Assembly (NCBI GenBank): GCA_038087875.1
Contig: CM075988.1
Span: 7,318,001 to 7,382,000 of the forward strand
Length of the DNA stretch: 64,000 bases
Reading direction: 5' to 3'
Source: Malacoraja senta
Taxonomy: Eukaryota
Part shown: positions 1 to 64,000 of the stretch, piece after piece
Position numbering within the stretch: the first letter of the stretch is position 1
Layout of the letters: every line of letters starts with the position of its first letter
The notes under the pieces: generated by a model
Databases searched by the model: none
What the model was told of the DNA's origin: nothing
The model's input: the letters and a program-made list of their open reading frames with translations, nothing else
Made by a program: the position numbers and the translations under genes

Positions 1-1317
1 CATCTGTCTCAAGACCATGGCTAAACAAAGCCATCATGGTCCCAGATGCACTGTTATGTTCTGTGGCTCAAAGTCAACAAATGCAACAAATTCACTTAAA
101 TTCCTGGAGGAATTTGGCAGCAACTTTCACAGATCAGTGCTTTGGCAGGTTCTAACAGAGCATCAACACCTGGTCTGCTGTAAATATTCACTAAATTACA
201 GTTATCGAATGTTATGTTGGATCAACGTGTGGTTATCTGCAGAGGACAGAGTCATTTTTTGTTCCCATTTGTTATATCTGGGATATTGGAAGACAGCAGC
301 ATTGAACTGGAATTTAGAATCTGGAAATCCGTGGAACTTTTCTGCGAGACAGGTAAAATGAACAATGATTTTCCAGGTTTACTAACTCGGTAAAAGAATT
401 GTACTTGATCTAAATTTACTGGATAAGTGATAGCGGTTTAATAGCCATATTGTTATTGGTATGCAGACAAAATGTAGTGAGGGAAACATATCCCATGAGT
501 TGTGATTTGCCACAAGTTGCCAGATGCTTTGCACTGCTCTGGAAAGCAAAAATGCTGGAAACATTTAGCGGACTCAGCAATACCTGTTGAAGGAGAAACT
601 GTTCATATTTCAGGTCGATGGCCATGCAGATGTGCCACTCTGCTGACAATGAAATTGTGAAAATTAGGTTTTTGCAACAACCGTTCCTCAGATAGTCAAG
701 AAATTTGAGCTGCTAAAACAAGTTAAGCTCACTGCATAAAGTTATGGCTAATGTTTAACAATATATGAATTATTTTATAGATTTATACCCCTGCAATGCT
801 ACTTAACTCTGTCACAGAAAAATGAATAGTTGTAAATGTGGACTCTCAGTGGTATAGTTGACAAATTTTACTAGATGTTTTAAATTTATTTTCTTCTGTA
901 ATCCAATTACATCTTCTTTGTGTTATTTCTTGTTATATTATTAGGTTCACTGCAATAATTCTATTTAATTATCTATTGTTCCTCTGTTTCTTTCTCAATT
1001 GTTTTAATGGCTATAAATATATTAGACTGAATTCTACTTTAATTCTCAATGGTCCTGAACCAGAAGTTCTTCCAGAAAACAAAACATCTTGCAAAATATA
1101 TTTCTCCAGCTCTGACATGCTTGATATTTTAAAAATGTATACATTAAAAATATTAACTCTTTAATTACTGAAAAGGTTTCATGGCTTGTAGATTAATTTG
1201 GCAACAAACAAAATGTTATGGCTGCACACAGGTCGTCCTCAAAGTCAGTAGTCCTACCCAGAAGATCAGTGACCATTTGAGTCAAAGGAGCCCCATATAT
1301 GGGAGGATTGGTCCAGT

Positions 1318-2050
1318 CATAGTCATAAAGTCCTACAGCATGGAAACAGGCCCTTCATCCCAACTCATCCATGCTGACCAAGATGCCCCATGTAAGCTAC
1401 TCCCATTTACTTGGGTGGCACGGTGGCACAGCGGTAGAGTTGCTGCCTTGCAGTGCCAGAGACCAAGGTTCGATCCTAACTACGGGTGCTGTCTGTACGG
1501 AGTTTGTACATTCTCCCCGTGACCACGTGGGTTTTCTCTGAGATCTTCGGTTTCCTCCCACACTCCAAAGACATACAGGTATGTAGGTAAATTGGCTTGG
1601 TAAATGTAAAAAAATTGTCCCTAGTGTTTGTAGGATAGTGCTAATATGCGGGGATTGCTAGTCGGCACGGACTCGGTGCGCTGTTTCTCTAAACTAAACC
1701 AAACTAAACTAAACCTGCATTTGGCGTATATTCCTCTAAACTTCTCCTTGTACCTGTCCAAATGTCTTTTAAAGATTGTTATTGCACCTGCCTCAACTAC
1801 CTCCTCTGGCAGCTCGGTCCATATACCCACCCACTGAATTTGTTAATTTGTTGACTTTGAACCACTAAACATAACAGTGTATCTAGGATCATGATGGCTT
1901 TGTTTACGCATGGTCTTGAAATGGTTGCCCCTCAGTTTCCTTTTAAATCTTTCCCCTCTCACCTTAAACCAATGTCCTCTGGTTCTTGATTCCCCTACCC
2001 TGAGTAAACAACCCTGTTCGTTCACCCACTAAATAACCCTCATGATTTTA
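1318..2050 (-). mobile_element. CR1/HER1-type LINE 3' fragment, interrupted by a SINE (1413-1713) and an 85-bp inverted insert (1835-1919)
   Basis: Minus-strand translations 'GESRTRGHWFKVRGERFK' and 'ELPEEVVEAGAITIFKRHLDRY' match the CR1 ORF2 C-terminus; (catagt/cataaagt) tail at the left end. Confidence 0.8.
1413..1713 (+). mobile_element. tRNA-derived SINE (HE1/V-SINE-like)
   Basis: A box TGGCACAGCGG, B box GGTTCGATCC, V-domain-like core 'ggagtttgtacattctccccgtgacc...ggtttcctcccac', (ctaaa)n tail; many similar copies in the window. Confidence 0.9.
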
Positions 2051-2559
2051 TACACTGGTGATCATGAAATCTTCCAAATGAGAATTCTATTTACAAGTTA
2101 AAAAAACATGGATACCGTCAGGAAACCCTGAAATATTAGAAAAGTCAAGCTGGGATCGTGGATGTGGAACGAGGATTGTGGAATGTGGATTCCTTGCAGA
2201 TCAAGAACAAAGAGGACAACAGAGAGTAATCCTACATTGTTGCTGCCCTAAGAGAGTTCTGGCTCAAAGAATAAGATCATCAGAGTATGCTTACATAATA
2301 GATATTTTGTGAAGAATAATATATCATTATGAATAATGTACATCCACTAGTTATTAACTTTGAAAGCTTCCCATCCCCCATACTCTGGCAATAAAAATGT
2401 ATTCCAAGCACTCGCACAGATTTTCAAGACTTTCAGCAGATAGTTGTTTTTTTCCCAGCAAAAATGCCACTTTTATCATGGTTCTTGAAACGCTTAGTCT
2501 CATCCCTCGATGAATAGTGGTGGACAATTAAGCAGCTAATGGGTGGAGGCACTCCAATA

Positions 2560-3570
2560 ACACCCATAAACTCTACATGGCAGGGCCCAGCACGTGAATG
2601 CTAGGAACAAGCCTGAGCATTTGCATCCTAGTTCAGGCAGAAAAGGTAAATGTACAATTATTCCTCGCTATCTCCTGAGATCCCACAATCACAGAATCCA
2701 GTCTTCAGCCAATTTTATTAACTCCATGTGTTATAAAGAAACTGCTGAGAGTACTTAATACAGCAAAGGCTATGAGGCTTGACAAATCCTGGATGTGGTA
2801 CTGAAGAGCAGATTGACCCCACCTGCACATTTGTTTCCTCGACCAATGTGTTGCGGCTACAGTATGTACAATAGGTATCATCTCCAGAGGCACTGGAATC
2901 TTTCACTTGGGCTTCTCCCAAATAGGCTACCCCTATCACTAAGAAAGAAAAGAGCTTTAGACACATGGAAACACCATCACTTGCGTACACGGACCCGGCA
3001 GGCACCGCGGAGCCATGCAAGGACGGACCCGTCCTGCTGAGAACTAGGACGGACCTGGCAGCTGACAACAATGACCTGGTGGTTGCCGAGAACAAAGACC
3101 CAGCGGGCTGCAATGGGCAGCGGCAGCCTGTGGGCCCTGTAGTCTGCATCTTGTAGGGGGAAGCTTGGAAGCCCCGAAAACCGGATAGTTGAGGTGAGAG
3201 CCGTTGGTGACTATGGATACAAGGAGTAGACCCATAGGGGTATTGCCTCCAAGGTAGTATAAATTTGGACTTTGGACCTTTTCTTTGTAAACGGTGTCGA
3301 CTGTGCATTTGTGGGTTGTGCAAAAGAATTTCACTGTGCTGTGCATACATGACAATAAAAAAACATTGAAAACCATTGAACCATTGATTGAACTCCCCTT
3401 CAACTCATGAGCTACCTTGACTTGGAAATATATTATTGTCCCTTCATTGTTGTTGGATCCAAATCCTGGAACTCTTGTGAGATGACCTTCACCTGAAAGA
3501 CATCAGCGATTCAAGAAAGTGATTTATCATTATCTTAAAAAAAAAAACTACTGGTGGGCAATATGTGTAG
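2560..3570 (+). mobile_element. Highly degraded non-LTR retrotransposon remnant (RT-region and 3' end pieces), with a younger insertion inside
   Basis: 2750-2810 resembles the RT-proximal 'KAxGPDxIPxxVLK' motif; 3405-3570 is similar to the 3'-end remnant at 4930-5200. Confidence 0.5.
2985..3403 (+). mobile_element. GC-rich non-autonomous retroposon fragment with Rex/Babar-like 3' tail
   Basis: CpG-rich body ending 'aatttcactgtgctgtgcatacatgacaataaa' plus (ccattgaa)n tail; it splits the older LINE remnant. Confidence 0.55.
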
Positions 3571-4624
3571 CCACGTCTCAAAAAAATAAAATTCTAGTGC
3601 ATCAAGGACTATAAAATGTACTGCCTGTTACAGTGTTGAGAATAGCGGCAGCATATATGTACACCACAGGATCTTACAACTGCAATAAGATAAATTAAAA
3701 ATTTTAAATATTAGTAGAAATAGAGTTGATAAAATACATTACAAGAAACAATAAAAATCGGTGTTCGTTGATGTGTTTGTCCATTAATAGATATACTGGA
3801 ACTTTATTTGACTGTGCTTGAGCCATCTCAGTCCTTCAGATATAACTCCTACTACAGGTATTCAAGGGTTAGCTTCAGGGAAGCCAGCTGGAACTGGTTT
3901 GCATCTCTGAAATGAAAGGCAATAAATGAATGATGACACCATCTGTATGAATATGAGCAGCCTGCAATATATCAGCGAGACTCAATAATATTTTATTCAG
4001 TATACATGTCAATGTGAACCAGAAACATTACAGAGTAATAATGTAAGTGCTAAAACTCCCTCCTAAGCTTTCATCTCATCATCAGGAAACTTCTAAAAAA
4101 AGTATATGTTTTCCCTCTCCTTCTCCCTTTGAGGCTCAAAGGCTTTTTAAGCATTGCGATTCTTTCGCTTTTTACATGAATATTATTTTCACAAATTTGG
4201 AAAGTAAATCACGTTTCTGTTTTATGTGATGTGATTTAGAACTTAGTCCATTATTGTTCCACTTTCAAATTTTAAAGGCTTAATGCTGAGTAGAGCTCAT
4301 ATAGTTGCAAGACCTGAGGTCGCCCGCATCCATAAGGAGTCACAAGAAAGCTATAATTGCCACCCCTACTTTCTTGTTTACCTGCCTTCAAAAAGCAAAA
4401 GCCAGAAATTAAGAAAGAGATAATTGAGGCTTTGTTACATTTTAATAATTATGTCACATGTTAGGTGGCATGCTGCACCTGACTTGCTTAGTTCCTTCAG
4501 CACTTTATTTTCTGCTCAAGATTCCAGCATCAGTACTCTCGTGTTACTTCTTAGTCTGCTTTGTACATTGTTTAGAGGTAAAGTAGCGTGATTTGTCGGA
4601 CATGGATTGGAAAGTTAATCCTAC

Positions 4625-4760
4625 GGGCGGCACAGTGGTGCAGCTGGTAGAGCTGCTGTCCCCCAGCATCAGAGACCCGCGCTTGATCCTCTCCTTGTCT
4701 GTGTGGAGTTTGTGCATCCACCCTGTGACCACGTAGGTTTCCTCCGGATGCTCTGTCTGT
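4625..4760 (+). mobile_element. Truncated HE1/V-SINE-like SINE
   Basis: tRNA-like head 'gggcggcacagtggtgcagctggtagag' and start of the V-domain-like core. Confidence 0.75.
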
Positions 4761-4929
4761 AGATATGTGATGGTTGCCAAGGACTCAAGTCTGCTGCAGG
4801 GTCATGCTGTGTCTCTCATGGCTCTATGACTCTAGTGGAGAATGAGCACCAACAAAGATTAGCTACGTGGTGCAAAACTAAAGATTGTTTTGATCCTCCT
4901 CGATGATAATGCCAGATTCAAACCCATGA

Positions 4930-5200
4930 CTCTTACCGTCAAGAATGAAAAGGTAGCAGTTGCATGGGAGCACCATCACCTGAAGTTTCTTCTACAAGCT
5001 TATACCAGCCTGATTTGGAAATATATTGCTATTCCTTGATCATCGCTGAATCAAGTTTATCATCTAGCTTCTCCATAAAACTGTAGGAGTATCTTCTCCA
5101 CAAGGACTAATACAGTTCAAGGTGGTGGCTCACTCCCATGTTCACAAGGGACATTATAAATGGGCATAAATGCTCGCTGGCCAGCATCATCCAGGTCCAG
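4930..5200 (+). mobile_element. Old non-LTR retrotransposon 3' end remnant
   Basis: Shares 'caccatcac...ttggaaatatatt...ttcaag...tgggca' with 2969-2980 and 3405-3560. Confidence 0.5.
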
Positions 5201-5927
5201 AAAAAATAATAAATAAAATGTTTTAGGTTTGAATCAATTGGTGCAGGCAACATATGCTGCATTTAGATACATTTATGAGAAATTTGCAGTTCAAATGCAG
5301 CCAAAGGGTTACCTAATAAAATAAAATAAAATTGAATTTAAACAAAATTAAAGCTTATTGATGTCAAGCAAATATTTGATCTAATTGAGTGCATTAGCTT
5401 AAAACTGCAGCTGAACAATTTTAAAATATTAATGACTGACTGCAATGTATATATAACAACTTTAAAATTCAGGAACTAGTAATAATGATACTCTTGCGAT
5501 GGATGTAAGTTTTTCGCAATAGAATTAAAGAGTTATCATGACTTTATCTTTTTTCTTATTTAGAAACTAGTGTTTATGGTGAATATTGATATCCTCTCAG
5601 TTCTGGTAACATGTGAATATTTTTCCAGCACTTTCTACTGGGAATTGCACATTATGAGAGCACATCGGGTGGGAAGATGGTGAACATTAATTCAGTGGCT
5701 ATAAACCCAGAATTTAGAAGCCCCCAAAAGTGCTCAGAATTTTAAAGACTAATTGTGGGAGGAAGAAAAGGCAAGGGAAATTGTAAAGGAAAGGGTGGTT
5801 GGGCAGTGATGTTGAAATGTAATGGTGTTGGCATTTAAGGAAGGAGGAAGGAAAGATTAATATGGAGATTCCACAACTAGATGAGCAAATGGCATCCTTT
5901 GTAAGAAGGACTGAAGAGTTCCATATG

Positions 5928-6250
5928 GTGTAGAAAGGAACTGCAGATGCTGGTTTATACCGAAGATAGACACAATGTGCTATAGTAACTCGACAGACCA
6001 GGCAGCATCTCTGGAGAAAAAGGATGGGTGATGTATCAGGCCGGGACCCTTTTTCAGACTGAAAGTAGAGGAAAGGGAACTGCAGGTAAGAAAAGGCCAA
6101 AACAAAGTGGGGCCAGCAACAGAAGACCAAAGGAGGGTGGAGCCCATAATGGCCATTGTTAGCTGGGGAAGAGATGATAATAAAGGGATACAAGGATGTG
6201 AACAGTGGAATTAATAGGATGACTAAGGTGGGGGAGGGGTGAGAACAAGA
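5928..6250 (-). mobile_element. Penelope-like element 3'/terminal-repeat fragment
   Basis: Reverse complement of the repeat that follows the GIY-YIG ORF at 36597-36923 (cagtctgaa...gatgctgcctg...aaaccagcatctgcagttcc). Confidence 0.75.
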
Positions 6251-6254
6251 TAAG

Positions 6255-7340
6255 AAACACTGCAAATAAAGCAAAAAATGCTGTAATTACTCAATAGATC
6301 AGGCAGTGTCTGCGGATGGAGAAACAGAATGATCTCTAATCAGAAAGATGATGATCAAAGATGTGTTCAGTTTCAGGGAAGCATGAGGAGTGGAAAGGAC
6401 AAAGGGAATGCCTGTGTTAGGATGGAGTCCAGAGGAGACTGGATGGCACATGATGGCTGAGAGAGGATAGTGAATGCATGTTAATCACTGTTGTTCTGTC
6501 TGAAAGGGTTATAAATTGAAGGAAATGATCGGAAACTGAAAAAAGAGAGAGAAAGAGAAACAATAAGAGACACATAATGGAACAAATGTGGGAAACCTGA
6601 AATAAGACAGAGAATGCAAGAAATAATTATCAGGCAAGGCAGCATCTGTGGATCACAAAGCAACAAGAGATAATTTTACAAGTTGATGACCTTTATGCAG
6701 TACTTTGATCAGTACTGTCTAGTTCTGATACAAACTGAAATATGATTTCCTGAAATTGCAAAATCTATAATATATTCTTAGTGATGTAAAGAATAAAATA
6801 AGATTGTGAAGCAGCATCTCACCTGTTGATTCAACATACCTCTCAGGACCACACTGAGATCAACAATTTCAGAACACCAGCCGTTTCTGATCATTTCAGA
6901 ACAGGTCAATTCTAATTGAAGGTCATAACTTGTAATGTCATAACTCTTCTTTTCTCCCTCTCCAGACACTGTTGGACCTGCTGAGTATTTTCCGTGATCT
7001 CTATTTTTATTTCAGATTTCTAGCATCTGCAGTGGTTTTTATTTCACCACTTCCAAATTTTATTTTCTCGTTTGCTTACCTCTGTTTCTATTGTCATCTC
7101 ACAAATTCAGATGAGCTGCCGTTAACAAACTTCACTATCCTTCCTCAACCAACAACAATGTCATTCAGTATCTCATGGACTTTTTCCTTTCACTGACATT
7201 CTCTTTCCTGCTTCTACCAATCTCCCGTATCTATAATGTAAGGCATATTTGATTTCTTCTTTCCACTTCTGATTAAAGGTCATTAATCTGAAACATTTTT
7301 TTTCTCTTCACAGATGCTGCCTGTCATATTGAACATTTCC
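6255..7340. mobile_element. Cluster of old Penelope-like terminal-repeat remnants in both orientations
   Basis: Degenerate 'gatgctgcctg...ccagcat' motifs at ~6270(-), ~6630(-), ~6960(+) and ~7310(+). Confidence 0.5.
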
Positions 7341-9090
7341 AGCATCTACTGTTTGGTTTCCTGAGGGACAGCTCAATCTGGCTTGAAAGGAAGAAACAAA
7401 CACAATGAGTGGGCTGGAGATTCAGTTTCATGGAGAGTGCAAAATAAACACAATCTTAGTCATTATAATCTCAGGATTATCATCACATGAGCAATTTGAC
7501 ATAAGGAAAAGTAAATTGCATTTGGTTGAAGAAGTGATGTGGAAAAGAAAAGTTGTTTCTTGGGATGCTTGGTGCTAGTTCTGGGCTAGAAAACTGCTGT
7601 ACCATTTTCACTTTCCCCACCTACTCTATTTGTCAGTAATTTGTGAGGTGTGTCCATGTTCCTGCAGACCCAATACCATCTAATTTTCTTCTGAGGCTTG
7701 CAAGTGATTAGCAACTGAGTGCTCTCGGCAACCTGAAGGAGGAATTCCAAAGATTTACAACCCTTTACATAAAGACATTTTCCATTTGTCTCAGTGTTAA
7801 ATAGCTGACTTAGTCTGAGATTATGTCCCTTGGTTCTCTAGACTGAGGAAATAAATGCTCAGCATCCACCCCATCATTCCCTCTCAGGATCTTTTTGGGG
7901 GAAAGAGGAATTTGTCAATTATTTGCGTCACAATGTGGATGTAGGATGTGAATGGCACGTGGTTCATTGATGCGGGTATCCCAACTTTGGAGTTGATCTT
8001 TTCCAGAGATCATGTCTGGAAGTGGATTAAGACTATGAAATGTTAAGTGGTGGAGAGAGAAGTATTTGCACATTCATACTCATATTGGAGGATAAGGTGA
8101 ATTATTGCATCATCTGATTAAGAAAAGAGCATTCATTAAGATCATGGTCTCTCCACCATTCATTAAGATATGGTTGACCTTCTATCTCAATGCCATTTTC
8201 CAGCTTTATCCGTACATTCTTGAATCCATTAATGGTAAGTAATTTATTGATCAGTTTTTTGAATGAACATGACAACTGAGCCTCCCGGCCCTCTCGGGTA
8301 TGGACTGAATATCTTCAGAGCAATTGAAGGTAAAAGAACTGAGTTATCAGAGGTCTCAATCCATTGATGCTTTGCAAAGCATTTCAAACTGTTGTTATTT
8401 ACTTCCCCTGGGAAATAATCACTGTAGAGGGACTGATCTCATCCCTTGCATGCCTGTAGTTGAAATCTCTTAAGTGACACACTCAGAAATGTCAATTAGC
8501 ATAATTCATCCAGAGAGAAAAAAATATTTCCAGCGCAAAATCTTTTGTTTCCAAAAGGGTTATATGATTGGACTTTTGAGTACTCATGCCCACTGATCCT
8601 TATCTACAGTCCTGGTTTCATTTATCAAAAGTTCTGTTAGATTTGTCAAACACTGGTTTTCCTCCTGAAAACCAATGCTGAATCGTGAGGAATTTCTAAG
8701 TACCATGTTCCTGTATCTTTAATGAACGATTCCAGCCCTTTACTGACAATGAATGACAATCTAACAAGCCTGTAATTCTCATTTTTTAATTACCTTTTTG
8801 CTAAATAGTGACATATTTGCCAGTCTACTGAATGCTGGGGAATCCAAGGAATTTTAATAAATCTTCACTCGTGCATCTGCAAACCCTCCAGCCACTTTGT
8901 TTATAATTTAGGAATGCAAGCCATTGGATTCTGGTGGAATTTTATCTGATTTTAGTCCCCTTAATATCTGCAGTACTTTCTCCTTCGAAAGGTAAATAAC
9001 AAAGTTCTTTACTGTCAGCCTTGATTTCTTCCCCATTTCTTCCATTAGAAGAAATAGCTCCCTCTGTCAACCAAAATGAGATTGGTTATT

Positions 9091-9225
9091 GGTGACACAA
9101 GGAACTACAGATGCTGGAATCTTCAGCAAAACACAAAAAGTGCTGAAGAATCTCAGCCAGCCAGGCAGCAACTGTAGAGGGAATGGACAGGCGATGTTTT
9201 GGGTCGGGGCCCTTCTTCTGACTGC
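9091..9225 (-). mobile_element. Penelope-like terminal-repeat copy
   Basis: 'ggaactacagatgctgg...ggcagca...gttttgggtcggggcccttcttctgactg'. Confidence 0.75.
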
Positions 9226-9348
9226 GTTCAGACTTGTGTTGAGATCAGCAATTCTTTTAAGAGTCTCATGAACTTTCAGAACAGAATCTTAGGGCTGCCA
9301 AATTCTCTTTAATCGTCTGTTATCCTACCCAGGAAAATGACTCTTAAG

Positions 9349-10056
9349 TGTGTCTACTTCATGAGAAATTAGTTCTGGCCACTGGGTTTTTATGGTATTT
9401 GTTGGCAGTTTAATTCAATTCAGCAATTGCTTGCCAAATATAAATGAAACTGGGGAATATTAGAACTGGCACCCTTATAAAGCAAAATAACTTGAAATAT
9501 TTAGTTGGTTTTATATATTTTGTATATAAAAAATATTTTATTTCCAGTCAAATGGAGGGACAATGGCGCAGCGGGTAGAGTTTATGACTTACAGCACCAG
9601 AGACCTGGGTTCGATCCAGATCATGAGTGCTGTATGTGCAGAGTTTATACGTTCTCCATGTGACCGCGAGGATTTTCTCCAGGTGCTCAGGTTTCTCCCA
9701 CATTCCAAAGACATATTGGTTTGTAGGCTTCGGTAAAAATAGTAAATTGTCCCTAGTATGTAGGATAGTGCTAGTGTACGGGGTGATCACTGGTCGGCAA
9801 AGACTCGGTGGACTGAAGGGCCAGTTTTCGTGGTGTATCTCTAAACTAAACTAAAATGTGTCTACTTCATGAGAAATTAGTCCTGGCCACTGAGGTTTTA
9901 TGGTATTTGTTGGCAGTTTAGTCCAACTCAGTAATTGCTTCCCAAATAGAAATTTAACAGGGGATTATTAGTAATGGCACACATAAAGCAAATAACCTGA
10001 AATATTTAGTTGGTATATACATTTAGTAATTTCTATATAAAAAATATATTTTATTT
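9349..10056 (+). repeat. ~195-bp diverged direct repeat (9349-9543 and 9857-10056) flanking a SINE
   Basis: Both copies begin tgtgtctacttcatgagaaattagt(t/c)ctggccactg and stay colinear to 'tataaaaaatat'. Confidence 0.9.
9556..9856 (+). mobile_element. tRNA-derived SINE (HE1/V-SINE-like), full length
   Basis: A and B boxes, V-domain-like core, (ctaaa)n tail. Confidence 0.9.
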
Positions 10057-10139
10057 TATTTTTAAAATAAATTAACATGTCACTAATCCTCCCACTTAAT
10101 GAATATTAATCATTTAGAACGGATGTGGTGGTGTGAGGG

Positions 10140-10610
10140 ATTGAGTGATAGAGGCGCTGGCCAATCGCAGCCTGCACGTGAGGAGGCGGGGCTCGTTGGG
10201 GCCAGGGCGCGGCTCCTGATTGGGTGCACCATGGGCGGCAGTGGGCGGGACGGCGGGTCGCCCCGCCTCCCAAGCTGACACGCCCACTGTCGGCGGGACG
10301 GGGCGGGACGCGCCGCGGGGGGCGGGGGGAACTTCCTCCAATCAGCAGGCGGCGTGCCCTTCCCGCGCGTCGCTGTTGCCGGGTGGGCGGCCAATGGGAG
10401 CGGAGGGGCGGGAAGGAGGGGGCGCGGCCCGGGCGCGCTGACGTCATGGGGATGTATCGATGTGAGCGCGTGGCGGCGCGGCGCCGGTGTCAGTCTGATG
10501 AAGATTGGCATGAAGGTAAGCTGTCATTCACAGGGAGACTGAGGAACCGCGGTGCAACAGTGTATCACGGGGCAGGCAACACAGTGTAACCAGCGGCGCA
10601 CACGGATACA
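10140..10610 (+). promoter_or_regulatory. CpG-island RNA Pol II promoter
   Basis: Abrupt non-repetitive GC/CpG-rich block. CCAAT boxes at 10161, 10219 (ATTGG), 10338 and 10391; E-box CACGTG 10175-10180; several GGGCGG boxes; ETS-like ACTTCC at 10331; perfect CRE TGACGTCA 10439-10446; no TATA box. Confidence 0.9.
10450..10515 (+). other. Probable first exon of an unidentified host gene (start approximate)
   Basis: Directly downstream of the CRE and ends in a consensus donor AAG|GTAAGC (intron starts at 10516). Contains ATGs (ATGAAGATTGGCATGAAG) but coding status is unknown. Confidence 0.65.
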
Positions 10611-13600
10611 TCGCACACTCTGGCTGCAGATGCTCTTGCAGACGCTTCATTCACACATTCATTGTCCCAACCGGAAGAAAAGACGCACGTTTAAATGACT
10701 GCGTGTTTTGCTTCTACCCTCTGCATTTTTCCACCTCTCTCTCTCTCTCTCTCTTCCTTCCTTTACAGCTGATGGGGGTGGTTGAGGCAGAGAAAGTAGC
10801 TGCATTGTTAAGCGATGAGCGGGGAGCCTTTTCTGTTCGCTAATGGAATCCTGTAGCTTTTGTACAGAGCTGTCTGACAATTCATCGTCCTGGACGCTCA
10901 AATCTCAACTTCTAAACATTTTCTACTTTAAAAAAAAAGGGGCAACTAATGCATGGTATATTTTAAGAAATATTCTGAGTGCATTTGGTGATGTTGTACT
11001 GTAACCTGTTTTGTGCGTTTTCTCTTGTCTTTTTTAATTGCTACTTTCTGGATGTTAAAAAAGGGAGGAGATTCCTATCCGAGCCGAAGGAAGAAGCTCC
11101 GACTTGGTTCCCCTTCGCTTTATCTCTTTACCGCCACCTCGACCCCTTTTTTTTCCTGTTTGATACAACTATTGACCTGATGTACTTTTCTTGTTTCTTC
11201 TGCCCCCTCCCCCTCTTGTATCAAGAAGAGCCTGGTACTGATTAAAAGGGACACTTCGTTTAATTTGTTTTTGCCAGCGCTCAAAGTTTTGTTTCGAAAA
11301 ATAATATATTTTTAAAATGTAGCGCTGCAGATACTTTCACGCAGAGTTTGAGGCTGTGATATCTCGAACTATGCCTGCAACCTTCAGGTTTTGTATTCCT
11401 TGATTTTAAAACGTTGCCGCATTTTTTTGTTTTGTTTTCCTGGTAGATCAAAGAGGAAATTTCTGGACATGTTACTTCCAGGATTTTTATTTTGCTTTTA
11501 CTGTTTCAATGCAGAAGAATGGCAGGGATGTTGGCACATTTTTGTTATGGTTTCGTGTTTGTTCCATTGTAGTATTACTGAGGAAATCGAGGGGAAGGAA
11601 ATGAAATATTTGGCTTATCGGAGATATTACATTAGGAATTGAAGGATTGGTTAGTTTCGCATTGTATTCTATCGTTAAATTCGTCTTTCTTATTTGTAGC
11701 GTGGATTGCATTTAAACCATTTACTTACGAGGGAAGAAAGCCGATTTCGTTCTTCTCGCGATCCTATGTATAAACCCTTTCGCATTGCAGTTTCCAAACC
11801 ACCTCTCATCTGTAGCATTCGGCTTTTTTTTAAACCCCCCCCCCCCAAAAAAAAAAGCGTGAAGCCCTTTGCAATCAAGCGTACACTTCAATTTGCGTGA
11901 AGGAGCCTCGGTTGTTGACTTAAACCCATCACAATGTCTTCCCTTTTTAATCATACAGCATGCATCCTGTCACAGTTATGCATCAAGACTCGAGTCTTCG
12001 ATCAGTAGGGTTATGGAATTAACCGGCCAGTTGCGGATGTGTCCATTGCAGGCCAGTCCCACCAAACGCAGAACTAATTTCTTAAGAATTTTTATGTTGC
12101 TGTCAGGGTTATGCTGGGAGTACAATAACTCCCGTGGAATGGGAGTAAACGGGAACGCCGTAGTGGAATGCTGTACAGGAATCAGGTATGCATTTGGGGG
12201 GAATTAAATTATTTGCAATGGATATTTGAGACAAAAGATGCACATTTCTTGTTCTCCCTGCCCCATCCCATGAATTGTATATTAAGACGTTGTTTTAATA
12301 GACCCTAGCTTGCATATTAAGATCCTTTGCCATTAAACTAAGTTTGATGTGCGCTTCCACTTCTGTGCTGGGCATGTTTGCTCATCTTTAAGTGCGATCA
12401 CTCCAGCTGTGCTTCCCGTGTCACTGATCCTGGGTCATCCCATGCTTCGGAATCGCTCTTTTTTAAATTTTGGAATTAGAAAGCAAGGTCGATTGTAATT
12501 TTTATCTCCAAAAGTTAACACAAGAGGTTATCTCGCTTAATTTAAACGTTTAAAAAAAAATTGAAACACCACCGGGAAGGAATTGGAGGGAATGAATATT
12601 TCCTTTAGCTGAAGTGAATTCAAATTTGAACTTTGGCGTGAAAATTTACATTATATTTTTTCGTACAGCCAGACCCTTGTTCAGTTGGAATACACATCAT
12701 TCTTTGTTCATTCTGTCTGTCCAATGTTTTCCAACCCTATTTATTTAAAAACGAGCACTTTCTAAACCCAGTTCCACTCGTATGCTGGTCAGGAAGCCAG
12801 GATATAGTCGACTTTGCACCCTGTTTCAAATCTGAAGGTGGTCGCTGAAACTTCATTTCCCACTTTCCTCTGCATAATTTGACGTGTATATAGAAATTTA
12901 AGTAGTAAATCGCCAGCTGAATTATTGAACTGTTTAAGTATTGGGGACTGAAGGAGGATGCACAGCATGATAAGAAACTGCTATGTATTCTTGACCACTC
13001 TGTTACTACGTCGAGTCTGTGGTGAAAAGCTTTTCAGCGATTGAAAATTAGACATGGTTCTCGGGCAAGGAATGCATCAGCCTCTGAAAAGATAATTTTT
13101 TTTTGAAGATAGAAATTCACTATGAAAGAATGGTTGCTTTTGAAATTTGTTTCACTTAGTTTTAAATAGCAAGCATGTGGAGGATTTAAGAATAGCATTC
13201 TAACTTATGAGTAAATGAATCTGTAAGGGAATTCGATTACCCAAAATACAGGTCTGGGAGATGAAGAAGCATTCTATTTGTGCCCATAATTCCTGCAGAG
13301 CTCATTTGTGCCTTGACTTGCATTCATCTTTTCAATTTTTATGATGCAATGGGTGCTTTTTTTTGTTTACTTTTCATCTTTAAAAATAACACACTCGGAA
13401 GTAGTCAAGGTGAATAGCAGGTTAAACGAGAAATCAGGTAAGTCTATTGGTGCAATAAATACTATTAAACAACATGGGAACATGGTGAGGATGCTCAAAG
13501 GGTAATTTAGACTTTTGTTTACATAAGCTGGACACCAGCCTATGTTTACCTAGTTGACTTATGTGTAGTTCAGATGGACATGTTTTTTTTAAAGGGGGGA

Positions 13601-14111
13601 CTGCATCGAACTTGATAATTAGTGATCACCTCCAAAGGAGTATATTCAGGAGCTGTGACAAAGTGGTGTGAATTGCTGGATTATTTGGGTCTTTTTGTTG
13701 TAAACTTTCAGGGACTTTTTTTAGTAGGAGAAACTGTCAAAGACACAGTACAATAACTGGGCAGCATGGCTGTCAATTTGATTCTGCCTTGATTATGATC
13801 GGCAGTGCTGTCAGGCCACTGGTAGGGTTGGATTGAACTGCTCCTGACTTCCGACGTGAACTGGCTGAATATGGTAGTGCAGACAGCAGTTTGTGGTATT
13901 GCAAAGGCTATGCCTGGGGGTGCAGTTTAATGTCAGCTGTTCAGGAAAGTGCTGGTAGATATTTACTGGTTTGCCACCAACCTTTTCTCGTACATTTTCC
14001 CAACCAATATTTAAACTGCCAGTTTTAATTTCTGTTCTGTGCTGCATAATTTAAAAAAATGTACCTTGTCCACTGTACACTAGAACGTCATTGAATTGCT
14101 ACGGTATACAC

Positions 14112-14305
14112 AGTGCTCAGCGGGTCAGGCAGCATTTCTGGAGAAAAAGGATGGGTGACGTTTCGGGTCGGGATGAAGAAGGGTCTCAACCCAAAACATT
14201 ACCCATGCTTTTTCTCCTGAGATGCTGCCTGACCCGCTGAGTTACTTCAGCGCTTTGTGTCTTTCTGTGGTATAAACCAGCATCTGCGGTTCTTTGTCTC
14301 TACTC
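14112..14305. mobile_element. Palindromic pair of Penelope-like terminal repeats
   Basis: ctcagcgggtcaggcagcat...gggtgacgtttcgggtc followed by its inverted copy ...gatgctgcctgacccgctgag. Confidence 0.8.
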
Positions 14306-15223
14306 TTTGAATTGTTAATTGTTATGGGGTTTAATATAAATTTGTGGCTTAGTGAGCACTGTATATTTGACAGAAAAGTTCCTTTTCTAATTTATTTAAC
14401 ACATTGTCCGATATCTGTGGTCTAAATGTATCATGGTATGTGCCGGCTTTTGCAATTTGGTTGGTTCCTGTCATACTTTCCAGCCCCTCATCTTCCCCTT
14501 GCCAAATCTGTTAATTCACATTTTTTGGGTATTTATCCTGCTCCTTTTTGAATATTAGAAAATTACTGAACCTCCTCTACTACATTACCTTCTACCACCA
14601 AACCACACCCCACTCCCCTGTTCCTAGTCCACATCACTTACTGTGTAACATTAATCTATTCTCTGGTCACTTGCTTTGATCTTTTTCCATTTACCTCCAT
14701 TCAGTGTCTCCAGCTTTTTGATTGTCTTGATAAACTCTCTATATCCTTTATGATTTAAAATATCTCTATCAGGGTCTTCTCGGTTGTAAAGACATCAACC
14801 TGAGCAAAATACTCCTAGATATTTGCCTCCAATCTTTTCTATTGTATTGTTGTCATTTTACTCCATTCCTTTATCTCTGGAATCATTTTGACATAAACTG
14901 GGGTCAATATTTCACTTTAAATGTGGTTGAACCAGTTTTTCATGAAAGTTAATCATAATTTTCTTGTTTTTGACGTTAAATCTCTATTTATAAATCCCAG
15001 GCCCCTGAATGCCCTTTGAACCAGTTTCTCTGCCATTTTCATTCAACCATCTGCTTATGGCCCAAGATCTCTCCGCTCTTGTATGGCTTTTGGATTTGTG
15101 GTCTCGGATTTGCATTGCTTCGTCTTCTTTCCACCAAGTGTAACATCACATATCTTGGCATTCAATTATATCTGCCTCCTATCTGCCCATTCCATCAGCC
15201 TGCATACATCCCTCTTAAGTCTG

Positions 15224-15302
15224 AAACGTTACCTGTTTCCTTCGCTCCATAGATGCTGCTGCTGCTGCACCCGCTGAGTTTCTCCAGCATTTTTGTGTAC
15301 CT
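15224..15302 (+). mobile_element. 79-bp 5'-truncated Penelope-like terminal fragment with 19-bp target-site duplication
   Basis: TACATCCCTCTTAAGTCTG at 15205-15223 and 15303-15321; the insert matches 23820-23892 and the repeat at 37043-37116. Confidence 0.85.
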
Positions 15303-16047
15303 TACATCCCTCTTAAGTCTGTTATCTCCATCATAATTTACTATGGCTCCAAGTGTGCGCCCTCTGTAGCTTTGGAGAATGTGAGCTGGACATCCATGTC
15401 CAAGTCATTAACATATCTGAGGAAAAGCTGTGCTTCTATTTCCAGTCCCTGGGGGGCTCCACTGAATACACTGTCCAGACTGTAAAGAAACTTATGGATG
15501 ATGCTGTCATCTATTCCTCAGCTAAATCTCCATCCATGCTATTACTTTGTCAGAAACTCATTTTCTTGAAACTAATGATTTGCCACTGAATCTGTACCCC
15601 TTGTTCTGGATTTCCATGAATAATCTTTGCCGAAGTAAACTAATTTACCAATTAATTGTTGACTCGCATTATTTTGCTGATTTAACTACCGGTATATATG
15701 CTGAAAACATTTTTAACTTTAAGAACTTCAAATGTTTTTTGCCCAAACTTTTTCTTGCCCTTAATTTTTGTTTTCTTATTCAGTTGCTTCATGATTGTTT
15801 TAAGTTGATCTGTCCTTCATACCAGGCTATTCGATAGCTGTGGCATTCCTGGCTGGTTATTTATAGCCTCGGTGTCAGTTTGGACTGAGATTACATCTTT
15901 TGTATTAACGATGCCTTGTAAATATACATCGATTCCACAAGCATTTGAAGTAGAATATCTAGTGACAGATTGTCCCAATGTCTGTCATTCTTTGCTTATT
16001 TTGCAGGGGAAAAAAAAATCACACTATATAAATCACATAGAAAATCT

Positions 16048-16354
16048 CACAGTGGTGCAGCGGTAGAGTTGCTGCCTTAAAGCGGTTGCATCGCCAGAGA
16101 ACCGGGTTCGATCCCAACTACGAATGCTGTCTGTACGGAGTTTGTACGTTCTCCCTGTGACCGCGTGGTTTTCTCCAAGATCCTTGATTTCCTCCCACAC
16201 TTCAAGGACGTACAGGTTTGTAGGTTAATTGGCTTGGTATGTGTAAAAAATTGTACCGTATGTGTGTGATAATGCGAGGATTGCTGGTCTGTGCAGACTT
16301 GGTAGGCCGAAGGGCCTGTTTCTGCGCTGTATCTCGAAACTAAACTTAAAAACA
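16048..16354 (+). mobile_element. tRNA-derived SINE (HE1/V-SINE-like)
   Basis: A and B boxes, V-domain-like core, CR1-like 3' end 'ggccgaagggcctgtttc', tail. Confidence 0.9.
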
Positions 16355-16678
16355 ACTAAATTGGCAGTAATGCAGAGATTTTATTTTTTAAGTGTGAAAG
16401 AAGGTGGCACTTGAATATTTTAGTTAACGTGAATATCAAGAAATATTTGGGATTGAAATAGTGCAGTTGAACTTGTAGCATTCGGGAAAGTTGTCTTCAA
16501 CAATTGGTAAAGGATACAAAGATCTGGAGTAACTTAGCAGGTCAGGCAGCATCTCTGGAGAACATGGATTTGTGACGTTTCTGGGTCGAACCCCTTCTTC
16601 AGATGTCAAAATCTAGTCAAATTCAACTGTCAACAATCTTGTTTGTAGTGAAACAATTATCCATCCTCAACATCTAGC

Positions 16679-17494
16679 CTGGGGGGCGCTGCGAGACGGC
16701 TGCCCTGCCAGCAGCGTGCTCGTCATTTCTACTTTTTAATTTTTTTATTATGTCCAAATGTTTGTTTTAGTGTCTCTCGGTGTGTCTTGTGTGGGGGATG
16801 GTGGGGGGGGAAGGTAAGGGTTTAACCGCTTTGGTCGCCTCCTCCACGGAGAGGCGACTTTTTCCATTTTGCCTCCCTCGCGGCCTAACACAACGATTGG
16901 TGCAGCCTTTCCGAGTCGGGCCCAGAGCTTCAGCAGCGGGCGCAGCGTGGACTTTTTCCGATTACTGGATTGCGGATTGTTCAGCCTGAAGCCGCGGTCT
17001 GTGGATCTTCTAGCCGCGGGCGTGGCGTCCGGAGCCTGGGATCCCTCGTTGGGGATCCCCGGAGGAGAAGAGCTCCGATCCGCCGGCCCACGGCCTTCAC
17101 ATCTTGAAGCCGCGGTCTGCGGAGCTTCTAGCCGCAGGCGCGGCATGGACTTACCATCCGGAGCGGGATCCCTCGCCGGGGATCCCTGGAGAAGAGCTCC
17201 GACCACCGGCCTGCGGCCTACATCATCTTGAAGCTGTGGTCTCCGGTAGGGAAGCACCGATTCCGGACTTACCTTCCAGAAGAGAGGGCCTGTACATCTG
17301 GCCCCCCGCACTTGAGGAGGACTGACTGTACTTTGTGCCTTCCACCACAGTGAAGAATGCTGTGGTGGATGTTTGTGTTAAATATTATTGTGTTTTGTGT
17401 GTTCTTTTTGATTGTACCGCTGCTGGCAAATTCATTTCACTGCACTTTATTGTGTATGTGATGAATAAATCTGATTGATTGATTGATTGATTGA
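16679..17494 (+). mobile_element. GC-rich non-autonomous retroposon-like element with internal ~120-bp tandem duplication and (gatt)n tail
   Basis: GGCGCTG head, T-rich tract, G-run, duplicated unit 16988-17105/17106-17230, hairpin 17341-17369, 3' 'tttcactgcac...gtgatgaataaa' plus microsatellite tail. Confidence 0.7.
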
Positions 17495-17533
17495 CTCGTC
17501 ATGCAAAAAGAGCAGTGGGTTAATCCTCTTTAG

Positions 17534-18381
17534 AGAGATTAGAGATTAGAGATTCCTTTATTTGTCATTCAGACCTTTCGGTCTGAACGAAATTTCGTTG
17601 CTGCAGTCATACATATAATAATAAATGACAAAACACACAATAAACACAAATTAACATCCACCACAGTGAGTTCACCAGGCACCTCCTCACTGTGATGGAG
17701 GCAAAAGTCTTAAAGTCTCTGTCTCTTCCCGCTTTCTTCTCCCTCTGCGCTGAGGCGATCCAGGCTTCTGATGCTGTGGCCCCACCGGGCGACGGTAAGC
17801 CAGTCCAGCGGCCGAATCCGTGCTCCGCGACGGGCCGGCTCAAACTCCGCGGCCCGGGGTGGTCGAAGCTGCCGAAGCTGCCGCCCTCCAGTCCAGCGGA
17901 TGCAGCTGTAGTTGCGGGAGCCCCAGAAAAACAGGTCACCAACCTGTGACCTGCAAGCTCCCGACGATGTCGTCCACTGGGCCCGCGGCCGAGCCTCCGG
18001 TCTCAGGTCGCCACCAGTGTCCTCGGTCGCCACCGCCGGAACGCCACCGCAGCCCCGAAGTTGGCCAGCCTCGCGCTGGTAAGTCCTGGCTCTGCCTCCG
18101 GAGCCTCGAGGTCGGTCGCTCGCTCGCAGTTGGAGTTGGAGGCCGGCAGCTCTGCCATTTTGGCCTCAGCGCAGACGGAGGCAGAGAAGGTGGATACGAC
18201 AAGAAAGTCGCATTCCCCCGAAGGAAGAGACAAAAGTCATGTTTCACCCCCCCACCCCCCCACCCCACACATACACAACCCAATAAATTAAAATTTAACT
18301 GAAACAGGACAAAAGAAAACAACAAAAAAAGTAAAAACAGACGGACTGCAGGCGAGCCGCTGCTGTACGACAGCGCCGCCA
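17534..18381 (-). mobile_element. GC-rich non-autonomous retroposon-like element with Rex/Babar-like tail, tail-to-tail with the previous element
   Basis: Minus strand: GGCGGCGCTG head, T-rich tract, G-run, hairpin 17657-17699, 3' 'aatttcgttcagaccGAAAggtctgaatgacaaataaa' plus (aatctct)n. Confidence 0.7.
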
Positions 18382-18894
18382 CTGTTAGGATTATGGATCT
18401 GAGACCGGAATGAATATCCTTGGGAATTATAAGAATTTCTGAAGTAGGAGTTAAATTTTGGACCAAGGTGTTATTTGTAATTGCCACTTGTTTAACATAA
18501 TTCTATTTGTTTATGGTTTACAGATTGTATTTTCTATTTAGAAAGTGTCTATAAAACAGACTGTCGATTGTAACATGCTACAGAAAATTGTACTCCAGCC
18601 ATCTTCAACCCATGAATGGCACAGATATTCTGCAGAAGCCATCACATTGAAAAGAAATATTGCAGATGCTGAATATCTGTAATAGAAACACAATGTGCTG
18701 CACATAGGTGACAGGCCAGGCGATATCTTTGGAAAGAAATAAGATGGGTTAATATTTTTGATTTTCATCAAAGTTGTTTTGAAAAGCTATTGGAAGATGA
18801 AGAGGCAGTTTCTGTATTGAACTGTTCATATCAATTTTCTTCTAGTACAGCGAAAGAAGAATGGTCAGCATGGAATTGGTGGGACAAAGGAGCT

Positions 18895-19170
18895 GTAGAA
18901 CATAGTACAGTACAAGAACAGGCCCTTCGGCCCACAATGTCTGTGCCGTACATGATGCCAAGACCGTCTCTTATCAACTTGAGCATAATCCATTCCCCCC
19001 AATCTACATATCCATGTGCTTATCCAATGGCCTCTTAAATGCCGCTAATTGTATCGGTCTCAGCCACCAACCCTGGCAGTGCGTTCCAGGCACTCACCAC
19101 CATCCGTTTTTTTAAAGTTGTCCCGTACATCTCCTTTAAACTTTTCCCCTCTCACCTTAAAGCTATGCTA
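18895..19170 (-). mobile_element. CR1-type LINE 3' fragment
   Basis: 'acaggcccttcggccc...cctggcagtgcgttccaggc...ttttcccctctcaccttaaa', same family as 1318-2050. Confidence 0.7.
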
Positions 19171-19772
19171 TACCTCTAAACTAAACAACTATATTATGTC
19201 GAGGCAGGAAATATGAAGCAAAGCAAATGAGGAAAGGCTCAGTAAACCATGCAGCATCTGTGGTGAGAGATAGAATTATGTTTTGGGCTGATAACCTTTC
19301 ATAAAGCTTGAAATATTGACTCTGGCTCTTTCTCTTTCCAAAGATACTGCCTGACATGTTGAGTCGGGCGTTTTCTGTTTTTATTTTATGTAAAACGGTA
19401 AACTCCATTGTGTCCTCCAATATCAATCTCTTTCTAGCAACCCCTGCCCAGTTTTCCCTTTCCCTTCAAACTTGAATTGATACTAGGGTCTCAGTGCATC
19501 TCAAAAATGTAATAACTTGTCAATTAGTTTTATCAAAATGGAAGTAAATTAAAACAATACTTTCTGAACATGTTGAATGTCCATAATTTGCTATTCAGAC
19601 AAACCAATTGTGTCAAATCAGTCACAATCAAACTGAATAGATCAGACATAAGAATCCTGCCATGCGACTCAGGCTCTTTGGCCCGACTTGTCCACACTGA
19701 CCGAGTTGCCTAGCTATGCTAATCCCCTTTTCCTGCATTTAGCCCAAATCCCCCAATTCCTTTCCTAGAAAT

Positions 19773-19971
19773 CAAGGGTTCACAGCCTGGGGTAAATTTC
19801 CATGACTCGGGGGGTAAATTTGTTGATTCTGGATTTGTACATATTTTTTCTCATTGACTGACTGTGTTTGGTTCAGTTCATCATTAGTTGTTCATAAATA
19901 AGTGAAATAACACTGTTATGTGCTATTAAAGTTGACGGGTAAAACGGGATGAAAAAGGTTGGGAACCCCTG
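19773..19971. mobile_element. hAT-type MITE (199 bp) inserted in a CR1 3' fragment (~19640-20160)
   Basis: Imperfect 16-bp TIRs CAAGGGTTCACAGCCT / AGGTTGGGAACCCCTG; 8-bp flanks ctagaaat / ctataaac (6/8 identical), the TSD length typical of hAT. Confidence 0.7.
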
Positions 19972-20552
19972 CTATAAACGCACCTGTCCAAATGCTTTTT
20001 AAAACGCTGTGATTGTGCCTGCCACCACTACCTCCTCTGGCAGCTTGTTCCATCTACTTGTCACCCTCTGGGTGAAAGAACTTGTCCCTCAGATCTCCTT
20101 TAAATATTTACTCTTGCACTTTAAACCCATGTCCTCATTTTTTAGTCTCTCCATTAGCCATTTTTAGAAAGCTATGAACCTGCACTCCAAGGTCAATGAT
20201 TTCAAGAGCCCTGACATTTACTATATATTGGATGATCCAAAATGCATTACCACACACTGGTCTGGCTTAACCTCCATCCGCTGCTTCTGTGCCCAACTTT
20301 CCAGCTGATTAAGTCCCTCTGTATTGTTAAACATCCATTCTTGCTCCAATCTTTGTGTCATCAGCAATGTATTCTGAGTTAACTGCATGAATATACGTCA
20401 GTACATCTTGGTACAACCGATCCATCAATGTGTTCTCCATCCCAGTATCTTGCTGTAGAGGCCAGTCTTCATTGGAGTTTAATGCTTGCTCCTGGCTACT
20501 CATTTTGAGGCTGCACATTTGAGCCCAATCTTGCCCAACACTAACATCAGTT

Positions 20553-21110
20553 TGTGTAGGAAAAAACTGCAGATGCTGGTTTAAATCGAAGGTAGACACA
20601 AAATGCTGGAGTAACTCAGCGGGACAGGCAGCATCTCTGGAGAGAAGGAATGGGTGACGTTTCGGGTCGAGACCCTTGTTCAGACTAACATCAGTTTTAT
20701 GTTATATGAGTAACCTCCTATTTTGCTTGGGCAGCTTACAACCCAGCAGTATGAATATTGACTTCTCCAACTTCAAGTGACCCTTGCATTCCCTCCCTTC
20801 CCGTTTTCCAGTTTTCCGACCAGTCTGACTGTCTCCATGATTACATTTTATCTGTTTGCTTTGTTGTCACCTTCTTCAAGCCAGCAATGATCTATTCTAC
20901 ATTTCCTTGATCTACATCCCATTTGATGTCTCGCTTTCACACCTTGCCCTTCCTTATCTCTGTCCCCCCGACTCTCAGTCTGAAGAAGGGTCTCGACCCG
21001 AAACATCACCCGTTCCTTCTATCCAGAGATGCTGCCTCGTGCTGCTGAGTTACTCCAGCATTTTGTGTCTATCTTTGGTGTAAACCAGCATCTGCAGTTC
21101 CTCCCTACAC
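20553..21110 (+). mobile_element. Penelope-like element 3' end preceded by an inverted terminal repeat
   Basis: 20553-20686 is the repeat on the minus strand; 20715-20780 matches the end of the GIY-YIG ORF (…LGSLQPSSMNIDFSNFK*); + strand repeat at 20975-21110. Confidence 0.8.
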
Positions 21111-21719
21111 TGGCATCTGTACCCTCTTTTGTTTTATTTCTCCGAGTTCAGACCTTCATCTTAAGAACTCAACCACATGATAACACCAATACAAAAATAG
21201 TGACAATCCTTCAAATACGTTTTCACCTTTCGCAGAAATAATTTAATAGCTTCTAGTGTGTTCAGGCGCTGGAGAAAAAAAACACACATCACCGACCTCA
21301 CCCAGAACTCTTGCTTACTTTGAGATCCCAAACAGACATTGTTGCTTAAAAAAAGTACAATCCAGGAACTGCAGATGCTGGTTTACACAAAAGGACTCAA
21401 AGTGCTGGAGTAATTGTTGTTACCTTCGATGAGCCTATCTTTTGCTTGCTTTTATGTGTAAATGCATATGGGATCTCCATTTGCTGGAATTAACCATGTT
21501 AATTTTTTAATGGAAATGGGCCACTTTCTTAAACTCTTGATCTGCGCACACTGCTAGCTTAGTGCATGTTCTCCTGCTACTCGGCTGCCCCAGGTTTTGT
21601 TGTGAATTTTAAACCAATGGCTTGTGCTTTGCATATGGTTGTGAAATGAGTGCTTTCCTTTTTGTTCTGTTGACCTTGTGGTATAAAGTGGCTCAAAATG
21701 GAATTTGCGCTGCACTAGC

Positions 21720-22030
21720 CCAAACACATTCCTCAACAGAACCAGAGGACATGAGTTTAAGGGGGGGGGGGGGGGGGGGGAGATTTGATAGGAACCTGAG
21801 GATAACTTTTTAACAAAGGGTGGTGGGTGCATGGATTGAGCTGCAAGAGGAGGTAGTTGAGGCAGATACTATTGCAATGTTTAAGAAACATTTAGACAGG
21901 TGCATGGAGAGGACAGGTTTAGAGGGATATGGGCCAAACGCACGCAGGTGGGACCAGTGAAGATGGAGCATATTGGTTGGTGTGTGTCAGTACAGCTGAA
22001 GGGCATGTTTCCTTGCTGTATGACTCTATA
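21720..22030 (+). mobile_element. CR1-type LINE 3' fragment
   Basis: 'gaaccagaggacatgagtttaag...gaggaggtagttgaggcag...gggatatgggccaa...ctgtatgactcta'. Confidence 0.75.
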
Positions 22031-22730
22031 CGTCTATACTCACCTGTGGTGTCAATTTTCTATTTTGTATTCTGCATGCGTTGCAGAGAGTATTTTCCCC
22101 TTGGTGAGTACGAGTATTTGAGCAAAACACCAAATGCTGGAATAACTCAGCACGTCAGACAGCATCTGCGGAGGAAATGGATAGGCGAGGTTTAATGGCG
22201 GGGCCATTCTTCAGAATCTTCAGATGCTGCCTGACCCGCGGTGTTCCTCCAGCACTTTATATTTTGCTCAAGATTCCAGCATCTGCAGTTTTTTTGCAGT
22301 ATCTCCGTCAAGTAATACTATGTGACTGGTCAGAATTTGTTAAATTATGATGAGGGCGATTTTTGAATTTGCTTGATAATTGAGCATATGGGAACCACAG
22401 AAATGATCATCCCCATTACCGTGGTAGGCAACATAAAAAAAATTAGATATTTGAAAAAATTAATTTGTGGAGGAAATCTTTAGACAGAGGGTGCTAAATG
22501 TCACATGGTGTCTTGATGGAAAATTATTTTTATAATTTTCTTTTCATTCTGGTTTTGTATGCTTTCCTGGGCTTTAACCCATATTGATTGGAAGTTGTAA
22601 CATGTTGTATAATTTGTCTCTCCTGTTAACCTCTTTTATGGTAGTAGACTTGCACTTTTACGGTGAATTTTATATGGTAACGCCTCACAGATTAATCAGG
22701 CAAATCATGACATTGAATGAAGTTATTAGC

Positions 22731-23014
22731 AAGATTCAAGATTCAAGAGAGTTTATTGTCATGTGTCCCAGAAAGGACAATGAAATTCTTGCTTTGCTTC
22801 AACACAACAGAATATAGTAGGCATAAATAAATACAGATCAGTGTGACCATATACCAATGAATAAATACACACATAAATAAACAGATAAAGTGCAAGGGGC
22901 TATTAATGATCAGAGTTTGTTTGAGTTGAGTTTAATAGCCTGATGGCTGTGGGGAAGCAGCTATTCCTGAACTTGGATGTTGCAGATTTCGGCTCCTGTA
23001 CCTTCTACCTGATA
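22731..23014 (-). mobile_element. Rex1/Babar-like LINE 3' fragment
   Basis: Minus-strand 'SGRRYRS' C-terminal motif; 3' end 'aatttcattgtcc...gacacatgacaataaa' plus (cttgaat)n tail. Confidence 0.65.
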
Positions 23015-23027
23015 GCATAGATGATGA

Positions 23028-23894
23028 GATTTCGTGGGGGGAAGAAAGGAAAAAAGGAAAAAGGCGGAGGAGGAGCCCGAGGGCTGGGGGAGGGGAGGAG
23101 ACAACCAGAGGGCTGATGAAGGGGAGGGGACAGCAAGGGCTAGCAGAATATGGAGAATTCAATGTTCAAGCCCCCAGGATGTAGACTGCCCAAGCGGAAT
23201 ATGAGGTGCATTTCCTCCAATTTACGCTGTTGCTCGCTGTGGCCATGGAGGAGACCCAGGACAGAGAGGTCAGCTACGGAATGGGAGGGGGAGTTGAAGT
23301 GCTGAGCCATCGGGAGCTCAGGTTGGTTATTGCGGACCGACCGGAGGTGCTCGGCGAAACGATCGCCAAGCCTCCGCTTGGTCTCACCGATGTAGATCAG
23401 CTGGCATCTAGCATCTGCTGGCATCTAGAGCAGCGGATGCAATAGATGAGGTTGGAGGAGATGCAGGTGAACCTCTGTCGCACCTGGAACGACTGCTTGG
23501 GTCCTTGAATGGAGTCGAGGGGGGAGGTGAAGGGACAAGTGATGCATCTCTTGCGGTTGCAAGGGAAAGTACCAGGGGAGGGGGTGGTATGGGAGGGAAG
23601 GGAAGAATTGACAAGGGAGTTACGGAGGGAGCGGTCTTTGCGGAAGGCAGACATGGGGGGAGATGGGAAGATGTGGCGAGTGGTGGGGTCACGTTGGAGG
23701 TGGCGAAACTGACGGAGGATCACTTGTTGTATGTGACGGCTGGTGGGGTGAAAGGTGAGGACTAGGGGGACTCTGCCCTTGTTGTGCCCCCTATCAGTCT
23801 GAAGAAGGGTTTCGGCCCGAAACGTTGCCTATTTCCTTCGCTCCATAGATGCTGCTGCACCCGCTGAGTTTCTCCAGCATTTTTGTGTACCTTC
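23028..23894 (-). mobile_element. Penelope-like retroelement fragment (linker + GIY-YIG endonuclease, disrupted) with its 3' terminal repeat in opposite orientation; 13-bp TSD
   Basis: ORFs 23397-23723 and 23140-23424 give 'GTFPCNRKRCITC...FTCISSNLIYCIRCSRC..IYIGETKRRLGDRFAEHLRSV...LHPGGLN'; GCATAGATGATGA at 23015-23027 and 23895-23907. Confidence 0.9.
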
Positions 23895-24539
23895 GCATAG
23901 ATGATGATCTGGCTTTAAGCTGCATTTTAAGAAGAGAGAGATTGGGTGCGTTAGGAGGTGAGATACGATTTAGGCCATCAACAGCTGAAGCTGTTACTGT
24001 TGCTATTTGATGTGAGGCGGGGAGTGGTCGGTGGTGTGGTTCTTTTTCATATGACTGAAAGAGGTTGCAGAGATGGGATTTATAGTAGGTAGATACATAC
24101 TACTGGAGTAACACAGCGGGACAGGCAGCATCTCTGGAGAGGGGAATGGGTATGGATCTTACAATGAAAAGGGATTTAGCTGTCTGCAAATTTGCAGGCT
24201 GTATATTCCAATTTTTATTATTTTCCAAATCCAGTAAGAAATATTTCATTTTTTGGCAAGAGCACATTGGGAAAAGTACTTTTTTTTTTTTTGATCTCTA
24301 GTTCTTCATAGTTATTTTTACATTTTATTTAGAAAAGCATCGTTCTGTTTCTCGAGCTCCAGCTGGAGCGAGAGCCTGATGGCGTTAGGAGAGGTCTGCG
24401 GGAATTTGAAATATGTGCAGAAGTTTCCAGCTTGACACTTTACTAAGAAATGGGGGAAGGATAGGGGCTCCCTGTGCCACGGGTGACATGAATTACAGAA
24501 AACCGGCTTTACGAAAATTCTCCCAAACATTTTGAAAGC

Positions 24540-24624
24540 ATTTATCATGAAATTAATAGTGAGTTTCTCATTAATGACCGGATATAGGTCATTAATGAGA
24601 AACACTATTAATTTCATGATAAAT
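24540..24624. repeat. Near-perfect inverted repeat (38-bp stem, 2-nt bulge, 7-nt loop)
   Basis: ATTTATCATGAAATTAATAGT-GA-GTTTCTCATTAATGACC ggatata GGTCATTAATGAGAAAC-ACTATTAATTTCATGATAAAT. Confidence 0.95.
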
Positions 24625-25533
24625 AGCATATATTCCATTAGTTTAATTTTGAGGGGTTATATTCAATGAAATGAAACTGGAACATTTACAGAAAGTGTAT
24701 GTAGAGCTATAGAAACTGGACGTTTTTGAGAGTGTGGTGACTTTGCATGCTTTTCCTCAAAAGATCTCCAATCATCAGTACAATCGCTCTACTCTTTCAA
24801 ATCTCTTTTTGACCTGTAAATCTATCTATATTCTAAATGTTCCGATTCAACTCTAAGCCATTGCGAAAATTGGACTTTGTCTCTGGATCTGGTGCGCTAC
24901 AATGCTGAGAACTATATTCTGGACTCTATCTTTCTCTTCGCTCTCTCTATTGTATTTGAGTTTGACTTGATTGTATTTGTGTTCAGTATGAAATGATTGC
25001 ATAGCATGGAAAATATAGCTTTCACTGTATCTCGGTACACCTGACAAAGATAAACTTGGAGATAATGGGCTTATGGTCAGTTCTCGGGAATGGAGGCCTC
25101 ATAACCAAGGGACTTCTTATATTGCTCAATGAGGGTGAGAGCTATGAGCAGCGGACATTGGGTCTTCCTCTCTGGATGAACTGGAGTTATGAATTTTCAG
25201 TACTGTTTTTTAATTTTGCCTAATTATATTTTTGAGTAGCATGACTTCAAAGTGTTGTTGACTTTAAGGCTGATCAGTGCTTTCTGCTGATTTGTTGCGT
25301 GACACGTTCAGGTCATCTAACCCAGCTGAAGTACGTGTGGAGATCCCACAGCATTGTTCCCTTATCGCCACATCTAATCATTTCATTAAAGTATTTATTG
25401 CATTTACAACCCACCTGTAAACCCATTCTCTTTGAGCTATTTATTGACCCTCCTAATTTTGGACAACTTTCTACTAGTTGAATCATGCATCTCCTTTATC
25501 ATGCTGTCATAGTTTGTGTTGAAAAAAAAATTG

Positions 25534-25573
<40 letters not shown>

Positions 25574-25606
25574 CCATTTTGGTTTTGCAGTCTTTTTCTT
25601 TTACAA

Positions 25607-26184
25607 GAAACATAGAAACATAGAAAATAGGTGCAGGAGGAGGCCCTTCGAGCCAGCACCGCCATTCATTGTGATCATAGCTGATCGTCCCCAATCAATA
25701 ACCCGTGCCTGCCTTCTCCCCATATCCCTTGATTCCACTAGCCCCCAGAGCTCTATCTAACTCTCTCTTAAATCCATCCAGTGATTTGGCCTCCACTGCC
25801 CTCTGTGGCAGGGAATTCCACAAATTCACAACTCTCTGGGTGAAAAAGTTGTTTCTCACCTCAGTCTTAAATGGCCTCCCCTTTATTCTAAAACTGTGAC
25901 CCTGGTTCTGGACTCGCCCAACATTGGGAACATTTTTCCTGCATCTAGCTTGTCCAGTCCTTTTATCATTTTATATGTTTCTATAAGATTCCCCCTCATC
26001 CTTCTAAACTCCAGTGAATACAAGCCTAGTCTTTTCAATCTCTCCTCATATGACAGTCCCGCCATCCCAGGGATCAATTTCGTGAACCTACGCTGCACTG
26101 CCTCAATCACAAGGATGTCCTTCCTTAAATTAGGAGACGAAAACTGTACACAATACTCCAGATGTGGTCTTACCAGAGCCCTAT
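25607..26184 (-). mobile_element. CR1 LINE 3' fragment
   Basis: 'YRALVRPHLEYCVQF.SPNLRKDILVIEAVQRRFTKLIPG...LYSLEFRRMRGNLIETYK'; (tttctatg)n tail. Confidence 0.95.
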
Positions 26185-26671
26185 AAACCGAGCCACCTCG
26201 GTTTAAGGGGTCAAACCGAGATGTCTCCAGTGTTCTATCTTGTCGACTAAGTTGAAATAACACAGTTGTCTGCTGACTGGACAGTAGAGCTCTCTCTACC
26301 CTTGCCCCATTGACTATGAACAGACTTGGAGCTCAATAAATTGTTCAAGATTAAAACTTCAACATCACTTCCAGTTCAGATGCAGAATAATTTGTCTGTT
26401 TGGTTTGCAGATATGAGAATGCTGTTTAAGAGGCTCTTAGAGAGGGACACGGATGTGCAGGGATTGGAGGAACATGGATTTACATACCGGCAGATGTGAT
26501 TAGTTGACCTTGGAGCATGTTTGGCACAGACATTGTGGGCAGAAGGGCTGTTCCTGTGCTGTACTGTTCTATAGGCGAGTCTATGTGGGCTGAACCACAT
26601 GAATTCAACCTTGAGTGAGGTTCATCAGTGTCCCTTTCCAGTTTTTACATTACTTCATATCTGTTGCCTAC

Positions 26672-26998
26672 CGGCACGGCGGCGCAACAGTGGAGTTGCT
26701 GCCTTGCAGCGTCAGAGACCCGGGTTCGATCCCGACTACGGGTATTGTCTTTACGGAGTTTGTGTGTTCTCCCCCTGACCGCGTTGGTTTTCTCCGAGAT
26801 CTTCATTTTCCTCCCACACTCCAAAGACGTACAGGTTTGTAGGTTAATTGGCTTGGGTTTGTATACTTGGTATAAGTGTAAATCGTCCCTGGTGTGTGTG
26901 GGCTTGTGTTAATGTGCGGGGTTCACTGGTCGGTGAGGACTCGTTGGGCCGAAAGGCCAGTTTCCACGCTGTATCTCTCAACTAAAACGAAACTAAAC
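26672..26998 (+). mobile_element. tRNA-derived SINE (HE1/V-SINE-like)
   Basis: B box GGTTCGATCCC, V-domain-like core, tail. Confidence 0.9.
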
Positions 26999-27465
26999 AT
27001 GTATGAGATCATGAGCTTCCAATTATGAAGCCTTTAATGTGTCTTCTGGACCAGAAACTGGATGGTGATTACTTCAACATTTTTATGGACTAGAGAATCC
27101 TTTCATCTGATCATCTAGAGCAGAACTCTACCAATCCCAGAGATCAAAAGATAGTTTCCAAACCATTTCGCCCAACAAAATGCCTGTAATCCAAATATGG
27201 TAACATATAAATTAAAGATTTTCCTTTTTTAATGCAATTAAATGCAATGTATACAGTGCTCCAATTTGCAATAAAAAGGGAAGTGTAAAGTCTAAATAAA
27301 TAAATAATGAAATAAGCTCTAATTGTAAAAGATTTTTTAAGTCACTTTTATTGAGTTTTAAGAAAAATCTCTTGTTAACTTGCATCGCACTCCAACTGAG
27401 GTTTTCCACAGTGGCCGTGCTATCACTGACTGAAATATTAAGCCAGACATTGGATTTATGAGAAA

Positions 27466-27700
27466 CTAGACTAAGTGGGACCCGTTGGGTCTCTGTCACA
27501 CGGGAGGCCTGGTCCCCCAACGGAATATTCCACCACTCACCCATAGCCCCCAACTGCGCAGGTGTGGCTCATTTCCCCTCATCCCCAGCACTCCCTCCCC
27601 CTCCTCTTCACCCTGCCTCTTCTTTCCCCTCTTCCTTCCCTCCCCAATCCCTCCTTCACCTCTCCCTCTCTCTCCATTCCCCTACCTATAGGGGGAGATG
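27466..27700 (-). mobile_element. Non-autonomous Helitron 3' end (truncated)
   Basis: The minus strand ends GAGACCC-aac-GGGTCCC-acttagt-CTAG|T; the terminus matches that at 38832. Confidence 0.75.
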
Positions 27701-27714
27701 AGGAGTGGGGGACA

Positions 27715-27940
27715 GAAGAAATGGGTGACGTTTCGGGTCGAGACCCTTTTCAGAAGAAGGGTCTCCACCCGAAAACATCACCCGTTCCTTCTCACCAGAG
27801 ATGCTGCCTGTCCCACTGAGTTGCTCCAGCATTTTGTGTCTATCTTCACATCAGTCTGAAGAAGGGTCTCCACCCGAAACGTCACCCATTCCTTCACTCC
27901 ATAGATGCTGCCTCACCCGCTGAGTTTCTCCTACCTTCAG
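27715..27940. mobile_element. Penelope-like terminal repeats: inverted piece plus two tandem + copies
   Basis: Minus copy 27715-27755, + copies ~27752-27846 and 27852-27935; intact hammerhead-like core at 27856-27883. Confidence 0.8.
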
Positions 27941-29040
27941 TTCCAAATGATGCCATTTTCTATAGGTTATCCTGAGGTTCTGAAGAGCAGTGTGGAAATG
28001 CAAATTGCTTTTGTATGTAATGTATCATTGTGATTTATTTTTCAACAATACTTGTGCTGAGTGTGTGACCTCAAGCACAGAAGTGAGATGTCAAACTGGT
28101 GTGGACAGCACCAAGCTGGTGCTGACAATGCTTATTGGAAATGTCAAACTTTAAATGCTCCTTATCTATGTTCTCTGTAGATGCTGCCTGTTACTCCAGC
28201 ACTTAGCATTCTACCAAGATTCCAGCAACTGCAGTTCCCTTCCTCTGCTCTTTACATTTTGTAAATCTTGGTTAATACAGACGTTTTCCCCTAAAGAATG
28301 TAAGTGTGGATTTGGTAAATACAGTTGTTTGAATAAATTTATATGGAGTCTAGATTTTCTTTGTCGAGTTTAACCTGCTGGCGGTTTCAAGGCACGGAAT
28401 CATGCCTTCGTATCCATTCCCTTCCCTTCCCTCATGAATGGAGCTTGCTGCCTAAGAGATATTAGTGAAATTAATTTCCTTATTTGTGTTCCATTTGTCT
28501 TTGTCAATCCATCATGGAAGAGCAGCATTTAGCATTTCATCTACTCGTTCTACATCTATTCATCTTCTCTCTTCTAATTGCCATTTACATGTGTAGCTCT
28601 TGGCCTTGAGCACAAAAGTTTATAAATCCAACTATTACCTCATTGAAGACCCTCGGACAATCTTTATTTGGACTTTACTGGACTTCATCTTGCACTAAGC
28701 GTTATCCCCTTTATCCTGTATCTGTACACTGGATGGCTTGATTGTAATCGTATGGTCTTTTTGCTGACTGGATAGCACGCAACAAATAAGCTTTTCATTG
28801 TACCTCATGCATGTGGCAATCATAAACTAAACTAAACTAGTGGGAAGTGGACCACATGGCACTGGATGGAACAGAGAGACAGGAATAATACGATGGACAC
28901 CTATACAGTGGCTCTTGGGATGATCAGAAGTCATCTATATAGAGGAGGACAAACAACTTCAGTATATTAATGATCCATAACTAATGCCAAGGAATACTCC
29001 AAACTAATTGAAGACCTGTTTTAACATATACATTGATATT

Positions 29041-29230
29041 CAGCATGGAACCAGGCCCTTCGGCCCACTGAATTCATGCCGCCCATCGATCGGCCGTTCT
29101 CACGCGTTCTATGCTATCCCACTTTTTCATCCACTCCTGACACGTTACGGACAATTTAGAGGTTAATAAACCTCCAAACCCACACTTTGGGATGAGGGAG
29201 GAAACTGGAGAAAACCCATTTGGTCATCCG
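29041..29230 (-). mobile_element. HE1/V-SINE-like SINE 3' half
   Basis: Reverse complement of the SINE core and 3' end. Confidence 0.7.
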
Positions 29231-29504
29231 TTCGAGGTCTGGGCTGTCGACAGCCTTCGTAAAATAAGTTGAATTTCCCACATGGCAATAAAAGGATGGG
29301 CATTTTATTGATGGCTGTTTATTTCCAGTGGAGTCAGTACTTGAGTACCTTGAGGTGGCTGCAATATTTTGGACCATATTTTGGAAAATGACTTAAATAC
29401 AAATATTTTCTGTATCCTTGATTGAGCCTTGCCCTCCAGCAGTGTACTGAGGGAGTACTTCTTAATGGTATGCATTCTTGCTGAAGTCAGTGTATAATTC
29501 TGCA

Positions 29505-29730
29505 GAAGGAAACTAAGTGCTGAAGTAACTCAGCTGGCCAAAGGCAGCATCTCTGAAGAACATGGACAGGTGACGTTTCGGGTCAAGAGCCTTTAGTCTG
29601 AAGTAGGATCACAAACCGAAACGTAACCTATCCATGTTCTCCAGAGATGCTGCCCGCCCGCTGAGTTACTTTAGCACTTTGTGTCCCTTTCTGCATTAAC
29701 CAGCATCTACAGGTTTATTTGTCTCTGCAT
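29505..29730. mobile_element. Palindromic pair of Penelope-like terminal repeats
   Basis: aagtgctgaagtaactcagc...ggtgacgtttcgggtc / gtctgaagta...ccgaaacgtaacc...gctgagttactttagcactt. Confidence 0.8.
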
Positions 29731-29884
29731 AATTCTATTATCCTCTGAACTACCAATGCTGGCAAGCCCTTTGACTGAGGCATCAACTTTGAGCTAATTC
29801 TTTCTTTGCCCTCTCTCAGAAGCACAGTCTGATGAGAGAAAACAAAAACAAGTGTTTATCTTGGGTAATTGACTGAATTGCAAA

Positions 29885-30061
29885 GCCATTATTTCCATGG
29901 CAGTCAACAACTTTGTCTGGGGTGGGAGATTGCAACCTTCACGTGGTCCGCCCTGTTTCAACGAATGCAATCAACCTGGCGTGCACAATCAAGTAAGATC
30001 AAATAGAACAAGTTGCCCTACAACTTTAGGCTGTGCATGCCATACGCAAGAAGAAGAAGAA
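29885..30061 (+). mobile_element. Probable non-LTR retrotransposon 3' end with (AAG)n tail
   Basis: Ends 'gccatacgcaagaagaagaagaa'; family not determined. Confidence 0.4.
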
Positions 30062-30847
30062 CAGCTTTGTCCCAAGGAAAACCTTTATTAGAGGTACTGG
30101 GAAACATTCTGTTCTTGCGGGCTATCATCCACTGATAAGATAACACTCGATAGAGACACACAATGCTGGAGTAACTCAGCGGGACAGGCAGCATCTCTGG
30201 AGAGAAGGAATGGGTGATGTTTTGGGTCGAGTACCTTCTTCAGACTGAAAATAACACTGGTGTGTGTTTCAGTTCATACTTCTGACTGCGCCTCTGAAGT
30301 CTGTTGATATTCAGTGCACAGAGCTGGACAGTCTTGGTTCTGTATTGGTGCTTTTTTTTGGCAGGTCTCTTGCATTCCATTAGATAAATATAGAATCTGA
30401 TTCCAACGAGAATGTTTTGGGATATGGGTGAGTGACTTGTATTGTCTACGCTCTGATTTTTCTTTTTGACTTACTGAAATTACCACAGATGAAGACATTG
30501 AAAATGACCAAGGTAATTATTAAATAGCAGTGTCAATTTGGGGGAAGAAAATCAAATGTTTTTGGTTTAAAAGTGGAAGAAGTGAATTATTTATATCATG
30601 TGAGGAACAAAAGCCATTATTTGAACTTCAATTCTGCATCAACACTAACCCCCAAAACAGAGTTCAATAAATCCAGTAATTTTGCTCTCAATCTTTGTCT
30701 TTCTTGTCTGGTTCATGTACCGCCATTGATGTTTCCTGCGTGTTCCACATTACTCGATGTGGCCATATATCATTTATTTCCCTCTCCTCCCAAAGCAATA
30801 TTATTTAGTTGGAGAATCTCATGATCTTATTTAGTTGGAGAATCTCA

Positions 30848-31087
30848 GGAGTGGTGAATCTCTGGAACTCTCTGCCACAGAGGGTAGTCGAGGCCAGTTC
30901 ATTGGCTATATTTAAGAGGGAGCTAGATGTGGCCCTTGTGGCTAAAGGGATCAGAGGGTATGGAGAGAAGGCAGGTACGGGATACTGAGTTGGATGATCA
31001 GCCATGATCATATTGAATGGCGGTGCAGGCTCGAAGGGCCGAATGGCCTACTCCTGCACCTAATTTCTATGTTTCTTTGTTTCTATG
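30848..31087 (+). mobile_element. Young CR1 LINE 3' fragment
   Basis: Nearly identical to 47640-47860; (tttctatg)n tail. Confidence 0.95.
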
Positions 31088-31089
31088 AC

Positions 31090-31360
31090 CTTAGAGACAC
31101 AGCATGGAAGCAGGCCCTTCAGCCCATAGTCCATGCTGACTATCAATCACCCATTCACACTCATTCCATGTAATCCCACTCCCTTGGGGCAATTAACCTG
31201 CAAATGCACACGTCTTTGGGATGTGGGAGGAAACCGGAGCACCTAGAGGAAATCGCAAGGACAGCGTGCAAACTTCCAGACAGGCAACTCCGGAGGATCG
31301 AACCTGGGTACCTGGTGCTGTGAGGCATCAGCTCTACCAGCTGTGCCACACTGCTACCCA
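31090..31360 (-). mobile_element. HE1/V-SINE-like SINE
   Basis: Reverse-complement head (ggatcgaacc B box), core and 3' end. Confidence 0.85.
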
Positions 31361-31524
31361 TCTACAGTGAAGAGATTAATTATCTAGTGAAAAATGGACA
31401 TGGATGGAAAATGGTTCGATGATCGATTTGGCTGTTCTCCCCATTAAGGGATAGGATACATGTCGAGGATGTGTATAATCTAATTCCAATTGTGTGTGTT
31501 ATTTGTCATCTTCCAGAGAAGATC

Positions 31525-31737
31525 AGGTTTAGGTTTTAGTTTTAGAGATACTGTGGAAACAGTCCCTACGGCACAGTCTGCACCGACCAATGACCCCCAC
31601 ACATTAACACTGCCTTCTACACACTAGGGACAATTTTTTACATTCAATTAAACTACAAACATGTACGTCTTTGGAGTGTGGGAGTAAACCGAAGATCTCG
31701 GAGAAAACCCACGCAGTCATGGGAGAACGTACAAACT
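31525..31737 (-). mobile_element. HE1/V-SINE-like SINE, 5'-truncated
   Basis: (tttag)n tail and reverse-complement core. Confidence 0.85.
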
Positions 31738-32280
31738 GCTGGAAGTTGAAGGTGTATTGTAAGCTGGATTTGCTTATCCTGTGTAACAAGATTTGTTTTC
31801 TGTGCACGTTTTCTGAACATTACTTTAAATTTTCCAGATGAAAAAAAAACTCCGCACAAGAGCTTTGGATAGCGAATGTCGGGCATTCGCTACACATTGT
31901 TCTCTCCTGACAGTCCTGCTTTCTTTAGTAGTTGTATGCTGTGGAGCGGTTTGGAACAGCGGAAGGATTGTGCTGTTTCCGGACTCGGCACTGTGGTCCT
32001 AGACTTTAAACAGCTTGGATGCACTGCTGGAGATGAGGAACGTACAGTGGAATATCCAGTATCAGATTCATGCAACTGTGACGTACAGATGTCTACTTTA
32101 AATGAGCAGGATTATATAACATTTCTTCTTTTGGTTGTCACTGTTGAAAGCCATCTTGCATGGATTGTATTGCCTAAACTCCCTGTTTATTTCCCCCACA
32201 AAATGTCTGATCTCTTCTAGAAGGGTATCGAACGAGAATATGAGCTTCACACGAAAGTAATTTCATGAGCGGGCAACAGA

Positions 32281-32470
32281 TGTAGAGACAAAATGCTGGA
32301 GTAACTCAGCGGGTCAGGCAGCATCTCTGGAGAAAAGGAACGGGAGACCCTTCTTCGACCCGAAACGTTACCCTTTTCCCTTTCTCCAGAGATGCTGCCT
32401 GACCTGCTGAGTTACTCTAGCATTTTGTGTCTATCTTTGGAGTAAACCAGAATCTGCTGTTCCATCGTAA
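32281..32470. mobile_element. Palindromic pair of Penelope-like terminal repeats
   Basis: acaaaatgctggagtaactcagcgggtcaggcagcatctctggagaaa / tttctccagagatgctgcctgacctgctgagttactctagcattttgt. Confidence 0.85.
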
Positions 32471-32898
32471 ACAAGATGTAAATGTTGTGAGACATCAATT
32501 GATCCATTCCTGCAGATAATCTGGTCGAGCAACACAAGAATGAGCAACACAAGAATCTGGCCTTGATTTGGTAAATTTCAAGTGACAACTGTAATGATTG
32601 AAAGATACCAACTGGACAGTGAAGTCAATTCAGCAAACTTTTTTCTTTCCTAATTTTGTTTTGTATAAAATCTCGGAGGATTAGTTTAATATATCATCAC
32701 TGTTTACTATCTTAAATTAGTTGATAAAGGAAAGCTAGTGTAGAATCATTAAAGGCAAATCATGTTTGATTTTTTTGACGACGTCAGGAATGTAGTAGAT
32801 GTCATCCATTTAGAATGCTTTGGATAAAAAATACTGCAGCAGGTTGGTTAGCAAGTTGGTTGCTTTCTTTGTGATAGTACATGCTGGTATGGTATACG

Positions 32899-33178
32899 TT
32901 TAGAGATACAGGATGGAAATGGCCCTTTTCGGCCCACAACTACCCGTACACTAGCACTACCCTGCAGACTATGGACAATTTACAATGTTACTGAAGCCAA
33001 TTAACCTACAAACCTGTCCGTCTTTGGTGTATGGGAGGAAACCGGGGCTCCCAGAGATAACTCGCGTGGTGACAGGGAGAACGTACAAATTCTGCACTGA
33101 CAGCACCCGTAGCCAGGATAGAACAGGGATATCTGGCACTGAGGCAGCAGCTCTACCACCGCACCACAGTGGTGCCCC
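32899..33178 (-). mobile_element. HE1/V-SINE-like SINE
   Basis: Reverse-complement full SINE layout. Confidence 0.85.
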
Positions 33179-33419
33179 TAAAACCAGCATCTCTAAAACG
33201 TTAAATGAAATTATTTAGATTGTATCTATGTATGGTACATCTGATCTGTTTGGATAGCAAGCAAAACAAATCTTTTCACTGTACCTCAGTACATGTTAAT
33301 AATAAACTTAACAGAGTTTTCAAGCCACGTGACGTACGTTTACTAAAGGTGCGTTCTGGCACAAAAAACACTAGTTAGCAGAGATGAGGTTCATGGAAAT
33401 AAATGGTCAGTAAGTCTTA

Positions 33420-33990
33420 AATGTAGAAAGCTGATTGCGTGGGCAATGAAATTTAATGTAGTGTGAAATTATGCATTTTGGCAGAAAAACTAAGGAGAGA
33501 TGACATAAACTGAATGGCAAAGTTCTAAGTATACGTAGCAACAGAGGGGCCTGGGTGTGTTTGTTTAGATTCTTGAAATGGGGAGGGCATGTTGAGAGAT
33601 TAAAGCAAATGGGATCATGGGACTGATAAACAGAGACTGGGAATGCAGGAAAGTTGTGTTAAACCAGAATGATTGGAACAACTAAAGCATCATGTTCAAT
33701 TCTGGTCAGTCAACTTTAAGTTTGGGTCCAAGACTGCAGAAAAGATTTTGCAAAAGATTCTGTGGCTGATAAAATATGTTTTGAACTGGAGAAGCTATGG
33801 TTCTCCTTGGAGTGAAAAAAATGGTGTCGAGATTTGATGCGGGGTGTATAAGATCAATTTAAGTTAGCTAAGGTAAAGTAAATACAAATGTTGTTCCCAT
33901 TAGCAGGTGGTGGAAGGTTTAAAAGGGCGCATTTACGATTTTGAGAGAAAAAACTGCAAGGGGATGGTGAAGCATAACTTTTTTTCTGCA
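33420..33990 (+). mobile_element. Old degraded CR1 RT-region remnant
   Basis: Colinear with CR1 'WQMKFN..KC...HFG' (gggcaatgaaatttaatgtag..tgtgaaattatgcattttgg) and 'VQFWS' (gttcaattctggtca). Confidence 0.6.
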
Positions 33991-34654
33991 GAGATCACTT
34001 ATGACTTGAATCTCCTTGCATGAAACAATCGATCAGGAATTTTGGAAGTGATGTGGAGGGTGTTTGGGAGAGAGAGTGATTTGCAGTGCAGGAAGAAAGG
34101 GCAGGAAATGTGACTGGAATTGCTCTCCCTGGTGCTGGCATGGTCTCGATTTGGCCGAGAGTCTGCTTCCTATATGACAATAAAAGATCCTCGTCTCTAG
34201 ATTCAACGCTCGACACATCAACTCCTTCCAAACCCTTCTCCATTCACGTGCTGCACTGTGTGACTTGCACATCTGTTCCCAAGGTGCTTCATTCATTATC
34301 TTGCTGTTTTTAATTTGTGTATCTATAAACCTTAACCCGGCCAACAACTCTCGACTTACTTGCCTAATAAATTACTGTTCTTCCGGTAGTTCAATTGTGA
34401 ATTCATCTCTCGTCACCCATTGCTCTCTAGCATTAAGCCAGACCTTAAGCCTTTCCCTTTCAGCCTTGCTCACTTATTTAAGTCCCTACTTAACAAAATC
34501 AAGCCTCTTTTCAACTTTGTGCATAGTTTTGTGGAACTTGACTCCGCAAAGTGCTTTTATACTTTATAGTTCGGGCTGTTACGTAAATATTGTTCAGTCT
34601 AATTTTCACCCATAAATCATCTGTCAGTATTCTAATGTTCATTGATTTCTGGGA

Positions 34655-34885
34655 TAGACACAAAAAGCTGGAGTAAATCAGCGGGACAGGCAGCATCTCT
34701 GGAGAGAAGGAATGGGTGACGTTTCGGGTCGAGACCCTTCTTCAGACCCTTCTCCAGTCTGAAGAAGGGACTCGACCCGAAACGTCACCCATTCCTTCTC
34801 TCCAGAGATGCTGCCTGTCCCGCTGAGTTACTCCAGCATTTTGTGTCTACGGTTTAAACCAGCATCTGCATTTCCTTCCAACACA
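34655..34885. mobile_element. Near-perfect palindrome of two Penelope-like terminal repeats (93-bp arms, 9-nt spacer)
   Basis: Arms 34655-34747 and 34757-34849 differ at 3 positions by eye; each carries CTGAAGA...GAAACGTC. Confidence 0.9.
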
Positions 34886-35236
34886 TAATGATTTCTGAGA
34901 GTTGATCTTTGTATCAATCTCATGACATAAAGTGAGACTCAATCTTCTCAGGGCTGTATTAGTCGAACACCCAAAGTGTTGTTGCTAAGGAACCATTATT
35001 CACTTTTACCTAGACAGGGCAGTCTAGACAGTGATACCCCAATGTTTTCTCTTTCTAGCTGCATTGAAGCCATGTTATCTAGTGGCATGGTACTCCTAGT
35101 ACTGAGTTAAAAGTATTGGTCAAAGCCCAGCCAATTTCTCCTATGTTTCGGGCAATTAAATTGCTTGGCTGTTGAGTAAAGGATAATCTTGCTGGGAGTG
35201 GTGCACTGTGTTGGTTCAGCTGGCAGCACACAGACT

Positions 35237-35510
35237 TTAGAGACACAGCATGGAAACAGGCCATTCGGCCCACCAAATCCACACCACTAGTACTATCCTA
35301 CACACTTGGGACAATTTACGATTTTATCAAAGCCAATTGATCTACAAACCTTTGTCTTTGGAGCCTGGGAGGAAACCAGAGCACACGGACAAAACCCATG
35401 GTGTCACAGGGAGAGCGTACAAACTCCACACAGATAGCACCCGTGGTCGGGATTGAACCCGGATCTCTGACGCTGCAAGGCAGAAAACTACCGCTGTGCC
35501 ACCATGCCAC
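35237..35510 (-). mobile_element. HE1/V-SINE-like SINE
   Basis: Reverse-complement full SINE layout. Confidence 0.85.
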
Positions 35511-35559
35511 TTGGACTCAAAAGATACACTCCAGAGACTTGTGTGGATACATCCTGTTA

Positions 35560-35830
35560 ATCAAATATCCAGGCCCACAAAATGGTGGATGTGTAGATTA
35601 CTAAGGAGGTGCTGTACTGCTGAAGGTATAATCTTTTGGATGGGATGTTACACTGAGACTCTATCAGTCATCTTGGGCGATTGTGAGTAATTCTGTGGTA
35701 CTGTCGCAAGGAATAGCGGGGACTTCTCCCCCATCGCGGTTTTGTCCTGCATAAATCTCTCAGTATTTAAAAACTATCAATTATTTATTTGTCTTGTTTG
35801 TGGTTTTGTACAAATTGATCTCTGAGGTTC
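35560..35830 (+). mobile_element. Ancient Deu-domain SINE remnant (SacSINE1/AmnSINE1-like)
   Basis: 'tactaaggaggtgctgtactgctgaaggt...tcttttggatgggatgtta..ctgag...gaatagcggggacttctcccc' resembles the Deu-domain as I recall it; diverged. Confidence 0.55.
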
Positions 35831-36009
35831 TTGAATCATTGTGACGAGAACCGTTCTCAAGTATTCCACCTTTTTTTGTGCGAGGACTTCCTGAGATTAC
35901 ACACGGTGATTACAAAAGGTGGTCTGAAGAAGAGTTCTGACACGAAAATTCACCTCTTCCTTTTTCTCCAGAAATGCAGCCTGACCCGTTGAGTTGCTCC
36001 AGCACCTTG

Positions 36010-36094
36010 TGTCTATCTGCTCTAAACATGGGTTCCTTGCACGAATGGAGACTGGCCAATTCACCAAGGAACCCATGTTTAGAGCAGATAGACA
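36010..36094. repeat. Perfect 30-bp inverted repeat with 25-nt spacer
   Basis: TGTCTATCTGCTCTAAACATGGGTTCCTTG (36010-36039) / CAAGGAACCCATGTTTAGAGCAGATAGACA (36065-36094). Confidence 0.95.
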
Positions 36095-36589
36095 ATTCAA
36101 GGTCTGTCGGTTGAAGCAGGTCTGAAGAGGTCGTGTCCCTTGGATGTGCGCCCCCACCTGCCCAAACCTCTTGCAATTCTATGCATAGGAACCAAAGCCC
36201 AATGTGCAAGGACAATTAAACTACCCCACAATCATTGTAAGTGGGTGTTGACAATCAAGTGAGTTGCCATTTCCAACCATCTGTTAATAATTATCTTTGC
36301 AATTACAAGCTATGGAAGGAGACCTCCTGAGAAAGTGGCACTGGATTTGAGCAACAGATGTTTATACAACAAGGCCATCAGGTCTCCATGTGATGGCGTC
36401 AATTATGGCCGACCCGAGTGACCTGCTCAATCAATCCTCCCTTGGTTTTATTTATGGATTTCCCTGATTCAAAATGGCAGCTTGATGTGATGACTAAATT
36501 CAGACATTGACACTGCTCCTTTCTCCTTAAGGCAGCTGCGGATAGATGTGCGCTGTGAATGCAGTCTGAAAGTGTTTATCCAAGTGTTT

Positions 36590-37116
36590 ATTCCAGGTGC
36601 GGCAGAGGTTCACCTGCACCTCCTCCAACCTCATCTGTTGCATCCGCTGCTCTAGATGTCAGCTGCTCTACATCGGTGAGACCAAGCGTAGGCTTGGCGA
36701 TCGCTTCGCCCAACACCTCCGCTCGGTTCGCAATAACCAACCTGATCTCCCGATGGCTCAGCACTTCAACTCCCCCTCCCATTCCGAATCCGACCTTTCT
36801 GTCCTAGACCTGCTCCATGGCCAGAGTGAGGACCACCATAAATTGGAGGAGCAGCACCTCATATTTCGCTTGGGCAGTTTGCACCCCAGCGGTATGAACA
36901 TTGACTTCTCTAATTTCAGGTAGTCCCTACTTTCTCCTCACCCTCTCAGCTCTTCCTCAGCCCACTGGCTCCACCTCTTCCTTTCTTCTTCCCGCCCCCC
37001 TCCCACCCACCCACACATTAGTCTGAAGAAGGGTTTCGACCCAAAACGTTACCTATTTCCTTCGCTCCATAGATGCTGCTTTACCCGCTGAGTTTCTCCA
37101 GCGCTTTTGTCTACCT
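36590..37116 (+). mobile_element. Penelope-like retroelement 3' fragment: GIY-YIG endonuclease end, 3' UTR and terminal repeat
   Basis: ORF 36597-36923 'FTCTSSNLICCIRCSRCQLLYIGETKRRLGDRFAQHLRSV...HFN...EQHLIFRLGSLHPSGMN'; followed by a pyrimidine tract and the gtctgaagaaggg... repeat. Confidence 0.92.
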
Positions 37117-37811
37117 TTTATCCATGAACTCATGTGTTCATAAAAACGCACCTGCCAGATACTTGATGAAGTTGTGGGAATACATTTTTTAAACTATGTA
37201 AGCTTTTGTTTCCGAGAGATCCACTCCAGGCTTGATATGTCTGCTTTCGTATACTCCTGGAGCTTTGATCTGATGTCTTGCAGCCTGCTACTATTCCCAC
37301 ATGCACGCAGAGACTTTTCCCCCCATCTCCAGAACTCTCTCAGCTGATAAGCAAGATTGCGGGAAGTAAATAATACTTTGATAAGGCTGCTGTGATTTCT
37401 ATTCGAGTTGATCGCGGTAGTGCGCTGGAGATCAACATTTAATTCCTAGAGATTTCCGGATAATCATGCAGACTATCAGGGGATTGCCATCTATATCTCT
37501 CCCAGCAAGATGCTTCAATCCACATGCAGGGTTGAATTTCCACATCAGGTAACCGCTGTTAAACTGTGGGAATACTGAATGCCTTAAAGGGGAAAGGAGA
37601 AGCATATGCCTGTGTTTTCACACAGAGGAACTTCAATCACCAAGAATTTCAGGCTTGGATTCTAGTCTGCATTTAGAGACAAATAGAACTTGGATTCTAG
37701 CCCGCATTGATGGACACATAGAATACAGTGGGAGCAAGAGCTAGAATAAGAGTTGGAAAGAGAGGAAGACTGATCAGCATTCTTTCTCCAGAATGCAGTA
37801 CATTTACTCTG

Positions 37812-37997
37812 CCTGATTACTGAGGGTATATGGATGGATGTTGGGTGGAAATGCAGATTCTTGATTAGTAAGGGTTTCAAAGGTTATGGGGAGAAGGCAG
37901 GGAATGGGGTTGAGAGGGAAAGATAGATCTGCCATGATTGAATGGCTGAGTAGACTTGATGGGTTGAATGGCCTAATTCTGGTCCTGTGACTTATGA
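37812..37997 (+). mobile_element. CR1 LINE 3' fragment
   Basis: 'aaaggttatggggagaaggcagg...gccatgattgaatggc...gaatggcctaattctg'. Confidence 0.8.
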
Positions 37998-38327
37998 AGG
38001 TTGGCTTTAACTGATGTTCCACAATGGATGGACAACCACTGATATTGACAAATAAGATGATTCGCATTTTGGACATTATGGTGTCCAACTTCTCCAACTT
38101 CTAGATGAGGAATCTGCAGTGAAATCTCTGATTCTGCAACAGTGCACACAACAGTATAAATGGTAAGAATTTTATTGTGAATGGTTATTAAGGATTGTTT
38201 TTTTTTTTGATACATTGCTTCGTCTTCATATAGATGACTGCAATTCCAATTCTGTGGTTTGGAGGAACTCCTGAAGTGCTTTTATTTATCTGGGTGCTTT
38301 TTATTGGTAAGAAAGAACTGCAGATGC

Positions 38328-38510
38328 TGGTTTAAATTGAAGGTAGACAAATGCTGGACGACCAGCGGGTGAGGCAACATCTCTGGAGAGAAGGAATGGG
38401 CGACGTTTCGGGTCTGAAGAAGGGTCTCGACCCGAAACGTCACCCATTCCTTCTCTCCAGTGATGCTGCCTCTCCCGCTGAGTTACTCCAACATTTTGTG
38501 TCTACCTTTG
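38328..38510. mobile_element. Palindromic pair of Penelope-like terminal repeats; + copy has a complete minimal hammerhead fold
   Basis: GGGT-CTGAAGA-A-GGGT(CTCG)ACCC-GAAA-CG-TC-ACCC at 38410-38445. Confidence 0.85.
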
Positions 38511-38831
38511 GTTTTTATTGGTGTTCCTTGGACTTGGAACATGGTCCATATAACAGTACAACACAGCAACTATATCTGTACTCAACAGTATGTCAAGTTA
38601 AAGTAATCATCTCTGCCTGCACATGATCCAGATTCCTCCACCCCATGTATGTCTGTGCCTATCTAAAAAACATTTAAATGCCACAATCATATCTGCCTCC
38701 CCCACCACCCTCAGTATGTAAACAAAAAAAATTGCCCTGTACATCTCCTTCATACTTTGCCCCTCTCACCTAAAAGCTCTGCCATTGTATAAATTGCTAT
38801 GCCATTGTATTGAACTTGCATTTATAGAGAA

Positions 38832-40190
38832 CTAGACTAAGTGGGACCCATTGGGTCACAGCATCACATGGGACGGCTGGTCCCCCAACGAAATATTCCA
38901 CCAATTCCAATATTGGGGGGGGGGGGGCTTTCTGGAGCGCTAGTATGGGTGTTGTGGGCTGAAGGGACTGGTTTCCAGAGGGCTTGTATGGACATTGTGG
39001 GCCGAATGGATTCTTGGGCTGGCGGCTCAGTCACTCAAGCCTGTTGTGCTGGCAGCTCACTCACTCACGGCTGGTGGGCTGGCAGTTGACTCATGGCTAT
39101 TCCTTGAAATTCCATTTCAAGCAGGGTGCAAGGCCACCAAATTCAAGTGCAGTTTCTTACCACTTCAAGCAGGGTGCAAGGCCACTAAAGACAGTGTGTC
39201 ATGACCTCTCCCTCCTCCATCTTGCAGAGACTGAGCCACGCCCACACTTCTGAGTTTTATAGTTTCTACCCCCTCCCACCAGAAGGGGGCGTGGCCTTCA
39301 TGGCGTGATTGACAGGAGAGAGAATGTCAACATTTTTTAAACACTAATAAGTCTTTTATTTTTCATCGATGGGAAAAATCCTCAGCACCTGATGAGCAGA
39401 GGGAGACTCTGAGTAAGATGGCCAAATATCACAGCCATACGTTGTAATGTTTTTTCTAAAATCAATATAGAGCACAAACAGGAAGTGGTCAAGATTAGAC
39501 TTTTAAGTATATAGAAGGCAAGGCAATTTTAATTAGGCAAGGTAACTTTAATTAGGCAACACAGCTTTAGCATTTCCAAACCAAAGGCAACACAGCTTTA
39601 GCATTTCCAAACCAAAGGCAACACAGCTTTAGCATTTCCAAACCAAAGGCAACACAGCTTTAGCATTTCCAAACCAAAGGCAACACAGCTTTAGCATTTC
39701 CAAACCAAAGGCAACACAGCTTTAGCATTTCCAAACCAAAGGCAACACAATTTTGGCATTTCCAAACCAAAGGCGACACAGCTTTAGCATTTCCAAACTA
39801 TATTTTCAAACCACATTAAGGGCACTGACAGGTCAGTAAAACCACTCACAGTTTAGTAGACATGTGTTCAGTGTTATTCACAGCTCAGACTGAGAGATGT
39901 GACCCTCTCGCTCCCCCATCTTGCAGAGACTGACCGAGGCATTCAACACCTCCGGGTTTTACAGTCCCTCCGGAAGGGGCGTGGCCTTCAGGAGAGAGAA
40001 TTTCAACATTTTTTAAACACAAATAATTATTTTATTTTTCATCAATGGGAAAAACCCTCTTGTCCTGCGCAGCGGAGGGGGACTCTGAGTAAGATGGCCA
40101 AAAATCACAGCCGTAAGTGGCAGCGTTTTTTCTAAAATCAATATACAGAACAACAGGAAGTGGTCAAGATCAGACTTTTAGTAATATAGA
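38832..40190 (-). mobile_element. Non-autonomous Helitron, composite (two 5' ends), containing a minisatellite
   Basis: The minus strand starts A|TCTATATTAC and ends with a subterminal hairpin (gaccc-aat-gggtc) then CTAG|T, with no TSD; 39200-39515 and 39900-40190 are diverged copies. Confidence 0.85.
39555..39798. repeat. 31-bp minisatellite, ~8 copies
   Basis: Unit GGCAACACAGCTTTAGCATTTCCAAACCAAA starts at 39555, 39586, 39617, 39648, 39679, 39710, 39741 and 39772; no spacers. Confidence 0.97.
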
Positions 40191-40254
40191 TATTCCAAAC
40201 TGCCTGGCAGTCAATAAATTATTTTTGACATGTCGTCCCTGTTGTCATATTGTA

Positions 40255-40545
40255 TAAAGCAGCAGCCAATGTAACCACAAATGTGCTGATTGCTAAATAA
40301 TCCACTTTAGTGCTGTTGGATGAGGGAAAGATGTTGGCAGGACACTTGGTCTCTTCCTTGAATTGTACCCTGGGATTTTTTGTGTCTATTTGAGGGCAAT
40401 CAATGTCTCATCTGAAATACAACACCTAAAATCGTGCATTTAACTCTCATGCTACATTAAAATGCCAGACGAGAGCTTTGGGCTTTGGTTTCAAGTGAAG
40501 CTTGAAATCTTGACCTGCTGACTTAAAGGTAAAAGCACTTCCTCA
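40255..40545 (-). mobile_element. Ancient Deu-domain SINE remnant
   Basis: 'gttggatgagggaaagatgttggcaggacac...tgggattttt...aatgtctcatctgaaa.acaacacct' is the reverse complement of a Deu-domain-like sequence. Confidence 0.55.
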
Positions 40546-40723
40546 GGGTTTTGTGCTGAACTTTAAAAAGTGCTATGTGATTGCAAACAAAAATCCATCT
40601 GTGAGATGTTAGTGATTTCTTTTCTGCAGGTATGTGTGAGAGTGGATGGGCGGAGTATTGACATTTTCTTCTAATCTTGCTAGGTCAAATACGTCCCCTG
40701 TAGCTTTGAGAATACTTTCTGAC

Positions 40724-41195
40724 CCTTGCTATTGAGGGAGTGCAGCGTAGGTTCACCAGGTTAGTTCCCGGGATGGCAGGACTGACATATGATGAAAGAA
40801 TGGGTCGACTGTGCTTGTATTCACTGGAAAGTAGAAGGATAAGAGGGGAACTTATAGAAACATATAACATTCTTAAAGGATTGGACAGGCCTGATGCAGG
40901 AAAAATGTTCCCCAGGGTTCACAAATTAAGAATAAGGGGTAGGCCATTTAGGCCTGAGATGAGGAAAAACGTTTTCATCCAGAGAGTTATGAATCTGTGG
41001 AATTCTCTGCCACAGAAGGCAGTAGAGGCCAATTCACTGGATGTTTTCAAGAGAGAGTTAGATTTGGCTCTTCAGGCTAACAGAATCAAGGGATATGGGG
41101 AAAAAGCAGGATTTTGGATGATCAGCCATGATCATATTGAATGGTGATGCTGGCTCGAAGGGCCGAATGGCCTACTCCACCTATTTTCTATGTTT
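40724..41195 (+). mobile_element. CR1 LINE 3' fragment
   Basis: ORF 40740-41147 'QRRFTRLVPGMAGL.YDERM.RL.LYSLE.RR.RG.LIETY...NLWNSLP'. Confidence 0.95.
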
Positions 41196-41351
41196 TTAAT
41201 ACCATATATTAGTGGTATAGAGGTATTAGGGCTCTTTTGAAACCTTGATGCTTAATACAATAAACCTCTGTAATATCCATTGAAACACGTTATAGGTTTG
41301 GAGACGGGTGACTGGAAAATAATATGGCACCATACAGGCAGGGAGCCCAGA

Positions 41352-41748
41352 CTTCAACAGTCAAGAGTGTTTAATTGTCATATATACTGAAAATGGAATA
41401 TGAGATTCTTACTTGCAGCAGTGTAAAAGGGTTGTAAACACAGGACTCAAAGATAAGAAAATAAACAAAAAAAAATCAATAACTTAAAAACCTTCATATT
41501 ATTGCAAAATGTGCAAAGTCTCTAGTGCAAGGCAGTTCATAATTCATAGTTTAGTTGGTGTTTGTAGTGTTTAAGAGCCTGATGGTTGTTAGTAAGAAGC
41601 TGTCCTTGAATGCGGAGGTCACGGTTTCCGATTCCTATACTTCCCGATGGCAGGAGTGAGCGTGGCCAGATTGGTGTGGGTCCAGGTCCCTGATGATGCT
41701 GGTTGCCTTTCTGAGGTGGCGCCTCCTATAAATCTCTTCAATGGCGGT
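41352..41748 (-). mobile_element. Rex1/Babar-like LINE 3' fragment
   Basis: Same layout as 22731-23014 (cctgatggttg...aagctgtccttgaa...cttcccgatggcag). Confidence 0.6.
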
Positions 41749-42190
41749 GATTTGATCCTGTGTGTGGAGCTAGAGAATCCATGTTGAATTAGTCACTAGG
41801 ATTCGAGTGTAGGTGGTTGCTTGCCTAATAGAATAGCTCATACATTTGTTTCAGGAAGAATGGCGCAGTGCTGGAAAGACTTAGTACCTCTAGAACATTA
41901 TCCAGAGTGAGCACAAATGGAGCAGAGGGTCGGAAAGAACTTGGGAGGTAAAGAGCTGTCTAATGTTTGTGGTGATCACGTCAAAGCTTTTGAAACATGA
42001 CCGATTTTATATGGTTGTTCTGCTATCAGTTACTAGTGCAGGATTTTGGGGTTATTATTTGCTCGAACCTCAACACTGATGCCACCAAAGGCTTAATTTG
42101 AGCAGAGCCGGAATTGTTCGAAACTGCTTGGGTGGTGCAGCTGGTAGAGCTGCTGCTTCACAGTGGCAGAGACCTAGGTTCGATCCTGAC

Positions 42191-43143
42191 AATAGGTGCA
42201 GGAGTAGGCCATTCGGCCCTTCGAACCAGCACCGCCATTCAATGTGATCATGCTGATCATCCCCAATCAGTACCCCGTTCCTGCATTCTCCCCATATCCC
42301 CTGACTCCGCTATCTTTAAGAGCCCTATCTAGCTCTCTCTTGAAAGTATCCAGAGAACTGGCCTCCACTGCCCTCTGAGGCAGAGAATTCCACAGACTCA
42401 CAACTCTCTTTGAGAAAAAGTGTTTCCTCGTCTCCTTTCGAAATGGCTTACCCTTTGTTCTTAAACTGTGGCGCCTGGTTCTGGACTCCCCCAACATCGG
42501 GAACATGTTTCCTGCCTCTAGCGTGTCCAAACCCTTAACAATCTTATATGTTTCAATAAGATATCCTCTCATCCTTCTAAACTCCAGAGTGTACAAGCCC
42601 AACCACTCCATTCTCTCAGCATATGATAGTCCCGCCATCCAGGGAATTAACCTTGTAAACCTACGTTGCACTCCCTCAATAGCAAGAATGTCCTTCCTCA
42701 AATTAGGGGACCAAAACTGCACACAATACTCCAGCTGTGATCTCACTAGGGCCCTGTACAGCTGCAGAAGGACCTCTTTGCTCCTATACTCAACTCCTCT
42801 TGTTATAACGGCCAACATGCCATTCGCTTTCTTCACTGCCTGCTGTACCTGCATGCTTACTTTCAGTGACTGATGTACAAGGACACCCACGTCTCGTTGT
42901 ACTTCCCCTTTTCCTAACTTGACACCATTCAGATAATAATCTTCCTTCCTGTTTTTGATACCAAAGTGGATAACCTCACATTTATCCACATTAAACTTAA
43001 TCTGCCATGCATCTGCCCACTCCCCCAACCTGTCCAAGTCACCCTGCATTCTCATAGTATCCTCCTCACAGTTCACACTGCCACCCAGCTTTGTGTCTTC
43101 AAATTTGCTAATGTTACTTGAATCCCTTCATCCAAATCATTGA
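42191..43143 (-). mobile_element. CR1 LINE 3' fragment (RT C-terminal half), next to a SINE head fragment (42129-42190, +)
   Basis: ORF 42267-43076 'QGDLDRLGEWADAWQIKFNVDKCEVIHFG...LYRALVR..LEYCVQFWSP...LWNSLP'. Confidence 0.95.
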
Positions 43144-45048
43144 CAGAAGTATCAAATGCTTGAGGTTAAACACCATTTAAAATTTGGAAAAGAACAAGAA
43201 CCTCCTGAGCATGTCATTGGTAGCAGAAATTAGCTTCCAATTGACCTCGGGATGTCTCAATTAAACTGTAATTGATCAGGGTGTTAGTTCTAGGTCTTGT
43301 AGAAAACAGTAAGGTTTCACGTAACCGCATCTTTAGCAGCGGGATAATGGAATGCGCACTTAATGATATAAAGTACCTATCTTTATGTTCCTTCCAAGGC
43401 CAAGGAGATCTAGTATTACATTTACAAAGAACCCTTCTATTTCTGGGTCTTGAAGGAAATTGGTCCTGTACACCACTCCTCATGTTTCCATGCACTGTGC
43501 GAGAAGAGAAATTTCCTATTAGGATGTTTTAAAATTGATTATCCAAATCAATTCTCAATGTTATTTAATATACAGATGTTCCCCGATTTATGATGCTTCG
43601 ACTTACGATATTTCGACTTTGCGATAAAGAATAACAATCATAATTGAGCAGACAGGGAGATTGCTAATGAAAAGTGGACAAGATTCTCGCTGTTCAGTAG
43701 ATTTGGTAATTGAAAAACAACCTCTGTTTTATTTCAGGAGTCGTTCAGAAATCATCATCAGCATCTTTAAATGCTTTGCTTTCAAATGCTTTTAGTAAAA
43801 ATGCCAAGATGAAAAACATTTTTCTGAAACAAGGAAAAATAAAATTAGTTCTTTTAAACGTTCTACTCTCCAATCCCATGAGCCTAAACAGTTTAATGCT
43901 GATTGATATTGTTTATTTAATAATTGTATTTTGTGATCTCGAAGGGATATTGTTCCATTTTTTGCAGTGTAATAATATGGTCCTACAGCATGGAAACAGG
44001 CCCTTTAACCCAACTTGCCCACACCGATCAACATGTCCCATCTTCATTAGTCCCACCTGCCTGCATTTATTGCAAAAAAAGACAGAGTGCTGGAGTAATT
44101 GAGTGGGCCCAACAGCATTTCTGGAGAACACTGATCGGTGGAGCAACTGCAAAGATTGCTGGCTTGTTTTCCACTCCGTATTGCTCTTTCCTCAACTGGA
44201 CTGATAATTCATCAAACTCTCCTCCAGTGCATTCGCTGCTGCATTTATGAAGCGTTTCTGGGAGGAGAAAAGACACATTAGCTGTGAGCCATTTTCTGAA
44301 GGAGATGGATGTTATTGGTGTTAAAGATTAGATGTGGAGGTCACCTAATGTTTCGTCGTCTCTGATTTGTGTTTTCATGAATGAATTGCAAGAAACCTAA
44401 ATATTGATCTCGTAAATAATAAAGCACAGCAATTTACCATCATGAATAATGTTTTTTTTAAATTAAAAATGAGAACTTGAAGATTAAGTGTCTTGGAGCT
44501 GGTGGGTCATGTCTAAAGTGTCCTTAGTGGCTCCAAGATGTATAATAGCTGTTTTCAGCCATAATGTAATCTATTGAATTTGTTGATTATAGATCAACTG
44601 AAGTCATATGGGTAAAGATTAGATTCAAAAGAGATGTTGTCGCTGTGCTGGGTGTGTTTTACTGCACAAACAAAGTCACCAGGTGATAAGGGGGATTGAT
44701 AAGTAGGCAGATGTTCGACAGATGTGGTAAAGATAGGATTATTTTAGGGGATTTCAATTCCCAAATATTAATTGGGATTGTCTCCGTGTAGATGGTTTCA
44801 GGGGGGGCGGGGGTATTTGGGAGTTCTGAGTTTTGTCCAGACAAGCTTTTTAACACTATATTCAGTGCCCTCCATAATGTTTGGGACAAAAACCCTTTAT
44901 TTAATTATTTGCCTCTGTACTCCACAATTTGAGATTTGTAATAGAAAAAAAATCACATGTGTTTAAAGTGCACATTGTCAGATATTAATAAAGGCCATTT
45001 TTATACATTTTGGTTTCACCATGTAGAAATTACAGCAGTGTTTATACA

Positions 45049-47770
45049 TATGATATAGTTGGGATCACGGAGACATGGCTCCAGGGTGACCAAGGCTGGG
45101 AGCTGAACATCCAGGGATATTCAATATTCAGGAGGGATAGAGAGAAAGGAAAAGGAGGTGGGGTAGCGTTGCTGGTTAGAGAGGAGATTAACGTAGTGGA
45201 AAGGAAGGACATTAGCTTGGAGGATGTGGAATCGGTATGGGTAGAGCTGCGAAACACTAAGGGGCAGAAAACGCTGGTGGGTGTTGTGTACAGGCCACCT
45301 AACAGTAGTAGTGAAGTTGGGGATGGCATCAAACAGGAAATTAGAAACGCGTGCAACAAAGGCAAAACAGTTATAATGGGTGACTTCAATCTACATATAG
45401 ATTGGGTGAATCAAATTGGCAGGGGTGCTGAGGAAGAGGATTTCTTGGAATGTATGCGGGATAGTTATCTAAACCAACATGTTAGAGGAACCAACGAGAG
45501 AGCAGGCTATTCTAGACTGGGTATTGAGTAATGAGGAAGGGTTAGTTAGCAGTCTTGTTGTGCGTGCCCCCTTGGGCAAGAGTGACCATAATATGGTTGA
45601 GTTCTTCATTAGGATGGAGAGTGACATTGTTAATTCAGAAACAATGGTTCTGAACTTAAAGAAAGGTAACTTTGAGGGTATGAGACGTGAATTGGCCAAG
45701 ATTGACTGGCAATTAGTTCTAAAAGGGTTGACGGTGGATATGCAATGGAAGGCATTTAAAGACTGCATGGTTGAACAACAAAAATTGTTCATCCCAGTTT
45801 GGCAAAAGAATAAATCAGGGAAGGTAGTGCATCCATGGATAACAAGGGAAATCAGGGATAGTATCAAAGCAAAAGATGATGCGTACAAATTAGCCAGAAA
45901 AAGCAGCATACCAGAGGACTGGGAGAAATTCAGAGACCAGCAGAGGAGGACAAAGGGCTTAATTAGGAAAGGGAAAATAGATTATGAAAGAAAACTGGCA
46001 GGGAACATAAAAACTGACTGCAAAAGTTTTTATAGATATGTGAAGAGAAAGAGATTAGTTAAAACAAATGTAGGTCCCTTGCAGTCAGAAACAGGTGAAT
46101 TGATCATGGGGAACAAGGATATGGCGGACCAATTGAATAACTACTTTGGTTCCGTCTTCACTAAGGAAGACATAAATAATCTGCCGGAAATAGCAGGGGA
46201 CCGTGGGTCAAAGGAGATGGAGGAACTGAGTGAAATCCAGGTTAGTCGGGAACTGGTGTTGGGTAAATTGAATGGATTAAAGGCCGATAAATCACCAGGG
46301 CCAGATAGGCTGCATTCCAGAGTACTTAAGGAAGTAGCTCCAGAAATAGTGGATGCATTAGTGATAATTTTTCAAAACTCTTTAGATTCTGGAGTAGTTC
46401 CTGAGGATTGGAGGGTAGCAAACGTAACCCCACTTTTTAAGAAGGGAGGGAGAGAGAAAACGGGGAATTACAGACCAGTTAGTCTAACATCGGTAATGGG
46501 GAAACTGCTAGAGTCAGTTATTAAAGATGGGATAGCAGCACATTTGGAAAGTGGTGAAATCATTGGACAAAGTCAGCATGGATTTACGAAAGGTAAATCA
46601 TGTCTGACGAATCTTATAGAATTTTTCGAGGATGTAACTAGTAGAGTGGATAGGGGAGAACCAGTGGATGTGTTGTATCTGGACTTTCAGAAGGCTTTCG
46701 ACAAGGTCCCACATAAGAGATTAGTATACAAACTTAAAGCACATGGTATTGGGGGTTCAGTATTGATGTGGATAGAGAACTGGCTGGCAAACAGGAAGCA
46801 AAGAGTAGGAGTAAACGGGTCCTTTTCACAATGGCAGGCAGTGACCAGTGGGGTACCGCAAGGCTCAGTGCTGGGACCCCAGCTATTTACAATTTATATT
46901 AATGAACTGGATGAGGGAATTGAAGGCAACATCTCCAAGTTTGCGGATGACACTAAGCTGGGGGGCAGTGTTAGCTGTGAGGAGGATGCTAGGAGACTGC
47001 AAGGTGACTTGGATAGGCTGGGTGAGTGGGCAAATGTTTGGCAGATGCAGTATAATGTGGATAAATGTGAGGTTATCCACTTTGGTGGCAAAAACAGGAA
47101 AGCAGACTATTATCTAAATGGTGGCCGATTAGGAAAAGGGGAGATGCAGCGAGACCTGGGTGTCATGGTACACCAGTCATTGAAAGTAGGCATGCAGGTG
47201 CAGCAGGCAGTGAAGAAAGCAAATGGTATGTTAGCTTTCATAGCAAAAGGATTTGAGTATAGGAGCAGGGAGGTTCTACTGCAGTTGTACAGGGTCTTGG
47301 TGAGACCACACCTGGAGTATTGCGTACAGTTTTGGTCTCCAAAACTGAGGAAGGACATTATTGCCAGAAAGGGAGTGCAGAGAAGGTTCACCAGACTGAT
47401 TCCTGGGATGTCAGGACTTTCATATGAAGAAACACTGGATAGACTCGGCTTATACTCGCTAGAATTTAGGAGATTGAGAGGGAATCTTATAGAAACTTAC
47501 AAAATTCTTATGGGGTTGGACAGGCTAGATGCAGGAAGATTGTTCCCGATGTTGGGGAAGTCCAGGACAAGGGGTCACAGCTTAAGGATAAGATGGAAAT
47601 CCTTTAAGACCGAGATGAAAAAAACATTTCTCACACAGAGAGTGGTGAATCTCTGGAACTCTCTGCCACAGAGGGTAGTTGAGGCCAGTTCATTGGCTAT
47701 ATTTAAGAGGGAGTTAGATGTGGCTAAAGGGATCAGGGGGTATGGAGAGAAGGCAGGTACGGGATACTGA
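45049..47770 (+). pseudogene. CR1 ORF2 (endonuclease-reverse transcriptase), N-terminally truncated, one frameshift near 45482
   Basis: 'DIVGITETW...GVVYRPP...MGDFN' in ORF 45010-45531 continues as 'EEPTR..AILDWVL...SDHN...KSPGPD...YRPVSL...DFQKAFDKV...GVPQGSVLGP..F...FADD' in ORF 45479-47770. Confidence 0.95.
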
Positions 47771-47861
47771 GTTGGATGATCAGCCATGATCATATTGAAT
47801 GGCGGTGCAGGCTCGAAGGGCCGAATGGCCTACTCCTGCACCTATTTTCTATGTATCTATG
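45049..47861 (+). mobile_element. 5'-truncated CR1 LINE, young, nested in the Tc1 left TIR
   Basis: APE endonuclease + RT coding region, 3' UTR with 'gaagggccgaatggcctact' stem-loop and (ttctatgt) tail; Tc1 TIR sequence resumes at 47862. Confidence 0.97.
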
Positions 47862-47933
47862 TAGTCCCCCCCCATTTCAGGACACCGTAATGTTTGGGAC
47901 ACAGCAATGTCATGTAAATGAAAGAAGTACTTG

Positions 47934-48975
47934 TTAGTATTTTGTTGCATATCCTTTGCATGCAATGACAGCTTGAAGTCTGCGATTCATAGACATCACC
48001 AGTTGCTGGTTGTCTTCTCAGGTGATGCTCTGCCAGGCCTGTATTGTAGCCACCTTTAGCTTATGCTTGGTTTGGGGGCTAGTCCCCTTCAGTTTTCTCT
48101 TCAGCATATAAAAGGCATGCTCAATTGGGTTGAGATTGGGTGATTGACTTGGCCACTCAAGAATTGACCATTTTTTAGCTTTGAAAAACTCCTTTGTTGC
48201 TTTAGCAGTATGTTTGGGATCATTGTCTTGCTGTAGAATGAACCGATGAGTCAATGAGTTTTGAGGTTATTGTTTGAACTTGAACAGATAGGATGTGTCT
48301 ATACACTTCAGAATTCATTATGCTACTACCATCAGCAGTTGTATCATCAATGAAAATAAGTGAGCCAGTACCTTCAGCAGCCATACATGCCCAGGCCATA
48401 ACACCCCCACCATCGTGTTTCACAGATGTGGTGGTATGCTTTGGATCATGGGCAGTTCCTTCTCTCCCCCATACTTTGCTCTTGCCATCACTCTGATATA
48501 AGTTAATCTTCGTCTCTTTTGTCCACAAGACCTTTTTCCAGAACGGTGGTTCCTCTTTTAAATACTTCTTGGCAAACTGTAACCTGGCCATTCTATTTTT
48601 GCGGCTAACCAGTGGTTTGCATCTTGCAGTGTAGCCTCTGTATTTCTGTTCATGAAGTCTTTTACGGACAGTGGTCATTGACAAATCCACACCCGACTCA
48701 TGTAAAGTGTTTCTGATCTGTCGGACAGGTGTTTGGGATTTTTTTCCCTTTATTATAGAGATAATTCTTCTGTCATCAGCTGTGAAGGTCTTCCTTGGCC
48801 TGCCAGTTCCTTTACGATTAGTAAGCTCACCAGTGCTCTCTTTCTTCTTAATGATGTTCCAAACAGTTGATTTTGGTAATCCTAAGTTTTGGCTGATGTC
48901 TCTAACAGTCTTATTCTTGTTTCTCCATCTCATAATGGCTTCTTTGCAATTCATTGGCACAACTTTGGTCTTCAT
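47934..48975 (-). pseudogene. Tc1-family DD34E transposase, inactivated
   Basis: HTH plus 'GRPRK'; 'VLWTKETK' (first catalytic D replaced by K); 'QQDNDPKH'; 'WPSQSPNLNPIE'; frameshift near 48250; in-frame TGA at 48018-48020, after which the frame continues 'EDNQQLVMSMNRRLQAVIACKGYATKY*' to TAA at 47934. Confidence 0.95.
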
Positions 48976-49349
48976 GTTGATAAACAGCAATAAAAGTTTC
49001 CAAAGGTGATGGAAAGACTAGGTGCCGAGAGCTCTCTTTTACCTGGCTTTTAAGGAGGCAATTATTACACACCTGAGCAATTACAAACACCTGTGAAGCC
49101 ATATGTCCCAAACATTATGGTGCCCTGAAATGGGGGGGACTATATATAAACACTGTTGTAATTTTTACATGGTGAAACCAAAATGTATAAAAATGGCCTT
49201 TATTAAAACCTGACAATGTGTACTTTAACCACATGTGATTTTTTTTCTATTACAAATCTCAGATTGTGGAGTACAAACAAATAAATGATGGGTCTTTGTC
49301 CCAAACATTATGGAGGGCACTGTATACATTGATTAATGAGAGAAGGAGC

Positions 49350-49633
49350 ATTCCTAGACCTTGCAGTGCTAGATACCTGTGTTCGAACCTGACTGCGATT
49401 GCTATCCTAACGGAGTTTGTACATTCTCCTTGTGACTGCATGGGTTTACTCCGAGTGCTCCGGTTTCCCCCCACAATTCAAAGATGTACATGTTTGTAGG
49501 TTAATTTGGCTTTGGTAAAAAGATTGTAAATTATCCCTGGTGTGTAGGATAGTGCTAGTGTGCAGGTATCGCTGGTTGGTGCGGACTCAGTGGGCCGAAG
49601 GGCCTGCTTCCGTGCTGTAGCTCCAAACTAAAA
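49350..49633 (+). mobile_element. HE1/V-SINE-like SINE
   Basis: B box, V-domain-like core, 3' end and tail. Confidence 0.85.
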
Positions 49634-50087
49634 CTCTGACTCTGAGTAAACTGATGTTTAACTTGCAGAGACATTCTCAATCGGTAACTCTTGAGTTCTG
49701 TGTGCACATGTGTATATCAAATGCCGATATCATTAACTTGCTAACAAGTTGGCATCTTTAGTATCGTTATTGGTGCTGTCCAGGTTTTTTTGATTTGAAT
49801 GCATGAAGTTAAGACCCTCGTTGCTCTGTTCCTCTTTCCAAGAGGTTTCCCGATGACTGCAGGAGAGCTGCAGCCTTTGCTCGATCTATGGTTGCTTCAT
49901 ACTGTTTGTATTTCATTGAGGGGCTAACGTCCTTCTGAAGCCACTCAGCATATCCTTCATGGCTACATTTTTGTCATGAAATTTGAAGTGGGGCTGAATA
50001 TTTTTCTGACTGCATGCCTCCTAATTTGCCTGACAAAGGTGCCAGGATTACTTCGGCATGCTCTTCACCAACATGGAAAAAAATGGG

Positions 50088-50436
50088 CTTGGGTTTATCT
50101 TATTATTGTCATGCGTACAGTGAAAAGCCTTGTTGTGCGCTATCCAGTCAACGAAAAGACTGTACATGATTACAATCAAGCCGTGTACAGATACGGGATA
50201 AAGTGAATAATGATTAGCGCAAGATAAAATCCGATTATGTCTCCAATGAAGTAGGTGGGAGATTAGGACCGCTCTCTAGCTGGTGAGAGAATGGTCAGTT
50301 GCCTGATAACGGTTGGGAAGAAACTGTCCCTGAATCTGGAGTTATATAGTTTAAAATGTCTGCACTACTTGCCTGATGTGAGAGGGGAGAAGAGGGAATG
50401 ACCGTGGTGAGACTGGTCCTTGATTATGCTGGTGGC
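50088..50436 (-). mobile_element. Rex1/Babar-like LINE 3' fragment
   Basis: 'ttattgtcatgcgtacagtgaaaagc...cctgataacggttgggaagaaactgtccctgaatctgg'; reverse complement of the tails at ~24860-25060, 28640-28840 and 33215-33312. Confidence 0.6.
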
Positions 50437-50682
50437 TTCAATTTGCAGGTGATGGCTTCGCTAACAATGAAAGTACAATAGGAAGGATTTGAAGCATTGG
50501 CACAAGTCTAACCAAAATGGATGACACAAGTAATTTTGTTTTGGAAATTTCCAATGTGCTCAGATTTTCAATGAAGTGATGCGGCAGGAGTGAGAGGATC
50601 ACGTTAGAAAGATTTCTGCCTATAGATTTCTCCCATGATATCTTGGAGTTGCATTGGATTGCACCTTCCCTTGAGCAACATA

Positions 50683-50983
50683 TGGGCGGCACGGTGGCGC
50701 AGCGGTAGAGTTGCTTCCTTACAGCGCTTGCAATGCCGGAGACCCGGGTTCTATCCTGACTACGGGTGCTGTCTGTACGGAGTTTGTACGTTCCCCCAGT
50801 GACCTTTCCCCGAGACCTTCGGTTTCCTCCCACACTCCAAAGACGTACATGTTTGTAGGTTAATTGGCTTGGTATATAAATATAAAATTGTCCCCAGTGT
50901 GTGTACGATTGCTGGTCGGCGCTGACTTGGTGGGCCAAAGGGCCTGTTTCTGCGCCATATCTCTAAAAAATAAAAATAAAAAC
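50683..50983 (+). mobile_element. tRNA-derived SINE (HE1/V-SINE-like), full length
   Basis: gggcggcacggtggcgcagcggtagag head, core, 3' end. Confidence 0.9.
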
Positions 50984-51009
50984 TACATGGGTGGAGTTTG
51001 GAGTTTGGT

Positions 51010-51290
51010 GACAGCATGAAAACAGCCCCTTTGACCCACCAAGTCTATGCCAACCTCTATCACCCATTCACACTAGCACTGTTAATCTCACTTTCTGATC
51101 GACTCACTGGACACTAAGGGCATTTTACAGAGACCAATTAACCTACAAACCTGCACGTCTTTGCAATGTGGGAGGAAACCAGAGCACCCAGAGGAAACTC
51201 ATGTGGTCGCAGGGAGAATGTGCAAACTCCACACAGACAACACCCGAGGTCAAGATCGAACCCGTGTCTCTGGCCCTGTGAGGCAGCTGA
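51010..51290 (-). mobile_element. HE1/V-SINE-like SINE, inverted next to the previous copy
   Basis: Reverse-complement core and B box (gatcgaaccc). Confidence 0.85.
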
Positions 51291-52924
51291 TCTTTTTAAC
51301 TTTTTTTTTTTTACTGAAAAACCTCATGAGCCAAAATAACTCAATGATTCAACATGTTGGCGTTAAGTGTGGATGCGGTGCCAAAGAAAGCACAGCAATA
51401 ATCAAACCAATGGATTCAGTAACCGAGTATGGTGTGCCAGTGTTAGCTAGCAATACTCATGCAAGTATGACCTACACTCAGCTAAATGATGCTTTGCAGA
51501 TCATCACAGGTGCTCTGTCGATTACCTGTTCTACCCTGCAGCTTCACAATGAATGATCTGGGAAGCTGAAATTCTGGAGGTGGGATGGAGGGGAAATGTG
51601 CCAAATCTAGCAAATCTACCCCCGCCTTTGCCTGCAGAAGTGTTGAGCTCAATGAGAGCCTGTCGGAAGGGTTCATGTGATGAGAGGTGATCACGTACAC
51701 AAAATGTGACGTGATAGTGACTTTGGCGTTAGTGTAAATTACAAATGATTGCTCCAGTGTCCTGATGGATGAGGACATGCGAACACACTTCAAAACATGC
51801 TCAAAACCATGTTTATGCACTAATTATCTTTTTTATTAAATAGTGTAATTTCTTATTATTAAATCATTCAACTTCTTGACTTTACTCTTTCCTTACAGTT
51901 TTTAAATGTTCTCATCAGCAGTGTTATTGCGGCAAATGTTTTCCTTAGGCGCTGCATTAATTTGCGACGTTATGATGCAATGATTATCTCTTTTCATTTT
52001 TTAATTTGGCTAAACTTGTGCTGCGTTCGCTCGAAGCCCAATTATTCCGCAGGCTGTGTACACGCTCAGCAAATGCATGCAGCACAGAGATTGTGTTTCC
52101 GAGAACTTCCGACAGAATACAAGGAATTTTAAAATAGTCATTTGGTTTCTATATTACGAGCATTTAATGATTATGTTCTCTTGTTGTTTTGCTTGTAAAT
52201 AAATTGGCAGTGACAATTTAATCTTTATAAAGCGGTTTAATACTTTCCAGTGTCTACGTTGATGCATGGTGTTAGCGTGCATCCCGCATACTCCCTAGTA
52301 AGCATTTTATGATTGTGGTTATATGTTAGACTGCAGACATATTGATTTAGATGCAGCAGAAAGTAATGATTTTAGTTATGTTTCATTAGTTGAAAACTTT
52401 CTGTAGTGACTGTAGGTCGAGGAGGGACACAACTTACAAGCTAACACAATTAACATGTTTTGACTGTACAGAGCCCAGAAGCCGCCTGTGCCAGATCTTT
52501 TTTGTTGAGATTCTTCCCAGGCCCAAGTGGGAAGCTGCAGTACCTCGAGGCAAATATGTGAGTGGTTGTCTTCCCGCACTTGCAGATATATTTCAGTGTT
52601 TTGACGCCAAGTGTATTGACTATTACCACCTGCTATGATTAAAACAGATGCAATAAAAATGTGCTTACTGCTTGCTGTAAGGATTTTAATCTTTCAATTA
52701 AAAGAAATCTTGTTCTTTAGGATACTATATCTAACAGTGGCCTCCAAAATCAGCCAATTCTCTGTGCAAACACCAACTCTGTTAGGGCAATTATTTTTGG
52801 GCATTATTTGCGCTAATGGTTTTGCCCTGTTCTTTAATTATTATTGCAATTGTGTCTTGTAAATTGTTTGGCTTTGAGTTTTGCTGGTTGGTTGTATTTG
52901 GGAACATATGAACCAGAGGCAGAA

Positions 52925-53472
52925 AGTCATACAGCATGGAAACAGGCCCTTCGGCCGAACTTGCCAACACCAACCAACATACCCTATTTACACTCGTCCC
53001 ACCTGCCTGCGTTTGGCCCATATCCCTCCAAACCTATTCTATCCATGTACCTGTCTGAATGCTTCTTAACTGTTGCAATAGTACGTGCCTCAACTACCAC
53101 CTCCAGCTGCTCATTCCATACACCCGCCACCCTTTGTGTAAATAATAAAGTTACCCCTCTGGTTCCTATTATATCCAGAGACCCGGGTTTGATCCTGACT
53201 ACAGGTGCTGCCTGTACGGAGTTTGTACATTCTCCCTGTGACCACGTTGCTTTCCGGTTTCTTCCCACACTCCAAGGACGTGCAGGTTTGTGGGTAAATT
53301 GGGTTCGGTAAAAAAATTGGAAATTGTCCCTAGTGTGTAGGATAGTGCTAGTTGTTCTTCAGACGAAGAAGGTTCCTAACCCGAAAGGTCACCTATCCCT
53401 GTTCTCCTGGCCTGCTGAGCTACTCCAGCACTCTGTGTCTTTTGTAAACCAGCATCTGCAGTTCCTGGTTTC
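52925..53472. mobile_element. Composite: CR1 3' fragment (-, 52925-53170), SINE fragment (+, 53176-53350), Penelope-like repeat (+, 53355-53472)
   Basis: Each segment matches other copies of the same family in the window. Confidence 0.75.
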
Positions 53473-53898
53473 TGCTTTGTGTTAGCTCACTTAGTCTGCC
53501 TTTATCCCCTTCCACATGGCTCATATGCTCTTCCCCGCTCACGTTCCCACCCAGCTTCGCATCTACCAGTAAAATAATATTGTTACTGAGTGCCTTTTCA
53601 TCTGTGTCATTTGATAGTGATTAACTGATTAGCCCAATGCCAATATCTAGGGTACTCCACCAATAAAAGTTTTCCAAATAGAAAACTGCTGCTACTCTCT
53701 ATATTTATGCTTTCATCAACCCTTTGTTCAAACACATAAGCTGTTGGACAACAACATCTGGTGCTTTGTGTTTTGTTTAAAAAAAACTAAATAATCTATA
53801 TTCATTGATCTTCTGCTTAAGGATACTGCTAGTTACATCTTTGAAAAGTATAGATCGTCAGACGTGATCATCTTTCACTGATCCACATTGATCCAAGG

Positions 53899-54380
53899 GT
53901 GTAGGAAGGAACAGCAGATGCTGGTTTACACAGAAGATAGACACAAAATGCAGGAGTAACTCAGCGGGACAGGCGGCATCTGTGGATAGAAGGAATGGGT
54001 GACGTTTCGGGTCGAGACTTCTTCAGATCCAAAGGTGCTGTCACCAGAATCTTAAGAAAGGATTCCAGCAATTTTCTGATAATTAATTTTCGGCCAATTG
54101 GTTTGTGGTTCCCTATCTTCTTTTCACTGTTCTTTTTCTTGAATAGTGGTGTTTCACTGGCCAGTTTCAAACAAATTGAGACTGTAGAAACAAGGAACTG
54201 CAAGATGCTGGTTTGCAAAGAAGGACATAAAGTGCTAGAATAACAGTGGATCAGGCAGCATCTCCGGAGAACATGGATAGGTGACGTTTTGATCATCAAC
54301 GGGTTTTAGGACCTAAGACGTCACCTATCCACATTCTCCAGAGATGCTGCTTGAGTTACTCTAGCACTAGGTGTCCAATT
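53899..54380. mobile_element. Penelope-like terminal repeats: minus copy 53899-54027 and palindromic pair 54184-54380
   Basis: Match to the repeat consensus; ggagaacatggataggtgacgt / acgtcacctatccacattctcc inverted arms. Confidence 0.8.
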
Positions 54381-54389
54381 TAGACTGTC

Positions 54390-54625
54390 GTTTAGTTTGT
54401 AGCGCAGAAACAGGGGCTTTGACCCACATTAGGGACAATTTACACTTTTTACCAAAACCAAATTAACCTGCTAACCTGTACGTCTTTGTAGTATGGGAGG
54501 AAATCGGAAAACCCACGCGGTCACAATGTACAAACTCCAAACAGACAGTACTCCAGGTCAGGATCAAACCCGGGTCTCTGGCACTGTAGGGCAGCAACTC
54601 TACCACTGTGCCACCGTGCTGCCCC
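54390..54625 (-). mobile_element. HE1/V-SINE-like SINE
   Basis: Reverse-complement head '...ccactgtgccaccgtgctgccc' and core. Confidence 0.85.
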
Positions 54626-55729
54626 TGTTCCTGGAGTTTACACTGGAACCAAAGCCACAGACATTAGGGAATGGAGAATCAAAGTGGAAGGAAACTGGAT
54701 ATCAGGGTCGTCCTTGTGTACTGAACAGTTATTCTGCAAAGCTATTCAATCTGAGCTGGTTTTCTCTGATATTTAAAAGATATATATAATTCTGTCTTCA
54801 TAGATGCCTTGTTTTTATTTACTGGTTTTAATGTTGCTATCATGGAGAAATTTGATATGAGATTATCTTCACATTGTGTCCACGTGGACAACACTGAACC
54901 ATGCTTCTCAGTGGTTTAAGGCACTTGCCTTTTAGGTCTCCATACATAAACCATCTTATTATCTGAAGGTTAAGATAGATGGGGCCAAGTAACTAACGAT
55001 CCGTGTGTTCTTGATTCTGTTGCGTTTAATTGCGGCTTTTGAGAATTGCCTTCATCTTAATGAATTAACTTAGGAAGTGGGTTTGGTAGCTGGAGAAAGT
55101 GCAAATTGTTTTCTCTTTCCTGTGAACATTAGCCATCTGTTGACTGCTCCCAGCCCCTTGTCGAAATAAGAACCAGCATAAGTGAAGTATGAGAAAGTAA
55201 GGTTAATTATTGTGATTTCACTGATAGTGTCGCAATGATTCTCTCTAATAATCACTAATAACTAAATAAAATTAATTACCTTTTTTTGTAAAACATATCA
55301 AGCTGAAATATATTTTATCCTTTTCACTTTGGTCTAACCTTATGATTCGTGGTCACTTTTCAACCTCTGAGGATCTGGTCTAGTTATCACATCTGGAGAG
55401 CTCGCTCATTCATCAGGATTAATTGCCCCTCTGGGGCATGCATTTTGTTGGGCTCAACATCTGTAATGGTGTGAGTTGATCACATGAAGGTGCACACTTG
55501 TGTCAAAGCAAAACAAAAAAATAAGCTTCAAAATATATTTTTGTCGCACGCGTGGGACTGCAAATGGACCATTGATTGTGCTGACAATGTGGAGTATTAC
55601 CAGCATTTTGTTTTTATTTTGTACTGACAAAGATCTTGGTTAAATTCTTACACCATATTCAATTAGCCAGATTCCTGCCAGCTGGCATTAGGTGTGTTAA
55701 CTGTAGATCAGGAAGGTTACATTCAAACC

Positions 55730-55985
55730 TAGTTTAGTTTAGAGATACAGTGTGGAAACAGGCCCTTCAGCCCACCGAATCCATGCTGACCAATGAACCC
55801 CCATGTGCTAGTTCTGTCCTACACACTAGGGACAATTTATAGAAACATGCACGTCTTTGGAATGTGGGAGAAACCCCCGCGATTACAGGGAGAACGTGCA
55901 AACTCTGTACAGACCGCAGCGATAGTCAGGATCGAAACTGGGGTCTCTGGCGCTGAAGGCAGCAGCTCTACCACTGTGCTGCCAT
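55730..55985 (-). mobile_element. HE1/V-SINE-like SINE, followed by a CR1 3' fragment (-, ~55998-56176)
   Basis: (tttag)n tail, core and head; the next segment matches 25607-25765. Confidence 0.85.
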
Positions 55986-57477
55986 GTTGATTGAGTTACA
56001 TAGAAACATTGACATAGAAAATAGGTGCAGGAGTAGGTCATTCAGCCCTTTGAGCCAGCACCGCCATTCAATATAATCAATATGATCATGGCTGATAATT
56101 CAAAATCAGTACCCTGTTCCTGCTTTCTTCACATGATCCCTTGATTCCATTAGCCCCTAAGAGCTATATCTAACTCGTTAACAGATCGTTCATTATCTTT
56201 TTGAATGGCAGTGCAGTTTTGAGTCTGTGTTTGCTGTCGATCAGCCCGTTCCTTGTGAATTACCCAGAATACCTACATTTAGGCTCCAATGCGCAAAGGC
56301 CGAAACCATAAGACTGGTCAATGAGCCAACTGAGAAGCACCATTGAAAGCTACCCCTTGATTGTGGAACAGTTAATTAGAGTGTTCTTTTACATTTTAAC
56401 GTGTGTTTAGAGTTCTCTCCATTAATTGCATGCAAGACGATACTTTGCTTAATCAGACTGGATTGATTTATTTTCTCGCTGCCATTCAGGACCTGCAGCG
56501 TGCAATTAGCAACATGAAGCTCTTGGCCCAATTTCTGGAGTCAAATTAAATAATTCCGAAATCAATACTGTTGGCAAACACCCCTAATTTGTTCAGTTCA
56601 TTAAGCTTCATTCCACAAAGGTCTGAGTTCAAATGTTAAAAATCTTGTGATGTGAGGAAATTGTATTGCTGTCAGAATGTGAGGAACTGTGCATGATTGG
56701 AGCTATTGATGTCTGGCTAATTGTGAATAAACTCTGAGGATGAATCTTGTGAGGTCTGAGTGTTGATGCTTCAGATGATAACTGCAGGAGTTGGGAGTGT
56801 GCTTTGTTGTATTGTCCCAACGTCTGTGACACGAATCAATGCTACTCACTGAAGGGATCCTGGATTAAATGCGTTTAATGGCAGTTCTGTACAAATATCA
56901 AACCGATTTGGCTATAACTGGCAGTTGGTTAGGACTGAGGTTTAACATGGAAGTAAACTTCTGCAGTTGAAGGTGTTTTCCCAAAGTCGAGACTGTTCGA
57001 GAATGAAGGTATTTCAAGCTACATTTATCCATAGTATACAGTGCACATAATTGTGCTCATATTGTGCCCTGGATCCCATTCCACAGAGGGGGCATCCTGA
57101 ATGAATATAACATTCTCCTGTACATGTAGAAGATAATAGTTTGTCTGATGTGCAAGAAGGAACTGGTTTAGATCGAAGATAGACACAAAAAGCTGGAGTA
57201 ACTCAGCGGGTCGGGCAGCATCTCATGCGTTTTTGATTGAGACCCTTCATCCTGCCTGATGCATAATTAACTTGTGCCTGATAACTGCAAGGCCAGGAAT
57301 AGAGATAGCACTGATAGTCTGTTATCCATGAATTTTGAGAGTAGAAACAAGTGCTGGTTTCCAGAAAAAAATAACAAAAAAGTACAGGAGTAACTCAGCG
57401 GGTCAGGCAGTATCCTGGAGAACATGGATAGGTGACATTTCAGGTTGGGGACCCTTTCAGACTGGATATTGAGTATA

Positions 57478-57850
57478 GTAGTAAAGTAAAGTAAATTTAT
57501 TTATATAGCACTTTTCAATCGATTTCAATCAAAGCCAAAGTGCTTTACAGTGAAAACTATCCATACAAATAATAAAAAGAGGTAGAAAAAATGACACAAC
57601 ACACTATAAGAGATTCAACACGAACATCCCCCCCACAGTAGAATCTACACTCTCCACTGTGAGGGAAGGCACCAAAATGTCCAGTCCTCCTCCTCCTCCT
57701 AGTCCACCCGAGGTCGGGGCCAGTCTAAGGCCACTGCAGCCAGTCGCCGCAACGGCAGCCCGATGTTGTATGCCCACCTGCATCGGGTGGAAAAGTCCTC
57801 AGCAGCTTGGAAATGTCTGGAGCGGCCGCTCCTTCCCCGGAGAACTGCGA
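57478..57850 (-). mobile_element. GC-rich retroposon-like fragment with L2-like tail
   Basis: Minus strand: hairpin 57627-57666, 3' 'tgtaaagcactttg...aaagtgctatataaataaa' plus (tttac)n. Confidence 0.6.
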
Positions 57851-58751
57851 CGCCCGTATATTTTAACAGCCATGCCTATTAATGGATCCCCACTGTTGAA
57901 CAACTAATAGATTTATGTAGCAGTACAATGTATTTCTTAAAGATGTACATTCAAAGATGGAGCAGTAAATTCATTTGCTTCCAGTGTCTTACTTCCCACA
58001 AAGGTGTACCTACATCTTTGATCAAACATTTGGTCCTCTACGTTATTGCCAATTTTACAGCACTTCATCTGCTAATATTCTTGTGCAGCACCCTTGGGAT
58101 ATTCTTGTTTTTAAATACATCAAATGTTGCAACAACAAAAAATCCCAATGCATTGCAATGTGAGCTGGAGGGTCCATGGCCAGGGCTGTATGTGATAAAT
58201 GGTCCTGCAATATTCCAGGTTTCTTTGACAAACTTTCCACATCTCAATTCTGTAGCCATGAGAACAGCAAATGCAACAAATGCACCAGGAACACAATTAT
58301 TCTTTTTTTCAAAATCTGAATTCCCCCCCCCCCCTAATATTGCTGAATCTGCAATATTCTTCATGTGCTCTGTAAACTTCACAAAAGAGGCCCTGTAATC
58401 TTCTCAAGGCAAAACGAGGATTGGCAATCAATTCTCGCCTTGCTGTCAATACTCTTGTCCACAGATTAAAACTTAATTGAATTGTGCTGCAGTGTGTTGA
58501 TGCTGCAACTTGTCAAGCCATTAGGTTCAGCAAATGGCTGATTCATACTGAATCTGCAAGCTCATGTACCTATTTTCTCTCCCTTTCTCACAGGGCAGTA
58601 GTTGTCTCTGGACTAACCCATGCCAAGTCCTATAGCCACTTCCTTTGCATGAAGTTCTTGCAAGATGTAAAGAGGCTAAATAATTTGTTAATTATTCCTT
58701 TCCTTCTTTAATATTTCCAACATTCCCCGAAGTTTTTATCTTATTTTAAGA

Positions 58752-59012
58752 GAGTCACAATCACAATAATACTTTATTAGCCAAGTATGTTTTGAAACAT
58801 ACGAGGAATTTCATTTGCCAAGTCAGTCATACAAATAAAAAGCAACGGAACACACAAAGCAGATTATAACATAAACATCCATCACAGTGACTCCTCCACA
58901 TTCCTCACTATGATGGAAGGCGAAAAAAAGTTCAATCTCTTCCCTTTGCTCTCCCGCGGTCGGGGGCCTCGAGCCCTCCGTTGACCGGACGATCTTTGCT
59001 CCCGTAGCTGAA
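58752..59012 (-). mobile_element. GC-rich retroposon-like fragment
   Basis: Minus strand: hairpin 58878-58917, 3' 'aaattcctcgtatg...catacttggctaataaa' plus (gtgatt)n. Confidence 0.6.
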
Positions 59013-59169
59013 ATGGGCCTCCCTATGTTTAAATAAGGTTGCCTGATTCTTGATCGTTGGTTTCTTAAACCAAACTCTCTTTATAAAGGGCAAATGAAAA
59101 TGAAATAAAACCAGATGCTGCAAATCTGAAGTAAAACTGAAAAGGCTCTGCAGGTTTTTTTTAATTTTT

Positions 59170-59442
59170 TGGCCCATCGGGTCTGCGCCGACCAGCGTTC
59201 CCTGCATATTAACACTATCCTACATACATTAGGGACAATTTTTACATTTTTGCCAAGCCAATGACATACCTGTATGTCTTTGGAGTGTGGGAGGAAGCAG
59301 AAGATCTCTGGGAAAACCCACGCGGTCACAGGGAGAACGTATAAACTTTGTACACACAGCACCCGTAGTCGGGATCGAACCCGGGTCTCCGGTGCTGCAA
59401 GAACTGTAAGGCAGCAACTCTACCGATGCACCACTGTACCAC
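59170..59442 (-). mobile_element. HE1/V-SINE-like SINE
   Basis: Reverse-complement B box GGGATCGAACCC and core. Confidence 0.9.
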
Positions 59443-59829
59443 ATCCTATCTGTGGAAAGAAGAACAAAATTGGTGTTTTAGATGAACGCCCTTCATCCGA
59501 ACTGTTATAACTTTATAAAGGGGATTGATTGAGATTTGTGACTTGAATGGTTGGATTACAATGACATGATCTTTGACCCGCAAATAACCATGCAAGTGAT
59601 TCATATAGTGGGTCCCAATCCACAGAATGGGCACTCTCAATCCTGTTCTTCTCCCACTGCTGTTGTCTTTGGCACAGTAGCCTAGTGGTGGAGTTGCTTC
59701 CTTACAGGTGCCTTATTCTAAGTGAAATCCTGCTGTATCCTGGTCAACTGTTTTGTCTTTAACTGCACTTGAGAATATCCTGGGACTGTAAAAGCACATT
59801 AAACAAGTATTATAAAAACAATTTTTAAT

Positions 59830-60095
59830 GGGCTGCACAGTCGTAGGGCTGCTGCCTTACAGCGGCAGAGACCTGAGATCGATCCTGACTATGGGCGTGT
59901 CTGCATGGAGTTTGTACGTTCTCCCTCTGATCGCATGGGTTTCTATAGGTGCTGCGGTTTTCTCCCACACTTCAAAGGCGTTCAGGTTTGCAGGTTAATT
60001 GGCCTCTGTAAATTGTCTCTAGTGTGTCAGATAGTTCTATAGCAGTTTGACGCAGACTTGGTGGCCTGAAGGGCCTGTTTCCATGCTGAGTTTGA
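59830..60095 (+). mobile_element. HE1/V-SINE-like SINE
   Basis: Head, core and 'gaagggcctgtttcc' 3' end. Confidence 0.85.
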
Positions 60096-60314
60096 AAACT
60101 TTAAGAAACAATGTATACAAAAAGATGGACAAAAATGATCGTGTATCAATGCTGCCTTATTTCAAAGATAGTGCAGTCCATGAACTATTAGTCCATGAAG
60201 TGCATGCGGTCCATGGACATTAGAGCCAGGAATCATTCAATAAAGTTGCCGTGCAGTTTATCGTCATACTCAATATAATTACGAGATAAAATGTCAACCC
60301 CATGTTTATTGGCA

Positions 60315-60556
60315 GACAAAGGAACTGCAGGTGCTGGTTTATACCAAAGATTGACACAAATGCTGGAGTACCTCAGTGGGTCAGGCAGCATCTCTGGAGA
60401 AAAGACAAAAGAGGATAGAGAAAATGGCATTGATTTGTCCCATTTTTTTGGACTTAGTTCTTTTTGGCCACAACCCTACTACAATCAGTCTGAAGGAAGG
60501 TCCTGATCCGAAATATCATCTCTTCTTGTCCTCCACAGATGCCGCCTGACCTGTTG
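60315..60556. mobile_element. Inverted pair of Penelope-like terminal repeats
   Basis: Minus copy 60315-60403; + copy 60484-60556 (cagtctgaaggaagg...ccgaaatatcatc). Confidence 0.7.
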
Positions 60557-61539
60557 AACTATGAGTTATGTTCAACTCATGATTCCTGCATCTTTGGTGG
60601 CTCTTTTTAAATTATAAAATCAATCTAATCTTGTTGGGGGAGGGGTGGGGGGTGCAACTTCATGCTTTGTGTACTGTTGGTGCATTAACTTTCTTGCAAC
60701 CAGCAAACAATTGTGATATTCTAAAATGTTCAAGACCAAGGACAAAAATATTGACTCCCCATCACCTCCTGTACGTATGTTCGCACAAGGATTGGGCATA
60801 TGCACAGAACAAGGAAGGAAACAAACTGCAAAAGTTTAAAAATATATATATATTTTGGAGATGTTAAATATAATCTGTACTCGAGTAGTCTGTGAAGTAG
60901 TTACTCATTACAAGGAGTGCGTGTGATCTGGTAATCGGCAGTGGTTGTTGTAGAATTCTGCATCAGTACAGCTGGCACAGCGGGAACGTTTTTGGGATCT
61001 GTGGACTTGCATGTGAGCTAAAAGTCTCTGTTTCTTATCAGCCTCCGTCGTACAGAAACTGTTCCCTGGACCATCATTCCCTGTAGAATGTGATTTTGGC
61101 TTTTCAAATTGCCCCCTGGGGAAAAGGCATTTCGTAGTGAAATGGCCTTGGACATCTGACGTCCACAGCAGTGCATCAAATGGGCATCTGTGGGAAGTGT
61201 GAAATTGCAGGAAACAGCAAAGCCTGTGGATTTATAAAAGTACCATTTTAGGAAGCAGTGAATATGCGCAGGTAGCTATTTGTAGTACAATTGTTTAATT
61301 CTGTTCATGTACTAGGTTGTAGGAGCAGAGCTTGTGTGCTTTTCCTGTATCACCATCTTAAAGAACAAAAAAGGTATCCTTAGTATATGCTCAGTGTTCA
61401 GTTTCTGCCCTTTCCCCATGTTGAAGATCTTCAGTGAAGCCAGTCCCTTTAAAACAAAAAAGCCAGTTTATAATTTTGAACAAATTGCATTAAATCAATA
61501 AACTGTTGTAGCTGTAGGGGCTATGTTATGATTTGCATT

Positions 61540-61840
61540 GAAAGATACAGCCTGGAAACAGGCCCTTTGACCCACTGATCACCCGTTCACACTAGTTCTA
61601 TGTTATTCCACTTTCGTATCCACTCCCTACACACAAGGATCCATTTGCCAATGCAAATTAACCTACAAGCCCACAGGTCTTTGGGATGTGGGAAAATAAA
61701 ACTGAGCACCTGGAGGAAACGCACACGGTCACGGGGAGAATGTGCAAACTCCACACAGACCGCATGAGAAGTCAGGATCGAACCCAAGTCCCTGGCGCTG
61801 TGAGGCAGCAGCTCTACCATCTGCGCCACCGTGCCACCCA
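61540..61840 (-). mobile_element. HE1/V-SINE-like SINE, full length
   Basis: Ends 'ctgcgccaccgtgccaccc' (reverse-complement head); B box and core present. Confidence 0.9.
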
Positions 61841-62324
61841 TATGAATGTGCAGCATTTAAAAAGGAGAAAAAATGCCTGCGCAGTCTTGTATGCAGCCAC
61901 ATGCAATGATGCGCAAAGCTGGTGTTATCAGGAAGGTCAAAAATTGGTCAACAGTTATTTAAGGTAATGACAAAACGAAGAGGAGAGCTGTGATTGATTT
62001 TGCTCGAGGAGTGGAAATGCTTTGGAATGGGTAATCCATAAGGCTGGTGGAAGCAGGTTTAATAGCAGCTTTCAAGGAGAGGTGGAACAGGTAATTTAAC
62101 AGGAATTAGTTATTGGGCGATGGGGAATATAGAGAAGTTTATTAAATAGAATATTTAAGAAAGTTTGCAGGCATAATGGGCCAGTGGACAGTCTGCAGAG
62201 CTGTATGAATAAGTCTCTCAAGTGTTGGTCAGAAACAGGTGGTAATAGGCTTGACTCCTCGCACTCGAGTCATACAGTCAGAATCTCTTGCCCTCAAGTA
62301 CAATTGGTGATTATTGAATGCAAA

Positions 62325-62790
62325 TAAGGAAAACCCGCAGATGCTGAAGTTCTGAAATAAAAATACAAGATGCTGAAAACACTCAGCAGGTCAGGCAGCA
62401 TCTGTGGAGGGAGAAACAGGCATACACCTATCTTAACTATATTACCTGCATGTTAGCTGTCCCTTCCATTTACTGTTCCTCTGCCTCTATAATTGCTCCG
62501 ATTATGAGATTCCCCCACAGGAACCTCCAAGATGGTTTCCTTCTTCCAGAACCATGGCTTTCTCTCTATCATAGTTCACAGAGCTCCTGACAGTATTTTG
62601 TGTATCTTCATAGGCTCCCCATGCCAGAGTAAAGACTGTTCTCCAGGACTTCTCCTTCCATCCCGCCAGCCCCCATGTTCAACGGGTCATTTTTGTTATT
62701 GCCAGGAATTTCAATAAGATTCCACAACTAAACCCTCCACTCCCTCCTCAGCATTTCAAAAGGGCCATTTCAATGTCCTGGTTGGCATTC
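62325..62790. mobile_element. Old Penelope-like remnants (terminal repeat on -, degraded ORF piece on +)
   Basis: 62325-62420 matches the repeat; 62530-62790 loosely resembles the linker region seen at 23600-23780. Confidence 0.45.
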
Positions 62791-62924
62791 TTCCTTCAAG
62801 CAGCGCCATCGGACATAAACTGTTTGTTTTGTAGAGATTTGTTCAGCATCGTGTGGGTTTGGAATTTTTTAAATCACCAGTTCTGCATGTGAAAATAATA
62901 ATGTGCCATTGAATTGGAGCAAGA

Positions 62925-63332
62925 GAGAGTCATAGAGTCATACAGCATGGATACAGGCCCAACGGCCCAACTTGCCCACACCGACCAATATGTCCCATCT
63001 ACACTAGTCCCACCTGCCTGCGTTTGTCCCAGATCCCTCTAACCCTATCCTGTCCACGTACCTGCCTAAATGACTGGCATTAAGGTGAGAGGGGAAAGAT
63101 TTAATAAGAACCTGAGGGGAAACTTTTTTTATTCAGAGGGTGGTGGTTATATGAAATGAGCTGCCAGAGGATTTAGTTGAGGCAGATACTATAACAATAT
63201 TTAAAAGACACTTGAATGGATATGAAAGGTTTGTAGGAATATGGGCCAAACGTGGGAAAATGGATCTAGCTTAGTTCCATTGGTCGGCAGGGACGAGTTG
63301 GGCCGTAAGGCCTGTTTCTGTACTCTATGACT
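62925..63332. mobile_element. Two CR1/HER1 3' ends in inverted orientation (-, 62925-63072; +, 63078-63332)
   Basis: (catagagt)n tail on the left, 'ctctatgact' tail on the right; the arms are mutually complementary. Confidence 0.75.
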
Positions 63333-64000
63333 AAGACGGAACCTAGGTTACTCGAGCAGCCACACTACCTGCTGCATCAGTTTGTGACAGGGGTTGGAAG
63401 GTAGCACTGTTTGGAAATTGTGGTCCTCTTTCAAAATGTATTTTCAAGGAATATATCTGTTGCTTGCACGGTAGCCGTTTATTCAGTATCACTTATTGCC
63501 TTATTGCCCTTGAGAAGATCATGTTGAAATGCTACAGTCATTGTTGTGAAACAACCACGTCGCTTTTGGTTAAGTAGTTTTATATCAAAGGAGGATTCTT
63601 ATCAGAGGTTAAATTTGGTAAGAAGAAGTCTCTCTTCATTGCATTATTTTCCCCTTTGAGGGTCGTTGAATCAGCTCAATTGAAACCGCCTTGGAAAATG
63701 TTCAAGAAGAGACCTTGAAAGATGACGGGATTTTTGTTTTGGGCAGATTCCATGTCTGTGTCCTCACAACGACTAACTGCTGTGACCAATTACACTAGTT
63801 TGATTCCATTAAGATACATGCATATCTCACAGCCACATCAGTGAAGCATAATTAGACAAAACTTGTGCTGAAGAAATGATTAAAGTCTTGAATAGATTTT
63901 AAAGGAAGAGGAAAATTCCTGTATGCAAAACTCACTTAGTTGTGAAGGGCGAGCTGAAAGTTGTGATGTATGAAATAGAGTTGAAACAAAGTTTATACAG

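Follow-up and report, generated by a model that had tools for sequence, protein, structure and literature searches.

Is a short palindrome that carries a hammerhead ribozyme motif in each arm a mobile element in its own right, or is it the trace of a single insertion of something larger? This question is raised by a locus at 34643-34897 in the 64-kb stretch of skate DNA analysed here (the window), in which two copies of a repeat unit of ~131 nt stand head to head. The first-pass annotation had offered both answers, a self-propagating, retrozyme-like family and a dominant abortive insertion product. We assign a probability of about 70% to the reading that the unit is the terminal cis-element of a Neptune-type Penelope-like element, and that each palindrome represents one insertion, with the inversion made during integration. 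The object itself is a transposon stump of a described class.

The focal palindrome, its repeat unit and the hammerhead

The focal palindrome lies between two copies of a 9-bp target-site duplication (TGATTTCTG), at 34643-34651 and 34889-34897 on the plus strand, whose score is reached by 1% of 398 random boundary pairs. Its left arm is inverted (34652-34747, minus strand), runs from unit position 2 to about 96 and stops at a short 3' end without the tail. The 7-nt spacer that follows (34748-34754, plus strand) duplicates the end of this arm (AGACCCTTCTTC / AGACCCTTCTCC) and may have arisen by slippage at the joint. The right arm is direct: its body (34755-34849, plus strand; unit 0-94) continues into a tail of about 35-39 nt (34850-34888, plus strand). 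Neither the duplication bracketing the whole palindrome nor the tail on one arm only had been seen by the first-pass annotation, which had correctly described the arms themselves as 93 bp with three mismatches from 34655 onwards; we measured 93 nt at 34655-34747 and 34757-34849, 9 nt apart and 97% complementary, with mismatches at 34666, 34677 and 34734.

Numbering of the unit starts at the A of AGTCTG. A profile built from 17 window copies found 47 matches (4,315 nt, E<=0.01) in the window and none in the reversed window, in keeping with the more than 20 copies of a ~130-bp repeat claimed earlier. Identity of the copies to the majority sequence ranges from about 0.6 to 0.96, and the unit is devoid of a long open frame. 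It consists of the minimal hammerhead, a conserved body to about 95-100 and an optional tail to about 131-135, and its outer ends are bimodal across copies, at about 92-101 or at about 129-135. Relative to shuffles, monomer folding gave z scores of -0.6 to +0.3 for five full units and of -1.9 for a 56-nt piece, and monomers are thus not more stable than shuffled sequence. Inverted pairs of a different abundant short repeat, unrelated to the hammerhead unit, were also observed (50800-51201, 59314-59942 and 62936-63332).

Each focal arm carries a minimal type I hammerhead. The left-arm motif (34718-34745, minus strand; descriptor match at 34745) has an intact core and stem II; in the right-arm motif (34759-34786, plus strand; descriptor scan) the core is intact and one stem II pair is lost (3/4 pairs, A at 34770), and by analogy with published hammerheads (PMC4209133) cleavage is predicted after 34786. 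The boxes, stem II and ACGU stem III were as claimed, with four descriptor matches in the window against a mean of 0.017 in 60 shuffles; CUGANGA, GAAA and UH are all present, together with the extra base before stem II. An Rfam search, suggested earlier as a check, was negative in all four scans: no match reached the gathering score in 64 kb, and no hammerhead family appeared at E<=10 in 11 kb, 191 nt or 81 nt, which may be because the motif has no stem III loop.

The same core recurs in 18 of 80 metagenome loci of ORF relatives (22 descriptor matches, a few of which are probably due to chance), mostly about 100 nt past the ORF end or inverted near truncated ORFs, and in three cases at the ORF start. 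Covariation of stem II and the first two helix I pairs scored 0.475, versus 0.201 when shuffled (0/500) and at most 0.119 when slid, in 25 hand-picked sequences (13 from the window and 12 loci, other animals included) whose kinship can inflate the score; 89% of the cells in this set are paired, the core is almost invariant, and the third helix I pair is unpaired in 12 of the 25. Together with the descriptor matches, the shared core and the covariation identify the motif as minimal type I. Judged by sequence, it is a real Penelope hammerhead, for which cleavage in the window copies is only predicted. Helix I comprises 2 bp, the third pair being unpaired in 11 of 11 readable window copies, and an intact core with at least 3/4 stem II pairs is retained by only 8 of the 21 copies that span the core. 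The active dimer fold, in which the two stems II form together with the ACGU duplex, reaches -12.5 kcal/mol, versus -19.7 kcal/mol for the best alternative. Cleavage by minimal hammerheads in the literature is weak, takes place in dimers or depends on the element protein (PMC4209133; PMC11167929). In the stump copies the motif would be a passenger, since their 5' ends are nearly always upstream of the cut site.

The whole palindrome folds at -190 kcal/mol, a trivial consequence of its symmetric arms. The first-pass annotation had proposed that this hairpin masks its own ribozyme, and the prediction stands insofar as stem II has a probability of about 0 in the palindrome on both strands; the focal arm alone, however, likewise folds without stem II. 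Long double-stranded RNA from palindrome transcripts, which the first-pass annotation suggested could feed ADAR or Dicer, is plausible in principle, as the folding model would allow.

Two further observations concern the relatives. Long frames of about 900-1,130 codons, counted from the first Met, occur at L017:310-, L020:260- and L012:17-; their ORF start coincides with the hammerhead or contains it, and in L020 the first ATG lies inside the CUGAUGA box. Hammerhead variants in which CCGA replaces CUGA and stem II covaries occur at L001:2388-2425 and L080:1462-1499.

The parent element

Three ORF-end remnants were found by tblastn in the 64-kb window, which yielded neither the reverse transcriptase (RT) part of the element nor a full-length parent. 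The first (20715-21110, plus strand) is 5'-truncated and comprises the last ORF codons (20715-20777), the 3' untranslated region and a tailed unit downstream, at 20977. The second, likewise 5'-truncated (36583-37116, plus strand), comprises the GIY-YIG end, the untranslated region and a unit without tail, which begins at 37020, 100 bp past the ORF end of the 36582-36920 fragment, and has an 8-bp duplication. The third (23122-23899, minus strand), again 5'-truncated, contains a C-x4-C-x2-C linker and a frameshifted GIY-YIG domain, with an inverted unit (23794-23899, plus strand) at its 5' end. The earlier claim that the repeat follows both GIY-YIG fragments therefore holds for 36582-36920 on the plus strand and fails for 23122-23819 on the minus strand, where the unit is inverted at the truncated 5' end, which is the textbook arrangement.

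Among 57 candidates, the GIY-YIG fragment (about 36570-36920) has 23 homologues, several of them with RT; the best are skate proteins (73-80%), followed by shark RT+GIY-YIG proteins (60-61%). The Pfam GIY-YIG match (E=0.005) lies under the curated cut-off. In the alignment, the domain is C-terminal, with two cysteines inside the motif, and the linker CNRKRCITC (C-x4-C-x2-C) stands upstream of it in 23400-23828 on the minus strand. A CX2-5CxxC linker separates Neptune and Nematis from Penelope and Poseidon (PMC8557442). The sequence features make a Neptune-type parent probable; Nematis, which shares the linker, would be a less likely assignment. Penelope origin as such, proposed from the outset, was borne out by the homologues with RT, the linker, the linkage of the repeat to the ORF end, and the combination of inverted repeat, tail and duplication.

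The copies at 20977 and 37020 run into the untranslated region and the ORF, and the copy at 6060 probably extends into the untranslated region. When six masked upstream regions were compared, homology was confined to the side of the ORF end and one 21-nt match. Separately, predicted skate and shark proteins named as other genes (P0001, P0002, P0013 and P0020) contain the endonuclease region of the element; such misnamed proteins are probably gene-model artefacts.

The surroundings of the repeats contain several other features. A CpG-rich region at 10150-10800 (promoter-like at about 10150-10600) has CCAAT, GC and CRE-like boxes, and, on the plus strand, a possible first exon that would end near 10516 and an acceptor near 10769; as to the host gene, 14 candidate exons gave no Pfam match and two gave no PDB match. 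A long LINE remnant, putatively CR1-like, occupies 45000-47770; its 765-codon frame matches RVT_1 (E=2e-33), an endonuclease-like piece stands upstream of that frame, and shorter fragments related to the remnant lie at 25695-26332, 30805-31047, 40710-41147 and 42267-43127. A Tc1/mariner-type transposase remnant is found at 48018-49017 on the minus strand (HTH_Tnp_Tc3_2, E=1e-16).

Junctions, duplications and outer ends

Ten loci had been described as two copies back to back, and nine of them are indeed head-to-head. The tenth is a tailed solo copy (20553-20686, minus strand) without a palindrome arm, which has a perfect 14-bp duplication of its own and is a separate insertion, 290 bp from the neighbouring copy. 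We searched 25 insertion boundaries, set manually with slack, against 398 random pairs, and at six of the nine head-to-head loci a single 7-14-bp target-site duplication brackets the whole palindrome, each score being reached by 0.5-3.5% of the random pairs. At the focal locus (34643-34897), the inner ends lie at unit 2/0 and the duplication is 9/9, with the tail on the right arm. The tail is also on the right arm at 14102-14303 (inner ends 15/5, duplication 12/14, internal deletion in the left arm), at 29502-29725 (older subfamily, inner ends 10/1, duplication 10/11) and at 32285-32473 (inner ends 6/17, 2-nt overlap, duplication 7/7). It is on the left arm at 38309-38508 (inner ends 19/2, 3-nt overlap, duplication 13/14) and at 54186-54376 (older subfamily, inner ends about 25/19, 20-nt spacer, duplication 11/12).

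The duplication search was negative at the other three loci (22121, 27710 and 60318). These are an old pair at 22118-22300 (inner ends 3/about 49), a pair at 27710-27931 with a 45-nt left arm and a third copy in tandem (27853-27931, intact hammerhead), and a pair at 60318-60558 with an 80-nt spacer, which may be two insertions. As side observations, a tailed copy at 53355-53476 follows a 10-nt stretch of its own start in inverted orientation, amounting to a palindrome with a minimal second arm, and an 80-nt solo fragment at 15205-15321 has a perfect 19-bp duplication, the longest found.

All nine junctions are distinct and none is shared. Two of the six junctions bracketed by a duplication have an overlap (2 and 3 nt), and the rest have spacers of 0, 1, 7 and 20 nt; the junctions at 53355, 23790 and 22121 were read by eye from the alignment. 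One outer end is short and the other long, with the tail on a single arm, in six of the six bracketed loci, a pairing with a chance of 0.014 if the ends were independent at the 9/16 long rate of the other copies, the short and long classes having been assigned by hand. Subfamily letters are common to both arms (9, 8, 3, 1, 1 and 1 in the six loci; the nine non-consensus letters are those of the 29502 arms), and the palindromes are spread over about three subfamilies of different age.

It is hardly conceivable, given these data, that the palindromes are two independent adjacent insertions or later inverted duplications in the genome. Independent insertion is true of 20553 and possibly of 60315, and a fold-back duplication of host DNA does start at the end of the 35922 copy (a perfect 30-bp inverted repeat at 36010-36094, from the short end of that copy into host DNA); single duplications around both arms in six loci, shared subfamily letters and the fixed pattern of short and long ends all speak against this origin for the remainder.

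The palindrome as a mobile unit, in a retrozyme-like or MITE-like non-autonomous family, fares little better and seems very improbable to us. Similar size (about 190-240 bp), abundance and the duplication around the whole palindrome are what such a family would display, but the nine loci have no common junction and fall into three subfamilies, and read-through copying of a palindrome would leave one truncated, variable outer end. Moreover, tandem arrays of hammerhead monomers, the trait that defines animal retrozymes in the available text of a recent preprint (bioRxiv 10.64898/2026.07.22.740005), are absent from the window. Applied to these nine loci, the proposed check on whether the palindromes share junctions thus came out against copying as a unit, and a self-propagating family is disfavoured by nine differing junctions, about three subfamilies and outer ends that coincide with the two natural 3' ends of the element. 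The same evidence, namely distinct junctions, several subfamilies and natural outer ends, supports the alternative of a dominant abortive insertion product, and the palindromes very probably form anew at each insertion, in several subfamilies.

Three further candidates were rejected. Against a MITE stand the variable centre, the variable retro-type duplications and the ORF-linked copies; for microRNA precursors, all matches were far below gathering scores; and an assembly artefact is excluded since the arms differ, duplications flank them and similar forms occur in other contigs.

Public data extend this picture beyond the window. Contigs of four public sequencing runs were matched to 20700-21125, which contains one ORF end and the unit, giving 218,320, 213,909, 236,969 and 18,235 matching contigs per run; run X18 is probably DNA. 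The positions listed for loose ends precede 20975 (unit -1) or follow 21100-21110; a further group, at 21010-21044, coincides with an aberrant part of the reference copy. Among the 15 of 883 joints listed, some of them without counts, there are head-to-tail joints (21102-21110 back to 20975-20981), two skips and tail-to-tail joints, the latter being the best-supported strand switches in this set (21074-6 with 21110; 97, 108 and 117 contigs in X1-X3). The 15 include no dominant head-to-head junction, which is weak evidence because short-read contigs break in hairpins. One head-to-head joint, a pair of rows joining 20978-9 with 21042-4, recurs with 5-23 contigs per row in X1-X3, as a palindrome family would have it; it falls, however, at the aberrant spot of the reference copy and may be a clipping effect. 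In the tail-to-tail joints, the short end of one copy is set against the long end of an inverted copy, which could result from an element inserting at the short end of its own repeat, or from tandem palindromes; none was found within the 64-kb window.

The short head-to-head form centred at the hammerhead is also present in two of the 80 metagenome loci of ORF relatives (L046:1-219 and L033:1-117), with two different junctions, and is therefore not peculiar to skates. Exact DNA patterns of the repeat matched no locus in metagenome and viral contigs.

Possible priming on both target strands and comparison with known systems

In the head-to-head geometry, both 3' ends of the element face host DNA, and we slightly favour the view that the two target strands are both used as primers. 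The GIY-YIG domain would cut the two strands with a 7-14-nt stagger, and each target 3' end would prime reverse transcription on the sense RNA, with the short internal start site used by one of them and the long site by the other. Both cDNAs would halt on reaching the template's 5' end or slightly earlier, just upstream of the hammerhead, and would then be joined through an overlap of 0-3 nt or a short spacer. Solo copies would be events that kept only one cDNA, and the ORF-bearing remnants events begun at the downstream repeat. Where the cDNAs stop, the transcript itself may begin: TCAGTCT, at the 5' boundary, matches an initiator consensus, and the relatives L012, L017 and L020 have a hammerhead also at the ORF start, although an initiator directly before the hammerhead is not evident in the loci of the relatives. 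The Penelope element of D. virilis has an internal promoter (PMC2377424).

Biochemical precedent comes from the Poseidon protein of the anole, which in vitro cleaves both target strands and extends them, initiates at two internal positions delimiting the tail, and is a predicted dimer; hammerhead cleavage is dispensable in that system and uncut RNA is used (PMC11167929). In the window, all 16 of the 5' ends that belong to short insertions with verified duplication (from 12 arms and 4 solos) fall between unit -1 and unit 25, which places them upstream of the cut predicted at unit 31/32. With 5' ends nearly always upstream of the cut site, the template would have been uncut, and the data suggest that this is true of most integrated templates. 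Ribozyme-cut-like 5' ends are seen in only one copy of >80% identity (24151), which starts at unit 32, and in three older matches at 31-33, a number too small to build on. The former (24085-24151, minus strand) begins exactly one base past the predicted hammerhead cut and is the single clear case.

Several observations go against priming of both strands. Three of the nine head-to-head loci are without a detected duplication, and the left arm at 27710 ends at unit 48, which is neither natural end. The nearest neighbour of an arm is not in every case its partner (rank 1-6 of 21-30 in six loci), overlap is found at only two of six junctions, and the tail-to-tail strand switches, best supported among the joints listed, are not predicted by this route. 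The sample is 64 kb in size, and the in vitro data come from another clade (Poseidon).

The published reading of head-to-head inverted pLTRs with palindromic junctions is self-priming (PMC3846280): the second arm would arise by fold-back on an antisense template (Arkhipova et al., 2013), with the outer ends set by endonuclease resolution, to which the tail has been attributed (PMC8557442). Fold-back fits the short overlaps and the slippage duplication at the junctions, and the tail-to-tail joints in the public runs indicate that routes other than priming of both strands exist. Nevertheless, we consider this origin unlikely for the skate stumps. It requires a hypothetical antisense RNA, and on its own leaves unexplained that the two outer ends coincide with the natural ends of the sense strand in six of six loci, ends that correspond in the anole element to reverse-transcription start sites (PMC11167929).

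A different question is which RNA serves as the template. A short, SINE-like monomer RNA transcribed from solo copies and mobilised in trans is conceivable, albeit somewhat doubtful; it bears on the template only and is compatible with the route that we prefer. The clustered 5' ends and the initiator-like boundary would suit such a template, as would the internal promoter mentioned above, and none of the seven copies with the T63 letter (20686, 24151, 27751, 30246, 34747, 34756 and 54027) has ORF or untranslated sequence upstream. Seven copies are too few, however, ORF-bearing remnants with closely related units are present within the same 64 kb, and a short product is expected from full-length RNA too, since L012, L017 and L020 have the hammerhead at the ORF start. 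Solo copies, if they were themselves transcribed from a start just upstream of the hammerhead, would amount to a SINE-like hammerhead family; judged by the >200,000 matching contigs in three of the four runs, it would rank among the commonest skate repeats.

Our most specific proposal, that the stumps record double target-primed reverse transcription by a protein dimer on an RNA that begins two or three bases upstream of the hammerhead, is a tentative one. If true, head-to-head pLTRs, a puzzle of long standing, would be explained without an antisense template. The accessible text of the cited papers leaves the mechanism of the inverted pLTR and the one-sided tail unsettled. Given that very many short events can be read for duplication, both outer ends and junction together, the skate genome provides a test set, and priming of both strands is made testable by a pattern in which a short end is paired with a long one, junctions differ from event to event and 5' ends lie upstream of the cut. 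Annotation is affected as well: the palindromes can be mistaken for MITEs or microRNA precursors (the Rfam scan contained many sub-threshold microRNA matches), and element sequence occurs within predicted proteins of skates that bear the names of other genes.

The literature already describes inverted pLTRs and their palindromic junctions, as well as duplications, tails on one side and hammerhead pairs on opposite strands. Our search of openly accessible article text retrieved no paper that deals with this repeat of skates or puts forward double priming as the source of the inverted repeat; figures or supplements of the cited papers may already show short palindromic copies. EN+ Penelope-like insertions display the same head-to-head repeat with a palindromic junction, the same tail of 30-40 nt on one side, duplications of about 8-10 bp and 5' truncation (Arkhipova et al., 2013, PMC3846280; Craig et al., 2021, PMC8557442), and the one-sided tail is also described in PMC11167929. 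The inverted pLTRs in the accessible text adjoin ORF-bearing copies, whereas those studied here are mostly ORF-less stumps, 190-240 bp long, whose two arms both end close to the hammerhead. With the Neptune clade, the parent shares the C-terminal GIY-YIG cysteine pair, the C-x4-C-x2-C linker and 61% identity to shark RT+GIY-YIG proteins.

The motif agrees with the minimal type I hammerheads that Cervera and de la Pena described (2014, PMC4209133) in the extra base after A9, the G10.1-C11.1 pair, the palindromic 15.2-16.2 without loop 3 and the prevalence of dispersed single motifs, and opposite-strand pairs 100-700 bp apart were already reported there. It differs in having a 4-bp stem II, A at N7 and a helix I of 2 bp rather than the usual 4-5 bp, 2 bp being also the length in D. 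virilis (PMC4209133). Poseidon PAc of Anolis (Frangieh et al., 2024, PMC11167929) likewise has internal start sites about 100 nt downstream of its hammerhead, a tail bounded by two 3' ends, and AT-rich targets; in contrast to the skate unit, which is without a long open frame, it belongs to another clade, and the main text of that paper does not apply the both-strand result to inverted repeats.

Animal non-LTR retrozymes, reported in one cartilaginous fish, are likewise ORF-less, pLTR-derived and equipped with a type I hammerhead; they form head-to-tail arrays with a hammerhead per unit, whereas the skate copies are dispersed solos and head-to-head pairs with duplications (bioRxiv 10.64898/2026.07.22.740005). 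In the sole direct tandem of the window (27751/27853), the core of the first unit is broken. In twin priming of L1, both target strands prime cDNA, and an inversion with microhomology results inside one duplication. Twin priming, however, inverts non-overlapping parts of the RNA, whereas the skate stumps would copy the same stretch twice, from fixed start sites.
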